IMG/VR virus record: IMGVR_UViG_2531839662_000028 | Span: 1 to 19,466 of that record | DNA from: a virus | Lineage: Duplodnaviria > Heunggongvirae > Uroviricota > Caudoviricetes | Reading direction: 5' to 3' (one strand) | Length of the DNA: 19,466 nucleotides | In this document: positions 1 through 19,466 of the stretch, piece by piece | Numbering within the stretch: position 1 is the first letter of the stretch | Layout: each line of letters starts with the position of its first letter | Program-made: the position numbers and the translations under genes | The notes under the pieces: generated by a model | What the model was told of the DNA's origin: nothing | Database searches by the model: none | The model's input: the letters and a program-made list of their open reading frames with translations, nothing else

Positions 1-510
1 TTATACGGATTTTTTTACATCTTGTGGATCCTGTGAAGGAGCTACAAGATCTTCCTGTTCATGAACGCCATAGATTGACAAAATCTCTTTGCGAGCTTCT
101 GAGGGTAATGTATGTAGCACCAAAGCTGTTTGTAGCGTTTGGCGATCAATGCCCAACATTGCCAATAGGGTATCAGCAGATATAGGGGGGCGTTCATGCA
201 TTAACCCGGAAAGCCCGTATTTAGCCATATTCAGCTCTATTTCCCGGACTTCATTTTCTCCTAATTTATTGATTAATATGGAGAACATCTTCAATGTATC
301 AGCATTCATTTCTTCGATAGACGTTCCCTGCATAGCTGGTATTACCGGGAGATACTCAACCCCAGGCCCACGACGCCCTTCTTGCGAACGCTTAGGCCAT
401 CCTTCTTTCTTCGCTCGTTTGTGCACGCCTTGTATTGTTCCTGGCATTCCGTCCAGTTCAGTAATTTGTTTGGGCGTCATCCACTGGTTTATCTCTCTTG
501 AACTTTTCAT
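1..510 (-). CDS. c: Mu-type immunity repressor (Repc-like), 169 aa
   Basis: Minus-strand ORF with start codon (CAT on +) at 508-510 and stop at 1-3. N-terminus MKS...GMPG..GVH.RA..GW.KR...G..EY matches the Mu repressor DNA-binding domain pattern and visibly parallels the N-terminus of the adjacent transposase. Divergent from ner/A/B as in Mu; AT-rich. Confidence 0.85.
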   Translation of the reverse strand: MKSSREINQWMTPKQITELDGMPGTIQGVHKRAKKEGWPKRSQEGRRGPGVEYLPVIPAMQGTSIEEMNADTLKMFSILINKLGENEVREIELNMAKYGLSGLMHERPPISADTLLAMLGIDRQTLQTALVLHTLPSEARKEILSIYGVHEQEDLVAPSQDPQDVKKSV

Positions 511-541
511 AAACTAAGTTTACCAAAATTATATGTATATA

Positions 542-554
542 AATCAAAGTGTTA
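542..554. promoter_or_regulatory. Candidate IHF-binding site (matches WATCAANNNNTTR)
   Basis: Sequence AATCAAAGTGTTA fits the IHF consensus exactly. In Mu an IHF site lies between operators O1 and O2 in this interval. Consensus match only. Confidence 0.4.
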
Positions 555-618
555 CAAAATAAATCACACCAACTCATATAAACTAGTTGAGTTTATTTGG
601 TTTATGTGACAATGTATA

Positions 619-648
619 AAACAGATAATCAAGACAGATTATCTGTTT
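619..648. promoter_or_regulatory. Perfect 12-bp inverted repeat AAACAGATAATC-(6)-GATTATCTGTTT, candidate operator for a dimeric regulator (Ner or repressor)
   Basis: Read directly from sequence. Lies about 45 bp upstream of the ner start, in the position where Ner/repressor operators lie in Mu-family phages. Confidence 0.5.
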
Positions 649-690
649 TGATAACCCTTTATCATACGCAATATGGTTGATGTGTGAAAG

Positions 691-927
691 ATGAGTAACG
701 ATTGGCATCGGGCTGACGTGATTGCGGCCCTCAAAAAAACAGGAATCCCTCTGGCAAAACTGTCCAGACGTTCAGGTTATTCAACCGGGACACTCGCAAA
801 TGCATTAGTCAGGCCATGGCCCAAAGGTGAACGTATCATTGCTGATGCCTTAAACATGAAACCTGAAGAAATTTGGCCTAGTAGATATCTAAGGGATCAC
901 AATGAGAGAGTGGATATCAGCAATTGA
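691..927 (+). CDS. ner: Ner-like DNA-binding early regulator, 78 aa
   Basis: Small ORF directly downstream of the operator region. Residues [13 protein letters not shown]...TLANAL...WPKGE.IIA.AL...PE.IWPSRY match the Ner family pattern; first gene of the rightward early operon as in Mu. Confidence 0.8.
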
Positions 928-2890
928 GTGTGCGGGTTTATCTGGTTTACCTGGTTCATTAATGGGGATTCACAAAAGGGCACAGAGAGAAGGATGGCTC
1001 AAGAGAAGAAGAGAAGGAATTAAAGGGGTTGCTTATGAATACCATATATCTTCTCTTCCTAACTCTGCCCGAGCTGAGTTTTTGATCCAACAAGGGGGAA
1101 TTGAAACAAGCCTGGGCCGTTTTGAAATCGCCCGCCCCACGCTGGAAGCCCATGATTATGATCGTGAGGCACTGTGGAGCAAATGGGATAACGCCAGCGA
1201 TTCCCAGCGCAGACTTGCTGAAAAATGGTTGCCTGCGGTTCAGGCTGCAGACGAAATGCTGAACCAGGGGATTTCAACGAAAACGGCATTTGCGACCGTT
1301 GCTGGACATTACCAGGTCAGCGCATCCACTTTGCGGGACAAATATTACCAGGTACAGAAGTTTGCGAAGTCTGACTGGGCGGCTGCGCTTGTTGATGGCC
1401 GTGGTGCATCCCGTCGCAACGTTCACAAAAGTGAATTTGACGAGGATGCCTGGCAGTTTCTGATTGCAGATTATCTGCGACCGGAAAAACCCGCCTTTCG
1501 CAAATGTTATGAGCGTCTGGAACTGGCAGCACGTGAGCATGACTGGAATATTCCCTCCCGTGCCACGGCCTTTCGCCGGATTCAGCAACTGGACGAGGCA
1601 ATGGTTGTTGCCTGCCGTGAAGGTGAACATGCACTGATGCATCTGATACCGGCACAGCAACGAACTGTGGAACACCTGGACGCCATGCAGTGGATCAACG
1701 GCGACGGTTATCTGCATAACGTCTTTGTACGCTGGTTTAACGGTGATGTGATCCGCCCGAAAACATGGTTCTGGCAGGATGTGAAAACCCGAAAAATTCT
1801 GGGCTGGCGCTGCGATGTGAGCGAGAACATTGATTCAATTCGCCTCTCGTTCATGGATGTTGTGACTCGCTACGGTATCCCGGAGGATTTTCACATCACC
1901 ATTGATAACACCCGTGGTGCAGCGAATAAATGGCTGACGGGAGGCGCGCCCAATCGTTACCGCTTTAAGGTAAAAGAGGACGATCCAAAGGGACTGTTTT
2001 TACTGATGGGCGCGAAAATGCACTGGACAAGCGTTGTTGCCGGTAAAGGCTGGGGCCAGGCAAAACCTGTTGAACGTGCTTTCGGTGTTGGTGGGCTTGA
2101 GGAATACGTTGATAAGCATCCGGCACTGGCTGGCGCATATACGGGGCCAAATCCGCAGGCAAAACCTGATAACTATGGCGACCGCGCTGTTGATGCAGAG
2201 CTGTTTCTGAAAACCCTTGCCGAAGGTGTGGCGATGTTCAATGCCAGAACAGGCCGTGAAACAGAAATGTGCGGGGGCAAACTCTCGTTTGATGATGTTT
2301 TCGAGCGTGAATACGCCAGAACGATTGTGCGTAAGCCAACCGAAGAACAAAAACGGATGCTGTTACTGCCTGCCGAGGCGGTGAACGTTTCACGCAAAGG
2401 CGAGTTTACGCTTAAAGTTGGCGGCTCCCTTAAAGGCGCGAAAAACGTTTATTACAACATGGCGTTAATGAATGCCGGCGTGAAAAAAGTTGTGGTCAGG
2501 TTTGATCCACAGCAGTTACACAGCACGGTTTATTGTTACACCCTGGACGGTCGGTTTATCTGTGAAGCGGAATGTCTGGCACCTGTTGCATTTAATGATG
2601 CTGCGGCAGGCCGCGAATATCGCCGCCGCCAGAAACAACTGAAATCTGCAACTAAAGCAGCCATTAAGGCGCAGAAACAAATGGACGCACTGGAAGTTGC
2701 TGAACTGCTGCCGCAGATAGCCGAACCAGCAGCGCCAGAATCAAGGGTTGTTGGTATTTTCCGGCCTTCCGGTAACACGGTGCAGGTGAAATACCAGGAA
2801 CCCGATGATGAATATGAAACTGATCGTGATGAATATCTGAATCATTCGCTGGATATTCTGGAACAGAACAGACGTAAAAAAGCCATTTAA
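902..2890 (+). CDS. A: Mu-type DDE transposase A, 662 aa
   Basis: Length and order (c-ner-A-B) as in Mu. N-terminal winged-helix domain resembles the repressor N-terminus. Catalytic triad candidates in Mu-equivalent positions: D268 (codon GAC 1703-1705, INGDGY), D335 (TIDNTRG), E391 (KPVERAF). Start overlaps ner end; AAGGGA lies 7 nt upstream of the ATG. Confidence 0.95.
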
Positions 2891-2928
2891 TTAACGTTTA
2901 AACAAAATTTAATTACGAGGTTATTCAG

Positions 2929-3867
2929 ATGAATATTTCCGATATTCGCGCAGGACTGCGCACGCTTGTAGAAAGTGAAAAAGCGACTTATGCACAAATT
3001 GCACGCGAGTCTGGCGTGGCCGCAGGAACGTTAAGCGCATTCGTGAATAACAAGTACAACGGCGACAATGAACGTGTTGCGCAGACGCTGGAACGCTGGC
3101 TGGAGAACTATCACCGTGCCGCAGAGCTGCCAGAACCACCACGTTTTGTGGAAACCAGAACAGCACGCCAAATCTGGACGAGTATGCGTTTTGCCAGCCT
3201 GACTGAAAGTATTTCTGTTATCTGCGGTAATCCAGGTGTGGGAAAAACTGAAGCGGCCCGCGAATTTCGTCGCACCAATAACAATGTCTGGATGATCACC
3301 ATTACCCCATCCTGTGCCAGTGTTCTGGAATGCCTGACTGAACTGGCTTATGAACTGGGAATGAATGACGCACCACGCCGTAAGGGGCCACTCTCCCGCG
3401 CTTTGAGACGCCGTCTTGAAGGTACGCAGGGGCTGGTCATTATCGACGAAGCTGATCATCTTGGCGCTGAGGTTCTGGAAGAACTCCGCCTGTTACAGGA
3501 GTCCGCCCGTATTGGCCTTGTTCTGATGGGGAATCACCGTGTTTATTCAAACATGACCGGTGGTAACAGAACGGTTGAATTTGCCCGCCTGTTTTCCCGT
3601 ATTGCCAAACGGACGGCAATCAATAAAACCAAAATTGATGATGTAAAAGCCATTGCGGATGCCTGGCAAATTACCGGCGAAAACGAGCGGGAATTATTAC
3701 AGCAGATTGCACAAAAGCCAGGTGCGCTTCGCATCCTGAACCACTCGCTGCGCCTTGCTGCCATGACCGCCCACGGTAAAGGTGAACGTGTTAATGAAGA
3801 TTATCTGCGTCAGGCTTTCCGTGAATTAGACCTCGACGTTGATATTTCAACCCTGCTGCGCACGTAA
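2929..3867 (+). CDS. B: Mu B-type transposition target-DNA activator (AAA+ ATPase), 312 aa
   Basis: 312 aa, immediately downstream of A. Walker A motif GNPGVGKT and a Walker B-like LVIIDEAD are read directly in the translation. Confidence 0.93.
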
Positions 3868-3880
3868 GGAGAGCGAAATC

Positions 3881-4108
3881 ATGATGTCACGGAATATCAA
3901 AATGGCAACGGAAGTAAAGAGCTGGTTACAGGAGCGCGGCAGCCACGTCAACGAATCCTGGCTGGGCGTGGCCCGCCCGGTGCTTGAAATTACCTGCCCG
4001 CCACCGGAGCTGGTCAGAAACGCTGTCAGGATTATGGAGCATAAATCAGGGGTTGCCCGTTCCGTATGGACGGCCCGCCTTAATGGTTGCCAGATTATCT
4101 GGCGTTAA
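3881..4108 (+). CDS. Small early protein in the kil position (Kil-like), 75 aa
   Basis: First ORF after B, as for Mu kil. AGGAG at 3867-3871 precedes the ATG at 3881; the track's longer ORF from 3839 overlaps the B coding end and is less likely. Function assigned by position only. Confidence 0.55.
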
Positions 4109-4140
4109 TAACGGCTTATTTATTTGTGAGGAATAACAAA

Positions 4141-4410
4141 ATGGCAAAAGTAATCTTTGAATTTAACCGCATGGAAGATGTTGAGTTTCAGAAAAAAGGA
4201 GGTTTCTTTGTAGGAATGAGTGTGCAACTGGAAGAACAGTCTCCTAAGGAGCAAACCGGACCGCATGACGTGATGGCAGGCATTATCAAGAGCATGGCTC
4301 CTGAAATTATTGAAAAAGCAACCCAGGAGTTGTTGAAGTCAGCCAGAGAACTTGGGCTGGAAGCCGAAGGCGAGTTATTCCGGTATAACCCGGATGCAGC
4401 CAAACATTAA
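4141..4410 (+). CDS. Hypothetical early protein, 89 aa, acidic
   Basis: ORF with GAGGA-type RBS upstream of the ATG at 4141; the track's longer ORF from 4087 lacks an RBS. Within the semi-essential early block. Confidence 0.55.
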   Translation: MAKVIFEFNRMEDVEFQKKGGFFVGMSVQLEEQSPKEQTGPHDVMAGIIKSMAPEIIEKATQELLKSARELGLEAEGELFRYNPDAAKH

Positions 4411-4427
4411 TTTCAGGGAAGGAGGCA

Positions 4428-4717
4428 TGATGATAATCCCTCGCAAAAGATGGTCACGCGAAGACCGGGAATTTATCGAAGCCAGTGTCGGGAAAATGAC
4501 CGTCGAGGAAATGGCGAAAAAACTGAACGTTGCCCCAACCGCCCTACAGGCACATGCCAGAAGGCACGGAATATCGTTGTGTGCATACCGGGTCAGTGAG
4601 CACGACAAATATTTGTGTCGTGAACTTTATAAAGAAGGGCTGGCTATTCATGTCATTGCCCAAAAGATGGAATTAAGCAATCGTGCTGTATCCAGCATTG
4701 TATACAGCGAATATTAA
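4428..4717 (+). CDS. Hypothetical small protein with helix-turn-helix-like segments, 96 aa
   Basis: GGAAGGAGG RBS at 4417-4425 immediately upstream of the ATG at 4428. Segments MTVEEMAKKLNVAPTALQAHARRHGIS and IHVIAQKMELSNRAV look HTH-like. Confidence 0.55.
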
Positions 4718-4737
4718 TTAACAGGAGCTTTATTTAT

Positions 4738-5262
4738 ATGGCTAAACCAGCAAAACGAATCAAGAGTGCCGCAGCAGCTTATGTTCCGCAATCCCGCGAT
4801 GCCGTGGTGTGTGATATTCGCCGGATTGGTGACCTGCAACGCGAAGCGGCACGACTTGAAACGGAAATGAATGACGCTATCGCTGAAATTACTGAGAAAT
4901 ACGCCTCACAGATTGCGCCCCTTAAAACCAGTATTGAAACCCTTTCAAAAGGCGTTCAGGGATGGTGTGAAGCGAACCGCGACGAACTGACGAACGGCGG
5001 CAAGGTGAAGACGGCGAACCTGGTAACCGGCGATGTGTCATGGCGTCAGCGCCCACCATCGGTAAGTATTCGCGGTGTGGATGCGGTGATGGAAACGCTG
5101 GAGCGTCTTGGCCTGCAACGCTTTATTCGCACGAAACAGGAAATCAACAAGGAAGCGATTTTACTGGAACCGAAAGCAGTCGCAGGTGTCGCCGGAATTA
5201 CAGTTAAATCAGGCATTGAAGATTTTTCTATTATTCCGTTTGAACAGGAAGCCGGTATTTAA
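4738..5262 (+). CDS. gam: Gam-like host-nuclease inhibitor / DNA-end binding protein, 174 aa
   Basis: 174 aa, the Mu Gam length. Translation MAKPAKRIKSAAAAYVPQ...WCEANRDELTNGGKVKTANLVTGDVSWR matches my recollection of Mu Gam. AGGAG at 4721-4725. Confidence 0.88.
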   Translation: MAKPAKRIKSAAAAYVPQSRDAVVCDIRRIGDLQREAARLETEMNDAIAEITEKYASQIAPLKTSIETLSKGVQGWCEANRDELTNGGKVKTANLVTGDVSWRQRPPSVSIRGVDAVMETLERLGLQRFIRTKQEINKEAILLEPKAVAGVAGITVKSGIEDFSIIPFEQEAGI

Positions 5263-5304
5263 TACCACCATTAATATTTAATTAGTTCACTTTCTTTTAA
5301 TTAT

Positions 5305-5334
5305 GGCGCGATGCGTCAGGGGATTGCTCGCGCC
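5305..5334 (+). other. GC-rich hairpin (GGCGCGA / TCGCGCC, 16-nt loop) in the gam-downstream spacer, no T-tract
   Basis: Inverted repeat read directly from sequence in the 98-bp gap. Could be an RNA processing/stability element or protein site; not a canonical intrinsic terminator. Confidence 0.3.
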
Positions 5335-5360
5335 TGAAACAGATTACTGAGGAATAAAAA

Positions 5361-5903
5361 ATGGTTGATGCAAAAGTTCTGAATGGTGTCAGCACATTAT
5401 TACGGGCTTACGGGCGTCTGACCTGCGGGGTTCTGGCTGAAAAAATGAATATGCTGCCCTCGTCAATGGTGTATTTCCTGCGTGATGCGGTTGATGCCGG
5501 AGTTCTCACTGAATGTAACGGATTTTATGACGTTCCGCGCCCTCGTCCAACGCCGCCAGTAAGACGAAACGCAACAACGGAACACCCCGCTGTTGATAAT
5601 GCTCAATGGTGCGCGTTCCGCCGCTCTTTGCCCTGGCTGGAAGGCAATGCCATTCCGGCATTGGCAAAAGAATTTGCGACAGGCGTACTGACCTGCGAGT
5701 CGGTTTACATCGTTGCTGAAGTGGATGACGAGATGTGCAAACAGGGGATGCCCCGTTTTGTGATGGCGTATATCGATATCCGGCTGGGGCGCTTTATTTG
5801 TGGTTCCAGTGGCTGGAATATCACCGACCACGTCATGCGCTATCTCATTCTTGATTATTCACCAGCTCCGGCAGCAACACAGGAAGTCAGTGAACATGAT
5901 TAA
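5361..5903 (+). CDS. Hypothetical early protein, 180 aa
   Basis: ORF with GAGGA RBS (5349-5353) 7 nt upstream of the ATG; enterobacterial-type codon usage; no recognisable catalytic motif. Confidence 0.6.
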   Translation: MVDAKVLNGVSTLLRAYGRLTCGVLAEKMNMLPSSMVYFLRDAVDAGVLTECNGFYDVPRPRPTPPVRRNATTEHPAVDNAQWCAFRRSLPWLEGNAIPALAKEFATGVLTCESVYIVAEVDDEMCKQGMPRFVMAYIDIRLGRFICGSSGWNITDHVMRYLILDYSPAPAATQEVSEHD

Positions 5904-6078
5904 GTCAATTGGCTTTGTCCTGCTGGTTGGCACCTGCGGGAGTGATGCCTGTGATGCTATCCCGGCAACAGAAAAAATCTGGCCCACAGAGCAGGCATGT
6001 ATGCAGGTGATGGAGCGCATACAAAAACGTTATCCCAGTGGAATCTTTTATTGCGAAGAGGTATTACGAAATGAGTAA
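5896..6078 (+). CDS. Small predicted secreted or lipoprotein-like protein with four cysteines, 60 aa
   Basis: Internal ATG at 5896 overlaps the stop of the preceding gene. N-terminus MIKSIGFVLLVGTCGSD resembles a signal peptide with a non-canonical lipobox-like LVGTC. Confidence 0.45.
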   Translation: MIKSIGFVLLVGTCGSDACDAIPATEKIWPTEQACMQVMERIQKRYPSGIFYCEEVLRNE

Positions 6079-6433
6079 GCATATTTATTACGACCCTAAA
6101 TATCGGGCTGAAATGCGGGCGCAACTGGTTGTCAGTGGATATACACCGGAGCAGGCCGATACAACTCTGACAGAACTGATGGGTGAGCTTCCATTTGATG
6201 AAGCTGAATATGAATACTGGCTGAAGCAGTTCAGGCTGGAAATTCTGGAAAACACCACACTGCCATCGCTGATAAGAATAATAAAAAGCGTTATCGACAA
6301 TGCCTGCTACAACGGTGATTGCTTGGCCGCAGCAATTGCGACCCATGCTCTGGTGAATCTGCTGGAGGTTACCGGCGCAGTTTTCCTGAATCCTGAAAAG
6401 GTATTAAGAGATGAAAATACAGATGATTACTGA
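6071..6433 (+). CDS. Hypothetical acidic small protein, 120 aa
   Basis: ATG at 6071 overlaps the preceding stop. AT-rich relative to flanking genes; D+E clearly exceeds K+R. No recognisable motif. Confidence 0.55.
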   Translation: MSKHIYYDPKYRAEMRAQLVVSGYTPEQADTTLTELMGELPFDEAEYEYWLKQFRLEILENTTLPSLIRIIKSVIDNACYNGDCLAAAIATHALVNLLEVTGAVFLNPEKVLRDENTDDY

Positions 6434-6746
6434 TGCTGATTTAATGGCTGCAACCTTAATTTCCAGTGGCATGTCAGAACAAAAGGTAAATGATTTCCTG
6501 GATAATGTCGTATACCAGCACTATGAGCAGGCCAGAGAAAATTTAATTTCAGAAAAGCGCACGATGATTGCTGAATCATTAAGCCCTGCATGGATTATCG
6601 AAGAGTTGCGGGGAATCATTGCCAGTCAGGATAAAGTGGCGGCAGTTGCCGCCCTTGATGTGCTACAGCGAATGAGTAAAGAGCTATTCAACACTGAATT
6701 AATTTTAAAATCCGGGGGACATAATGAATCGCACATCCCTGATTAA
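6411..6746 (+). CDS. Hypothetical acidic small protein, 111 aa
   Basis: ORF overlapping both neighbours by ~23 nt; AT-rich; about 20 acidic versus 10 basic residues. Confidence 0.55.
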   Translation: MKIQMITDADLMAATLISSGMSEQKVNDFLDNVVYQHYEQARENLISEKRTMIAESLSPAWIIEELRGIIASQDKVAAVAALDVLQRMSKELFNTELILKSGGHNESHIPD

Positions 6747-7275
6747 ATTAATTCATGTTGCACGTCGGGAGTTGCAACTTGACGATGACACTTACCGCGC
6801 TTTTCTGGTGCAGTGCACGGGCAAAACCAGTTGTCGCGAGCTGTCCGTTGCACAACTGGAACAAGTGCTCGATGCCATGAAAGAGCGCGGTTTTAAGAAA
6901 CAGAAAAAATATCCCCGCCGTCGTTTTAAGGGGCATGTCACACCACGCGAGAAGATTTACAAAATCTGGCAGCAGATGTTTCTTGACGGTTTCGTCTCCG
7001 ATATCAGCGACGCTGCGCTGGACAAATACGTTGAGCGCCTGACAGCCAGACGTAATGGCGGACAGGGTGTTTCCACGCTGGCATGGTGTCACGGGGAATC
7101 GTTGCAGGTTGTGCTTGAAACGCTCAAACAGTGGCATATGCGCTGCATCCGTGAAGCCTTTGCCCGACATGGTGTGCCTTTACCTGTGAGCGAAACCGGG
7201 CGGGAGCTGCGCGGCTATGATGCACTGACCAGTGCGTATGCCCGCGCACGAAACAGCGGGAGAATTGCTGTATGA
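6724..7275 (+). CDS. gemA: GemA-like gene expression modulator (DUF1018-type), 183 aa
   Basis: 183 aa, directly upstream of and overlapping mor (ATGA overlap) as in Mu. Translation MNRTSLIKLIHVARRELQLDDDTYRAF... fits the GemA family pattern as I recall it. Confidence 0.8.
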   Translation: MNRTSLIKLIHVARRELQLDDDTYRAFLVQCTGKTSCRELSVAQLEQVLDAMKERGFKKQKKYPRRRFKGHVTPREKIYKIWQQMFLDGFVSDISDAALDKYVERLTARRNGGQGVSTLAWCHGESLQVVLETLKQWHMRCIREAFARHGVPLPVSETGRELRGYDALTSAYARARNSGRIAV

Positions 7276-7682
7276 AACAGATGAAAGAGCAGGATTTATT
7301 CGAAGACTTCCGGGACGACAGCGTTCTGGAATATCTTCACGATTATCAGGAAAAATATGTTTACCCGGCGCTACTTTCAGAACTGAATGCTCTGTTGCGA
7401 CAGGAACTGATAAGGCTTGGGGTTAACCCGGTCCATTCCCTTGAGTTGGTAGTGGCGATTTGTAATCATATCGGTGGGATTCAGGTATATGTTCCTAAAG
7501 GGAAAATACTGGAAAATCTTATCAGAGACATGCGCATCTGGCGTGATTTTGATGGGAAAAACGTAGCGGAACTGGTGCAGCGTTACAAAGTGACATACAA
7601 AACGGTATATCAAGCTATCAAAAGAATGCGAAGGCTGGAGCGTGGAAAATATCAAATGCAACTGTTTAAGGATGAGTCATGA
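7272..7682 (+). CDS. mor: Mor/C-family transcription activator (Mor by synteny), 136 aa
   Basis: Acidic N-terminus and C-terminal HTH (...NVAELVQRYKVTYKTVYQAIKRMRR...) typical of Mor/C activators. Position immediately after gemA. Confidence 0.85.
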   Translation: MKQMKEQDLFEDFRDDSVLEYLHDYQEKYVYPALLSELNALLRQELIRLGVNPVHSLELVVAICNHIGGIQVYVPKGKILENLIRDMRIWRDFDGKNVAELVQRYKVTYKTVYQAIKRMRRLERGKYQMQLFKDES

Positions 7683-8158
7683 AATACTTTCCTCTTATAC
7701 TTTTACTGAGCGTATTTTGCGCTAATGCGGCAAAGTTGCCAGCTGAAGATGTCATCAAAAAACGTCTGACAGAAAAAGATCTCATTGCACTAAATAGCTG
7801 GAAGCCTCTTAAGGGAGGCGATTCTATTAAGAACGGTGGAACTGAAACTGCTCACAGCAAATTCGGGGTATTTACGATCAATAATAAAGTCGTCAGCTCA
7901 AGGACGACGGTAAAGGATTTTGAAAACAATCCTTCAGGTGTGTTGTCTTCCTTTGTAGCATGCTCGCGGGTTGCAGAGTCAGCAATTGGTGAACTAACAG
8001 AGAAGCAGCAGAAACGAATTATTGACATGGTAGTTTCAGCTACAAAAGTTGAAGGGTATGGGTTAACTGACGTGATACAGGGTTTTCTCATGCAAACCAA
8101 ATTTCTCAAGATGGGTAACGATATGGTAATAGATTGCTCCATCAAAGGAGATGAGTAG
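7679..8158 (+). CDS. Secreted protein of unknown function, 159 aa (moron-like cargo)
   Basis: N-terminal signal peptide MKYFPLILLLSVFCANAA. Visibly lower GC than flanking genes. ATGA overlap with the mor stop; followed by a strong intrinsic terminator. Confidence 0.7.
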   Translation: MKYFPLILLLSVFCANAAKLPAEDVIKKRLTEKDLIALNSWKPLKGGDSIKNGGTETAHSKFGVFTINNKVVSSRTTVKDFENNPSGVLSSFVACSRVAESAIGELTEKQQKRIIDMVVSATKVEGYGLTDVIQGFLMQTKFLKMGNDMVIDCSIKGDE

Positions 8159-8177
8159 TTATCTTCCCTTAATTCAA

Positions 8178-8203
8178 TGAAGCCGGTAAATCCGGCTTTT
8201 TTT
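8178..8203 (+). terminator. Intrinsic terminator-like hairpin + T7 tract (TGAAGCCGG-TAAAT-CCGGCTTTTTTT), copy 1 of a repeated element
   Basis: 7-bp GC-rich stem, 5-nt loop, seven Ts, 20 nt after the stop of the secreted-protein gene and 56 nt before the endolysin start. Identical 26-mer recurs at 15904-15929. Confidence 0.65.
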
Positions 8204-8258
8204 ATGCCTCCGGCACCATGAAGCAGACCACGTTTAACTCTGCTTCACAGGTGTTTTT

Positions 8259-8846
8259 ATGGAAAATCAAAAATTCTCCCCGGCCTTTGAACATGCGCTG
8301 AATTTTATTCTGCGTCCTGATATCGAAGGCGTTTATGTCAATGACCCCACTGACCGTGGCGGTGAAACCAAATACGGCATTTCTGACCGCCGCGACGGTG
8401 TGATTGACGGCAAAACCGATGTCAGCGGTGACGGCAAACCGGATACCCGCATCAAAGATTTAACCCGCGAACAGGTCGCGCAGATTTACTGGCGCGATTA
8501 CTGGCTGCCTGCCGGATGTGACCAGTGGCCTGATGGCGTGGCGATGTTTGTTTTCGATGCAGCGGTTCAGCATGGCGTTAAAAAAGCCATCAAAATTTTG
8601 CAGGAAGCCACTGATATCAATGCCGATGGCATCATCGGCCCGCGCACCCGCAGGGCCGTGAACCTGGCTGACCAGAACTGGTTGCTGACCCGCTGTATTG
8701 TCCGTCGTTCCCGCTTTTATGCCGAAATCATCAAATCAAAACCCGCCCAGGGCAAATACCTGAACGGCTGGTTTAACCGCATGGAAAAACTGACCGACGC
8801 CTGTCTGGAAATCATCGACAACGCGCCGTCCACCACGCGGGGGTGA
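8259..8846 (+). CDS. Endolysin, GH108-type muramidase with C-terminal peptidoglycan-binding domain, 195 aa
   Basis: N-terminal motif EGVYVNDPTDRGGETKYGI matches the GH108 signature; C-terminal DGIIGPRT resembles the peptidoglycan-binding module. No signal peptide or TM segment. Confidence 0.85.
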   Translation: MENQKFSPAFEHALNFILRPDIEGVYVNDPTDRGGETKYGISDRRDGVIDGKTDVSGDGKPDTRIKDLTREQVAQIYWRDYWLPAGCDQWPDGVAMFVFDAAVQHGVKKAIKILQEATDINADGIIGPRTRRAVNLADQNWLLTRCIVRRSRFYAEIIKSKPAQGKYLNGWFNRMEKLTDACLEIIDNAPSTTRG

Positions 8847-8847
8847 T

Positions 8848-9099
8848 ATGGGCAAAGGCTGGGATGCCTCACTGAAAGCCGGGCGGCGTGACCGCCTGCG
8901 TCAGGAGGTTCTGCACCGCATGGCCGGAGGTCCGTCCCCGAAACCGCTGGACTATACCGGCCATGACGGCACACACGCCAGCTACTACATGCGTGGCTGG
9001 AACTCCGTGGATACACGGGACATTTTCTGGCAGTGCCAGAAGTACAGGGAAAAATTCAATGTGGAAAAAGGTAATGAACAAAATTTTAAAACTGTGTGA
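8848..9099 (+). CDS. Hypothetical basic protein in lysis cassette, 83 aa
   Basis: ATG 2 nt after the endolysin stop; good enterobacterial codon usage (CTG, GCC, AAA) through most of the ORF; no TM segment. Confidence 0.45.
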   Translation: MGKGWDASLKAGRRDRLRQEVLHRMAGGPSPKPLDYTGHDGTHASYYMRGWNSVDTRDIFWQCQKYREKFNVEKGNEQNFKTV

Positions 9100-9484
9100 C
9101 TGGCTGCTTTGTTCCCGACTGATGAGAACCCCATGGCCGCTGGCCGGACTGACACTCTGCATGTTCATCATCAGCATGTTATGTGGCTGGCGATCGTTCG
9201 TGTTGATGTTGTTGTCCTTTGCCGGGGTGGTGTTGTTTTCATACAGCGCAAGCCTCGGGAATGTGCCATTTCGCCTGCTGCCTGAGGTCCGTTACCGGGC
9301 TTTTGGTCGCCACATCATCGTGTGGTCATGGGTGGTCTGGGCGCTGGGATATTTCTGCTGCGTCTTCAGCACGCTGATGATGGTGTCACCGGTGCATCCG
9401 GTGTTCTGGCTGTGTGGTGGCTGTTGCGGCGGTCTGCTCTGTCTTCAGCGTTATCTGTATGGAGGTTTCCCGTGGATCCGTTAA
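9059..9484 (+). CDS. Multi-pass membrane protein (about four TM segments), Cys/Trp-rich; candidate holin, 142 aa
   Basis: Only + frame covering 9100-9470 with host-like codon usage. Hydrophobic segments PWPLAGLTLCMFIISMLCGW, FVLMLLSFAGVVLFSY, IIVWSWVVWALGYFCCVF, VFWLCGGCCGGLLCL. Start at internal ATG 9059 (AGGGA upstream) chosen because the upstream part of the track ORF overlaps the better-supported frame-1 gene. Confidence 0.55.
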   Translation: MWKKVMNKILKLCDWLLCSRLMRTPWPLAGLTLCMFIISMLCGWRSFVLMLLSFAGVVLFSYSASLGNVPFRLLPEVRYRAFGRHIIVWSWVVWALGYFCCVFSTLMMVSPVHPVFWLCGGCCGGLLCLQRYLYGGFPWIR

Positions 9485-10080
9485 CCCTTTCAGGCATCGC
9501 CTCTGTTCTGCTGAAAGCCGGGCCGGGGCTGATTCGTTCCGTCGGGCGCTGGTTTGGTGGCAGTACATCTGCCGCCGCTGACTCGGTGGCCGGTATGGTG
9601 GAAAGCGTCCGGGAAAGCCTTCCCGTTGCTGAACAGCAACGCATTCTGGAACAAAAACTGGTGATGCTGTCACCGGAGCAACTGGTGCAACTGGAAACCC
9701 TGAAAATTCAGCTGCAACAGCTGGAGGTGGAACGGCAGAAGCTGGTGCTGGCTGACCAGCAGGCCGCACACCACGAACAGCAGGAAACCATCCGCAATGG
9801 TGACAACGCCACGGACAGCTATGTGCGCCAGACACGCCCGCTGCTGGCCCGCCTTTCCTGTTACAGCAGTCTGGCCTATGTGCTGTTGCTCTCCTGCGGC
9901 CAGATTGCCGGAGCCATTGCCGGTGCCAGAGGTATCACGCTGCATATGCCATCACCGGACTGGGATATCACGCTGATGTTGCTTACCCCGGCGCTGGGCT
10001 ATCTCGGTGTAAGAACCCTTGACGGCTTTGCCCGTTACAGCAAATCAAGCCGTCACAAAATGTCTGCGGGGCCGAAATGA
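9472..10080 (+). CDS. Membrane-associated coiled-coil protein, lysis-associated candidate (spanin- or holin-like), 202 aa
   Basis: GTG start at 9472 preceded by GGAGG (9462-9466). Hydrophobic N-terminus, Q/E/L-rich coiled-coil middle, C-terminal hydrophobic segments. Confidence 0.5.
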   Translation: MDPLTLSGIASVLLKAGPGLIRSVGRWFGGSTSAAADSVAGMVESVRESLPVAEQQRILEQKLVMLSPEQLVQLETLKIQLQQLEVERQKLVLADQQAAHHEQQETIRNGDNATDSYVRQTRPLLARLSCYSSLAYVLLLSCGQIAGAIAGARGITLHMPSPDWDITLMLLTPALGYLGVRTLDGFARYSKSSRHKMSAGPK

Positions 10081-10304
10081 CCGACGAAATCGATCGCATC
10101 AGTGAAGTGGTTCTGAACGAGCGTCAGAGCGTCGTTAAAGCCTGGCAGACACGGACAAAAGAAACGCCCCACAGCCGGGGCTTCTGCAATGACTGCGGGA
10201 ACGTTATTCCGGCACAGCGCCTTGCGGCGCTGCCGGATGTGGTGACCTGTATTGACTGTCAGCAGATGCGGGAACGCAGGAGGAAAACGTGTCCTGGGAA
10301 ATGA
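10077..10304 (+). CDS. TraR/DksA-family C4 zinc-finger protein, 75 aa
   Basis: CxxC-x16-CxxC arrangement (CNDCGN...CIDCQ) in a ~75-aa protein, characteristic of TraR/DksA-like zinc fingers. ATGA overlap with the preceding gene. Confidence 0.75.
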   Translation: MTDEIDRISEVVLNERQSVVKAWQTRTKETPHSRGFCNDCGNVIPAQRLAALPDVVTCIDCQQMRERRRKTCPGK

Positions 10305-10594
10305 TCAGAGCCAACTGGCCCATTCTGTGGGCATTGCTGATGACAGGAATAAACCTGCTTCAGTTGATTCTGGCAAAGACCTACGTCAAGCGCGAAGAGT
10401 TTGATTTGCTGCGTTCCCGCGTGTCGGTGATGGAAAGCCAGGTACATCAGCTACCTGATCGTGATGAGTTCCACCGCCTGCAACTGGATATCAGCAACCT
10501 GCGGGGAGAAATCAAAGAGCTGGGGCCATCCATCCGCCAGGTATCCCGCATCAGCGATTTGTTATTAGAGAACGAGTTAAAGGAAAAAAATTAA
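10289..10594 (+). CDS. Small membrane-anchored coiled-coil protein (Mu gp25-like by position), 101 aa
   Basis: GTG start at 10289 preceded by AGGAGG (10278-10283). One N-terminal TM segment (WPILWALLMTGINLLQLIL) followed by a coiled coil. Confidence 0.6.
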   Translation: MSWEMIRANWPILWALLMTGINLLQLILAKTYVKREEFDLLRSRVSVMESQVHQLPDRDEFHRLQLDISNLRGEIKELGPSIRQVSRISDLLLENELKEKN

Positions 10595-10887
10595 TGGCGA
10601 TGAAAGAGATCCTCACTGAAGACCGTCGTCTGGTGTTGCTGCGTTCCCTGCTGGATTGTGGCGACAGTGCGAATGAATCCGTGTTGCAGACCTGCCTTCA
10701 GGCCTACGGTCATAAGGTATCCCGTGATGTGGTGCGCACCCAGCTTGCATGGCTGCGCGAGCAGGGGCTGGTTCGTCTGTCTGATGTGGGCGGCTGTTAC
10801 GTGGCTGAAATCACCGGCAGCGGCGAGGATGTGGCAAACGGCCTGTCCAGCGTTCCGGGCGTTAAAAAACCCCGTGCGAGGGACTGA
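10594..10887 (+). CDS. Hypothetical protein, 97 aa
   Basis: ORF with ATG overlapping the preceding TAA; host-like codon usage; part of the co-directional late block before terminase. Confidence 0.6.
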   Translation: MAMKEILTEDRRLVLLRSLLDCGDSANESVLQTCLQAYGHKVSRDVVRTQLAWLREQGLVRLSDVGGCYVAEITGSGEDVANGLSSVPGVKKPRARD

Positions 10888-10889
10888 GC

Positions 10890-11189
10890 ATGGCCCGAAA
10901 ACTGAAGCCGTTAAGTCGCGGAGAACGGGCCGTCGTGCGGCAACTGGCGTACTGCCTTGTGCTGGCAGATATTGAGCAAAACGCCATTGTCCGTGCATAC
11001 GAACAACAGACCGGAAAGCCCTGGAACCCGGATGCACCGGATACCCCCATGAAACGTGCCCTGCGTTCATCACCGGCATGTGCGCGGCTGTGGAAGCTGC
11101 TGGGTAAGGATATCCGCTCCGTTCGCGAAGAAATATACGCCGGTCTGAAAACACCGGGAACTGAAGACGGGGGCCGTCGTGAACCGTAA
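10890..11189 (+). CDS. Hypothetical protein, 99 aa
   Basis: ORF with GAGGGA RBS 8 nt upstream of the ATG; host-like codon usage. Confidence 0.6.
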   Translation: MARKLKPLSRGERAVVRQLAYCLVLADIEQNAIVRAYEQQTGKPWNPDAPDTPMKRALRSSPACARLWKLLGKDIRSVREEIYAGLKTPGTEDGGRREP

Positions 11190-11326
11190 AAAGAATCCGA
11201 TAAGTAAAGCGTCCCGTGATGAACTCCGCCGTCTGGCGCACAACCTGACATGGCGGGAAATCCAGAGCGGCGCACTGAAATCTGCATACGAAAGTTTACA
11301 GCGTAGTGAGCAACAGGAGGGCACAC

Positions 11327-11908
11327 ATGGAAAATGAACAACGCCCCACCCGTGGCCGTCTTTCCAAAGTGGATTTACTCCCGGACAGCATCCGGGAGCA
11401 GTTGCATCAGATGCTGCGGGAAAAGCGGCACACGCAGGAAGAAATCCGCGAAGCCATCAACGCCCTGATTGACGAACACAACCTGCCGGAAGAGATGCAG
11501 TTAAGCCGGACGGGCTTAAACCGCTATGCCATCCGCATGGAAAAAGTCGGGGCAAAAATCCGTGCCTCCCGCGAAATGGCCGAAGTCTGGGCGGCAAAGC
11601 TGGGTTCCGCGCCGACGTCAGACGTCGGCAAACTGCTGATGGAGTTTGTAAAAACGCTGGCTTTTGAAACGTCCATGTCGATGGCAGAAGACGACAAGCC
11701 CGTTGCACCGAAGGCGCTGGGGCAACTGGCGCTGGTTGCCCAGCGTCTGGAAGCGGCAGCCATGACCAGCCATAAACGCGAGAAAGCGATCCGTGATGCG
11801 TTTGCGCAGGAGATGGCAGAGAAAACCGAAGAACTGGTCAGAACGGGCGGTCTGTCAGGCGGTGCGGCTGACACCATCAAACGAGACATTCTGGGGATTA
11901 GCGTATGA
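11327..11908 (+). CDS. Terminase small subunit-like protein (Mu gp27 position), 193 aa
   Basis: Immediately upstream of and overlapping the large terminase. AGGAGG at 11315-11320 supports the ATG at 11327 rather than the track's upstream start at 11306 (GTG). Confidence 0.65.
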   Translation: MENEQRPTRGRLSKVDLLPDSIREQLHQMLREKRHTQEEIREAINALIDEHNLPEEMQLSRTGLNRYAIRMEKVGAKIRASREMAEVWAAKLGSAPTSDVGKLLMEFVKTLAFETSMSMAEDDKPVAPKALGQLALVAQRLEAAAMTSHKREKAIRDAFAQEMAEKTEELVRTGGLSGGAADTIKRDILGISV

Positions 11909-13440
11909 CACAAATGGATACGTTCAGTGAATATGATGTTCTGCTGCCGTATCAGAAACGCTGGGTGGCGGATGATGCCGACCTGAAAATTGCCGAGAAA
12001 TCCCGCCGTACCGGTTTAACCTGGGCGGAAGCGGCGGATGCGGCACTGACGGCATCACTGAAGAAGGAAGACGGCGGGCGCGATCACTTTTATATCGGTT
12101 CGAATAAGGAGATGGCCCGCGAATTTATCGACGCCGTGGCGATGTGGGCGAAAGCGTTTAATGCGGCAGCGGAAGAAATCTGCGAGGAAGTGATCACCGA
12201 CGAAGACAAGGACATTCTGACGTTCGTCGTGTACTTCGCCAGCGGTTTTAAGGTCAAGGCATTGTCCAGCAACCCGAGCAACATTCGCGGGATGCAGGGG
12301 AATGTCACCATCGACGAGGCCGCGTTCCATGAAAAACTGGACGAGCTGCTGAAGGCTGTGCTGCCGCTGAAAACATGGGGCGGCAAAATTCGCCTTATTT
12401 CCACCCATGACGGCGTGGACAACCTGTTTAACCAGCTGATTCAGGAAAGCCGCGCGGGCAAAAAAGATTACAGCATTCACACCATCACGCTGGATGACGC
12501 CTGCAATGACGGGCTGTACCGGCGTATCTGTCAGGTGCGCGGCATGGTGTGGTCACCGGAAGCCGAAGCGGAATGGAAAGAAGGTCTGCTGCGAAATACC
12601 GCCACCCGCGAAGACGCACTGGAAGAATATTACTGCGTCCCGAAAAACGGCGGCGGCACGTATATCCCCCGCTCACTGCGTGAACGTGCGGCCCGTGGCA
12701 CCGGGAAAGTGTTGCGCTTTACCGGCACACCGGAATTTAACGCACTGACGGAAAGCCAGCGCCGGGCAGATATCCGGGAATGGCTGGAAACAGTGGTGCG
12801 CCCTGAACTGGAAAAACTCCCGAAGAACCTGCGCCACTGTCTGGGGGAAGACTTTGCGCGTTCGGGTGACCTGACCGTACTGGCCCCGGTGACGGTGAAC
12901 GATGACACCACCCGCGAGGTGCCGTTTCTGGTTGAGCTTGGCAATGTGCCGTTTAAACAGCAGGAGCAGGTGCTGTTCTGGCTTTGCGATCGTCTGCCCC
13001 GCCGTGACGGCATCAAAATGGATGCGCGGGGGAATGGTCAGTATCTGGCAGAACAGGCGGCGGAGCGGTACGGCGACGAAGTGGAACAGGTGATGCTGTC
13101 CGTGGCGTTCTACCGCGAAAACATGCCCCGTTTCCGTGCGGCGTTTGAAGATGATGAGCTGATCCTTCCGAAGCATGAAGACGTGATCAATGACCTCGGG
13201 GCCATTCAGTTACTGCGTGGCGTTCCCGGCATTGATGATTCACGAACCCGTGGCAGCGACGGTCACAAACGTCACGGCGACGCCGCTGTGGCCATTTTCC
13301 TGGGCTTCCTGGCCAGCAAGGATGACTGCCACCGTTACGAACTGCACCGCCTGAACCGCCCGGCGAAACCGGAAGAACGCAACGCGCGCCGCCAGATGAA
13401 GCTGACGCGCGGCCTGAAAAATGAGGGAGGTTTACTGTGA
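11905..13440 (+). CDS. Terminase large subunit (Mu gp28-like), 511 aa
   Basis: 511-aa protein between small terminase and portal; overall resemblance to Mu-like large terminases; ATGA overlap with the upstream gene. Confidence 0.88.
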   Translation: MTQMDTFSEYDVLLPYQKRWVADDADLKIAEKSRRTGLTWAEAADAALTASLKKEDGGRDHFYIGSNKEMAREFIDAVAMWAKAFNAAAEEICEEVITDEDKDILTFVVYFASGFKVKALSSNPSNIRGMQGNVTIDEAAFHEKLDELLKAVLPLKTWGGKIRLISTHDGVDNLFNQLIQESRAGKKDYSIHTITLDDACNDGLYRRICQVRGMVWSPEAEAEWKEGLLRNTATREDALEEYYCVPKNGGGTYIPRSLRERAARGTGKVLRFTGTPEFNALTESQRRADIREWLETVVRPELEKLPKNLRHCLGEDFARSGDLTVLAPVTVNDDTTREVPFLVELGNVPFKQQEQVLFWLCDRLPRRDGIKMDARGNGQYLAEQAAERYGDEVEQVMLSVAFYRENMPRFRAAFEDDELILPKHEDVINDLGAIQLLRGVPGIDDSRTRGSDGHKRHGDAAVAIFLGFLASKDDCHRYELHRLNRPAKPEERNARRQMKLTRGLKNEGGLL

Positions 13441-15008
13441 ACCTGAAACAACTGGCCGGGGCCGTTCGCCGTCTGCTGAACCCGGCAACCGGTGAGGAAG
13501 ACACACTGAAAAAAGAGGCGCTCAACGAAGCACAGGCCCGTCCGCGTCATGCCGGTGTGCGTTCGGCCTCGCCGGGTATCAGCGTCGCCTCCGGGCTGAA
13601 CCCCGGCAGGCTGGCAGGCATTCTGCGCAATGCCGCCGACGGCATCACACGTGATTTTTTTATCCTTGCTGAAGAGATGGAAGAACGCGATTTGCATTAC
13701 GCCTCGGTGCTGCGCACCCGCAAGCTGACGGTGGCGGGTATCGAACCGGTGGTGGTGGCCGCCAGTGATGACGATGCTGACGTGCAACTGGCGGACGCCA
13801 TCCGTGCGCTGATGGAAGCCCCGCAAATCCCTGAGCTGATGTTTGATTTGCTCGACGGGCTGGGAAAAGGCGTGGCGGTCTGTGAAATCCTGTGGGACAC
13901 CCGCAACAACCACTGGATGCCCCGTGATTATGAATGGGTTGATCCCCGTTTTCTGAAAGCCGAAAAACCCACGCTGCACCAGTTCCGCCTGCTGACTGAC
14001 GATGAACCGGTGGATGGCGTACCGCTGACACCGGGAAAATTCATTGTTCACCAGCCGCGCCTGAAATCCGGTCTGCCGTTGCGTAACGGTCTGGCCCGTC
14101 TGGTGGCGGTGATGTACATGCTGAAATCCTTTACCGTGCGCGACTGGTGGGCATTCGCGGAAAAATTTGGCATTCCGGTCACGGTGGGGAAATACGGTCC
14201 CAACGCCACGGAGGAGCAAATCCGCGTACTGATTGATGCGATTGCCTCCATTGCCTCGGATGCCGGGTGTGCCATTCCGCAGTCCATGCAACTGGAAATG
14301 AAGGAAACCGCCAGCAGGAATAACGGCGGCGCACTGTTCCGTGAAATGGCGGAATGGTGTGATGCACAAATCAGTAAGGCTGTGCTGGGGCAGACCATGA
14401 CCACGGATAACGGCAGTTCGCGTTCACAGGCGGACGTGCACAATCAGGTGCGCATGGACATTGTGCGCTGGGACGCGCGGCAGCTGGCTAACACGCTGAA
14501 TGAATATCTGGTACGCCCCTACATTGAGGCCAACTACGGGCCACAGGCGCACTACCCCCGTGTTGTTCTGCGTATCAGTGAAGCGGAAGATTTGAAGGCG
14601 CTGACAGACGCTCTGGTGCCACTGATTGACCGGGGGATGCGGGTTCAGGAATCGGAGCTGCGGGACCGGTTCGGCCTGGCTGAACCGGACGACGGGGCTG
14701 ATGTTCTGCATCCGGTGTCTGCCGGAATGTCAGGTGATATGGCGATGAACCGCGAGCGCGTCGCCCTGAACCGTGAACACCCCGATGAACTGGCACAGAT
14801 GGTGGATGATGCCCTGCGTGACTGGCAGAAAACCGGCGAGGCGTTCACGAACCCGGTGCTGACACTGGCGCAGGAATGCGACAGTTTTGATGACTTTCTG
14901 AAACGTCTGCCTGAGCTTCAGGAAACGCTGAACGCGGACGACTTTGCCCTGCAACTGGCGGAGGTGTGCTTTAAGGCGCGTGTGCTGGGGGACACTGCTC
15001 ATGCGTGA
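13437..15008 (+). CDS. H: Portal protein (Mu gp29/H-like, DUF935-type), 523 aa
   Basis: 523-aa protein following terminase. GTG start at 13437 preceded by GAGGGAGG (13423-13430), overlapping the terminase stop. Confidence 0.85.
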   Translation: MNLKQLAGAVRRLLNPATGEEDTLKKEALNEAQARPRHAGVRSASPGISVASGLNPGRLAGILRNAADGITRDFFILAEEMEERDLHYASVLRTRKLTVAGIEPVVVAASDDDADVQLADAIRALMEAPQIPELMFDLLDGLGKGVAVCEILWDTRNNHWMPRDYEWVDPRFLKAEKPTLHQFRLLTDDEPVDGVPLTPGKFIVHQPRLKSGLPLRNGLARLVAVMYMLKSFTVRDWWAFAEKFGIPVTVGKYGPNATEEQIRVLIDAIASIASDAGCAIPQSMQLEMKETASRNNGGALFREMAEWCDAQISKAVLGQTMTTDNGSSRSQADVHNQVRMDIVRWDARQLANTLNEYLVRPYIEANYGPQAHYPRVVLRISEAEDLKALTDALVPLIDRGMRVQESELRDRFGLAEPDDGADVLHPVSAGMSGDMAMNRERVALNREHPDELAQMVDDALRDWQKTGEAFTNPVLTLAQECDSFDDFLKRLPELQETLNADDFALQLAEVCFKARVLGDTAHA

Positions 15009-15765
15009 AACTCTCATCCCGAAAGAGGCGCTGGCGTGGCTGAAGGCGAAGAAGCTGCGCCCCGGTTTTGATTACCGGGATGTATGGCGGGAAGAGCACC
15101 GGAACAGCTTCACCGTGGCAAAAATGCTGCAACTGGATTTGTTGTCGGATGTGAAAGCCCTTGTGGAAGACGCCCTGCAAAGCGGGCAGACGTTCAGCGA
15201 GTTCCGGGAGGCGCTGCAACCGCTGCTGATAAAACGCGGATGGTGGGGCGTTCAGGAGATGGATGATCCGCTGACGGGCGAAAGGCGCACCGTGCAACTG
15301 GGCAGCGACCGCCGCCTCCGCACGATTTTTGATACCAACATGCGCACCGCCCGCGCGGCGGGCCAGTGGGAACGCATTCAGCGGACAAAGCGGGCCATGC
15401 CGTATCTGATTTACGAGCTGGGACCATCCCGCGAGCACCGGGCGGAGCATGTGAAATGGGCGCGTCTGTGTCTGCCGGTAGATCATCCGTTCTGGCAGAC
15501 GCATTTCGCCCCTAACGGCTGGGGCTGCAAATGCACCATCCGTCAGGTCAGCCGTGGTGAATATGCGCAACTGGCGGCACAGGGCACCATTCACACCGAA
15601 GCGCCGGAAATCAGAACTGTCCGCTGGGTGAACAAACGCACGGGCGAAGAGGAAGAGGTGCCGGAAGGGATTGATCCGGGCTGGAACTACAATCCCGGTA
15701 TAAACCGTGAGCAGGAGCTGGTGCGCCAGCTGGCGACAAAACAGGCCCGTTTTGACAGTGAGTAA
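15001..15765 (+). CDS. F: Head morphogenesis protein, Mu F-like (shorter than Mu F), 254 aa
   Basis: Position directly after portal; start taken at ATG 15001 overlapping the portal stop. Family assignment rests mainly on synteny and is tentative. Confidence 0.65.
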   Translation: MRETLIPKEALAWLKAKKLRPGFDYRDVWREEHRNSFTVAKMLQLDLLSDVKALVEDALQSGQTFSEFREALQPLLIKRGWWGVQEMDDPLTGERRTVQLGSDRRLRTIFDTNMRTARAAGQWERIQRTKRAMPYLIYELGPSREHRAEHVKWARLCLPVDHPFWQTHFAPNGWGCKCTIRQVSRGEYAQLAAQGTIHTEAPEIRTVRWVNKRTGEEEEVPEGIDPGWNYNPGINREQELVRQLATKQARFDSE

Positions 15766-15788
15766 CCCTCCCGCCGTAAATCCCCCTG

Positions 15789-15812
15789 AAACGCATCAGA
15801 AACGCGTTTTTT
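15789..15812 (+). terminator. Intrinsic terminator candidate after F (AAACGC-atcagaaac-GCGTTT followed by T-run)
   Basis: 6-bp stem, 9-nt loop, then TTTTTT, about 25 nt after the F stop; overlaps a larger imperfect palindrome TCAGAA...TTCTGA. Confidence 0.5.
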
Positions 15813-15840
15813 ATTCTGATGGCGTGAATGTGCATTCTGA

Positions 15841-15882
15841 CGTTTTTGAAGATGCTGTGGCGTTTTTGAAGGGGTTTTGAAG
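15841..15882 (+). repeat. Three direct repeats of GTTTTTGAAG-like motif (CGTTTTTGAAG x2 spaced 20 bp, then GTTTTGAAG)
   Basis: Read directly from sequence, in the F-I intergenic region between two terminator-like hairpins; the 20-bp phasing of the first two copies suggests a protein-binding array. Confidence 0.4.
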
Positions 15883-15903
15883 GGGGTATTTCCCCGTTTT
15901 CAG

Positions 15904-15929
15904 TGAAGCCGGTAAATCCGGCTTTTTTT
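15904..15929 (+). terminator. Copy 2 of the repeated hairpin + T7 element, 50 nt upstream of the I start
   Basis: Identical 26-mer to 8178-8203; similarity continues on both sides (TTCA.TGAAGCC... and ...TTTTTTT.TGCCT.CCG.CA...TGA). Confidence 0.65.
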
Positions 15930-15978
15930 CTGCCTTCCGCATACTGACCGTCGGTAACCCCAAACGACGGAGACTGAC

Positions 15979-16941
15979 ATGCAACCGGAACTGCTGGCGC
16001 TGTGTTTTTCCCTGCCAGAACCCATCCCTGAGCTGACACCTGCTCAACTGCCGGAATGGCTTGAACTCGTCCCTGCGGGTGAGTTCACCGGGCGCGATGG
16101 CCGGACGTGGATTAACCGCAATCCGCATGAGGTGGTCACCCGCTCGTCCGACATCAAAATTCCGGTGGACATTGAACACGCCACCGAAATTAAAGGGCAA
16201 CGCGGTGATGAAGCCCCGGCGTATGGCTGGGTGGAAGAACTGCGCGTGACGGACAACGGCATCATTGAAGGGCGTGTTGTCTGGAGTGAATCCGCCAGGT
16301 GGATGCTGAGTGAGCGCCGCTACCGCTATTACAGCCCGGCGTTTTTCTTTGACGCAGACGGTGTGGTGACACGCCTGTCCAGCGTCGGGCTGACCAACAA
16401 ACCTAACCTGGATTTTCCTGCACTGAATACGGAGAAAAACCCGATGACAGTACCTGTGCAAATCACCGGCCTGCTTGGGCTGGCTGAATCTGCCACGGTG
16501 GACGATACCGTGGCCGCCATTAAACAACTTCAGGAGAACGAACAGGTGGCGCTGAACCGCGCACAGACACCTGACCTGACGAAGTTTGTGCCGGTGGAAA
16601 CCCACAATCTGGCACTGAACCGTGCCGAAACCGCAGAACAACGCCTTCAGCAACTGGAAGAGAAGGAAGCAGAAGCGCTTGTGGATGCGGCCATCGAAGC
16701 CGGAAAAGTGGCCCCGGCAAACCGTGACATGTTCCTTGCCACCTGCCGCACGGAAGAAGGCCGCAAACAATTTGCGGAATACACCAAAGGTGCACAGCCG
16801 CTGGTGAACAACGACAAGCCCAGCCAGGGCAAGGATAAACCCGCGCAGACACTGACCGACGCCGAACTGGCGATGTGCCACAGCATGGGTATTACCGGGG
16901 AAGAGTTCCTCGCCGCTAAACCTAAACAGGAGAATAACTGA
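15979..16941 (+). CDS. I: Head protease/scaffold protein (Mu I-like), 320 aa
   Basis: First gene after the F-I regulatory gap. N-terminal protease-like region and a C-terminal charged coiled-coil/scaffold-like region (QQLEEKEAEALVDAAIEAGK), immediately preceding the major head protein. Confidence 0.8.
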   Translation: MQPELLALCFSLPEPIPELTPAQLPEWLELVPAGEFTGRDGRTWINRNPHEVVTRSSDIKIPVDIEHATEIKGQRGDEAPAYGWVEELRVTDNGIIEGRVVWSESARWMLSERRYRYYSPAFFFDADGVVTRLSSVGLTNKPNLDFPALNTEKNPMTVPVQITGLLGLAESATVDDTVAAIKQLQENEQVALNRAQTPDLTKFVPVETHNLALNRAETAEQRLQQLEEKEAEALVDAAIEAGKVAPANRDMFLATCRTEEGRKQFAEYTKGAQPLVNNDKPSQGKDKPAQTLTDAELAMCHSMGITGEEFLAAKPKQENN

Positions 16942-17843
16942 TGGGAGCAGTCACTTCCGAAGTCCTTCACGCGCTGACCACCTGTCTGAGCGCCGCTTAT
17001 ACCCGTGGTCTGAGTGGTGTCACCCCACAATGGCAGCGCATCGCCTCTGAAATCCCGAGTTCGTCCGCTTCCAATACCTACGGCTGGATGAAAGATTTAC
17101 CGGAGATTAAGGAATGGGTCAGCGCCCGTCAGATGGCAACGCTGGACGGTTATGGTTACACCCTTGCGAACAAAACCTGGGAAAGTTCGATCCGCGTTAA
17201 ACGCGAACACATTGAAGACGATCAGATTGGTCAGTACAGCATTATCGCTGAACGCTATGGCCGCCAGACGTCAGAGTTCCCGGACAAGCTGTGTTACCCC
17301 CTGCTGTGTGCCGGGTTTAACACCCTGTGTTTTGACGGTCAGAACTTCTTTGATGAAGACCACCCGCTGGGCGACGGCACATACAGCAACGTTGTCGGCA
17401 CCCCGGCATCAGACCAGGGGGAACCGTGGTTTCTGATTGATGATTCTCAGGTACTGAAACCCATCATCTGGCAGACGCGACGCGCCTTTAAGTTTGAAGC
17501 ACTGGATGATCTGAACAGCGAGCACACCTTCAAGAATAACGAGTTCCTTTACGGGGTGGACGGTCGCTGCAATGCGGGCTTCGGCTTCTGGCAGACCGCC
17601 GTCGGTTCCCGTGCGGCACTGACAGCGGAGAACTACGAGAAGGCCAGCAATCTGCTGCTGGGTATGAAGGCCACCAACGGTGAACCGCTGGGCATCCGCC
17701 CGACCACCCTTGTGGTGGGGCCGAAAAACCGTGCAGCCGCGAAGCGCATCATTGACGCCATGCTGGTAAACGGCGGCGATTCCAACATCTGGTACAAGGA
17801 TGTGGATATCGTGGTCAGTCCGTTCATCACCACCCCGGCATAA
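16941..17843 (+). CDS. T: Major head (capsid) protein (Mu T-like), 300 aa
   Basis: 300 aa, directly after the protease/scaffold gene with ATGA-type overlap and AGGAG RBS; followed by a strong hairpin, typical of a highly expressed capsid gene. Confidence 0.82.
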   Translation: MGAVTSEVLHALTTCLSAAYTRGLSGVTPQWQRIASEIPSSSASNTYGWMKDLPEIKEWVSARQMATLDGYGYTLANKTWESSIRVKREHIEDDQIGQYSIIAERYGRQTSEFPDKLCYPLLCAGFNTLCFDGQNFFDEDHPLGDGTYSNVVGTPASDQGEPWFLIDDSQVLKPIIWQTRRAFKFEALDDLNSEHTFKNNEFLYGVDGRCNAGFGFWQTAVGSRAALTAENYEKASNLLLGMKATNGEPLGIRPTTLVVGPKNRAAAKRIIDAMLVNGGDSNIWYKDVDIVVSPFITTPA

Positions 17844-17867
17844 CCCGTCATCCGTAATCTGTAACCC

Positions 17868-17903
17868 GCAGTTAAAAGGCGCTGTGAATGCCCTTTTAAC
17901 TGC
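17868..17903 (+). other. Long perfect hairpin (12-bp stem GCAGTTAAAAGG / CCTTTTAACTGC, 12-nt loop) downstream of the major head gene
   Basis: Read directly from sequence in the 78-bp gap after T. Overlaps a second palindrome CTGCCTTTTAAAAGGCAG (17900-17917). No clean T-tract, so possibly an attenuator or RNA stability element rather than a full terminator. Confidence 0.45.
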
Positions 17904-17921
17904 CTTTTAAAAGGCAGAGTC

Positions 17922-18233
17922 ATGAGTGAAAAAGCAGGAACCAAAGGCGCGAAAGCCGCAAAGAACAGCGCAGCACAGGAAAACCCGGCACCGCTGGCAG
18001 ACGTTATTGTGGCTGACGGTCAGGCGAATGAACCACGTCCGGCTGAAGACCCGGTTACTGTACAGGGTGACGCCCCTGTCCGGCTGAACGTCCGGGCCGT
18101 GTCTGAAAACGGATTCTGGCGCTGTGGCCGTTTCTGGTCACATGCCGGTGAGGATGTGGCGGTGACCGCTGCGGTTGCCACCCGCCTGATGGCAGAGCCG
18201 AATCTGATTGTCCGGGAAGCGGAGAAAGGCTGA
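17922..18233 (+). CDS. Hypothetical head-associated protein (Mu gp35 position), 103 aa
   Basis: ORF between the major head gene and the gp36-like gene; Ala/Pro-rich N-terminus; host-like codon usage. Confidence 0.55.
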   Translation: MSEKAGTKGAKAAKNSAAQENPAPLADVIVADGQANEPRPAEDPVTVQGDAPVRLNVRAVSENGFWRCGRFWSHAGEDVAVTAAVATRLMAEPNLIVREAEKG

Positions 18234-18670
18234 TGGGGTATATCACGCAGGAAGACCTGTTACGCGCGGACGGCAATCTTGTCTGGAACATGGCGATTAA
18301 CCGGGAAACCAACGGGCTGGATGAAGACAAAATCCGTCAGGCCATCAGTGATGCTGAAGCGGAGATTGATTCGTTTCTGTCCCGCCGCTACCAGCTGCCG
18401 CTGGGGGTGACGGAAATCCCGCGCCCGCTGCAACGCGTGGCGGTATCGCTGGCGTTTTACTGGTTATCAGAGCGTGACAATCAAATCACGGAGCTGATCC
18501 AGAAACGCTACGACGACGCCATTAAAACCCTGCGTGAAATGGCGAACGGCACCCGTGATCTGGGCCTGCCGACGTATGCCACCCCGGCAGAAACCGACCA
18601 CGGGAAAATCATTGTGGTGGGTGCCAATGCCCGGCTGTTCACCCGTAACAACCTGAAAGGGGTGCTGTGA
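18233..18670 (+). CDS. Mu gp36-like protein (DUF1320-type, head completion candidate), 145 aa
   Basis: 145 aa; position after T and gp35-like; ATGA overlap with upstream gene and GGAGAAAGG RBS. Confidence 0.7.
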   Translation: MGYITQEDLLRADGNLVWNMAINRETNGLDEDKIRQAISDAEAEIDSFLSRRYQLPLGVTEIPRPLQRVAVSLAFYWLSERDNQITELIQKRYDDAIKTLREMANGTRDLGLPTYATPAETDHGKIIVVGANARLFTRNNLKGVL

Positions 18671-19212
18671 TGGGGATTTCTGTACAGGTCAGCGGTGACC
18701 AGCGGCTGGAGGATATCCGCCGTGCCGTTGAAAAACTGGCAGATGGTTCATTGCAGGCAGAGCTGCTGGAAAGCATCGGTGCGGTGGTGGAATCACAGAC
18801 CCGCCGCCGCATCATCGATGAGAAAACCAGTCCGGGTGGCGAACGCTGGCCGGACTGGTCTGACGGGTACAAAAAGACCCGCCACGGCAACCAGAGTCTG
18901 CTGCGTGGTGAAGGCCATCTGCTGGAGAGTATCCAGTACATCGTGGAAAACCGCGTGGTGCGTATCGGTTCACCGCTGGATTATGCCCGCATCATGAATG
19001 ATGGCTTTTCCGGCAGTGTGCCGGTCAGCGCCCACAAACGGCTTATCTCGCAGTGTTTCGGGCGGGCGCTGAAATATCCGGTCTGGCAGACCGTCGGCGC
19101 ACATAACCGCATGATGAACATTCCGCAACGTGAATTTCTGGGGCTGTCTTCTGCCAATCAGCAGGAGCTGCAACAGGTTATCAGTCATTTCTGGAAGGAG
19201 GTTCTGCCATGA
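18670..19212 (+). CDS. Virion morphogenesis protein (Mu gp37-like), 181 aa
   Basis: ATG at 18670 overlapping the upstream TGA; position after gp36-like; resembles the phage virion morphogenesis family by recollection. Confidence 0.65.
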   Translation: MGISVQVSGDQRLEDIRRAVEKLADGSLQAELLESIGAVVESQTRRRIIDEKTSPGGERWPDWSDGYKKTRHGNQSLLRGEGHLLESIQYIVENRVVRIGSPLDYARIMNDGFSGSVPVSAHKRLISQCFGRALKYPVWQTVGAHNRMMNIPQREFLGLSSANQQELQQVISHFWKEVLP

Positions 19213-19466
19213 CAGAACAACGCCCTGAACTGCGCACACCGGGGAGCACCGTTGCGGCCGCAGAGCGCATTGTGGCCTGGCTGAAAACAGCACTTCAGGG
19301 GAAAACCCCTGACCGGGCCGACGTGGTGGAGCGTCACATCGGCCAGTTCAACAGCCCGGAAGAAGTCAAACGCTATCTGTCCGGTCTCACCGGCTGTATC
19401 CGTGTCGCGGCCCTGCGTGTCCGGGATATCAACCCGCGCGGCGGGCTGTCCGGTCTGGTTACCTGG
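19210..19466 (+). CDS. Hypothetical late protein, 3'-truncated by window end (first ~85 codons)
   Basis: AAGGAGG at 19196-19202 followed by ATG at 19210; open to the window end; not in the ORF track because no stop is reached. Confidence 0.5.

Follow-up and report, generated by a model that had tools for sequence, protein, structure and literature searches.

Tandem paralogous early genes of an Escherichia coli Mu-like prophage and their possible relationship to a convergent DUF2513-like gene

Introduction

The closest described parallel to the genes analyzed here is the Tab/anti-Tab system of the Pseudomonas Mu-like phage JBD26, which was established experimentally (Patel et al., 2024; PMC10884400). 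Anti-Tab is encoded by a small plus-strand gene that overlaps its upstream neighbor and is co-transcribed with the lytic operon, and Tab by a convergent minus-strand gene that depends on a promoter of its own, is expressed by the prophage and blocks related phages (PMC10884400). Anti-Tab binds and neutralizes Tab and is sufficient alone to overcome it; anti-Tab can occur on its own, and Tab has not been found without anti-Tab (PMC10884400).

A second parallel is provided by the genes that phage Mu carries in the slot directly before gemA, gp14 and gp15 (Mup14, Mup15), where a plus-strand gene of ~100 aa is convergent and overlapping with a minus-strand gene. The two are kept together, at 71% and 54% identity, in >25 E. 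coli genomes. True homologues of one of the genes studied here are found in SfMu (gp14) and in Yersinia phages, all of them annotated as hypothetical and none characterized. Ocr, ArdA and SPO1 Gp46 are comparable in a more general way, as small, acidic, early phage proteins. The gam-gemA interval to which the genes belong has long been a 'dark matter' of phage Mu biology. Small accessory early-region phage genes are known as a kind of element, and the sequences of the two genes described below are present in databases as hypothetical proteins and as PHROGs of unknown function. We report their paralogy, the junction-mediated cassette structure of the locus, and the conserved pairing of their family with a convergent partner gene, the logic of which resembles that of Tab/anti-Tab.

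Results

Genomic context of ORF1 and ORF2

The window, the whole stretch of 19,466 nucleotides that was analyzed, covers the leftmost 19.5 kb of a chromosomal Mu-like prophage of the porcine strain E. coli UMNF18, and is 100% identical to NZ_AGTD01000001.1 from about position 3,087,316. The genes are arranged in the order c, ner, A, B, small early genes, gam, gp11, ORF0, ORF1, ORF2, gemA and mor, with lysis and head genes downstream of mor (Table 1). DNA similarity of 83-88% to Mu, D108, SfMu and the Yersinia Mu-like phages covers gp11 and gemA but not the ORF0-ORF2 interval, the Mu equivalent of which contains gp12, gp13, gp14 and the minus-strand gene gp15.

Table 1. Features of the Mu-like prophage locus in the UMNF18 window.
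Feature	Position	Strand	Description
c repressor	1-510	minus	First gene of the window
gam	4738-5262
gp11	5361-5903
ORF0	5896..6078	+	60 aa, Cys-rich, hydrophobic N-terminus, phrog_16556; constant left anchor of the variable slot
Junction repeat, copy 1	6055..6074	+	GAAGAGGTATTACGAAATGA; ORF1 RBS and ATG, ORF0 3' end
ORF1	6071..6433	+	ATG start, 120 aa; FAM paralog of the ORF1 subtype (phrog_27371), predicted five-helix protein
Junction repeat, copy 2	6395..6414	+	GAAAAGGTATTAAGAGATGA; ORF2 RBS and ATG, ORF1 3' end
ORF2	6411..6746	+	ATG start, 111 aa; FAM paralog of the ORF2/SfMu-gp14 subtype (phrog_1988), predicted five-helix protein
Hairpin GGCGGC-AACT-GCCGCC	6638..6653	-	GC-rich, inside ORF2 at the invariant AAxAA motif
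gemA (gp16 family)	6724..7275	+	Constant right anchor of the variable slot
mor	7272-7682

The original prediction of two small overlapping ORFs of 120 and 111 aa upstream of gemA was confirmed with respect to their coordinates, and the NCBI PGAP annotation of UMNF18 contains both CDSs, each labeled 'hypothetical protein'. ORF1 and ORF2 overlap by 23 nt (6411-6433), ORF2 and gemA by another 23 nt (6724-6746), and ORF0 and ORF1 by 8 nt. No plus-strand promoter-like site was found across 3800-8400. The first convincing plus-strand terminator lies at 8179-8199, past the gene downstream of mor, and is preceded by one weak terminator-like match on the plus strand at 6360-6377, inside ORF1. This indicates that the early polycistron includes ORF1 and ORF2 as ordinary members: both are plus-strand genes coupled to the lytic operon by the 8- and 23-nt overlaps.

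Among 5426 complete E. coli genomes, ORF1 was present in 5, ORF2 in 10 and both in 4, and a query spanning ORF0 to gemA retrieved fragments, mostly of the flanks, in 61. Programmed frameshifting from ORF1 into ORF2 was considered and rejected because each gene occurs without the other.

Composition and selection

ORF1 has the lowest pI among the window genes (4.48; D+E 16.7%, K+R 8.3%, net charge -10), and ORF2 the second lowest in the early region (4.84; D+E 15.3%, K+R 9.0%, net charge -7). The products had been described as markedly acidic, which is correct for the pI values but not for the content of acidic residues, since a D+E fraction of this size is ordinary (terL, 16.6%; o4141, 18%) and the low pI results mainly from the small number of basic residues. 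The charge is modest, and part of it is held in the acidic C-terminal tails (..RDENTDDY in ORF1 and ..NESHIPD in ORF2), each of which is the 5' end of the next gene read in another frame. Likewise, the AT-richness ascribed to the two ORFs is apparent against their immediate neighbors, with a GC content of 45.2% (ORF1) and 41.1% (ORF2) vs. 51.4% for gp11 and 52.9% for gemA, but mor (42.8%) and o7679, which follows mor (41.0%), are similar.

The dN/dS ratio was 0.38 for ORF1 (3 alleles) and 0.16 for ORF2 (10 unique alleles), with 0.14 for gemA, and full-length homologues of 20-45% identity were observed in Klebsiella, Citrobacter, Salmonella and Shigella prophages. ORF1 and ORF2 are real genes under purifying selection and not chance ORFs.

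A family of predicted all-alpha proteins shared by ORF1 and ORF2

Both proteins gave full-length profile matches to phage protein families, ORF1 to phrog_27371 (E 2.6e-80 over 1-120/120) and ORF2 to phrog_1988 (E 3.8e-43 over 1-106/106). The earlier statement that neither could be assigned to a family was superseded in this respect, although both PHROGs are of unknown function and searches of Pfam, PADLOC, PDB sequences and folds with ORF1 and ORF2 produced no usable match. Homology to a housekeeping phage function was also looked for, and none was found for either protein. ORF2 is 41% identical over its full length to SfMu gp14 (YP_009152200; E 3e-24), with further homologues in the Yersinia phages vB_YpM_3/5/6/23. 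The closest relative of ORF1 in the phage database, and the sole one, is a 102-aa ORF of Klebsiella phage Kp4866-3 (36% identity), and an exhaustive HMMER scan of 1.84 billion representatives with ORF1 returned 4 proteins. Apart from the Klebsiella type and close E. coli copies, these included P0020, a 3495-aa repeat adhesin, which was discarded because its score merely added up repeat matches.

No similarity between ORF1 and ORF2 was detected by BLASTP, and their paralogy emerged with profiles only. An HMM of the ORF1 and Klebsiella subtypes matched ORF2-type proteins at pairwise E-values of 2e-7 to 1e-6 (ORF2, 4e-7), and the reciprocal HMM matched the Klebsiella subtype at a pairwise E-value of 4e-7, while unrelated neighbor proteins in the same pairwise test scored 6e-4 to 0.1. 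Comparison of the ORF1 and ORF2 types by hhalign gave a P-value of 1.3e-4, and the ORF1-type HMM, run over all ORFs of 30 loci, retrieved the ORF2-type ORFs at E-values of 6e-5 to 2e-4. The alignment of the two types is collinear end to end. Its invariant residues are Ala, Gly, Leu and a single Glu, together with an AAxA motif, which suggests a structural rather than a catalytic pattern. AlphaFold monomer models of ORF1 and ORF2, of moderate confidence (pLDDT 72.7 and 66.9, pTM 0.53 and 0.33, respectively), predict the same five-helix pattern. Based on the profile scores, the collinear alignment and this shared predicted pattern, we consider ORF1 and ORF2 to be distant tandem paralogs of one predicted all-alpha family, termed FAM.

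Several weaker likenesses were set aside. DUF6308 matches to ORF2-type members (best E 0.0023) fell below threshold and were uninformative, and for the helix-G-helix motif at the N-terminus, similarity to RuvA domain III, GpsB/DivIVA and the TerS HTH was non-significant (E 0.28-0.5). Neither ORF1 nor ORF2 had a significant fold or profile match to terminase small subunits or HTH proteins.

A profile search of 5.8 billion proteins identified 35 FAM clusters, the named sources of which are all Escherichia, Shigella, Salmonella and Klebsiella; loci fetched around the partner gene described below added Citrobacter and two more divergent FAM subtypes. The only two plasmid matches are both within Mu-like insertions. 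As far as found, FAM is restricted to Mu-like elements of Enterobacteriaceae. In 16 IMG/VR loci and the reference phages, FAM invariably occupies the final plus-strand position ahead of gemA, in one of two layouts: it either overlaps gemA directly, as in the window, or is followed by a convergent minus-strand gene.

A junction repeat brackets the ORF1 cassette

ORF1 is bracketed by two copies of a 20-nt imperfect direct repeat, GAAGAGGTATTAMGARATGA, which belong to family D2 of the repeat analysis (85% identity, spacing of 340 nt). Each copy combines the final codons of one gene with the RBS and start codon of the next. Across four prophages, this junction was seen at the start of ORF1, of ORF2 and also of o129, an unrelated gene of 129 aa. 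In the prophage ETEC1732, exactly the 340 nt separating the two repeat copies are absent, and as a result ORF0 ends there in ..NENTDDY, the tail that ORF1 has in the window. Similarly, o129 in RM11911 ends in ..NESHIPD like ORF2 because this tail is the 5' end of gemA in another frame. ORF1 is a cassette bounded by the 20-nt RBS+ATG junction repeat and is cleanly missing from sibling prophages. The gene overlaps and part of the acidity of ORF1 and ORF2 are by-products of these modular junctions.

The slot between ORF0 and gemA is occupied by unrelated genes on near-identical backbones: many sibling prophages with 93-98% identical gemA have o129 or the gp14/gp15 pair, and o129 also occupies this place in the second Mu-like prophage of UMNF18. 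The distribution of ORF1 and ORF2 across related prophages is patchy. As had been anticipated, the two genes lie where the semi-essential early region of Mu-type phages varies most. They are accessory genes, absent from close siblings.

A convergent partner gene of FAM

In the second FAM layout, the partner is a minus-strand gene of 131-138 aa, here named REV, the 3' end of which overlaps the FAM 3' end by 30-40 nt. REV proteins match phrog_585 (E 1e-11 to 1e-15). The Klebsiella REV also matches DUF2513 (PF10711) over the full length of the domain (3-97/100), though weakly (E 0.014; 16.2 bits, the gathering cut-off being 29.6), and PGAP names REV-B a 'DUF2513 domain-containing protein'. Searches of PADLOC-DB with eight proteins, representing ORF1, ORF2, ORF0, REV, Mu gp15 and o129, matched no family at E <= 0.1. 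Literature on the functions of the Mu SEE region, DUF2513 and Mu anti-defense yielded nothing on the ORF1, ORF2 or REV genes.

A convergent FAM gene accompanies 18 of the 19 REV loci in Mu context, and the sole exception has an IS transposase exactly at the FAM position. FAM is adjacent to REV-B in all five complete E. coli genomes that carry REV-B, with no match to REV alone, and a plasmid-borne FAM copy adjoins a DUF2513 gene. REV homologues that lie outside Mu-like elements had no FAM beside them. Loci with FAM but no REV are common, and the viable phages SfMu and Yersinia vB_YpM carry FAM and no DUF2513 REV. The observed co-occurrence is thus asymmetric, as in Tab/anti-Tab: in Mu context REV is nearly never alone, and FAM often is.

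The convergent minus-strand partner is absent from the window, and it was found with relatives of ORF1 and ORF2 and in four other subtypes. In STEC383, a 90%-identical copy of ORF1 is followed by a convergent REV. In the IMG/VR loci L015-L017, copies of ORF2 with 86-92% identity (83% in L018) are followed by REV-A. Since the relatives of ORF1 and ORF2 are paired with different REV types, the window holds the FAM halves of two different cassettes and no REV. The possibility that REV is supplied by the second Mu-like prophage of UMNF18 was ruled out by the presence of o129 there instead.

At least six cognate FAM-REV subtype pairs were distinguished. Over six subtype pairs, sequence identities correlate between FAM and REV (r 0.64), with r 0.11 for FAM and gemA and -0.21 for REV and gemA. 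STEC383 and the IMG/VR locus L016, for example, share 95% identity in gemA, 21% in FAM and 34% in REV. Mean identity between subtypes is 28% for FAM, the fastest-evolving of the three, 46% for REV and 48% for gemA. The genes upstream of the FAM-REV pair are reshuffled and the pair itself is intact. The orientation of REV requires a separate promoter; the search upstream of REV for a sigma-70 promoter yielded nothing convincing, with weak matches only (<=7/12 in most subtypes).

Discussion

Comparison with described systems

Compared by architecture only, FAM-REV resembles Tab/anti-Tab in its convergent layout, its asymmetric co-occurrence and the transposable Mu-like element in which it resides. 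The Tab pair is located between terminase genes, whereas FAM-REV occupies the early region before gemA; the host clades, Pseudomonas and the enterobacteria, are also different. Furthermore, in the window the minus-strand partner is missing and the 'antidote' is duplicated. SfMu gp14 and its Yersinia homologues share ancestry with ORF2, with ORF1 in the same superfamily, but SfMu has one FAM copy followed by the Mu gp14/gp15 pair, and the window two FAM copies. Despite their similar arrangement in the same slot, Mu gp14 and gp15 have no detectable homology to FAM or REV, nor was any homology detected when Mu gp12, gp13, gp14 and gp15 were compared with ORF1, ORF2 and REV.

FAM as a candidate antagonist of REV

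The synteny, asymmetric co-occurrence and co-variation of FAM and REV, in a layout like that of Tab/anti-Tab, suggest that ORF1 and ORF2 may be protein-binding antagonists of REV-type prophage proteins. We give this reading a probability of roughly one in three. According to it, FAM proteins would be small (~100-120 aa), all-alpha, non-enzymatic products of the early (Pe) operon, translationally coupled to their neighbors through the conserved 20-nt RBS+ATG junction, which may double as the recombination joint for cassette swapping. They would act stoichiometrically, with the DUF2513-like REV as the cognate target. REV would be produced by the resident prophage in lysogens and serve in exclusion, defense or regulation. 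FAM would be synthesized early in the lytic cycle and would bind and neutralize REV. The UMNF18 prophage would have lost REV, or never had it, and kept two 'orphan' FAM genes that might allow growth in cells carrying REV-encoding relatives.

A more far-reaching proposal, which we regard as doubtful, is that FAM and REV form an undescribed two-gene defense/antidote module of enterobacterial Mu-like prophages, with two orphan antidotes in the UMNF18 prophage. In such a module, REV made by the lysogen would block related incoming phages or control the prophage, and FAM would be a fast-evolving early antidote of matching specificity. The UMNF18 prophage might then possess a two-specificity counter-exclusion arsenal, assembled by cassette exchange at the 20-nt junction, and Mu gp14/gp15, a non-homologous pair in the same position, could represent another module of this type.

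If the antagonist reading is true, it provides a testable function for a whole group of hypothetical genes carried by Mu-like prophages of enterobacteria, for the widespread DUF2513 family and possibly for Mu gp14/gp15. It would also extend the principle of 'prophage defense plus self-antidote' beyond Pseudomonas to E. coli, Salmonella and Klebsiella, and would show how orphan antidotes are gathered via cassette exchange. If it is wrong, ORF1, ORF2 and their kin stay ordinary uncharacterized accessory genes.

Several observations count against the antagonist reading. The window has no REV, so the proposed target is absent there, and the second Mu-like prophage of UMNF18 is also without REV. 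No PADLOC defense model matches REV, and without a convincing REV promoter its expression in lysogens is assumed. The viable phages that carry FAM only are compatible with an antagonist, and also with a REV-independent function. In addition, the observed linkage and co-variation of FAM and REV could be plain co-inheritance of two neighbors in a recombination cold spot.

Alternative functions

It is also possible, though we think it unlikely, that ORF1 and ORF2 are host-takeover or anti-defense proteins that bind a chromosomal host target, REV being a mere neighbor. Aqs1 and Tip of Pseudomonas Mu-like phages are comparable host-targeting proteins. Small early-region proteins of Mu-like phages provide such precedents (PMC10884400), and the early-operon position of FAM, its patchy presence in sibling prophages, its fast divergence (mean identity between subtypes well below that of gemA) and the viability of phages that have FAM without REV all agree with a target of this kind. 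However, a host target leaves unexplained the near-absence of FAM-less REV in Mu context and the co-variation of FAM and REV subtypes irrespective of the backbone, and neither sequence nor fold proposes what the target would be.

Quite unlikely, in our estimate, is a role as accessory factors of the phage's own program, for example as modulators of GemA or of Mu replication. Such a role would explain the fixed position and the translational coupling to gemA, FAM being always just upstream of gemA and overlapping its start in the REV-less variants; moreover, classical work on Mu mapped replication-enhancing ('arm'-type) functions between gam and gemA. Nevertheless, the family is wholly missing from Mu and D108, and the FAM subtype does not track the gemA subtype (r 0.11). 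The finding that near-identical backbones carry unrelated slot genes, o129 or gp14/gp15 in place of FAM beside almost the same gemA, disfavors this role further.

The mechanism put forward in the original prediction, that the two proteins are acidic DNA mimics (Ocr/ArdA-like) blocking restriction-modification or other DNA-targeting host defenses, is very unlikely. ORF1 and ORF2 are small, early, accessory and of low pI, and loose mimics with a pI of ~4.3 exist, such as SPO1 Gp46 (PMC8892312). The negative charge of ORF1 and ORF2 is nonetheless much lower than that of Ocr, ArdA and SPO1 Gp46, is partly encoded by the junctions and is not conserved: across FAM the net charge ranges from -3 to -10 with a pI of up to 5.6, a single acidic residue is invariant, and neither fold nor sequence resembles a known mimic.

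Finally, an absence of protein function, with conservation due to nucleic-acid features (the junctions, an embedded hairpin) or to hitch-hiking, is extremely improbable because of the purifying selection on both genes and in view of collinear full-length homologues that keep helix pattern and length across genera, even though the GC hairpin and the best-conserved peptide motif fall at the same place and the C-terminal tails are clearly junction by-products.

What survives of the anti-defense interpretation is its general part, without the mimic or anti-restriction mechanism, which the charge argues against. Small accessory early genes in a variable slot, absent in siblings and without housekeeping homology, make a role of the counter-defense type plausible for ORF1 and ORF2, and the pairing of FAM with a convergent minus-strand gene in relatives lends it some support. 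This association sharpens the broader idea of an accessory early gene in a conflict role, itself plausible.

The hairpin inside ORF2 recurs in relatives ~30 nt downstream of the REV stop codon, where it may be a candidate REV terminator or an RNA 3'-end structure. In the window it has no REV to serve, its U-tract is weak, and its stem is largely a by-product of Ala codons.

Modules and gene junctions of the variable slot

In the majority of E. coli prophages of the type studied here, the small gene ORF0 is the constant gene on the left of the variable slot, the interval before gemA that holds either genes of the FAM family, to which the overlapping acidic ORF1 and ORF2 belong, or other cassettes. 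ORF0 contains a lipobox-like motif, LVGTC, and, judged from its sequence, may encode a small lipoprotein or secreted protein. Unrelated cassettes are preceded by the same 20-nt junction, comprising a ribosome-binding site (RBS) and ATG, which is used repeatedly, and the cassette lying downstream dictates the C-terminal tails of ORF0, ORF1, ORF2, and o129, a 129-aa gene unrelated to FAM. The junction has the look of a joint at which modules are exchanged by recombination.

A second Mu-like prophage is present in the UMNF18 chromosome, outside the window (NZ_AGTD01000001.1, about 1,467,760-1,468,513). Its slot before gemA is occupied by o129, and carries neither FAM nor REV, the DUF2513-like minus-strand gene that is convergent with FAM in related prophages. 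In Mu and more than 25 complete E. coli genomes, the same slot is occupied by a non-homologous pair of gp14-like and gp15-like genes, which remain paired at 71% and 54% identity, respectively. This pair is a second module of the 'forward + convergent reverse' kind. REV without FAM was found in a Mu context in a single locus, L041, which carries an IS-type transposase gene.

Features of the slot and of the surrounding regions
Feature	Location	Strand	Remarks
ORF0	window 5896-6078	+	60 aa, Cys-rich, hydrophobic N-terminus; phrog_16556 (function unknown)
Conserved 20-nt gene junction	window 6055-6074 and 6395-6414		RBS + ATG
GC-rich hairpin	window 6638-6653	-	inside ORF2, at codons of the invariant AAxAA peptide motif
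159-aa signal-peptide protein	window 7679-8158		phrog_38744; stands where C would be
Terminator	window 8179-8199		after the 159-aa signal-peptide gene
Multi-pass membrane protein gene	window 9074-9484	+	downstream of GH108 endolysin
Mu gp14-like/gp15-like pair	L055 1376-1895; Mu NC_000929 7655-8162	+/-	convergent, overlapping
IS-type transposase gene	L041 2940-3279		inserted directly after REV, at the expected place of FAM
Hairpin GGCGGTG...CACCGCC	L008 about 2920-2970; L005 about 6675-6735; L029 about 2435-2495		conserved stem, variable loop
Truncated zinc-binding dehydrogenase gene	L004 2182-2811, left of window		beside yphB; adjoins the prophage left end

Hairpins near FAM and REV

The minus-strand hairpin within FAM may be an embedded terminator for REV. 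In the REV-carrying loci, this hairpin lies about 30 nt beyond the REV stop. The ORF1 counterpart of the ORF2 hairpin is weaker (window, about 6325-6350), and its stem is degraded in this REV-less prophage, whereas the ORF1-type copy of the E. coli prophage STEC383, where REV is present, has a perfect 9-bp stem. A compensatory GC-to-AT change is found in the hairpin of SfMu gp14, the ORF2 homologue. However, stems of this kind are favored by Ala codons in any case. Three REV subtypes share the second hairpin, GGCGGTG...CACCGCC, which is flanked by the start of REV on one side and by the ribosome-binding site of gemA on the other.

Downstream region and insertion site

In Mu, D108, and SfMu, mor is followed, before the lysis genes, by a second Mor/C-family activator, C. 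The corresponding interval of the window (7272-8260) lacks one. A strong AT-skew trough (-0.5, window 9150-9600) matches the multi-pass membrane protein gene, which probably belongs to the lysis cassette. The early region (3839-8158) has a GC content of about 47%, and the lysis and head region is richer in GC, at 55-64%. This rise across the window suggests that a Mu-like early arm has been combined, in mosaic fashion, with a late arm of different origin. The truncated dehydrogenase gene at the left end fits a Mu-type insertion of the prophage into a gene of the host.

Follow-up and report, generated by a model that had tools for sequence, protein, structure and literature searches.

In the Mu-like E. 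coli prophage to which the window belongs (the window being the whole stretch of 19,466 nucleotides analysed), the late operons are probably fired directly by a single Mor-type activator, without C, in a two-tier lytic cascade, a reading given a probability of about three in four. It is based on gene content, on the lack of a second Mor/C paralogue, on the homology and register of the candidate Mor boxes to the experimentally defined middle promoter of Mu (Pm), and on conservation. According to this scheme, the early operon, which ends with gemA, mor and ORF159, would stop at the hairpin terminator at 8179-8203, whose 5' arm and loop DNA would double as a Mor site (box 8176-8191). Mor bound at this first box would then recruit sigma-70 RNA polymerase to a promoter devoid of a -35 element, with its -10 at 8214-8219, from which the endolysin, the gp18 homologue, the other lysis genes and the packaging genes would be transcribed. 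The cassette at 15890-15945 would in turn end this lysis-packaging operon and re-initiate transcription at the head gene I, and a Mor box within V, placed outside the window according to complete relatives, would start the distal tail operon. One Mor protein would thus cover the jobs that are split between Mor and C in Mu, and neither a C gene nor C-type boxes would be needed. The features concerned are listed in Table 1.

Table 1. Features of the regulatory region and late operon starts (window coordinates).
Feature	Position	Strand	Evidence or remark
gemA (Mu gp16 homologue), penultimate conserved gene of the early operon	6724..7275	+	PF06252 GemA, E 1.3e-32
mor, sole Mor/C-family activator gene of the prophage	7272..7682	+	PF08765
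ORF159, low-GC exported protein, 159 aa	7679..8158	+	signal-peptide-like N-terminus; no Pfam family
Terminator/Mor-box cassette copy 1, 52 nt, homologue of Mu Pm	8164..8215	+	direct repeat D1
Putative Mor box 1, AATGAAGCCGGTAAAT	8176..8191	+	corresponds to Mu Pm -51 to -36 (AGTAAAGCCGGTTAAT)
Early-operon intrinsic terminator, 8-bp stem, 5-nt loop, T7	8179..8203	+	terminator scan; overlaps Mor box 1
Predicted -10 CACCAT, lysis/packaging promoter	8214..8219	+	offset +38 from box start, as Mu TATCCT
GH108/PG_binding_3 endolysin, first gene of the Pm-type operon	8259..8846	+	PF05838, E 9.6e-24; PF09374, E 8.6e-18
Mu gp18 homologue	8848..9099	+	tblastn, 69% aa identity to Mu gp18
TraR/DksA-type zinc-finger protein	10077..10304	+	PF01258, E 7.2e-11; phrog_54
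Terminator/Mor-box cassette copy 2, before head gene I	15890..15941	+	direct repeat D1
Putative Mor box 2, AGTGAAGCCGGTAAAT	15902..15917	+	box scan
Predicted -10 CATACT, head-operon promoter	15940..15945	+	offset +38 from box, as Mu Pm
Head protease/scaffold gene I, first of the head operon	15979..16941	+	PF10123 Mu-like_Pro, E 5.4e-45

The product of mor, 136 aa in length, belongs to the Mor/C family as determined by comparison with Pfam PF08765 (E 1.6e-29, 102.5 bits against a cut-off of 24.9) and with PHROGs (phrog_532, late transcriptional activator, E 1.3e-39). It is 31% identical to Mu C and 59% identical to Mu Mor, of which it is the orthologue by sequence and by the gemA-mor synteny; the recognition helix core TVY-AI-RMRR is shared with Mu Mor, while F/Y and N/K differences occur in the recognition region, and the neighbouring GemA shows 81% amino acid identity to Mu GemA. 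Members of the Mor/C family are small (about 100-150 aa), acidic in their N-terminal and basic in their C-terminal half (PMC2582627), and the same distribution is found here, with 12 acidic and 6 basic residues in the N half and 8 acidic and 16 basic residues in the C half. The linker GGIQVYVPKG (residues 68-77) fits the invariant G-G-x-Q-x-Y-x-P-x-G, the HTH region aligns with those of Mor and C, and the recognition helix (VTYKTVYQAIKRMRR) is Mor-like. Two further motifs, DLF at the N-terminus and QMQLF at the C-terminus, are similar to those described as clamp-binding in this family, the C-terminal one being like that of Mu C (QPDLF) and unlike that of Mu Mor (QPSLL).

Six-frame stop-to-stop ORFs of at least 30 aa were searched with two Mor/C HMMs and by phmmer with Mu Mor, Mu C and the window protein. 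Each search returned exactly one match in the window (E 1e-14 to 1e-90) and no second Mor/C ORF in any of the six frames, the next-best match having an E value of 0.4 or worse. Applied to the positive controls Mu and Yersinia phage vB_YpM_5, this search recovers two genes each, Mor and C, and is therefore able to see C. The statement of the first-pass annotation that no second family member is visible in the window was thereby upheld, and profile searches of relatives, in place of the rest of the prophage, gave the same answer. Since the window ends at position 19466, the right arm was judged from near-identical relatives. The complete E. coli prophages UMNF18 (L001) and ETEC1703 (L004), 99.2% and 97.7% identical to the window respectively, hold one Mor/C ORF each from end to end; the UMNF18 match spans window positions 1-17870 and this copy carries a deletion after gene T, so that ETEC1703 serves as the intact stand-in. 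No second Mor/C gene was detected by six-frame searches in any of ten enterobacterial loci with one copy each (L005-L014; Raoultella, Pluralibacter, Serratia, Klebsiella, Kluyvera and Brenneria), Klebsiella phage Kp4866-3 (L063) has a single Mor/C ORF, and no Mor/C gene at all was found in 45 IMG/VR loci covering the right arms of relatives (L018-L062).

These results bear on the proposal that C is supplied in trans, either by the part of the prophage beyond the window or by a second Mu-type prophage of the same host, and that the phage depends on it. The window does end short of the right arm of the source genome, and some E. coli genomes contain several Mu-like places; on the other hand, the complete relatives and the 45 right-arm loci are without C, at least six other genera share the C-less layout, and a strict scan of ETEC1703 found no TTAT-N5-6-ATAA at the late-operon starts, where the boxes are of the Mor type, which leaves supply in trans hardly credible. 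Of the two possibilities raised in the first-pass annotation, C lying outside the window and a single Mor/C-type activator for the late genes, the second is thus favoured by the absence of C from complete relatives, and because these prophages hold only one Mor/C ORF, it is very unlikely that a C gene of this prophage lies beyond the window.

C is indeed absent, as had been proposed, but to call this a loss is not warranted. Among 54 phage records with a Mor/C homologue, 40 carry just one, and two genes are found only in the remaining 14, all Muvirus, the two-gene records being those of Mu, D108, SfMu, Mu_3F6, PhiR68_1 and five Yersinia vB_YpM phages. A single Mor/C gene is the majority state in phages carrying the family, and the Mor and C pair of Mu may be the derived state.

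The succession of mor, a low-GC secreted ORF, a terminator and the endolysin gene was found as first described, each element at its place. ORF159 precedes the early terminator, and since its start overlaps the mor stop (ATGA) its translation is coupled to that of mor; its N-terminus is signal-peptide-like (MKYFPLILLLSVFCANA/AKLP), and the gene has a GC content of 41.0% compared to 53.2% for the window. Pfam gave no match for this protein; in PHROGs it falls into a family of unknown function (phrog_38744), its homologues form only 6 clusters, unnamed and all at least 73% identical, and its AlphaFold2 model is unusable (mean pLDDT 53.7). This cargo ORF is not peculiar to the present copy, since in all C-less relatives that were examined the slot after mor and ahead of the terminator holds a low-GC envelope-protein ORF, although in some of them it is of a different class, a multi-TM protein of ~107 aa. 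Mu differs in having no such low-GC gene, its slot being empty (2 nt).

Downstream of ORF159, the interval 8164-8258 aligns gaplessly to Mu Pm, and this covers the Mor box with the terminator that overlaps it as well as the -10, which has the same offset. As Mu Pm reads GTAAAC from -57 to -52 (PMC4390567 Table 3), the Mor dyad of Mu falls at 9173-9188 (AGTAAAGCCGGTTAAT), with TATCCT as the -10 at offset +38; the Mu record gives the middle promoter at 9163-9233 with the terminator, 9179-9200, nested within it. The terminator that had been noted is present as a hairpin (8179-8199) and a T-run (8197-8203), and what has to be refined is that it is also the homologue of the Mu Mor-binding site and that the cassette recurs before gene I. 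Box 1 (AATGA-AGCCGG-TAAAT) agrees with the Mu box (AGTAA-AGCCGG-TTAAT) at 13/16 positions in gapless register and box 2 (AGTGA-AGCCGG-TAAAT) at 14/16, the boxes of this lineage differing from Mu by G rather than A at position 4 and having A or T at position 13. Over the 44-nt stretch from box to -10, copy 1 matches Mu Pm at 32 and copy 2 at 34 positions, compared to 23/44 for the best stretch elsewhere in the window. Both window boxes present the 16-bp element of Pm-type promoters, two 5-bp arms around a G/C-rich hexamer, and both predicted promoters have a -10 at a fixed distance from the box without a -35. Their dyad symmetry is weak (3/5 positions agree between half-sites), and the better-conserved half is the promoter-proximal TWAAT. 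As in Mu, the box overlaps the early terminator and has its centre 43.5 bp before the predicted start, the -10 follows 22 nt past the box, and a gp18 homologue lies downstream. A Mor box after mor is also conserved in 11 loci from other genera.

Transcription of the lysis and packaging genes would start near 8227 and that of the head operon near 15953. At the -10 position of copy 1 the relatives have CAnnAT or CAnAcT, and at that of the head operon CATACT, CACACT or GACACT. No sigma-70 consensus promoter was called in 7000-8400 or in 15500-18000, and its absence from both intergenic regions fits with activator dependence. The endolysin (phrog_315 in PHROGs) starts 55 nt past the T-run and is followed by the gp18 homologue, which also shows a DNA match to gene 18 of D108 and Mu, the first gene of the Mu middle operon. 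Loss of the middle operon, as first proposed, is consequently not what is observed, given that Pm is retained over 8164-8258 and gp18 follows the endolysin; only the C tier and the C-type late promoters are missing relative to Mu.

The two copies of the cassette are 85% identical and share an exact 25-mer (GAAGCCGGTAAATCCGGCTTTTTTT, at 8179 and 15905; 0 expected by chance). Each copy scores as a terminator with hairpin and T-run, and none of the sequence downstream was called as a sigma-70 consensus promoter, which is in keeping with mere terminators or insulators, the late genes being reached by transcripts of the early promoter through antitermination or read-through and Mor having its target elsewhere. 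Such a role is nonetheless very improbable in view of relatives (L006-L011, L014 and L063) which before I have lost the T-run and the 3' part of the hairpin stem but kept the 16-nt box and the -10 at fixed spacing, so that the Mor box and not the hairpin is the conserved element. The same proposal is further opposed by the register of the cassette with Mu Pm, whose Mor dependence is experimentally established, and by a third box found in a coding region without any hairpin and held at synonymous sites.

This third Mor box lies inside the baseplate gene V of complete relatives, at a position outside the window. In 29 unique V sequences, the third codon positions of GGG, NCG and AAT within the box are invariant, even though the residue encoded at NCG varies (T, S, A, R or K), whereas none of 45 flanking V codons has an invariant third position. 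With the consensus ARKGAARSCGGTWAAT and at most one mismatch, 3 matches are obtained in ETEC1703 compared to 0.02 expected, all on the + strand; one precedes lys, one precedes I and one lies within V, and a -10-like hexamer follows each of them at +38 or +39. In V, transcription would start about 7 nt past TATTAT. Kp4866-3 has Mor boxes at these three sites too, while Mu and vB_YpM_5, which have C, show one Mor box each, at Pm. As the lys and I sites themselves served to build the consensus, independence from it is limited to the V site and the contrast between Mu, vB_YpM_5 and Kp4866-3. Pasteurella phage AFS-2018a, with a single Mor, carries its own 5+6+5 dyad (TTTAAAGCGCTTTAAA) before lys, I and baseplate genes, and so follows the same regulatory logic in an independent lineage.

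The com-mom promoter of the complete relatives has a conserved block (GATTAAATACCCCCAGCCCTCCGGGC) and a -10, the block upstream of mom being GATTAAATACCCCCAGC. No Mor box was matched at this promoter in either orientation or at any sensible spacing, the only likeness being a conserved, half-site-like ATTAA beside a C-rich block. C boxes of the strict form TTAT-N5-6-ATAA were likewise not found upstream of lys, I, the tail genes or mom in ETEC1703; this strict pattern detects Pmom in Mu but has limited sensitivity, as imperfect boxes escape it. Mor and C are strictly promoter-specific in Mu (PMC4287176), and for this reason the service of all late promoters by one protein rests on the likeness of their boxes, which are alike at three late promoters and not at mom.

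The box comparison also bears on the possibility that a three-tier cascade is kept, with Mor firing only the operon from 8259 onward and a second activator from outside the Mor/C family, either the TraR/DksA-type protein or a small unknown ORF, serving the head, tail and mom promoters. The gene for the TraR/DksA-like protein is present in every C-less relative (L004-L014) and has no match in Mu or vB_YpM_5, it is located in the first Mor-box operon at roughly the position of C and the lysis genes in Mu, and the mom promoter of the relatives, being without a Mor box, makes another input plausible there. The I and V promoters, on the other hand, share the Mor box of lys with 0-1 mismatch and the same -10 offset and would require no other DNA-binding activator, and no other HTH or activator family was found by Pfam and PHROGs among the ORFs at 8848-11189. 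TraR/DksA proteins work on RNA polymerase through its secondary channel and have no sequence-specific recognition of DNA. A second activator is thus considered unlikely, and the Mor boxes at the I and V promoters led to the rejection of the TraR/DksA-like protein as the principal replacement for C.

Compared with Mu, the proposed two-tier cascade keeps the boundaries of the late operons (lysis, head gene I, baseplate/tail and com-mom) and the design of the late promoters, with a dyad box in place of the -35 and with overlap between a terminator and the promoter that follows. The single box of Mu Pm drives a short operon that serves to make C, whereas two boxes are found in the window and a third in complete relatives, predicted to drive the lysis, packaging, head and tail genes. 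Neither a second Mor/C paralogue nor C boxes, as expected of the three-tier system of Mu, are found in this lineage, where the late boxes are of the Mor type, and the third box is inside the gp45 (V) homologue rather than upstream of P as in Mu. The same module (mor, low-GC envelope ORF, Mor box/terminator, GH108 lys, gp18-like, TraR-like, gp25-terL, portal, Mor box, I) is shared by Kp4866-3 (OK490420.1, an unverified record) and by prophages of E. coli, Salmonella, Raoultella, Serratia, Kluyvera and Brenneria, in which the terminator hairpin is often missing at the I box. An analogy is offered by P2/P4, where one small activator, Ogr/Delta, acts at a dyad upstream of several late promoters without -35 and switches on the late genes jointly; this is analogy only, as the zinc-finger Ogr is unrelated to the HTH proteins Mor and C and no overlap of box and terminator occurs there.

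The C-less Mu-like phages of Pasteurellaceae, SuMu, Mannheimia 3927AP2 and phiMhaMu2, also have a lys of the GH108 + PG_binding_3 type (PMC4553209), and Mor is listed for SuMu while C is not. The window phage shows the same single mor, absence of C and GH108 + PG_binding_3 lys next in order, with one accessory ORF between, although host family and sequences differ, and com-mom, absent from 3927AP2, is present in its complete relatives. What replaces C was left open in the description of these phages (PMC4553209), and Mor-box promoters at the late operons would be the answer for the enterobacterial lineage, with the analogous dyad in AFS-2018a. The C-less layout, already noted for Pasteurellaceae phages, as well as the Mor/C family and the promoter type have all been described before, and the practical gain is modest for this reason. 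The arrangement is common among Mu relatives, ordinary and well explained, and the Mu-centred reading of the first-pass annotation is corrected in that nothing essential has been lost; this is a common, simpler wiring of transposable phages, and the lack of C is no reason to annotate a Mu-like prophage as defective. What is gained is an exact placing of boxes, -10 hexamers and predicted starts, together with comparison sets for the co-evolution of activator specificity and box, Mu having one box, C-less phages three and the Pasteurella phage its own dyad.

A broader and rather doubtful proposal, put forward tentatively, would be that the two-tier state is ancestral, the C of Mu a duplicate toward which the late boxes have drifted, and mom served by an undescribed mode or factor. 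In the C-less lineage the cassette would then be a portable unit, closing one operon and opening the following one, and copied from boundary to boundary, as the 52-nt repeat of the window suggests. As for RNA structure, the Rfam scan of the window matched no family, and folding of 12 promoters gave leader hairpins after the -10 whose stems are present with modest z-scores (-0.2 to -3.8) and whose 5' arm lies upstream of the predicted start.

By its Pfam assignments, the window is the leftmost 19.5 kb of a transposable, Mu-like prophage (see table). Its nearest complete-genome match is E. coli UMNF18 (99.2% across 1-17870), whose prophage sits in yphC and bears a deletion 3' of T, the gene for the major head protein. 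ETEC1703 has an intact relative (97.7%), and relatives occur in about 100 of 5426 complete E. coli genomes.

Features of the window
Feature	Position	Strand	Basis or sequence
Repressor	1-510	-	Pfam
ner, transposase A and B, gam, gp11 C-terminal domain			Pfam
gemA	6724-7275		Pfam
Mor-family gene (mor)	7272-7682		Pfam
159-aa ORF (ORF159)	7679-8158
52-nt direct repeat, copy 1	8164-8215
Mor box 1	8176-8191		AATGAAGCCGGTAAAT
Hairpin with run of seven T	8179-8203
Inverted repeat after -10	8220-8247
GH108 endolysin (lys)	8259-8846		Pfam; ATG at 8259
gp18 homologue	8848-9099
TraR/DksA zinc-finger protein	10077-10304		Pfam
DUF2730 (Mu gp25), gp27, large terminase, Mu portal, F			Pfam
Direct repeats GTTTT(T)GAAG	15842-15882
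52-nt direct repeat, copy 2	15890-15941
Mor box 2	15902-15917		AGTGAAGCCGGTAAAT
Inverted repeat after -10	15946-15972
Protease I	15979-16941		Pfam
Major head protein T			Pfam
Inverted repeat 3' of T	17860-17915		CAGTTAAAAGG...CCTTTTAACTG

The layout described in the first-pass annotation (mor, low-GC ORF, terminator, endolysin) was recovered with every element in place. The mor stop overlaps the ATG of ORF159, whose N-terminus is signal-peptide-like and whose GC content is 41% vs 53% for the window. The same annotation had seen no second Mor/C-family ORF, leaving as explanations a single activator of the late genes or a C gene outside the window. Six-frame searches, run with two profile HMMs for Mor/C and with three phmmer queries (the window protein, Mu Mor and Mu C), confirmed a single Mor/C match in the window, all else being no better than E 0.4. 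Two strong matches each were returned in Mu and in Yersinia phage vB_YpM_5, demonstrating that the search is able to see C. As the source genome is read to 19466, relatives stand in beyond that point. One Mor/C ORF apiece was found in the complete UMNF18 and ETEC1703 prophages, flanks included, in concordance with RefSeq annotation, one in each of ten loci (mor +/- 10 kb) of Raoultella, Pluralibacter, Serratia, Klebsiella, Kluyvera and Brenneria, one in the whole genome of Klebsiella phage Kp4866-3, and none in 45 IMG/VR loci that have the gene for baseplate protein V at their centre and cover right arms. Consequently, a C gene outside the window is very unlikely, and a single Mor/C-type activator for late genes is well supported.

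The loss of the Mu middle operon, also proposed earlier, found no support. The Mor element of the Mu middle promoter Pm spans 16 bp, from -51 to -36 (PMC4287176), and the sequence from -57 to -52 is GTAAAC (PMC4390567, Table 3). With the register set by this hexamer, the element was located at Mu 9173-9188 (AGTAA-AGCCGG-TTAAT), with the -10 TATCCT 38 nt past the box start and +1 at 9224; the Mu GenBank record nests a terminator (9179-9200) within the middle promoter (9163-9233). The window sequence TTCAATGAAGCCGGTAAATCCGGCTTTTTTTATGCCTCCGGCACCATG aligns to Pm without gaps, box 1 being identical to the Mu box at 13 of 16 positions and sharing its hairpin and T-run, with CACCAT at the Mu offset. 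From box to -10, 32 of 44 positions match Pm; elsewhere on the window + strand the maximum is 23/44, except for the site at 15902 (34/44). Moreover, directly 3' of the endolysin gene lies a homologue of Mu gp18 (69% identity), with which the Mu middle operon opens. The phage therefore keeps both the middle promoter and the beginning of its operon; it lacks gp19, gp20, C, Plys, the SAR endolysin, gp23 and gp24 of Mu, in whose place stand the GH108 endolysin, two unknown ORFs and a TraR-like gene.

The two copies of the 52-nt direct repeat are 85% identical, the second lying directly 5' of head gene I, and share the exact 25-mer GAAGCCGGTAAATCCGGCTTTTTTT, for which zero occurrences are expected by chance; CATACT stands at offset +38 of box 2. 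A scan of the 46-kb ETEC1703 locus with the consensus ARKGAARSCGGTWAAT, derived from the sites of all relatives and allowing at most one mismatch, gave three matches vs 0.02 expected: before lys, before I and at 29293 inside the baseplate V gene (gp45 homologue), with TATTAT at +39. Kp4866-3 has the same three sites; the C-encoding Mu and vB_YpM_5 have one each, at Pm.

The conserved element could be either the terminator or the box that overlaps it. After mor, the whole cassette of terminator, box and -10 is kept in 11 loci from other genera with divergent flanks, the -10 varying only as CAnnAT. Before I, the hairpin has lost its 3' arm and the T-run is gone in L006-L011 and L014 (enterobacterial loci around mor) and in Kp4866-3, with the box and a -10 at 38-39 nt retained. 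The V-internal box has no hairpin, and among 29 unique sequences from 44 loci the third positions of its GGG, NCG and AAT codons are invariant, even though the NCG residue is T, S, A, R or K; in each of the 45 flanking codons the third position varies. These comparisons identify the box together with its -10, and not the terminator, as the conserved functional element. No sigma-70 consensus promoter was found in the lys and I intergenic regions, as expected for activator-dependent promoters without a -35.

The window Mor shares 59% identity with Mu Mor and 31% with Mu C, and its recognition region VTYKTVYQAIKRMRR is Mor-like (Mu Mor VTFNTVYKAIRRMRR; Mu C LSQPQIYQIIARQRK) and invariant, except for K/Q, across the C-less group, i.e. 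Mu relatives with a Mor-type activator but without C. Its F/Y and N/K differences from Mu Mor might be linked to the A-to-G change at position 4 of the box. Sliding-clamp-binding motifs have been described in the Mor/MuC family, Qx[D/E][L/M]F at the N-terminus and QPDLF at the C-terminus, Mu Mor having the N-terminal DLF motif only (PMC12867686, 2026). With EQDLF at residues 6-10 and QMQLF at residues 128-132 (QPDLF in close relatives; Mu Mor ends QPSLL), the window protein seems to resemble MuC in having both motif-like sites.

Beside these observations of gene content and of box homology, register and conservation, Mor binding, activation and start sites are predictions, and a cascade of two tiers may be proposed since one Mor would fire the lys, I and V promoters. 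The early transcript from the left end would read gemA, mor and ORF159 and end at the hairpin before lys; Mor, once built up, would bind the overlapping box and recruit RNA polymerase to the -35-less promoter of the lysis and packaging genes, and likewise at the copy before I and at the V-internal box. There would be no delay of the kind that Mu gains by making C, and the timing of lysis presumably depends on the holin system.

This arrangement is the common one among Mu relatives and had already been described; what is added here is the recognition of Pm-type promoters where the late operons begin. A tblastn search with the window Mor against 50,697 phage records found homologues in 54, at one place in 40 (including phages of Vibrio, Burkholderia, Shewanella, Pseudomonas, Pasteurella and Klebsiella) and at two in 14, all Muvirus (Mu, D108, SfMu, Mu_3F6, PhiR68_1 and Yersinia vB_YpM phages). 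In 3927AP2, phiMhaMu2 and SuMu, lys (GH108 + PG_binding_3) lies directly 3' of mor without C, and what replaces C was said to need study (PMC4553209). In an independent check, Pasteurella phage AFS-2018a, with one Mor/C gene, followed the same three-place logic with a different box sequence, its dyad TTTAA-AGCGCT-TTAAA (5+6+5) recurring before the lysis gene, the I homologue and baseplate genes.

The right end of complete relatives contains com and mom; in Mu, mom requires C. Upstream of com-mom (L004, the ETEC1703 prophage, 36564-36686; L001, the UMNF18 prophage, 32983-33105), a 10-bp inverted repeat without mismatches, GACGATCGAT...ATCGATCGTC, carrying several GATC sites, resembles the Dam/OxyR region of Mu; a conserved block GATTAAATACCCCCAGCCCTCCGGGC and TTATTAC, a likely -10, are also present. 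The region has no Mor box, whatever the register, and no C box of the Mu type. Transcription of com-mom may depend on a half-site or on another factor, or come by read-through from the operon of the tail fibres.

Between mor and the Mor box (window 7683-8175; L004-L015 and L063, i.e. Kp4866-3), each C-less relative carries a single low-GC gene (32-41%) for an envelope protein, which is either ~160-171 aa long with a signal peptide or anchor (the distantly inter-related class of ORF159) or a multi-TM protein of ~107 aa; this gap measures 2 nt in Mu and vB_YpM_5. It looks like a dedicated accessory slot ending the early operon. The TraR/DksA-type C4 zinc-finger gene, probably encoding a modulator of host RNA polymerase, is conserved across all the C-less relatives, within the lysis-packaging operon, and Mu and vB_YpM_5 lack it. 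In vB_YpM_5 (L003 14193-16201), the order Pm, GH108 endolysin gene (73% identical to that of the window), gp18, C, Plys and Mu-type lysozyme unites both lysin types and both activators, which suggests recombination at Pm between Mu-type and C-less lineages.

An inverted repeat with 7-10 bp stems and modest z-scores directly follows the -10 of every Pm-type promoter, including Mu Pm and the equivalents in L002-L015, its sequence differing by locus; as its 5' arm precedes the predicted +1, the repeat would fold only in transcripts that read through, or else would act at the DNA level. Just 5' of box 2 lie three close direct repeats, a place where relatives have repeated GTTTAAACG motifs, and TTAAACGTTTC precedes the V-internal box; these could be UP-element-like or accessory-factor sites. 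The UMNF18 deletion (L001 21160-21837; window equivalent ~17870 onward) starts shortly past the major head gene and reaches into the gene of the tail sheath; with two frameshifted baseplate genes as well, that copy is defective. In the window, the head-completion ORFs past T are intact. Finally, the inverted repeat directly 3' of T, followed by CCTTTTAAAAGG, may be a partial terminator setting capsid stoichiometry.

Follow-up and report, generated by a model that had tools for sequence, protein, structure and literature searches.

A predicted Mor-activated promoter overlapping a terminator-like hairpin at two late operons of a C-less Mu-like Escherichia coli prophage

The DNA analysed here, called the window below, is a stretch of 19,466 nucleotides of a Mu-like E. 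coli prophage. Positions 1-17870 were 99.2% identical to a prophage of E. coli UMNF18; past position 17870 the UMNF18 copy stopped aligning, and its tail-sheath gene is annotated as truncated there. Two complete relatives were used, L001 (the UMNF18 prophage) and L002, of which L002 is intact. The early region shared about 90% identity with Mu, D108, and SfMu; for the late region, no closely covering record was found among the deposited phages. The genes and repeated elements considered in this work are as follows.

6724-7275, gemA
7272-7682, plus strand, mor (Pfam Mor PF08765, E = 1.6e-29), the last conserved gene of the early operon
7679-8158, plus strand, a variable accessory ORF of 159 aa (orf159) between mor and copy 1
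8178-8203, plus strand, copy 1 of the 26-mer
8179-8203, plus strand, hairpin of copy 1 at the end of the early operon (stem 8179-8186/8192-8199, loop 8187-8191, T-run 8197-8203)
8259-8846, plus strand, GH108 endolysin (Pfam Glyco_hydro_108 and PG_binding_3), first gene downstream of copy 1
8848-9099, plus strand, homolog of Mu gp18 (69% identity; gp18 is the first gene of the Mu middle operon)
10077-10304, DksA-like zinc-finger gene inside the lysis operon
Ending at 15765, lysis and packaging genes (terminase), portal, and F
15800-15900, plus strand, region homologous to the Mu G-I intergenic region with its strong gyrase site, abutting copy 2 (alignment with Mu 17857-18070 and five relatives)
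15904-15929, plus strand, copy 2 of the 26-mer
15905-15929, plus strand, hairpin and T-run of copy 2, past the lysis/terminase/portal/F operon
15979-16941, plus strand, gene I, Mu-like protease/scaffold (Pfam Mu-like_Pro, E = 5.4e-45), first gene downstream of copy 2
16941-17843, T, major head protein

The gemA-mor order matches that of Mu, in which the gyrase cut site is annotated at 17879/80. The accessory ORF that follows mor had no Pfam match, and its sole PHROG match has unknown function. It is not conserved: in relatives it was absent or swapped for unrelated ORFs, and in loci L017-L028 the element lies only 62 nt past mor.

The 26-mer TGAAGCCGGTAAATCCGGCTTTTTTT had exactly two copies in the window, at 8178-8203 and 15904-15929, both on the plus strand; no other match was found in the window at up to three mismatches. 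Dinucleotide shuffles gave an expectation of 0.00 matches, and two or more matches were seen in 0 of 200 shuffles. Around the 26-mer, the gapless repeat extended over 52 nt with 85% identity (8164-8215 vs. 15890-15941), while the flanks outside the 26-mer were only about 70% similar between the copies. The ATG codons of the next genes, 8259 for the GH108 lysin and 15979 for the Mu I-type protease, are situated 55 and 49 nt past the T-run. The initial annotation of this DNA had described an identical 26-nt element at these two places, with similarity continuing beyond a hairpin and with a distance of 50-56 bp to the first ATG codons; we reproduced the positions and the spacing, and the 52-nt repeat accounts for the extended similarity.

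As RNA, each copy would fold into an 8-bp stem with five G-C pairs and a 5-nt loop, ending in seven T in the DNA, with an energy of -12.6 kcal/mol (for copy 2, -12.6 kcal/mol for the centroid and -12.8 for the MFE structure). The z-scores of the folds were -3.2 for copy 1 and -3.7 for copy 2, and 0 of 200 shuffles were as stable. The hairpin starts 20 nt past the stop codon of orf159 in copy 1 and 139 nt past the stop codon of F in copy 2. A GC-rich stem, a loop, a T-run, a location at operon ends, and a single orientation (the other strand has no T-run) are shared with intrinsic terminators. What differs from an ordinary intrinsic terminator is that the same DNA also supplies the next promoter with its predicted activator site and its -35 region. 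A search of the whole window against Rfam at gathering thresholds produced zero family matches.

The succession of early, middle, and late transcription in Mu, driven by Mor and then by C, is textbook phage gene timing. We found that Mu carries the sequence TAAAGCCGGTTAATCCGGCTTTTTTT at 9175-9200, 5 nt past the mor stop codon, with 2 differences in 26 positions from the 26-mer of the window. A scan of the whole Mu genome detected the element at the middle promoter Pm only, and no copy of the hairpin was seen in the Mu Plys, PI, and Pmom regions. The Mu early terminator 't9.2', which judged also by the Mu sequence itself overlaps Pm, had no match in the literature searched.

The Mor site of Mu is located at -51 to -36, with the centre at -43.5, and is made of 5-bp inverted repeats separated by a G/C-rich 6-bp spacer; the Mor footprint at Pm covers -56 to -36, and the promoter has a -10 hexamer and no -35 (PMC4390567, PMC4287176). 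Activation of Pm further depends critically on the bases "immediately adjacent downstream" of this dyad (PMC2582627). Mor recruits sigma-70 RNA polymerase to this -35-less promoter, and a recent cryo-EM preprint agrees. Positions -57 to -52 of Pm read GTAAAC (PMC4390567, Table 3). This hexamer is found at Mu 9167-9172; therefore, the Mu +1 is at 9224, the Mor site (AGTAA-AGCCGG-TTAAT) at 9173-9188, and the -10 hexamer TATCCT at 9211-9216. Transfer of this geometry to the window gave the following predictions.

8176-8191, plus strand, predicted Mor box of copy 1, AATGA-AGCCGG-TAAAT (predicted -51 to -36), 13/16 identical to the Mu Pm site
8214-8219, plus strand, predicted -10 of copy 1, CACCAT, with a predicted start near A8227 (spacing from the Mu +1)
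15902-15917, plus strand, predicted Mor box of copy 2, AGTGA-AGCCGG-TAAAT (predicted -51 to -36), 14/16 identical to the Mu Pm site
15940-15945, plus strand, predicted -10 of copy 2, CATACT, with a predicted start near G15953; aligns with CAAACT of Mu PI

The distance between the box and the -10 hexamer is 22 nt in copy 1, in copy 2, and in Mu Pm (TATCCT). The -35 region of the copies reads CCGGCT, and the centring of the boxes at -43.5 was derived from the spacing alone. Both -10 hexamers are weak, with 3/6 matches to TATAAT for CACCAT and 4/6 for CATACT. At the positions of the proximal UP subsite we found TAATTC (8170-8175) and GTTTTC (15896-15901), which are A/T-rich and unlike the GTAAAC of Mu in sequence. 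Both copies have the Mor-type box with the G/C spacer AGCCGG, not the C-type box (ccATAAcCcC). The likeness to Mu Pm includes 24 of 26 bases, the 22-nt spacing, a weak predicted -10, the apparent lack of a -35, and the overlap of box and hairpin.

The predicted box takes in the 5' flank and, within the hairpin, the 5' arm and the loop; it makes an offset imperfect 5-6-5 dyad, A(A/G)TGA-AGCCGG-TAAAT; the 3' arm of the hairpin and the T-run fall into the region from -35 to -24. Since this offset dyad is homologous to the mapped Mu site, it, and not the GCCGG..CCGGC palindrome, is the predicted activator site. The cassette proposed in the initial annotation is therefore kept in part: a terminator-shaped hairpin does appear to sit just before an activator-dependent promoter, while the suggestion that the dyad of the hairpin itself binds the activator gives way to the offset box.

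A Mor-family activator had been suspected before, and the element does look like a near-copy of the Mor-dependent Pm of phage Mu. The Mor protein of the window shared 59% identity with Mu Mor and 31% with Mu C. An HMM covering Mor and C detected a single member of this family in the window and likewise in each of the two complete relatives; in Mu, used as a positive control, it found two members. With this HMM and tblastn, the C gene was absent from the window and from the two complete relatives. For other late activators, Pfam and PHROG scans of the ORFs of the lysis operon and of orf159 gave the DksA-like zinc finger only, and this protein could be an extra regulator. On the basis of gene content and of homology to Pm, the activator at both elements is very probably a Mor-family protein. 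Because the prophage has Mor and no C, Mor would be the late activator, and the cascade would have two steps, from early directly to late, vs. three in Mu. The arms of the window boxes differ from those of Mu (TGA for TAA, TAAAT for TTAAT), so recognition of these boxes by the window Mor is assumed. As for the recognition helix of Mor as a predictor of the box variant, AIRR occurred with TTAAT in 3/4 cases and AIKR with TAAAT in 5/5, with the pair AIKR and TTAAT in L006; we considered this correlation too weak and rejected it.

The gp18 homolog follows the lysin gene; therefore, copy 1 occupies the Pm position, with the order mor, element, (GH108), gp18, and judged by this order copy 1 is the positional ortholog of Mu Pm. 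In some Mu-type phages containing C, the same GH108 gene is located between Pm and gp18. The "late" promoter that had been placed at copy 1 thus needs a qualification: its position is that of the Mu middle promoter, not of the Mu late lys promoter. There are also differences from Mu Pm. One accessory ORF separates mor from the element in the window. Moreover, in Mu the element is single and drives the middle operon encoding C, whereas the window prophage has two copies (with a possible third, hairpin-less box), which are predicted to drive directly the late genes for lysis, the head, and possibly the tail.

Copy 2 has a different counterpart. The F/G-I intergenic regions of the window and Mu could be aligned, and the promoter cores in front of gene I were nearly the same, CCTTCCGCATACTGAC in the window vs. 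CCTCCCGCAAACTGAC at Mu PI. Upstream of the core, Mu PI has the C-type box CATAACCCCAG, and the window has the Mor box in its place. By this alignment, copy 2 is the ortholog of Mu PI, and a Mor box stands there instead of the C box; the genomic place, the spacer, the -10, and a downstream hairpin are shared. More generally, the window elements resemble the C-dependent promoters of Mu (Plys, PI, PP, and Pmom) in the predicted arrangement of a 16-bp imperfect dyad at -43.5, a -10, and no -35. They differ from them in that the prophage has no C gene and the box is of the Mor type.

To see the element in other genomes, loci were fetched via Mor homologs, six from Raoultella, Pluralibacter, Klebsiella, and Kluyvera, and 80 from IMG/VR. 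Two architectures were observed among the fetched loci, the Mu type with C (24 loci) and the C-less type of the window (52 loci). Loci of the Mu type had a single Mor box right behind mor, then gp18 or GH108 and gp18, and then C; in none of these 24 loci was there a Mor box before gene I. In the C-less type, the lysin-gene site had the Mor box, the intact hairpin, and the T-rich tail in all 52 loci, and a Mor box was present 71-94 nt upstream of gene I in all 46 loci that reach this gene (43 with the strict pattern, 3 with one spacer substitution).

The -10 hexamer was found 22 nt from the box, or 23 nt at hairpin-less gene I sites. Its A2 and T6 were always kept among the variants CACCAT, CACTAT, CAAAAT, CAATAT, TAAATT, CATGAT, CACACT, CATACT, and GACACT; the gene I site in all relatives had CATACT, CACACT, or GACACT. 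The terminator half of the element was much more variable before gene I. Of the 46 loci, 23 had the hairpin and the T-tail, 3 had the hairpin with a poor tail, and about 20 had neither (e.g., AGCCGG-TTAAT-CCACC-TGAGTCC). Hence what does not vary is the Mor box together with its -10; the terminator is constant where the early operon ends and may be missing ahead of gene I.

Since about half of the relatives lose the terminator and none lose the Mor box, the invariant function at gene I would be that of a promoter, not of an insulator. For the same reason (about 20 of 46 relatives without a terminator there), termination at the gene I site is not essential. The terminator, taken as an insulator in the initial annotation, was intact in 52/52 loci at the copy 1 site and is dispensable at gene I in about half of the loci. 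Two independent compensatory changes, one in L005 (AACCGG/CCGGT) and one in L068/L074 (AGGCGG/CCGCC), suggest selection for pairing at those gene I sites that have a terminator. At the lys/Pm sites the stem is invariant and therefore uninformative on selection for pairing. In the clade of the window, the gene I hairpin could have been kept partly for promoter reasons.

The arm and loop variants of the box (TG, GG, or TA on the left; TAAAT or TTAAT on the right) were nearly always equal at the two sites of a genome, which fits recognition by a single co-evolving Mor.

The search for additional copies was done in L001 (UMNF18) and L002 with the 26-mer, its 20-mer core, and the 18-mer box at up to three mismatches. 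Further copies before the tail genes had been anticipated; in these two complete relatives, the search returned no further hairpin copy, only the two known sites and one candidate consisting of the box alone. This candidate Mor box, TCAGGGAAAACGGTAAAT, was found at L002 31827, beyond the window and inside the baseplate gene V, without a hairpin. A position within a coding gene is also that of Mu PP. In a PWM scan, the candidate scored 19.1, compared to 28 for true sites, at most 11 for other positions, and 18.8 for the highest-scoring of 50 shuffles. The box is followed, 23 nt on, by a TATTAT hexamer.

The gene V candidate was kept in 43 of 45 relatives, whose V proteins were 58-98% identical. 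Identity at synonymous codons over the box was 0.87-0.96 vs. 0.64 for the whole gene, and these values were the highest in the gene among well-populated 6-codon windows. On the other side, no Mor box was found before com/mom in UMNF18 (PWM score <8); therefore, Mor may not control every late transcript.

From homology, geometry, gene content, and conservation, we infer Mor binding, start sites, and termination as parts of one scheme, in which each copy is probably a Pm-type, Mor-activated promoter fused to an intrinsic terminator, with the two serving a two-step cascade. Early transcription from the left end would stop at the hairpin of copy 1. Mor, a product of the early operon, would then bind the 16-bp box, which overlaps the terminator DNA and is centred 43.5 bp before the start, and would recruit sigma-70 RNA polymerase to the weak -10 that has no -35. 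Transcription starting near 8227 would give the operon of the lysin, gp18, terminase, portal, and F genes and end at the copy 2 hairpin, where the second Mor box would restart transcription near 15953 for the I/T head operon and perhaps on through the tail genes. The third box, located in V, may raise the expression of the baseplate and fibre genes.

Other explanations were compared with this one. If the element were a promoter only, the hairpin and the T-run would be a by-product of what a Pm-type promoter needs, namely the spacer AGCCGG and the critical bases next to the dyad, with no useful termination. The critical bases directly downstream of the Mu Mor dyad agree with this idea, and so do the roughly 20 of 46 gene I sites that presumably function without either hairpin or T-run. 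These same sites, however, argue the other way as well: hairpin and T-run are lost jointly, and therefore they behave as one unit that the promoter does not need. Furthermore, the structure is that of a textbook intrinsic terminator (8 bp with five G-C pairs, a 5-nt loop, and seven T), the element is placed exactly at two operon ends, and the two compensatory changes preserve pairing rather than sequence; we regard the promoter-only explanation as unlikely. The reverse possibility, that the copies merely end the upstream operons and that the genes behind them rely on read-through or on other promoters for expression, could draw on the consensus scans, by which both copies were flagged as terminator-like and no canonical sigma-70 promoter was predicted near either of them. 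It is very unlikely given that the element nearly matches a Mor-dependent promoter known from experiments, that the box is present at the gene I site in 46/46 loci and the hairpin in about 26/46, and that a -10-like hexamer with invariant A2 and T6 occurs at 22-23 nt in all variants. Also, some promoter must serve the late genes because the usual late activator C is absent.

The identity of the two copies might be historical rather than selected, owing to a recent duplication or gene conversion between the sites. This would account for 26 identical nucleotides within flanks of about 70% similarity and for the usual equality of loop and arm variants within one genome, but co-evolution of the two sites with a single Mor would lead just as well to concerted change. 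The Raoultella locus L004 and the Kluyvera locus L007 have this very 26-mer at their two sites, with 60-70% protein identity to the window; because it is unchanged although the I proteins are only about 61% identical to that of the window, the identity reflects long-term purifying selection and not recent copying. We give a recent copying event hardly any weight. Finally, the perfect inverted repeat GCCGG-N5-CCGGC could be viewed as an operator of another dimeric regulator, a repressor or a host factor, in line with the original proposal of the dyad as a binding site. Yet the footprint and mutations in Mu place the activator site at the offset dyad from -51 to -36, and at half of the gene I sites the 3' part of the palindrome is gone but the offset box is retained, which leaves such an operator with next to no probability.

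In addition to the Mor-activated promoter fused to a terminator, predicted secondary structure was observed in the leaders of both late operons.

8212-8255, plus strand, hairpin from the -10 to the lysin Shine-Dalgarno AGGTG (8212-8217/8250-8255 and 8219-8227/8239-8247), -18.8 kcal/mol, z = -3.8
15948-15970, plus strand, hairpin CCGTCG/CGACGG just past the copy 2 -10, with the 3' arm overlapping the gene I Shine-Dalgarno GGAG

The 5' arm of these leader hairpins runs from about -15 to +1 relative to the predicted start, and the 3' arm is on or beside the Shine-Dalgarno sequence. A leader hairpin was predicted at 12 of 12 diverse lys/Pm sites, with differing sequences; its z-score was at or below -2.9 in nine of them, -2.0 to -2.3 in two, and -0.9 for Mu Pm. 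When the Mu Pm leader was folded through the gp18 start codon, the 5' arm of the stem ended exactly at -1 of the known start. For the gene I leaders, RNAalifold on a plain MAFFT alignment gave only 4 pairs, and an anchored alignment of the arms was used instead. In the latter, the helix was 80% paired, compared to 20-37% when slid, and its covariation was 0.164 vs. 0.099 in shuffled alignments, a value reached by 0 of 500 shuffles.

We also compared the predicted accessibility of the ribosome site in read-through RNA and in RNA started by Mor. The mean increased from 0.41 to 0.57, with a rise in 17 of 21 sites. Compared with shuffled 5' segments, the native one lowered the accessibility, likewise in 17 of 21 sites; at the window's own two sites the effect was absent (not significant). 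These folding predictions suggest, as a lead and not a finding, that read-through RNA may mask the ribosome site and that Mor-started RNA may not.

There is a precedent in phage T4, where the early read-through RNA of gene e (lysozyme), soc, and gene 49 is untranslated and the late RNA, starting inside the hairpin, is translated. As in T4 gene e, the hairpin here begins at the -10 and ends at or close to the Shine-Dalgarno sequence or the AUG of the leading gene of the late operon, and the predicted start falls at the end of the 5' arm; unlike T4 gene e, the evidence here is a computational hint, with the effect in 17 of 21 related sites and not in the two of the window. A module of three layers is a tentative idea that we would rather doubt than adopt: a terminator, a Mor box that would start RNA 44 bp on, and a hairpin that would make leaked RNA untranslatable for the lysin and the protease. 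RNA started by Mor would be translated, since it would not include the 5' arm, which is situated between the -10 and +1. If true, then along with the loss of C there would be a self-contained two-step programme without premature lysis in a widespread clade of transposable phages, and the same gate would be present, unnoticed, at Mu Pm and PI.

The element itself is of a well-studied kind, that of Mu Pm, and no new kind of mechanism is involved. What appears to be new is the presence of a Pm-type element at the late operons of a widespread C-less clade, as well as the swap at the orthologous PI promoter, where a Mor box has taken the place of the C box; in the literature searched, we found no paper on Mor-only E. 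coli Mu-like prophages or their promoters. Each copy would be a case of one short sequence serving at once as a terminator, an activator site, and a -35 region. The natural variants of the box (TG, GG, and TA arms; TAAAT and TTAAT) are useful for studies of Mor specificity, and annotators gain a concrete rule for locating late promoters in such prophages. The orthologous gene I promoters offer a natural case of activator-site swapping with the core promoter retained. For the phages themselves, our results indicate the loss of C, and the placement of Mor boxes directly at the late operons, in a common clade of Mu-like prophages of E. coli, Klebsiella, Raoultella, Kluyvera, and Pluralibacter.

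A further hairpin runs from the -10 hexamer, or just past it, to the start region of the first gene, both at the two Mor-box sites of the window and in phage Mu (L003).

Features in the window and in related prophages
Window 8212-8255: hairpin at or just past the -10
Window 15948-15970: hairpin at or just past the -10
Mu (L003) 9214-9252: hairpin at or just past the -10
Mu (L003) 18022-18050: hairpin at or just past the -10
Window 10077-10304: DksA/TraR-like C4 zinc-finger ORF, 75 aa, within the lysis/packaging operon
Window 15882-15895: small hairpin in the F-I intergenic region, besides copy 2
Window 15790-15826: small hairpin in the F-I intergenic region, besides copy 2
L002 (intact relative) 31827-31873, equal to L001 (the E. 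coli UMNF18 prophage copy) from 25919: Mor-box candidate AGGGA-AAACGG-TAAAT without a hairpin, inside baseplate gene V, past the window end

The 5' end of this hairpin was located at or just past each -10 hexamer and the 3' end on or beside the Shine-Dalgarno or the AUG of the first gene, an arrangement kept across relatives despite differing sequences. Such a hairpin could block translation on read-through RNA, while Mor-started RNA would be without the 5' arm. Predicted accessibility tests supported the translation block at 17 of the 21 related sites; on the window's own two sites they gave no support for it.

The GH108 lysin of the window has a homolog (73% identity) in some Mu-type phages that carry both C and the Mu lysozyme (L036, L043, L048, L055, L064, L070, L072 and L073, from IMG/VR); there the homolog opens the middle operon, lying after Pm and ahead of gp18. 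The C-less clade is therefore not the sole carrier of the Pm-GH108-gp18 order. We also observed a partly duplicated Pm element in one Mu-type locus (L041 2414-2500, AGCCGGTTAATCCGGGAATCCGGCTTTTTTTACGCCCTCAATGCCGGTTAATCCGGCTTTTTTT), a case which shows that local duplication of this element can occur.

A variable accessory ORF (window 7679-8158; 159 aa, phrog_38744, function unassigned) separates mor from the terminator/promoter; in relatives this slot is filled by a different ORF or is empty. The ORF of the window overlaps mor at ATGA and is translationally coupled to it. The zinc-finger ORF may encode a protein that binds RNA polymerase and modulates late transcription.

Ahead of gene I, the F-I intergenic region (window ~15800-15900) aligns with the Mu G-I region bearing the strong gyrase site, whose cut site is annotated at Mu 17879/80. 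This region, with repeated GTTTTTGAAG and TTAAACGCG-like motifs, was kept in every relative examined, and its right side adjoins copy 2. Three stem-loops in total occupy the 215 nt before gene I; the small ones read GGGGGTATTTCCCC then GTTTTCAG, and AACGCATCAGAA..TTCTGATGGCGT.

In Mu, mom is activated by C. The UMNF18 copy lacks C, and no Mor box was found before its com/mom genes (L001 31666-31790). This stretch reads GATTAAATACCCCCAGCCCTCCGGGCGG and faintly resembles a C-type box.

The Mor-box candidate in gene V was kept in 43 of the 45 relatives, has TATTAT 23 nt 3' of it, and sits where the synonymous-site conservation of the gene peaks. This candidate probably serves the baseplate and tail-fibre genes as an internal late promoter.

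Follow-up and report, generated by a model that had tools for sequence, protein, structure and literature searches.

A putative holin–endolysin lysis cassette with a divergent PF11351 relative in a Mu-like prophage of Escherichia coli

The window analysed here, the whole 19,466-nt stretch of IMG/VR record IMGVR_UViG_2531839662_000028, contains the late 'lys' operon of a Mu-like prophage from E. coli. This operon most likely, albeit with considerable room for doubt, encodes a classical holin–endolysin system and not the holin-less system of Mu (Table 1). In the scheme that we favour, transcription of lys would start after the terminator at 8179-8199, and a protein with GH108 and PG_binding_3 domains and no export signal, presumably an active muramidase, would build up, folded, in the cytoplasm. 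The product of orf202 would gather in the inner membrane, where at a defined time it would form holes through which the muramidase would reach the cell wall, a step that we infer from family membership and from the conserved adjacency of orf202 homologues to endolysins. The genes for a Mu gp18 homologue and for a protein with four transmembrane helices (the 4-TM protein) would be translationally coupled to the holin gene, with products that may have accessory or regulatory roles. The TraR-like gene and the DUF2730 gene correspond to two conserved positions in the backbone of Mu, those of gp24 and gp25. The DUF2730 protein would most likely modulate the membrane step, either in its timing or in its triggering, an assignment that we regard as uncertain.

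Table 1. Terminator and genes of the putative lysis cassette, with their positions in the window
Feature	Position	Strand	Description	Basis
Intrinsic terminator	8179-8209	+	GAAGCCGG-TAAAT-CCGGCTTT, then T-run	Terminator scan and sequence
GH108 gene	8259-8846	+	Predicted soluble endolysin, 195 aa; GH108 N-acetylmuramidase and PG_binding_3	Pfam, PHROGs, PDB match
gp18 homologue	8848-9099	+	Mu gp18 (E18) homologue, 83 aa, soluble, predicted three-helix	blastp
4-TM gene	9074-9484	+	Inner-membrane protein with four TM helices, 136 aa, Cys/Trp-rich, predicted N-in/C-in	Hydropathy, composition
orf202	9472-10080	+	Probable holin, 202 aa, GTG start	PF11351 relationship, fold, gene adjacency
TraR gene	10077-10304	+	TraR/DksA-type C4 zinc finger, 75 aa, Mu gp24 position	Pfam, TIGR02419
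DUF2730 gene	10289-10594	+	DUF2730 protein, 101 aa, Mu gp25 'releasin' family	PF10805
gp26 homologue	10594-10887	+	Mu gp26 homologue, VpaChn25_0724 family winged-helix	61% identity to Mu gp26; NF050184 7e-36

Gene content and operon structure

An ORF check of the window recovered every open reading frame of the initial annotation at its coordinates, and the same genes are called by PGAP in a 98.9% identical E. coli prophage. That they are coding is also supported by four E. coli variants, which show third-codon-position bias, with counts at positions 1/2/3 of 34/29/76 for the GH108 gene, 23/6/51 for orf202, 11/3/27 for the TraR gene and 25/9/57 for the DUF2730 gene. The 4-TM ORF, intact in all variants, gave 12/5/14, a weak test given how little it varies, and its coding is backed by divergent homologues in nine other genera. 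The genes overlap or abut; the cassette ORFs are real genes, tightly overlapping and forming a single operon. One gene, that of the 83-aa Mu gp18 homologue at 8848-9099, was absent from the earlier list.

The terminator is the end of the upstream Mor-containing transcript, and the late 'lys' promoter should lie in the ~50 bp 3′ of it. The hairpin and the bases after it are conserved in Klebsiella phage Kp4866-3, and the placement of a terminator ahead of the GH108 operon is comparable to the arrangement before Plys in Mu. A secreted 159-aa protein encoded upstream (7679-8158) was considered as a part of the lysis system and set aside, its slot being hypervariable among E. coli copies and empty in the KFu019 prophage.

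The prophage carries genes for a transposase, GemA, Mor and a portal protein in addition to the cassette, which was found in 51 of 5426 complete E. coli genomes (~1%). Some prophage copies are degraded, among them that of UMNF18. A megablast search of the region against the phage collection gave no match, PADLOC identified nothing among six proteins of the cassette and its surroundings, and NCBIfam returned no match for the gp18 homologue (orf83), the 4-TM protein, orf202 or DUF2730. The TM topologies given throughout derive from hydropathy and the positive-inside rule only; in line with the membrane proteins proposed earlier, hydropathy revealed four segments in the 4-TM protein, two in orf202 and one in DUF2730.

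A signal-less GH108 endolysin

The product of the GH108 gene matches Glyco_hydro_108 in Pfam (PF05838; 9.6e-24, 84.2 bits versus a cutoff of 21.2) and, in its C-terminal part, PG_binding_3 (PF09374; 8.6e-18, 64.7 bits versus a cutoff of 24.6), as well as the 'endolysin' family phrog_315 (1.5e-55) and the solved GH108 structure 2IKB (5e-20). Its match to the NCBIfam model 'holin-associated N-acetylmuramidase' (2.5e-20) lies below the equivalog cutoff. The segment 'iEGVYvNDPtDrGGeT' aligns with 'hEGGYaNhPkDpGGeT' of 2IKB, with the glutamate of the EG(G/V)Y motif aligned to E23; we take the Glu of this EGGY-type motif to be catalytic, as in the rest of the family.

The N-terminus of the protein, 'MENQKFSPAFEHALNFILRPDIEG', is charged, and no hydrophobic segment was found anywhere along its length (Kyte–Doolittle; no 19-residue window reaches 1.4). 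The N-terminal weakly hydrophobic segment of SAR or signal-peptide endolysins of the Mu gp22 type is missing. These data bear out the initial description of a GH108 endolysin with neither signal nor TM segment. Because the enzyme is signal-less, a holin should be needed; the muramidase activity and the holin dependence are both predicted properties.

orf202 as the holin candidate

orf202 begins with GTG, just after a GGAGG sequence, at a point that lines up with 'MDPITL', the ATG-initiated start of its homologues. The encoded protein comprises a Gly-rich amphipathic N-terminal helix, a ~90-aa helical coiled-coil-like domain, two TM helices (~124-152 and 160-180) separated by a near-neutral loop, and a basic C-terminal tail; the ~90-aa domain is predicted to be cytoplasmic by the positive-inside rule. 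The score against PF11351 (GTA_holin_3TM; 1.4e-3, 19.6 bits) falls under the 24.8-bit cutoff, and we therefore describe orf202 as a divergent relative and not as a curated member, its link to the family resting on intermediates and fold. PF11351 was matched by 26 of 58 diverse homologues retrieved with phmmer (best 8.4e-9). The AlphaFold2 model consists of long helices (pLDDT 92), and its best viral match by Foldseek (BFVD) was 'Holin of 3TMs, for gene-transfer release' (E 2e-7), with no significant match in the PDB. orf202 lies in the same operon as the GH108 gene, and in three unrelated, non-Mu phages its homologues are located directly 3′ of endolysins of three different types (GH108, M15 peptidase and Amidase_2).

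Judged by fold and by transitive sequence evidence, orf202 belongs to the same holin superfamily as TeaA of ICP1 and rcc00556, the holin of the RcGTA endolysin–holin pair rcc00555/rcc00556. rcc00556 and TeaA are membrane proteins required or sufficient for the membrane step of lysis: the former, a PF11351 member, is required for lysis and release (PMC5026251), and the latter, also a member, is DNP-triggered and causes the PMF to collapse (PMC7182436). Within PF11351, lethal hole formation and energy-poison triggering have been shown only for TeaA (PMC7182436). orf202 differs from the RcGTA and ICP1 holins in its greater length, its score under the Pfam cutoff, its charged N-terminal helix (residues 3-28, with K15, R22 and R26) and its place within a Mu-like late operon with DUF2730, and its holin role is predicted. 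In the relatives from LP.1 and Donnerlittchen the same N-terminal region is uncharged, Gly/Ala-rich and SAR-like. It is unlikely that the N-terminal helix of orf202 is a true first TM helix, and the topology may differ from that of characterised PF11351 members. Three membrane proteins had been put forward initially as holin candidates; orf202 is the best of them, being PF11351-like and having homologues next to endolysins in unrelated phages. The product of 10289-10594 belongs to the DUF2730/gp25 family, that of the dedicated releasing protein which the initial annotation mentioned for Mu, and is no novel holin candidate, and the 4-TM protein follows a gp18 homologue, like gp19 in Mu.

Janthinobacterium phage Donnerlittchen encodes an orf202 homologue alongside a LydA-type holin, the latter upstream of the endolysin, and because of this arrangement the orf202 family could be a second or accessory membrane component and not the hole-former. 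That the family acts as a spanin substitute, or in some other post-endolysin function, would agree with the location of orf202 in the Mu gp23/23.1 slot, with the position of the family after the endolysin in every phage examined, with the lack of spanins found in the lineage and, again, with the holin already present in Donnerlittchen. We consider this very improbable, given that the helical domain and the basic tail, cytoplasmic by the positive-inside rule, could not reach the outer membrane, that TeaA, a PF11351 member, behaves as a holin (PMC7182436) and that the soluble endolysin would then lack an export route in the cassette.

Search for spanins

A coding-strand search for conserved lipobox ORFs that covered the window, the intact KFu019 prophage and 12 related cassettes found none. 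The same sequences yielded no o-spanin embedded in or near 9472-10594, where the initial annotation had proposed to look for one. The sole candidate, a 38-aa ORF at 9261-9377, was rejected as an o-spanin: its 'TSSC' lipobox is weak, it has no i-spanin partner and it has no counterpart in relatives. A spanin is not recognisable in this cassette, and the outer-membrane step is without an assigned gene.

The gp18 homologue and the 4-TM protein

The 83-aa protein is 69% identical to Mu gp18 over 72 aa (blastp, E 1e-36) and 44% and 31% identical to its Shewanella and Vibrio counterparts, respectively. Both it and Mu gp18 match phrog_2121, which lines up gp18-like and orf202-like sequences end to end. 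The gp18-like homologues carry PF26867 and have H23, H/C39, H43 and C63 as invariant positions. The AlphaFold2 model shows three helices (pLDDT 77), and Foldseek found no significant fold match for it in the PDB. A gp18–orf202 fusion was sought as a Rosetta-stone link, and the protein search gave only 51-90-aa proteins; the sole fused gp18/4-TM ORF, from a Serratia MAG, looks like a frameshift, and the link was dismissed as unsupported.

As described initially, the next protein contains four TM segments and is rich in Cys (10 residues) and Trp (8). Its start at 9074 agrees with the PGAP call and with the Klebsiella homologue; the start proposed earlier, 9059, is also possible. The gene overlaps the gp18 homologue at its start and the orf202 start at its stop. 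The protein is assigned to phrog_12596 (5e-48), the E. coli type is found in only 4 clusters among 5.8 billion proteins, and a tblastn search against phages gave no match. Homologues in this slot occur in Klebsiella, Raoultella, Kluyvera, Pluralibacter, Serratia and Brenneria, with 28-67% mutual identity; the protein is fast-evolving. It is probably the positional counterpart of Mu gp19, with which it has in common the 4-TM architecture, Cys/Trp richness, a 'CGWR' motif and the overlap with the gp18 gene end. An hhalign comparison of the two proteins covered 103 collinear columns and beat 30 of 30 shuffles (P 0.024), which is suggestive only; blastp gave an E of 0.47 with composition correction and 2.6e-5 without it, and the PHROGs differ (12596 versus 4975 for Mu gp19).

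A small, multi-TM, translationally coupled protein encoded directly upstream of orf202 might itself be the holin, or half of a holin/antiholin pair with orf202, particularly as the nine Enterobacterales relatives all keep its position and topology and as fast evolution is also frequent among holins and antiholins. We nevertheless think it improbable, since the gene is absent from the Vibrio and Shewanella cassettes, whose phages must lyse without it (those of Vibrio, at least, are plaque-derived), and since searches of Pfam, NCBIfam and PHROGs link the protein to no holin family. Mu gp19, its probable counterpart, did not pass a test for holin function, being non-lethal after DNP treatment, and is dispensable for Mu lysis (PMC9239132).

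The zinc finger, DUF2730 and the gp26 homologue

The 75-aa zinc-finger protein matches zf-dskA_traR in Pfam (PF01258; 7e-11, 42.3 bits versus 24.9) and TIGR02419 (62.3 bits versus a cutoff of 59.7). Mu gp24 has the same CxxC-17-CxxC spacing, without a Pfam match. The TraR gene, noted initially in the middle of the module, is no intruder there: it sits at the gp24 position of Mu and is found at the same place in Vibrio, Shewanella and Klebsiella relatives.

The DUF2730 protein matches PF10805 over residues 4-98 of 101 (1.7e-30, 105.6 bits versus a cutoff of 24.9) and is 27% identical to Mu gp25 (E 2e-10) and 39-40% identical to the Vibrio and Shewanella proteins. Beyond a TM helix at ~11-29 lies a helical domain, which is predicted to be cytoplasmic; the N-side flank has a net charge of 0 and K30, K34 and R35 come after the helix, giving a predicted N-out/C-in orientation by the positive-inside rule only. 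The gene is the fifth after GH108 in a transposable phage, that is, within the five genes used to recognize releasins. DUF2730/gp25 is the 'releasin' family of Mu, which acts on a SAR endolysin with a basic cytoplasmic N-terminus, and its pairing with signal-less GH108 endolysins was already noted by Chamblee et al. 2022 (PMC9239132). Since the endolysin is soluble, DUF2730 stands here without a SAR substrate; the releasin mechanism as defined could not apply to it, and family membership is assigned by sequence.

Every member of the lineage keeps a DUF2730 gene no more than five genes away from the endolysin, though there is no SAR endolysin (PMC9239132). This retention, together with the uncharged, SAR-like N-terminal segment of other orf202-family members, would fit a protein that is an essential effector too, permeabilising or depolarising the membrane or triggering the holin via its Gly-rich N-terminal helix, in which case 'releasin' would be a general lysis trigger and not a SAR-endolysin-specific factor. 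Such a role seems unlikely to us: Mu gp25 alone is neither lethal nor DNP-triggerable (PMC9239132), orf202 homologues work in non-Mu phages without DUF2730, and in the window the N-terminal helix of orf202 has three basic residues. Synteny with the Mu late operon resumes at the following gene, the gp26 homologue.

Comparison with Mu and distribution of the cassette

The lysis region of Mu comprises the SAR lysozyme gp22, the spanins gp23/23.1, gp24 and the releasin gp25 (PMC9239132). The window shares with Mu the flank order GemA/gp16, Mor, terminator, late lys operon, gp24-position zinc finger, gp25, gp26, gp27 and terminase, with homologues of gp18 (69%), gp25 (27%), gp26 (61%), gp27 (47%) and Mor (59%). 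The endolysin is a soluble GH108 enzyme, whereas that of Mu is a SAR GH24-type lysozyme; the spanin slot (gp23/23.1) is occupied by the PF11351-like holin candidate, and no spanins were found. The contention of the initial annotation that the cassette differs from that of canonical Mu holds. The gp18 and gp19-like genes lie within the late operon, downstream of the endolysin, whereas in Mu they belong to the middle operon and gp18 is upstream of the endolysin. The window has neither gp20 nor, between Mor and lys, a separate C activator gene.

A whole lineage of Mu-like phages, from Enterobacterales, Vibrio and Shewanella, has this gene order. The cassette was seen in Mu-like phages of Klebsiella, Serratia, Brenneria, Vibrio and Shewanella, and is conserved as a whole in 9 Enterobacterales genomes as well as in phages of Vibrio, Shewanella and Klebsiella. 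In the Nahant Vibrio phages (e.g. 1.028.O) and Shewanella vB_SspM_MuM16-2, the order is Mor, a ~150-aa signal-peptide protein, GH108, gp18-like, orf202-like, TraR, DUF2730 and gp26-like, with no 4-TM gene between the gp18-like and orf202-like genes. Identities there are 39-41% for the orf202-like proteins, annotated only as 'coil containing' or 'transmembrane' proteins, and 39-40% for DUF2730; Table S1 of PMC9239132 lists these Vibrio phages as pairing DUF2730 with GH108. In Vibrio phage Martha 12B12, only the orf202 homologue (39%) was matched in our analysis; a DUF2730 gene has been reported for this phage, with no recognised endolysin and only an L,D-transpeptidase-like protein (PMC9239132). 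Klebsiella phage Kp4866-3 and the Enterobacterales prophages have an identical order, including the 4-TM slot. The Kp4866-3 proteins are 66% (GH108), 78% (gp18-like), 71% (orf202), 60% (DUF2730) and 77% (gp26) identical to those of the window, whereas its 4-TM protein is only 28% identical and not Cys-rich, and its slot between Mor and the endolysin encodes a 110-aa membrane protein instead of the secreted 159-aa protein. Given this spread, the cassette is a lineage-wide alternative and not a recent swap. The view of it as a swapped or mosaic module is tenable only on a deep timescale, as the order is common to the lineage; the DUF2730/GH108 pairing is already published.

Significance

The layout was partly described in 2022, and our results are otherwise a refinement of annotation and not a new mechanism; they add a concrete holin candidate and the absence of a recognisable spanin. 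Chamblee et al. 2022 left open the role of DUF2730 where endolysins have no SAR domain and called its testing 'an important next step'; their examples were plaque-forming phages, the GH108-paired ones being Vibrio phages (PMC9239132). Carried by about one in a hundred complete E. coli genomes, the cassette is a native E. coli system for deleting and testing each gene. The DUF2730 homologue might work with a holin and a soluble endolysin, with no spanin encoded, and be required, for example, to trigger or restrain the PF11351-like holin by way of the Gly-rich helix at the N-terminus of the latter, an idea that we put forward tentatively and rate as unlikely. If true, transposable phages in general would use the releasin to time or trigger the membrane step, with the holin-less system of Mu as a derived special case, and the missing outer-membrane step would suggest that some spanin substitute has gone unrecognised.

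Organization of the cassette

The 19.5-kb window covers the left half of an E. coli Mu-like prophage. Downstream of the repressor, Ner, transposase A and B, Gam, GemA/gp16 and Mor genes, and upstream of the terminase, portal and head genes, the prophage carries a six-gene cassette (8259-10594) that is 98.9% identical to a prophage region in E. coli UMNF18 and occurs in 51 of 5426 complete E. coli genomes. PGAP calls the same six genes in UMNF18 (GH108, three hypothetical proteins, TraR/DksA and DUF2730). The initial annotation had overlooked the gp18-like gene; the ORFs that it did name are all real, as judged from domain matches and from third codon positions, which take most of the substitutions in GH108, orf202, TraR and DUF2730 among the four E. 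coli variants compared. A non-coding status of the membrane ORFs was considered as well, and orf202 and DUF2730 both carry this bias. Each gene abuts the next or overlaps it by 1-26 nt, and an intrinsic terminator lies just 5' of the first, which makes the cassette a single late operon, the analogue of Mu lys; its putative late promoter would lie at 8200-8258.

Features of the cassette and its upstream flank (window positions)
Feature	Position	Product	Match or counterpart
Signal-peptide protein	7679-8158 (+)	159 aa	phrog_38744
Intrinsic terminator	8179-8199		
Endolysin	8259-8846		Glyco_hydro_108 9.6e-24; PG_binding_3 8.6e-18 (Pfam)
gp18-like	8848-9099	83 aa	69% identity to Mu gp18
4-TM protein	9074-9484	136 aa; 10 Cys, 8 Trp	
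orf202	9472-10080	202 aa; GTG start	weak direct match to PF11351 GTA_holin_3TM, 19.6 bits (cutoff 24.8)
TraR-family zinc finger	10077-10304		Mu gp24 position
DUF2730	10289-10594	101 aa; TM and helical	PF10805 1.7e-30; 27% identity to Mu gp25

No separate gene for the late activator C lies between Mor and the endolysin (7272-8259), the Mu order being Mor-18-19-20-C-lys, and a single Mor/C-family gene is annotated in the entire prophage, so late-gene activation may diverge from that of Mu. Between Mor and the terminator is what appears to be a moron slot. Its 159-aa product, with a cleavable-looking signal peptide (cut between MKYFPLILLLSVFCANA and AK; not a lipobox), had no match in Pfam, NCBIfam or PADLOC, and E. 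coli copies are hypervariable (286 non-synonymous versus 40 synonymous codon differences, plus gaps). Strain KFu019 has nothing in this slot; Klebsiella-type prophages carry a 110-aa membrane protein there, and Vibrio and Shewanella phages carry unrelated signal-peptide proteins of about 150 aa. Past the cassette, ORFs of 99 aa (10890-11189) and 52 aa (11179-11337) both match phrog_8988 with their N-termini and so seem to have arisen by tandem partial duplication; the shorter is absent in one E. coli variant. The UMNF18 prophage, the closest database copy, is degraded: it lacks sequence between its major head and tail sheath genes, and two of its baseplate genes are frameshifted, while the copy studied here runs on intact beyond the head genes.

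Endolysin and holin candidate

The endolysin bears the GH108 signature and, as initially annotated, has neither signal nor TM segment, a hydropathy scan finding no hydrophobic stretch. Its alignment with NMB1012, a GH108 protein of solved structure (2IKB; 5e-20), takes in the EGGY-motif Glu. Relative to 2IKB, residues 44-62 (8388-8444) form an Asp/Gly-rich insertion, RRDGVIDGKTDVSGDGKPD, also present in a Klebsiella homologue, whose sequence resembles a calcium-binding loop.

The GTG-initiated membrane protein orf202, proposed initially as one of three holin candidates, proved to be PF11351-like through intermediates and fold. An exhaustive phmmer search with orf202 yielded 134 representatives, and 26 of 58 aligned homologues matched PF11351 (best 8.4e-9). 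The AlphaFold2 model of orf202 is confident (pLDDT 92), and its top match among viral folds, at E 2e-7, bears the name 'Holin of 3TMs, for gene-transfer release'. The charge distribution predicts a cytoplasmic basic C-tail and segment before TM2, with the short inter-TM loop periplasmic. In three unrelated phages a homologue lies directly 3' of endolysins of three classes: GH108 in Vibrio LP.1, an M15 peptidase in Janthinobacterium Donnerlittchen and Amidase_2 in Vibrio D65. Among PF11351 members, rcc00556 is needed for RcGTA release (PMC5026251) and ICP1 TeaA collapses the PMF and is DNP-triggerable (PMC7182436).

Overall, the initial observation is borne out and its interpretation partly so, and we regard the cassette as most likely a holin-endolysin system. 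The muramidase would build up in the cytoplasm until released in a holin-dependent manner through membrane holes formed by orf202, with the gp18-like and 4-TM proteins in a presumed accessory role.

The gp18-like and 4-TM proteins

The Cys/Trp-rich 4-TM protein exists as first described and could, less probably, itself be a holin or antiholin. However, its likely counterpart, Mu gp19, does not kill cells when triggered with DNP, and Mu lyses without it (PMC9239132). Both are rich in Cys and Trp, carry a 'CGWR' motif and are predicted to be 4-TM N-in/C-in proteins, and the 4-TM gene overlaps the 3' end of its gp18 homologue as gp19 overlaps gp18 in Mu; the statistical case for homology is marginal (hhalign P 0.024, beating 30 of 30 shuffles). 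This protein is the fastest-evolving member of the cassette, and its Cys-rich E. coli form comprises only four protein clusters. In the gp18 family, on whose homologues Pfam PF26867 is found, H23, H43 and C63 are invariant and position 39 is H or C, residues that could make a metal site. One 196-aa ORF in a Serratia MAG (3423-4013 of that sequence) runs from the first ~54 gp18-like residues into the 4-TM protein, probably through a frameshift or assembly error, and may be why phrog_2121 mixes these families.

TraR, DUF2730 and the spanin slot

A TraR-like zinc finger does sit within the cassette, as had been noted, but it is no odd insertion, since it occupies the position of Mu gp24, which has the same CxxC-17-CxxC spacing yet no Pfam match. 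The small TM and helical protein that follows was likewise correctly recognized, but rather than a new holin candidate it is, by its PF10805 match, a member of the releasin family itself (PMC9239132), paired here with an endolysin that offers it no SAR substrate; in a less probable alternative it would act as the trigger. Next downstream comes a Mu gp26 homologue (61%).

An o-spanin partner, for which a search had been suggested initially, did not emerge: a lipobox scan that took in both window strands, the intact KFu019 prophage and twelve related cassettes turned up no lipoprotein ORF that is conserved, nor did a type II membrane protein partner show up in this set. In the slot where Mu encodes the spanins gp23/23.1, the gp18-like, 4-TM and holin-like genes stand here. 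As an alternative of low probability to the hole-forming role that its PF11351 likeness suggests, orf202 could be a spanin substitute. In phage phiKT, a cationic 'disruptin' replaces spanins. Vibrio phage D65 has, directly after its orf202 homologue, an extremely basic 58-aa ORF (MTKAKGKAKRVF...; 2851-3027 of its sequence), which we take to be reminiscent of this disruptin; the window has no counterpart.

Distribution and relation to published cassettes

The order GH108, gp18-like, 4-TM, orf202, TraR, DUF2730, gp26 is kept in Klebsiella phage Kp4866-3, and the full order including 4-TM in prophages of Raoultella, Kluyvera, Klebsiella, Pluralibacter, Serratia and Brenneria. Vibrio Nahant-collection myophages and Shewanella MuM16-2 share it but lack the 4-TM gene, and Vibrio phage Martha 12B12 has an orf202 homologue. 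The module thus differs from that of Mu, as the proposal of a swapped or mosaic module held, but with its order kept across Enterobacterales, Vibrio and Shewanella it is an old lineage-wide alternative and not a recent swap.

Of the nine endolysin families that Chamblee et al. (2022) reported in their study of 34 DUF2730-bearing phages, only two have SAR domains, the membrane-tethering signal of the Mu gp22 lysozyme. Vibrio Mu-like phages appear in their Table S1 with endolysins that combine GH108 and PG_binding_3; for these phages the role of DUF2730 was left open, and their supplement mentions neither holin nor spanin (PMC9239132). The Shewanella phage paper assigned no lysis genes for MuM16-2. 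The present cassette belongs to a kind of Mu-like lysis cassette that was already known and in part published, to which we add, at the level of annotation, a PF11351-like holin candidate, the lack of a recognizable spanin, the move of gp18 and a gp19-like gene into the late operon relative to Mu, and the cassette's presence in E. coli. It is of value chiefly because it brings the question of what DUF2730 does into a tractable E. coli setting.

Follow-up and report, generated by a model that had tools for sequence, protein, structure and literature searches.

The open reading frame at positions 9059-9484 (+) of the DNA analysed here (19,466 nucleotides, hereafter the window) is best read, tentatively, as a genuine Mu-like prophage gene, a divergent counterpart of Mu gene 19 whose product would modulate holin-dependent lysis without being essential. 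The window is a transposable, Mu-like prophage of E. coli, and the gene lies in what appears to be its lysis region, between a muramidase and a putative holin.

The gene, a Cys-rich E. coli allele of type A, encodes 141 amino acids (MWKKVMNKILKLCDW...WLCGGCCGGLLCLQRYLYGGFPWIR), and its delimitation draws on hydropathy, pN/pS, start codon and SD position, hhalign and an AlphaFold2 (AF2) model. It had been predicted to be a real gene rather than a frame artefact, which is confirmed at the sequence level by selection and homologues: in this frame 10 alleles of type A give a pN/pS of 0.23 and 9 of type B one of 0.29, versus about 1 (0.85-1.8) in the two other frames of the region, and the frame is under purifying selection. 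Syntenic homologues occur in prophages of Klebsiella, Citrobacter, Raoultella, Pluralibacter, Trabulsiella and Serratia; ORF, length, four hydrophobic helices and start codon are kept across genera at 25-40% identity, and the protein matches phrog_12596 at 5.7e-48. A chance ORF in GC3-rich DNA might be suspected, since long alternative ORFs overlap the region and several wrong-frame stop-free stretches in the window are equally Cys-rich, so that composition alone is no proof of a gene; given the frame-specific selection and the conservation across genera this explanation is considered refuted and its probability negligible.

The RefSeq/PGAP model of the gene is shorter (9074-9484). Both the ATG at 9059 and the ACAGGGAAAAA in front of it line up with the start and RBS that are annotated for Mu gene 19, and the ATG/SD position equals the starts in all other lineages of the alignment, hence 9059 is better supported than 9074. 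All type-A alleles have a second in-frame ATG four codons away from the first, two Lys lying in between (M1/M6, MWKKVM), which is a feature seen neither in type B nor in the Klebsiella-type and Mu proteins.

The gene belongs to a predicted operon that reads, following an element resembling Mu Pm, GH108 muramidase, gp18 homologue, the gene under study, a 202-aa membrane protein, TraR and DUF2730. The element is a conserved hairpin with T-run (GAAGCCGGTAAATCCGGCTTTTTTTA; 8179..8199, +), found by alignment, terminator scan and Mu record annotation. Its homologue in Mu is the terminator/middle-promoter (Pm) region that directly follows mor, and it is predicted to mark the start of the operon. By inference from Mu the operon would be Mor-dependent, that is, driven by a lytic and not a lysogenic promoter. 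The GH108 plus PG_binding_3 muramidase (8259..8846, +; Pfam 9.6e-24 and 8.6e-18; phrog_315 endolysin; NF040573) lacks a signal or SAR segment and thus appears to be a soluble endolysin whose action would depend on a holin. It precedes a soluble 83-aa homologue of Mu gp18 (8848..9099, +; PF26867 Phage_Mu_gp18 on orthologues; phrog_2121) with 69% identity to Mu gp18. The 41-nt overlap of this gene with the start of the 141-aa frame suggests that the two are translationally coupled.

Downstream, the gene for the 202-aa protein (9472..10080, +) has a GTG start and GGAGG SD inside the last codons of the 141-aa frame, and its product shows two C-terminal TM helices and a basic C-terminal tail. PF11351 GTA_holin_3TM is its top but sub-threshold family (19.6 bits versus a gathering threshold of 24.8), and it is also the top family, likewise sub-threshold at 16.2-17.9 bits, for four orthologues. 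The 202-aa protein is therefore plausibly a distant relative of PF11351, not a certified member, and judged by sequence it is most likely the holin of the cassette. A TraR/DksA zinc-finger protein (10077..10304, +; PF01258 7e-11; RefSeq annotation) sits between this gene and that of a DUF2730 protein (10289..10594, +; PF10805 1.7e-30) of the Mu gp25 releasin family (PMC9239132). No o-spanin lipoprotein ORF was found anywhere in the window.

The 141-aa protein is predicted to be a small four-TMD inner-membrane protein with both termini in the cytoplasm. Hydropathy gives four hydrophobic segments and the AF2 model (pLDDT 82, pTM 0.73) an N-terminal amphipathic helix and four long helices. TM helix 1 (9134..9184, +; residues 26-42), placed by hydropathy, AF2 and the BLASTP and hhalign alignments, ends in a CGWR turn motif that also follows TM1 of Mu gp19 (ISLFCGWR). 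TM helix 2 (9197..9253, +; residues 47-65; hydropathy, AF2, alignment) is followed by a basic loop, predicted to be cytoplasmic and conserved in the alignment (LGNVPFRLLPEVRYRAFGR; 9254-9316, +). TM helix 3 (9317..9379, +; residues 87-107), placed by the alignments, bears a near-invariant SW..W..G motif. TM helix 4 (9401..9445, +; residues 115-129) contains the CGGCCGG motif (nt 9413-9433, residues 119-125); it is weakly hydrophobic and rich in Gly and other small residues, with a Gly-rich helix face reminiscent of pinholin glycine zippers. The family net charges of +2.2 for the N-terminus, +3.2 for loop 2 and +2.1 for the C-terminus indicate, by the positive-inside rule, an N-in/C-in orientation. 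The C-terminal tail is short, 12 residues with a net charge of +2. When BFVD and PDB were searched with the AF2 model, the folds recovered were generic helical bundles only, all with E > 0.8, and PDB sequence searches with profiles of this protein and of gp18 gave no match.

The original prediction had described a Cys/Trp-rich four-helix protein with a CGGCCGG motif, and the description holds: 10 Cys (7.1%) and 9 Trp (6.4%) are found among the 141 residues, compared with 1.4% Cys and 1.7% Trp in the pooled 20 other likely genes of the window (binomial P of enrichment 2.7e-5 and 7e-4, respectively). Of its supposedly unusual composition, the Trp-richness proves to be common to the whole family (median 6.7%), whereas the Cys-richness and the CGGCCGG motif seem, from the family alignment, limited to one E. 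coli allele. The family median for Cys is 2.2% (range 0.7-7.4%), and some orthologues have a single Cys. Each of the ten Cys recurs in only 8-20 of the 61 family sequences and none is conserved; neither conserved Cys ligands nor a CxxC-type motif were found across this alignment. The motif itself is polymorphic (CGGSCGG, CGGGCGA, CGSGCGG): in alleles that are 87-98% identical its CC becomes SC, GC or G-C, with C122 replaced by S or G and G125 by A. It looks like a small-residue helix-packing motif, in which the segment would provide a GxxxG-type surface of TM4 with Cys, Ser, Gly and Ala interchangeable, and the conserved compositional signature would rather be Trp at helix ends. The metal- or redox-sensing membrane protein that had been proposed would use the CGGCCGG cluster as its site, and the ten Cys, the CC pairs in TM3 and TM4 and the fair Cys content of Mu gp19 (7 of 120 residues) speak for it. 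The lack of conserved Cys columns, the variation between near-identical alleles and the predicted position of the Cys residues, within the membrane or facing the reducing cytoplasm, speak against it, and on these comparative data the reading appears close to refuted and very improbable. The Cys cluster, as a conserved functional site, is a false lead that can be removed.

By sequence the protein is assigned as a remote, divergent homologue of Mu gp19 (E19; AAF01096; phrog_4975), because of the homologous start/SD position, the matching size and topology and the profile-profile score. The remote-homology search that had been proposed as a check gave a match between its family and the gp19 group with an hhalign score of 32.8 (P = 4.5e-5) at a probability of only 69%; the alignment is collinear over 96 columns from TM1 to TM4. 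Controls consisting of 400 shuffles had a mean of 11.4, a standard deviation of 2.2 and a maximum of 19.9, which places the score about 10 standard deviations above the mean, and the reversed alignment and P2 LysA, an unrelated four-TMD protein, scored 16.8 and 13.6. Single-sequence BLASTP against Mu gp19 has E = 0.012 over 22 residues only, and hmmscan against phrog_4975 gave no match at E <= 0.1.

Mu gp19 lies, as in the window, directly downstream of and overlapping gp18, with homologous ATG and SD (RBS motif ACAGGGA), in an operon behind a Pm element (for the window, by sequence homology). Both proteins are Trp-rich and fairly Cys-rich, and both are N-in/C-in with four TMDs, the Mu record note on gp19 reading 'N-in C-in, 4 transmembrane domain'. 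They differ in length (120 versus 141 aa), show about 23% identity over aligned columns and belong to separate PHROGs; Mu gp19 has neither the conserved LGNxPYRLL loop nor the WIR at the C-terminus. The surroundings also differ: Mu has neither the GH108 endolysin that lies upstream in the window nor the 202-aa holin candidate that lies downstream, and its gp19 precedes gp20 and late activator C. In Mu, gp18-gp19-gp20 are middle, not late, genes and non-essential (PMC9239132); gp19 is experimentally not holin-like, with or without gp20 and DNP, and is not triggered by DNP (PMC9239132). It is described as dispensable for lysis where PMC9239132 cites Mathee & Howe 1993. The Mu gp19 counterpart and the coupling to the gp18 homologue constitute an identification that the original prediction had missed.

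The family is narrow and, by sequence searches, confined to prophages of Enterobacterales. A word-based homology search recovered near-identical proteins only, and exhaustive phmmer over 1.84 billion representatives gave only 12 matches. Against phage genomes megablast found no match and tblastn one unannotated Klebsiella phage; a profile search of genome contigs gave no match either. Pfam, NCBIfam and PADLOC yielded no match and PHROGs only families of unknown function. In every one of the 67 distinct loci that carry the 202-aa gene, gp18 is followed by a 125-141-aa four-TM gene. Type-A and type-B alleles are 38-40% identical while the adjoining 202-aa copies are 93-100% identical, which argues against a highly specific helix-helix partnership with the 202-aa protein. 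For the gene under study the mean pairwise distance is 0.56 versus 0.17-0.35 for neighbouring genes, and mirror-tree correlations of 0.72-0.85 were obtained with all lysis neighbours, with no partner singled out. In close Mu relatives GH108, gp18 and gp19 stay together, even in Mu-type phages without the 202-aa gene. Mu-type prophages lacking gp19 were also found, some of which carry GH108, so GH108 can persist without gp19. Repeated loss of gp19 in Mu-type phages was considered but could not be sustained: every examined locus without gp19 has the same precise junction, so the loss may be a single event.

We tentatively favour for the 141-aa protein an accessory, non-essential role at the membrane in holin-dependent lysis; its gene begins within the 3' end of that of the gp18 homologue and would be transcribed in a Mor-dependent operon starting at the Pm-like element. 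The protein might tune lysis timing in the manner of an antiholin, or act together with the 202-aa holin candidate, with gp18 or with both. Bearing on this role are the soluble GH108, which needs a holin, the 202-aa neighbour's consistent, if sub-threshold, resemblance to PF11351, the existence of separate-gene four-TMD antiholins such as P2 LysA (PMC3091744) and the joint retention of GH108, gp18 and gp19 in close Mu relatives. The modulator or antiholin role is our best guess, inferred from position, topology and analogy, and we do not think that the protein is itself the hole-former.

The original prediction had correctly seen a real gene for a four-helix membrane protein, which lies in a phage lysis neighbourhood, and had called its composition atypical for holins. 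No match to known holin families was found (holin models in Pfam, NCBIfam and PHROG); the only trace is a match of the type-B allele to phrog_26796 with E = 0.017. Its further suggestion of a holin is weakened. The protein could itself serve the soluble GH108 as holin or obligate co-holin, of a new four-TMD type possibly with a dual start (M1/M6), which we regard as unlikely. This would fit its small size and membrane nature, the position of its gene two genes behind that of a holin-dependent endolysin, its extreme, holin-typical divergence, the weakly hydrophobic, Gly-rich TM4, the two in-frame ATGs of the type-A alleles and the persistence of GH108-gp18-gp19 where the 202-aa gene is absent. 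The 202-aa neighbour is, however, the better holin candidate, Mu gp19 is not holin-like (PMC9239132), the short tail is not a long charged C-terminus and no holin model matches. A dual-start holin/antiholin arrangement was likewise found unsupported: only type A has the second ATG, and with an N-terminus predicted to lie in the cytoplasm a lambda-like mechanism would not apply. The holin-negative tests concern Mu gp19, which is about 23% identical and belongs to a phage without GH108 and the 202-aa protein.

Also thought unlikely is a membrane factor with no part in lysis that merely rides in the Mor-dependent operon; it might exclude superinfecting phages, protect the lysogen or infected cell, or anchor gp18 to the membrane. 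The non-essential status of the Mu middle genes gp18-gp19-gp20 (PMC9239132), the tight coupling to gp18 in every lineage and the allelic replacement at 38-40% identity in near-identical cassettes, which fits diversifying, exclusion-type functions, would agree with it. Against this, selection within alleles is purifying, not diversifying, the gene is kept between endolysin and holin candidate in all 67 loci and the promoter, by inference from Mu, is lytic. An exclusion protein had been among the original suggestions, and it draws no support from the PADLOC anti-phage defence/exclusion models, which gave no match at E <= 1. Rather improbable, in our view, is that GH108, gp18 and a gp19-like protein form an ancestral lysis module, with the gp19-like protein as holin or obligate co-holin of a new four-TMD class, gp18 as cytoplasmic regulator and the 'holin-less' lysis of Mu as a derived condition. 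Mu would then have lost GH108, leaving gp18 and gp19 as decaying relics in the middle operon. Such a history would account for the dispensability of gp19 and for its precise absence from many Mu-type prophages.

Returning to the favoured reading, we grade the finding as ordinary to modest. About 60 distinct 'hypothetical' membrane proteins (phrog_12596) of enterobacterial Mu-like prophages can be tied to Mu gp19, and RefSeq start codons in the family should probably be shifted 15 nt upstream. In most relatives the gp18 and gp19-like genes constantly accompany a soluble GH108 and a PF11351-like holin candidate, and close Mu relatives still have GH108 ahead of gp18; with this comparison the role of Mu genes 18 and 19, long a loose end, can be framed in testable terms.

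Among known lysis systems, canonical holins (lambda S105, phage 21 S68) are, like the 141-aa protein, small phage inner-membrane proteins encoded near the endolysin gene, and the type-A allele shares with them two nearby start codons. Unlike them it has four TMDs, a predicted cytoplasmic N-terminus, no long charged C-terminal tail and no homology to them. The RcGTA lysis genes rcc00555/rcc00556 resemble its neighbours in combining a GH108-type muramidase with a PF11351 holin (PMC5026251), although the RcGTA holin belongs to PF11351 whereas the 202-aa protein of the window remains below the Pfam threshold; that locus is described as two ORFs, with gp18/gp19-like genes unmentioned (PMC5026251). 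P2 LysA has the same length of 141 aa, four TMDs and a gene just after the endolysin within a lysis cassette. It differs in composition (3 Cys and 3 Trp versus 10 and 9) and in its partner holin Y, which is class I and not PF11351-like. Homology to LysA was rejected, since the hhalign score of 13.6 is within the range of shuffled LysA (mean 10.8, maximum 17.5) and no similarity is detectable. The likeness is thus one of functional analogy only, to a separate-gene antiholin that is non-essential and affects lysis timing (PMC3091744).

The window is 99.3% identical to a chromosomal prophage of E. coli UMNF18, and related copies were found in 51 of 5,426 complete E. coli genomes. RefSeq annotation and domain scans identified upstream genes for a repressor, transposase A, a MuB-like ATPase, Gam, gp16/GemA and Mor (7272-7682; Mor and the features described below after it are on the + strand). 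The window is a Mu-like transposable phage. An element at about 8165-8240, with a hairpin and T-run at 8179-8199 (GAAGCCGGTAAATCCGGCTTTTTTTA), is nearly identical to the stretch following mor that the Mu record annotates as early terminator and Mor-activated middle promoter Pm. Because of this near-identity, the downstream gene of the 141-aa four-helix membrane protein (9059-9484) is predicted, by homology, to belong to a Mor-dependent operon. Loci of E. coli, of Klebsiella and of the Mu type conserve the element ahead of GH108. The gene between Mor and this element (7679-8158; phrog_38744) codes for a variable secreted protein of 159 aa that carries a signal peptide; it is present in few related prophages only, has a low GC content (0.41) and resembles a moron-type insertion. 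At this position Klebsiella phage Kp4866-3 encodes a small membrane protein instead.

The element is followed by a GH108 muramidase with a PG_binding_3 domain (8259-8846), soluble and without signal or SAR segment according to domain scans, an 83-aa soluble protein (8848-9099), the four-helix protein, a 202-aa membrane protein (9472-10080), TraR (10077-10304; RefSeq annotation and domain scans) and a DUF2730 protein of the Mu gp25 releasin family (10289-10594), with homologues of Mu gp26, gp27, terminase and portal further 3'. Co-occurrence of a DUF2730 releasin with a soluble endolysin that lacks a SAR domain is among the cases flagged as unexplained (PMC9239132). A lipobox scan revealed no o-spanin-like lipoprotein ORF, and no Rz-like gene was found, either in or near the lysis cassette (8200-11300) or in the whole window, whereas Mu has gp23/gp23.1.

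The 141 codons of the ORF at 9059-9484 (MWKKVMNKILKLCDWLLCSRLMRTPWPLAGLTLCMFIISMLCGWRSFVLMLLSFAGVVLFSYSASLGNVPFRLLPEVRYRAFGRHIIVWSWVVWALGYFCCVFSTLMMVSPVHPVFWLCGGCCGGLLCLQRYLYGGFPWIR) include ten Cys and nine Trp, an excess over the 1.4% Cys and 1.7% Trp of 20 other likely genes of the window pooled (binomial P 2.7e-5 and 7e-4, respectively). Hydropathy yields four hydrophobic segments and an AlphaFold2 model made from 34 family sequences (pLDDT 82, pTM 0.73) has four long helices preceded by an amphipathic one at the N-terminus. The original prediction of a Cys/Trp-rich four-helix protein was thus correct. Since the wrong frames of this GC3-rich window also contain some stretches that are just as rich in Cys, composition is weak evidence for a gene, and the frame was therefore tested by selection. 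Among ten alleles of the type carried by the window (type A) pN/pS is 0.23 in the proposed frame versus 0.85 and 1.83 in the other two, and among nine alleles of the second E. coli type (type B) it is 0.29 versus 1.06 and 1.25. The ORF is a real gene, as had been claimed, and a frame artefact is practically ruled out.

Its start was examined in a DNA alignment of the junction with the preceding gene, comprising the window, a type-B allele, Kp4866-3, locus L022 and Mu. ATG 9059 and the preceding ACA(G/A)GGA(A/G)AAA do not vary in it and match the start and RBS that are annotated for Mu gene 19, for which reason 9059, the start originally proposed, is taken to be the ancestral one. The RefSeq/PGAP model, which begins at the second ATG at 9074 (136 aa; 9875-10285 in locus L001), probably lacks five codons. 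The window's copy of the preceding gene has lost the usual stop and ends at one further downstream, resulting in an 11-residue C-terminal extension and a 41-nt overlap; Mu genes 18 and 19 overlap by 8 nt according to the Mu record.

The product of that preceding gene is, judging by sequence, homologous to Mu gp18: the two share 69% identity, and orthologues match PF26867 (Phage_Mu_gp18). The homologues that were compared have invariant H23, D40, G41, T42, H43 and C63, with His or Cys at residue 39 (motif DYTG[HC]DGTH ... C); this pattern could represent a small metal-binding site. In essentially all of 89 collected loci with gp18 relatives (nine from species-representative genomes and 80 from IMG/VR), the next gene encodes a four-helix protein of 125-141 aa and starts within the 3' end of gp18. 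Mu gp19 (120 aa), which its record calls an 'N-in C-in, 4 transmembrane domain protein', contains seven Cys and seven Trp and shares with the window protein the ...(I)S(L/M)(F/L)CGWR... turn after TM1. Positional orthology of the two is secure. A remote-homology search, proposed with the original prediction as a check, pointed to the same protein. A profile of 61 distinct family proteins was compared by hhalign with a gp19 group of Mu, two close relatives and a 38% identical protein of locus L102, which gave a score of 32.8 (P = 4.5e-5, probability 69%) over 96 collinear columns from TM1 to TM4. Controls scored at most 19.4 (200 column shuffles; mean 11.4, sd 2.2), at most 19.9 (200 shuffles within 20-column blocks), 16.8 (reversed alignment) and 13.6 (the unrelated four-TMD P2 LysA). 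Hmmscan made no direct connection between the respective PHROGs 12596 and 4975. The similarity is remote yet well above controls, and we consider it very likely that the protein is a divergent gp19 homologue. Phrog_2121 (284 positions) matches three adjacent genes, those of gp18, the four-helix protein and the 202-aa protein, and is probably a composite of fused or frameshifted gene calls such as proteins P0046 and P0010.

With a mean pairwise distance of 0.56, versus 0.17-0.35 for Mor, GH108, gp18, the 202-aa protein, TraR and DUF2730, this is by far the fastest-evolving gene of the cassette. Types A (9-10 Cys) and B (4 Cys) are only 38-40% identical, although the genes on either side of them share 85-100% identity (window 9059-9484 versus loci L013-L021 and L043-L051, 4001-4408 or 3212-3622), a mosaic exchange that is sharply confined to one gene and accounts for the matches in the E. 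coli genome search that were 81% covered in two pieces. A four-TM gene follows gp18 in each of the 67 distinct loci that have the 202-aa gene. Of 12 loci of the Mu type (gp20, C, SAR endolysin), four have kept gp19 and eight lack it; in those without it that were aligned, L092, L106 and L112 (~3200-3230), the absence of gene 19 is precise and cassette-like, with one common junction that places the gp20 start exactly at the gp19-start position. Little weight is given to this absence, since it may be a single event.

The original prediction also envisaged a metal- or redox-sensitive membrane factor, to which the Cys content could appeal. Trp is uniformly high in the 61 family sequences (median 6.7%, range 4.4-9.6%), with near-invariant residues at the TM1 start, at the C-terminus and in TM3 (SW..W..G motif). 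For Cys the median is 2.2% (range 0.7-7.4%), not one of the ten columns with Cys in the window protein is conserved, and Klebsiella-type orthologues have one Cys. Even within type A, CGGCCGG (window, locus L004, protein P0001) is CGGSCGG in most copies, CGGGCGA in two loci and CGSGCGG in protein P0002. As its positions, on one side of a weakly hydrophobic TM4, accept the small residues C, S, G and A, the motif is best read as a surface for GG..GG packing and not as a set of ligands. The positive-inside rule predicts a cytoplasmic N-terminus (+2.2), TM2-TM3 loop (+3.2) and C-terminus (+2.1) with two short periplasmic turns, which would place most Cys within the bilayer or towards the reducing cytoplasm. 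The Cys cluster amounts to allele-specific noise and a redox or metal function is highly improbable.

A holin was another role envisaged. Since the GH108 enzyme is soluble, the phage needs one; the enzyme weakly matches NCBIfam 'holin-associated N-acetylmuramidase' (NF040573), and in RcGTA endolysin rcc00555 is paired with holin rcc00556 (PMC5026251). That the four-helix protein is itself a genuine (co-)holin is unlikely. Chamblee et al. 2022 (PMC9239132) saw no lethality for Mu gp19 and gp20, whether singly, jointly or combined with every Mu candidate, and DNP did not change this; the paper also states, citing Mathee & Howe 1993, that Mu gp19 is dispensable for lysis. The 202-aa neighbour has a basic tail and a pair of C-terminal TM helices, and its best match, like that of four orthologues, is to PF11351 (RcGTA holin family, 'holin of 3TMs'; sub-threshold, 16-20 bits); it is probably the cassette's holin. 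The GTG start (GTG GAT CCG, M-D-P) and GGAGG SD of the 202-aa gene lie within the last codons of the four-helix gene, where the invariant C-terminal W-I-R codons (TGG ATC CGT) overlap that start, for which reason part of the WIR conservation is likely a dual-coding constraint; Mu gp19 lacks both WIR and such a neighbour. A membrane factor unrelated to lysis, for instance for exclusion or as a gp18 anchor, is improbable too. We found no homology to holins, no structural neighbours in PDB or BFVD and no defence-system match. Tentatively, and by analogy, we favour an accessory, non-essential membrane partner that would modulate holin-dependent lysis, perhaps together with gp18, and would not be the hole-former.

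A four-TMD antiholin encoded by a separate gene after the endolysin gene does exist in P2 LysA (141 aa, 'nonessential; affects timing of lysis'; PMC3091744). Its likeness to the window protein is architectural only (four TMDs, 141 aa) and homology was rejected, the hhalign score of 13.6 lying within the range of shuffled LysA (mean 10.8, maximum 17.5). The closest known entity is Mu gp19, a known protein without assigned function, of which the window protein would be a new, divergent member in a different cassette arrangement. The more interesting by-product concerns Mu itself. IMG/VR contigs L113 and L092 (2448-3008) have, in addition to the late SAR endolysin, a full-length 186-aa GH108 gene between mor/Pm and gene 18, and L113 is 100% identical to Mu in gp19 and 98% in Lys, its SAR endolysin. 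Since such close relatives carry GH108 before gene 18, GH108-gp18-gp19 is a recurring trio in transposable phages. Sequenced Mu, unlike these relatives, has no GH108 (AF083977 9170-9248, locus L024). The comparison suggests that Mu lost an ancestral GH108-gp18-gp19 module, which bears on the history of its holin-less lysis.

What the first reader, a model, noticed from the sequence alone, without database searches (positions are those of the whole stretch)
10077..10304. TraR/DksA-type zinc finger between lysis and packaging genes: possible RNA-polymerase-targeting late regulator
The CxxC-x16-CxxC protein of 75 aa fits the TraR/DksA family, whose members bind the RNA polymerase secondary channel. 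In a phage that appears to lack C, a polymerase-binding factor in the late region may help redirect host transcription. The spacing differs from the Ogr/Delta-type zinc-finger late activators of P2-like phages, so I do not call it Ogr.
Basis: partly seen in the sequence, partly recalled or inferred. Interest (0 to 1): 0.45.

Follow-up and report, generated by a model that had tools for sequence, protein, structure and literature searches.

The report
TraR-family RNA-polymerase binder in Mu-like prophage
The 75-codon gene is a real, conserved member of the TraR family of small zinc proteins that plug into bacterial RNA polymerase. It sits in the lysis-and-packaging operon of a Mu-like E. coli prophage, and public annotation already gives it this family name, so it is an ordinary find with a few minor twists.

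Summary
The ORF at 10077-10304 (+) is real and encodes 75 aa. Its zinc motif is CxxC-x17-CxxC, not x16, with cysteines at 37/40/58/61, the same positions as in F-plasmid TraR.

It passes Pfam PF01258 and the NCBIfam TraR-subfamily model TIGR02419. It matches PHROG 54 end to end. Its best PDB matches, by sequence and by fold, are TraR chains solved bound to RNA polymerase.

The functional residues D3, D6 and R48 and the C-terminal helix are present. A8 is Ile, as in the tested P2 Orf82. The three F TraR residues that contact beta'Si3 (E46/R49/K50) are A/L/A here.

The window is the left end of a Mu-like prophage. In 80 of 80 related viral loci the gene lies between a holin-like gene and a DUF2730 (Mu gp25 "releasin" family) gene.

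The operon follows an element that aligns with the Mu middle promoter Pm. Only one Mor/C-family gene is present, and it is a Mor orthologue. Direct Mor control therefore explains the missing C better than TraR does.

Most likely function: ppGpp-independent shut-down of host rRNA and ribosomal-protein promoters during lytic growth. This was not tested here.

PGAP, FluMu HI1497 and KS10 gp7 already carry the same annotation. Interest is low.

The parts
10077..10304 (+). TraR-family gene (75 aa plus stop). The predicted architecture is an N-terminal helix at residues 4-26, a globular zinc domain, and a C-terminal helix at residues 59-71.
   Evidence: ORF; PF01258, TIGR02419 and PHROG 54; PDB TraR is the best sequence hit; AF2 mean pLDDT 83 and Foldseek top hits 6n57_M and 5w1s_M; dN/dS 0.14-0.37.
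10083..10100 (+). Codons 3-8, D-E-I-D-R-I. This is the N-terminal tip motif, DxxDxA in the family and DxxDxI here.
   Evidence: Among 106 short homologues D3 is found in 98, D6 in 101 and A8 in 91, with Ile in only 4. The motif is invariant in the E. coli sub-branch. The tested P2 Orf82 also has DxxDxI (PMC9239242).
10185..10259 (+). C4 zinc ribbon: C37, C40, C58 and C61, with R48 (10218-10220) and L49 between them.
   Evidence: The cysteines and R48 are invariant in 106 of 106 homologues, and the cysteines sit at the same positions as in F TraR.
8164..8215 (+). Pm-like element upstream of the endolysin gene. It contains the hairpin GAAGCCGGTAAATCCGGCTTT plus a T-run (8179-8199) and is followed by the -10-like hexamer CACCAT (8214-8219). 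It is the probable end of the early transcript and the Mor-dependent start of the operon that holds the TraR-like gene.
   Evidence: Terminator-like scan. 52-nt repeat, 85% identical to the second copy. Gapless alignment with Mu Pm. Present about 1.85 kb upstream of the gene in 73 of 80 related loci.
15890..15941 (+). Second copy of the Pm-like element, upstream of the head protease gene. The hairpin is at 15905-15925 and the -10-like hexamer CATACT at 15940-15945. It is the probable 3' boundary of the lysis-packaging-portal transcription unit.
   Evidence: Only these two copies exist in the whole 35-kb prophage of ETEC1703.
7272..7682 (+). Mor orthologue, the only Mor/C-family activator. It is the presumed activator of the two Pm-like promoters (context).
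   Evidence: PF08765 E 1.6e-29; 59% identity to Mu Mor and 31% to Mu C.
9472..10080 (+). Upstream neighbour, whose stop overlaps the TraR start codon (ATGA). It belongs to PHROG 1544 and is a holin-like membrane protein (context). The start coordinate follows PGAP on the near-identical prophage.
   Evidence: The GTA_holin_3TM match is weak (E 0.0015, below cut-off). The gene abuts the TraR-like gene in 80 of 80 loci.
10289..10594 (+). Downstream neighbour, which overlaps the TraR gene by 16 nt. It is a DUF2730 protein of the Mu gp25 'releasin' family (context).
   Evidence: PF10805 E 1.7e-30; abuts the TraR-like gene in 80 of 80 loci; family function from PMC9239132.

Best explanation
The gene encodes a TraR-type transcription factor that binds RNA polymerase and does not bind DNA.

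Inferred mechanism, by homology with F TraR:
- The N-terminal helix enters the secondary channel of host RNA polymerase, placing D3 and D6 next to the active-site region.
- The zinc globule docks on the beta' rim helices through R48.
- The C-terminal helix contacts the beta lobe/Si1.
- Binding changes the polymerase conformation so that promoters with short-lived open complexes (rRNA and ribosomal-protein promoters) are inhibited without ppGpp.

Inferred expression: the gene lies in a Mor-dependent operon together with the endolysin, holin-like, DUF2730, terminase and portal genes. The protein should therefore accumulate from the middle/late phase of lytic growth. It would then curb host ribosome synthesis and free polymerase and resources for phage production, as lambda Orf73 does (3- to 4-fold gain in yield).

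Inferred differences from F TraR: Ile replaces Ala8, and the three Si3-contact residues are A46/L49/A50. I expect good binding, somewhat weaker inhibition than F TraR, and weak promoter activation.

Shown here: family membership, residue conservation, predicted fold, operon context. Inferred: binding, promoter effects, timing, benefit to the phage.
For: Family membership:
- PF01258 42.3 bits (cut-off 24.9), TIGR02419 62.3 bits (cut-off 59.7), PHROG 54 full length.
- Best PDB sequence hits are TraR 5w1s and 6n57, then DksA.
- AF2 model has mean pLDDT 83 with helices 4-26 and 59-71, against TraR_N 2-27 and TraR_C 58-73 in PMC6970531. Foldseek top hits are 6n57_M and 5w1s_M, probability 1.00, 68-71 aligned columns.
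- The protein aligns with F TraR without a gap, with cysteines at identical positions.

Residue conservation: D3, D6, C37, C40, I44, R48, P53, C58, C61, Q62 and E66 are each conserved in at least 96 of 106 short homologues, and all are present here.

Experimental precedent: TraR and all five homologues tested bound RNAP, inhibited rrnB P1 without ppGpp and complemented a dksA deletion. P2 Orf82, which shares DxxDxI, had an IC50 of 250 nM against 50 nM for TraR (PMC9239242; sequences, alignment).

Selection and context:
- dN/dS is 0.14-0.37.
- Operon context comes, and from the Mor orthology.
- Synteny holds in 80 of 80 loci.
Against: - No member of this Mu-like clade has been tested.
- Identity to the tested homologues is only 25-32%.
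- A8 of the DxxDxA motif is missing. Within the wider clade D3 is K or R in 16 of 56 distinct sequences, so the tip is not under the strict constraint seen in TraR and Orf73.
- All six tested proteins have RR at positions 48-49, whereas this clade has RL.
- The tested phage homologues sit in early or decision regions, not in a lysis/late operon (PMC9239242). The biological role could therefore differ.
- The Mor dependence of the upstream element rests only on sequence similarity to Mu Pm.
Confidence: 0.72

Rival explanations
1. The protein is a phage-directed late regulator. By binding RNA polymerase it co-activates the phage's own Mor-dependent late promoters and so fills the role of the missing C protein.
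For: - There is only one Mor/C-family gene in the prophage.
- F TraR raises transcription from F-plasmid promoters in vitro (PMC9239242, section 12).
- The KS10 authors speculated that gp7 coordinates the head-gene modules (PMC2628397).
Against: - The gene lies inside the late operon, so it cannot be what switches that operon on.
- Pm-like elements with the same spacing to a -10-like hexamer as in Mu Pm stand before both the lysis and the head operons, and the activator is a 59%-identical Mor orthologue.
- The residues of F TraR needed for full activation through beta'Si3 (E46, R49, K50; PMC6970531) are A, L and A here.
- TraR proteins do not bind DNA.
Confidence: 0.12
2. The protein works only as a complex with a phage partner, as TraR of phage VP882 does with QisA. 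The partner could be one of the two membrane proteins whose genes overlap it, which would link host shut-off to lysis timing.
For: - The holin-like gene upstream and the DUF2730 gene downstream abut the TraR-like gene in 80 of 80 loci, down to 45% identity, with overlapping stop and start codons.
- A TraR-partner complex exists in VP882 (bioRxiv 10.64898/2026.07.27.740977).
Against: - Tight gene order and codon overlap are usual in phage late operons and are not evidence of interaction.
- No QisA relative was sought or seen.
- TraR and five homologues act alone in vitro (PMC9239242).
Confidence: 0.08
3. The protein is a zinc-ribbon protein with a lysis or packaging role unrelated to RNA polymerase. 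It keeps the fold but not the function, as some intermediate-length DksA-like proteins do.
For: - Its slot inside the lysis cassette is conserved.
- In Mu itself the same slot holds gp24, a 64-aa CxxC-x17-CxxC protein that lacks D6, R48 and the C-terminal helix.
- The tip motif is imperfect across the clade.
Against: - The DksA-like proteins known to be inactive lack the DxxDxA motif and the C-terminal helix (PMC9239242, section 18). This protein keeps D3, D6, R48, Q62, E66 and the helix.
- These residues are invariant in the E. coli sub-branch while other positions vary.
Confidence: 0.06
4. The protein is an Ogr/Delta-type zinc-finger late activator of the P2 kind.
For: It is a small zinc-finger protein in a late region of a temperate myovirus.
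Against: There is no Ogr_Delta Pfam match at E <= 0.01, while PF01258 is well above its threshold. The cysteine spacing and positions are those of TraR. The fold matches are to TraR and DksA.
Confidence: 0.01

Closest known systems
TraR of the E. coli F plasmid (PDB 5W1S, 6N57)
   Same: - Similar length (75 aa against 73), and the two align without a gap.
- Cysteines at 37/40/58/61.
- D3, E4, D6, G41, N42, I44, P45, R48, P53, Q62, E66, R67, R69 and K70 are identical.
- Same three-part architecture.
- Best sequence and fold match in the PDB.
   Different: - Overall identity is 29%.
- A8 is Ile.
- The Si3-interface residues E46/R49/K50 are A/L/A.
- It is encoded in a prophage lysis-packaging operon, not a conjugation operon.
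Phage P2 Orf82 (tested TraR homologue)
   Same: It shares the DxxDxI variant of the tip motif and has the highest identity among the tested homologues (32%). Orf82 bound RNAP as well as TraR, inhibited rrnB P1 with an IC50 of 250 nM, and complemented a dksA deletion when induced (PMC9239242).
   Different: Orf82 has RR at positions 48-49 and is expressed from the early promoter Pe together with replication genes.
Lambda Orf73
   Same: It is a phage-encoded TraR homologue. Its D3 and D6 are required, and it slows host growth and raises phage yield 3- to 4-fold (PMC9239242). This is the functional model adopted here.
   Different: Identity is 30%. Orf73 lies in the early exo-xis region transcribed from pL, has a full DxxDxA motif, and has RR at positions 48-49.
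DksA/TraR zinc-finger genes at the same slot in other transposable phages: Haemophilus FluMu HI1497, Burkholderia KS10 gp7, Vibrio phage 1.028.O gp23, Klebsiella phage Kp4866-3
   Same: The position is the same: after the endolysin and before the gp25-like, winged-helix, gp27 and terminase genes. Identity is 38-47% for the Vibrio and Klebsiella proteins.
   Different: None of them has been tested. KS10 gp7 and HI1497 were not aligned here. The Klebsiella branch has K or R at position 3 and A at position 8.
E. coli DksA
   Same: It has the same zinc ribbon, with R125-L126 matching R48-L49 here, and the same acidic tip and C-terminal helix.
   Different: DksA is 151 aa, has a two-helix coiled coil, and needs ppGpp. 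The DksA equivalog models score far below their cut-offs (29.6 bits against 289).

Membership tests
TraR subfamily of the DksA/TraR family (TIGR02419; criteria of PMC9239242 and PMC6970531) | Scores above the curated HMM thresholds | tested here: met
   PF01258 42.3 bits against 24.9. TIGR02419 62.3 bits against 59.7, covering residues 3-66 of the protein and positions 1-64 of the 64-position model.
TraR subfamily of the DksA/TraR family | About 70-80 aa, with a single N-terminal helix, a globular zinc domain and a C-terminal helix (no DksA coiled-coil hairpin) | tested here: met
   The protein is 75 aa. The AF2 model has helices at 4-26 and 59-71. Foldseek aligns 71 columns to the 72-residue TraR chain 6n57_M.
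TraR subfamily of the DksA/TraR family | C4 zinc-binding motif, CxxC-x17-CxxC | tested here: met
   C37, C40, C58 and C61 with a 17-residue spacer. These are the positions found in F TraR and are invariant in 106 homologues.
TraR subfamily of the DksA/TraR family | The two aspartates of the DxxDxA tip motif (D3 and D6), required for function | tested here: met
   The N-terminus is MTDEIDRI. D3 occurs in 98 of 106 homologues and D6 in 101 of 106. Both are invariant in the E. coli sub-branch.
TraR subfamily of the DksA/TraR family | Alanine at position 8 of the DxxDxA motif | tested here: not met
   Position 8 is Ile, while 91 of 106 homologues have Ala. P2 Orf82 has the same variant and is active with a 5-fold higher IC50 (PMC9239242). 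This is therefore a variant of the motif, not grounds for exclusion.
TraR subfamily of the DksA/TraR family | R48, the contact with the beta' rim helices | tested here: met
   R48 is present and is invariant in 106 of 106 homologues.
TraR subfamily of the DksA/TraR family | Residues of the beta'Si3 interface (E46, R49, K50 in F TraR), needed for full activation | tested here: not met
   The residues here are A46, L49 and A50. Position 49 is Leu in 52 of 56 clade sequences and Arg in all six tested proteins. In F TraR, alanine substitutions at these positions lower activation at least 2-fold and barely affect inhibition (PMC6970531).
TraR subfamily of the DksA/TraR family | Binds the RNAP secondary channel, inhibits rrnB P1 without ppGpp, and complements a dksA deletion | not testable with these tools
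   This needs biochemistry and genetics. It has been shown for TraR and the five homologues tested, but for none of this clade (PMC9239242).
DksA proper | About 150 aa with an N-terminal coiled coil, scoring above the DksA equivalog thresholds | tested here: not met
   The protein is 75 aa. NF008045 scores 29.6 bits against 289, and TIGR02420 scores 28.7 against 115.5.
Ogr/Delta late activators of P2-like phages | Match to the Ogr_Delta zinc-finger family | tested here: not met
   A Pfam scan at E <= 0.01 returned only zf-dskA_traR and a sub-threshold DZR match.

The most novel reading that the evidence does not exclude
TraR proteins of the Mu-like clade may be a functionally distinct branch. 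They are made late from a Mor-dependent lysis operon, they are biased toward inhibition (RL instead of RR, and no Si3 triad), and they may act together with the flanking holin-like or DUF2730 membrane proteins to couple host transcription shut-off to lysis timing. On this reading, Mu gp24 is a decayed remnant of the same gene.
Probability: 0.1. Interest if true: 0.5.

Novelty: new member of a known kind. Interest (0 to 1): 0.2.

Why it matters
TraR-type proteins let plasmids and phages impose a stringent-response-like reprogramming on the host without ppGpp. The members tested so far come from early or decision regions of lambda, P2, VHML and VP882.

This gene shows that a whole lineage of transposable Mu-like phages (Escherichia, Klebsiella and Vibrio examined here; Haemophilus and Burkholderia by published annotation) keeps one in a fixed slot of the lysis-packaging operon. 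In the sequences examined here it carries a DksA-like RL pair and an imperfect tip motif.

If tested, the protein would show whether late-expressed TraR proteins serve the same resource-diverting role, and which contacts are dispensable. The practical consequence for annotation is small, because the family name is already assigned by PGAP.

Tried and rejected
- **Megablast against the phage collection.** Searching 9000-12000 found nothing. The element is known only as a prophage, in 46 of 5426 complete E. coli genomes.
- **The search for related loci with the broad alignment A1.** A narrower alignment, A3, worked, but it samples only the Mu-like clade, so the 80/80 synteny figure applies to that clade only.
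- **Word-indexed homologue search.** It returned only close E. coli relatives. Diversity came from the exhaustive representative search.
- **Is the 159-aa ORF after mor (7679-8158) a hidden C?** BLASTP against Mu C gave no alignment and Pfam gave no match.
- **More copies of the Pm-like element, for example before the tail or mom genes.** Only two good copies exist in the whole prophage. How the tail and mom genes are transcribed stays open.
- **X. bovienii Gp34, the tested homologue that lacks D3.** I suspected it might belong to this clade, but it is P2-like and only 26% identical.
- **Ogr/Delta.** Rejected.
- **Mu gp24 as a TraR relative.** BLASTP found nothing. hhalign probability was only 40-43% over the zinc ribbon. 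Foldseek put TraR first but at E 0.43. This is suggestive, not established.
Full report
**The observation**

The ORF at 10077-10304 on the + strand runs from ATG to TGA and encodes 75 aa: MTDEIDRISEVVLNERQSVVKAWQTRTKETPHSRGFCNDCGNVIPAQRLAALPDVVTCIDCQQMRERRRKTCPGK.

- It has two CxxC pairs, at C37/C40 and C58/C61.
- Both the spacing and the four cysteine positions are identical to those of F-plasmid TraR.
- The start codon overlaps the stop of the upstream ORF (ATGA).
- The downstream ORF starts 16 nt before the stop codon of this gene. The gene is therefore packed inside an operon.

**Is it a real gene, and which family does it belong to?**

HMM searches:
- Pfam zf-dskA_traR (PF01258): E 7e-11, 42.3 bits against a gathering score of 24.9. 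No Ogr_Delta match appeared.
- NCBIfam TraR-subfamily model TIGR02419: 62.3 bits against 59.7, covering the whole 64-position model. The DksA and plasmid-TraR equivalog models score far below their cut-offs.
- PHROG 54, 'DksA-like zinc-finger protein': matched end to end, E 2e-20.

Comparison with solved structures:
- The best PDB sequence hits are TraR chains from the RNAP-TraR complexes 5W1S and 6N57, then DksA and YbiI.
- An AlphaFold2 model built on 61 homologues has mean pLDDT 83, with helices at 4-26 and 59-71 and a small globular part between them.
- This mirrors TraR_N 2-27, TraR_G 28-57 and TraR_C 58-73 described in PMC6970531.
- The best Foldseek hits are 6n57_M and 5w1s_M/N, at probability 1.00 with 68-71 aligned columns. 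DksA and its relatives follow.

Selection: against E. coli variants of the gene, dN/dS is 0.14-0.37.

**Functional residues**

The Gourse laboratory defines the family by three conserved regions (PMC9239242; PMC6970531):
- an N-terminal DxxDxA motif at the tip that reaches the active-site region;
- the C4 globule, with R48 contacting the beta' rim helices and E46/R49/K50 contacting beta'Si3;
- a C-terminal helix contacting beta lobe/Si1.

I ran an exhaustive HMMER search of 1.84 billion representatives, which gave 451 hits at E <= 0.001. I then aligned the short homologues among the best 150 hits with the window protein, F TraR, lambda Orf73 and the Kp4866-3 homologue, 106 sequences in all. 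Conservation in that alignment:

| Residue(s) | Sequences with it (of 106) |
|---|---|
| D3 | 98 |
| D6 | 101 |
| A8 | 91 |
| C37, C40, C58, C61 | 106 each |
| I44 | 104 |
| R48 | 106 |
| P53 | 96 |
| Q62 | 98 |
| E66 | 100 |

- The window protein has every one of these except A8, which is Ile.
- The E. coli variants that are 76-97% identical all keep D3, D6, I8, the four cysteines, R48, Q62 and E66. Their differences lie at other positions.
- I translated the gene blocks of the six tested proteins from Table S4 of PMC9239242 and aligned them. Identity to the window protein is 25-32%.
- P2 Orf82 has the same DxxDxI variant. It bound RNAP as well as TraR, inhibited rrnB P1 with an IC50 of 250 nM against about 50 nM for TraR, and complemented a dksA deletion when induced.
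- All six tested proteins have RR at positions 48-49. The window protein has RL, as DksA does.
- The Si3 triad is A46/L49/A50 here. In F TraR, alanine substitutions at these three positions barely change inhibition but cut activation at least 2-fold (PMC6970531).

**Genomic setting**

The window is the left 19.5 kb of a Mu-like transposable prophage:

| Coordinates | Gene or product |
|---|---|
| 1-510 (-) | repressor |
| 691-927 | ner-like |
| 902-2890 | transposase A |
| 2929-3867 | B |
| 4738-5262 | gam |
| 6724-7275 | gemA |
| 7272-7682 | mor |
| 7679-8158 | unknown, 159 aa |
| 8259-8846 | GH108 endolysin |
| 8848-10080 | three small or membrane ORFs |
| 10077-10304 | TraR-like gene |
| 10289-10594 | DUF2730 |
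| 10594-10887 | winged-helix protein |
| 11306-11908 | gp27 |
| 11905-13440 | large terminase |
| 13437-15008 | portal |
| downstream of the portal | head genes |

- No sequenced phage in the phage collection is close at the DNA level.
- 46 of 5426 complete E. coli genomes carry the region 9000-12000 at 90-99% identity. PGAP already labels the gene 'TraR/DksA C4-type zinc finger protein' or 'TraR/DksA family transcriptional regulator'.
- DUF2730 is the family of Mu gp25, the 'releasin' needed to free the SAR endolysin (PMC9239132). The upstream neighbour is a holin-like membrane protein with only a sub-threshold GTA_holin_3TM match. The gene therefore sits inside the lysis cassette, not merely between modules.

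**Conservation of the slot**

The same order (Mor, one ORF, endolysin, small ORFs, TraR-like, DUF2730, winged-helix, gp27, terminase) is seen in:
- Vibrio phage 1.028.O;
- Klebsiella phage Kp4866-3.

The order from the endolysin to the terminase is also annotated in:
- Haemophilus FluMu, where HI1497 is the TraR-like gene;
- Burkholderia phage KS10, where gp7 is the TraR-like gene.

I scanned IMG/VR with an alignment of the clade and obtained 80 loci whose TraR-like gene is 45-100% identical.
- In 80 of 80 loci the PHROG-1544 gene abuts the TraR-like gene upstream and the DUF2730 gene abuts it downstream.
- In 79 of 80 the winged-helix, gp27 and terminase genes follow. The one exception is cut by a contig end.
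- This sample covers the Mu-like clade only.
- Among the 56 distinct sequences, D6 is kept in 55, R48 in 56 and the cysteines in 56. D3 is K or R in 16. Position 8 is Ala in 42 and Ile in 13. Position 49 is Leu in 52.

**When is it expressed, and does the missing C matter?**

- A 52-nt sequence occurs twice, at 8164-8215 before the endolysin gene and at 15890-15941 before the head protease gene, at 85% identity.
- Each copy holds the hairpin GAAGCCGGTAAATCCGGCTTT followed by a T-run.
- These are the only two copies in the entire 35-kb prophage of strain ETEC1703.
- Both copies, and the one before the Kp4866-3 endolysin, align without gaps through the conserved core with the region just downstream of mor in phage Mu, which is the middle promoter Pm.
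- In Mu, Mor binds a 16-bp dyad element at -51 to -36, centred at -43.5, which replaces a -35 hexamer (PMC4390567, PMC4287176).
- By my placement of that element in the Mu sequence (an inference from the -10 hexamer), the window copies match it at 13 and 14 of 16 positions. They keep the same distance to a -10-like hexamer: CACCAT at 8214-8219 and CATACT at 15940-15945.
- The window's activator is 59% identical to Mu Mor and 31% identical to Mu C. It is the only Mor/C-family gene in the prophage. The 159-aa ORF after it has no similarity to C.
- 73 of the 80 related loci carry the hairpin about 1.85 kb upstream of the TraR-like gene. The other seven include the loci with too little upstream sequence.

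The simplest reading is a two-step cascade in which Mor directly drives the lysis-packaging operon and the head operon. This explains the absence of C without invoking the TraR-like protein. It also places the TraR-like gene in a middle/late transcript bounded by the two elements. That timing differs from the tested phage homologues, which lie in early or lysis-lysogeny regions (PMC9239242, section 17). It is an inference from sequence only.

**Mechanism proposed**

By homology, the protein binds the secondary channel of host RNAP. Without ppGpp it inhibits promoters that form short-lived open complexes, namely rRNA and ribosomal-protein promoters. This diverts polymerase and resources to phage production, as shown for lambda Orf73 (3- to 4-fold higher yield; PMC9239242).

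From I8 and the A/L/A triad I predict normal binding, somewhat weaker inhibition than F TraR, and poor activation.

Rival readings are possible but less supported:
- co-activation of the phage's own late promoters;
- obligatory action with a partner, as in the VP882 TraR-QisA complex (bioRxiv 10.64898/2026.07.27.740977);
- a role unrelated to RNAP.

The Ogr/Delta reading is refuted.

**Comparison with what is known, and novelty**

This is a member of the TraR subfamily. All defining sequence and fold features that could be tested are met except Ala8 and the Si3 triad, and neither of those is required for binding or inhibition in tested proteins.

- Public annotation already assigns the family to this protein and to its counterparts in FluMu, KS10 and the Vibrio phages.
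- No member of the Mu-like clade has been characterised.
- What is modestly new here is the strictly conserved slot inside the lysis cassette, the likely Mor-dependent late expression, and the DksA-like RL pair.

I rate it a new member of a known kind, with low interest.

**Side observation**

In Mu itself the slot directly upstream of gp25 is held by gp24, a 64-aa 'hypothetical protein' with sequence MNEDQNRAVALLLAELWQGDTRDIPRPAAYDPPVLCAGCGRELRPDVLRQQPMANYCHWCRGAE.

- It also has CxxC-x17-CxxC and a TraR-like N-terminus (MNEDQNRA, compared with MTDEIDRI here).
- It has N instead of D6, lacks R48 and lacks the C-terminal helix.
- Pfam and BLASTP find nothing.
- Profile-profile comparison gives only 40-43% probability over the zinc ribbon.
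- A medium-confidence model (pLDDT 76) has TraR as its top PDB hit at E 0.43. It also superposes on DksA-family zinc ribbons at 0.6-1.0 Å over 28 residues.

gp24 may be a decayed relative of the same gene. This is not established.

Noticed in passing
L007 3525-3719 (phage Mu NC_000929 11524-11718, gp24); the corresponding window slot is 10077-10304: Mu gp24 (64 aa, annotated hypothetical) occupies the slot directly upstream of gp25/DUF2730. It has CxxC-x17-CxxC and an N-terminus, MNEDQNRA, resembling the TraR tip. It lacks D6 (N instead), R48 and the C-terminal helix. Sequence and fold evidence for homology to TraR is weak: hhalign probability 40-43%, and TraR is the top Foldseek hit at E 0.43. 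It may be a degenerate TraR relative.
   Followed up: partly
window 8164-8215 and 15890-15941: A 52-nt repeat (85% identical) containing a perfect hairpin plus a T-run lies before the endolysin gene and before the head protease gene. It aligns without gaps through the conserved core with the Mu middle promoter Pm, including the region of the Mor-binding element, and with equal spacing to a -10-like hexamer. It probably serves as both a terminator and a Mor-dependent promoter. Only two copies exist in the whole prophage, so how the tail and mom genes are transcribed is unexplained.
   Followed up: partly
window 7272-8158: There is a single Mor/C-family gene, 59% identical to Mu Mor and 31% identical to Mu C, and no C gene. 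It is followed by an overlapping 159-aa ORF (PHROG 38744) with no Pfam match and no similarity to Mu C. This suggests a two-step rather than three-step transcription cascade.
   Followed up: partly
window 8848-10080: PHROG 2121 (a 284-position profile) matches both the 83-aa ORF at 8848-9099 and the protein at 9472-10080. Between them, in another frame, lies a membrane-protein ORF (about 9074-9484; PGAP calls a 136-aa protein). Klebsiella phage Kp4866-3 has the same three-gene layout. Vibrio phage 1.028.O has the two outer genes adjacent. The middle gene looks like an insertion or an embedded lysis gene.
   Followed up: no
window 8259-8846 and 10289-10594: The endolysin is a GH108 enzyme with a peptidoglycan-binding domain and no obvious N-terminal SAR or transmembrane segment, yet the phage keeps a DUF2730 protein of the Mu gp25 'releasin' family. 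PMC9239132 raises the same open question about DUF2730 proteins paired with cytoplasmic endolysins.
   Followed up: no
proteins P0014-P0019 (E. coli genomes): Several E. coli genomes carry frameshifted or truncated copies of the TraR-like gene (45-64 aa, diverging after about residue 28-46). This indicates decay of the gene in some prophage copies.
   Followed up: no
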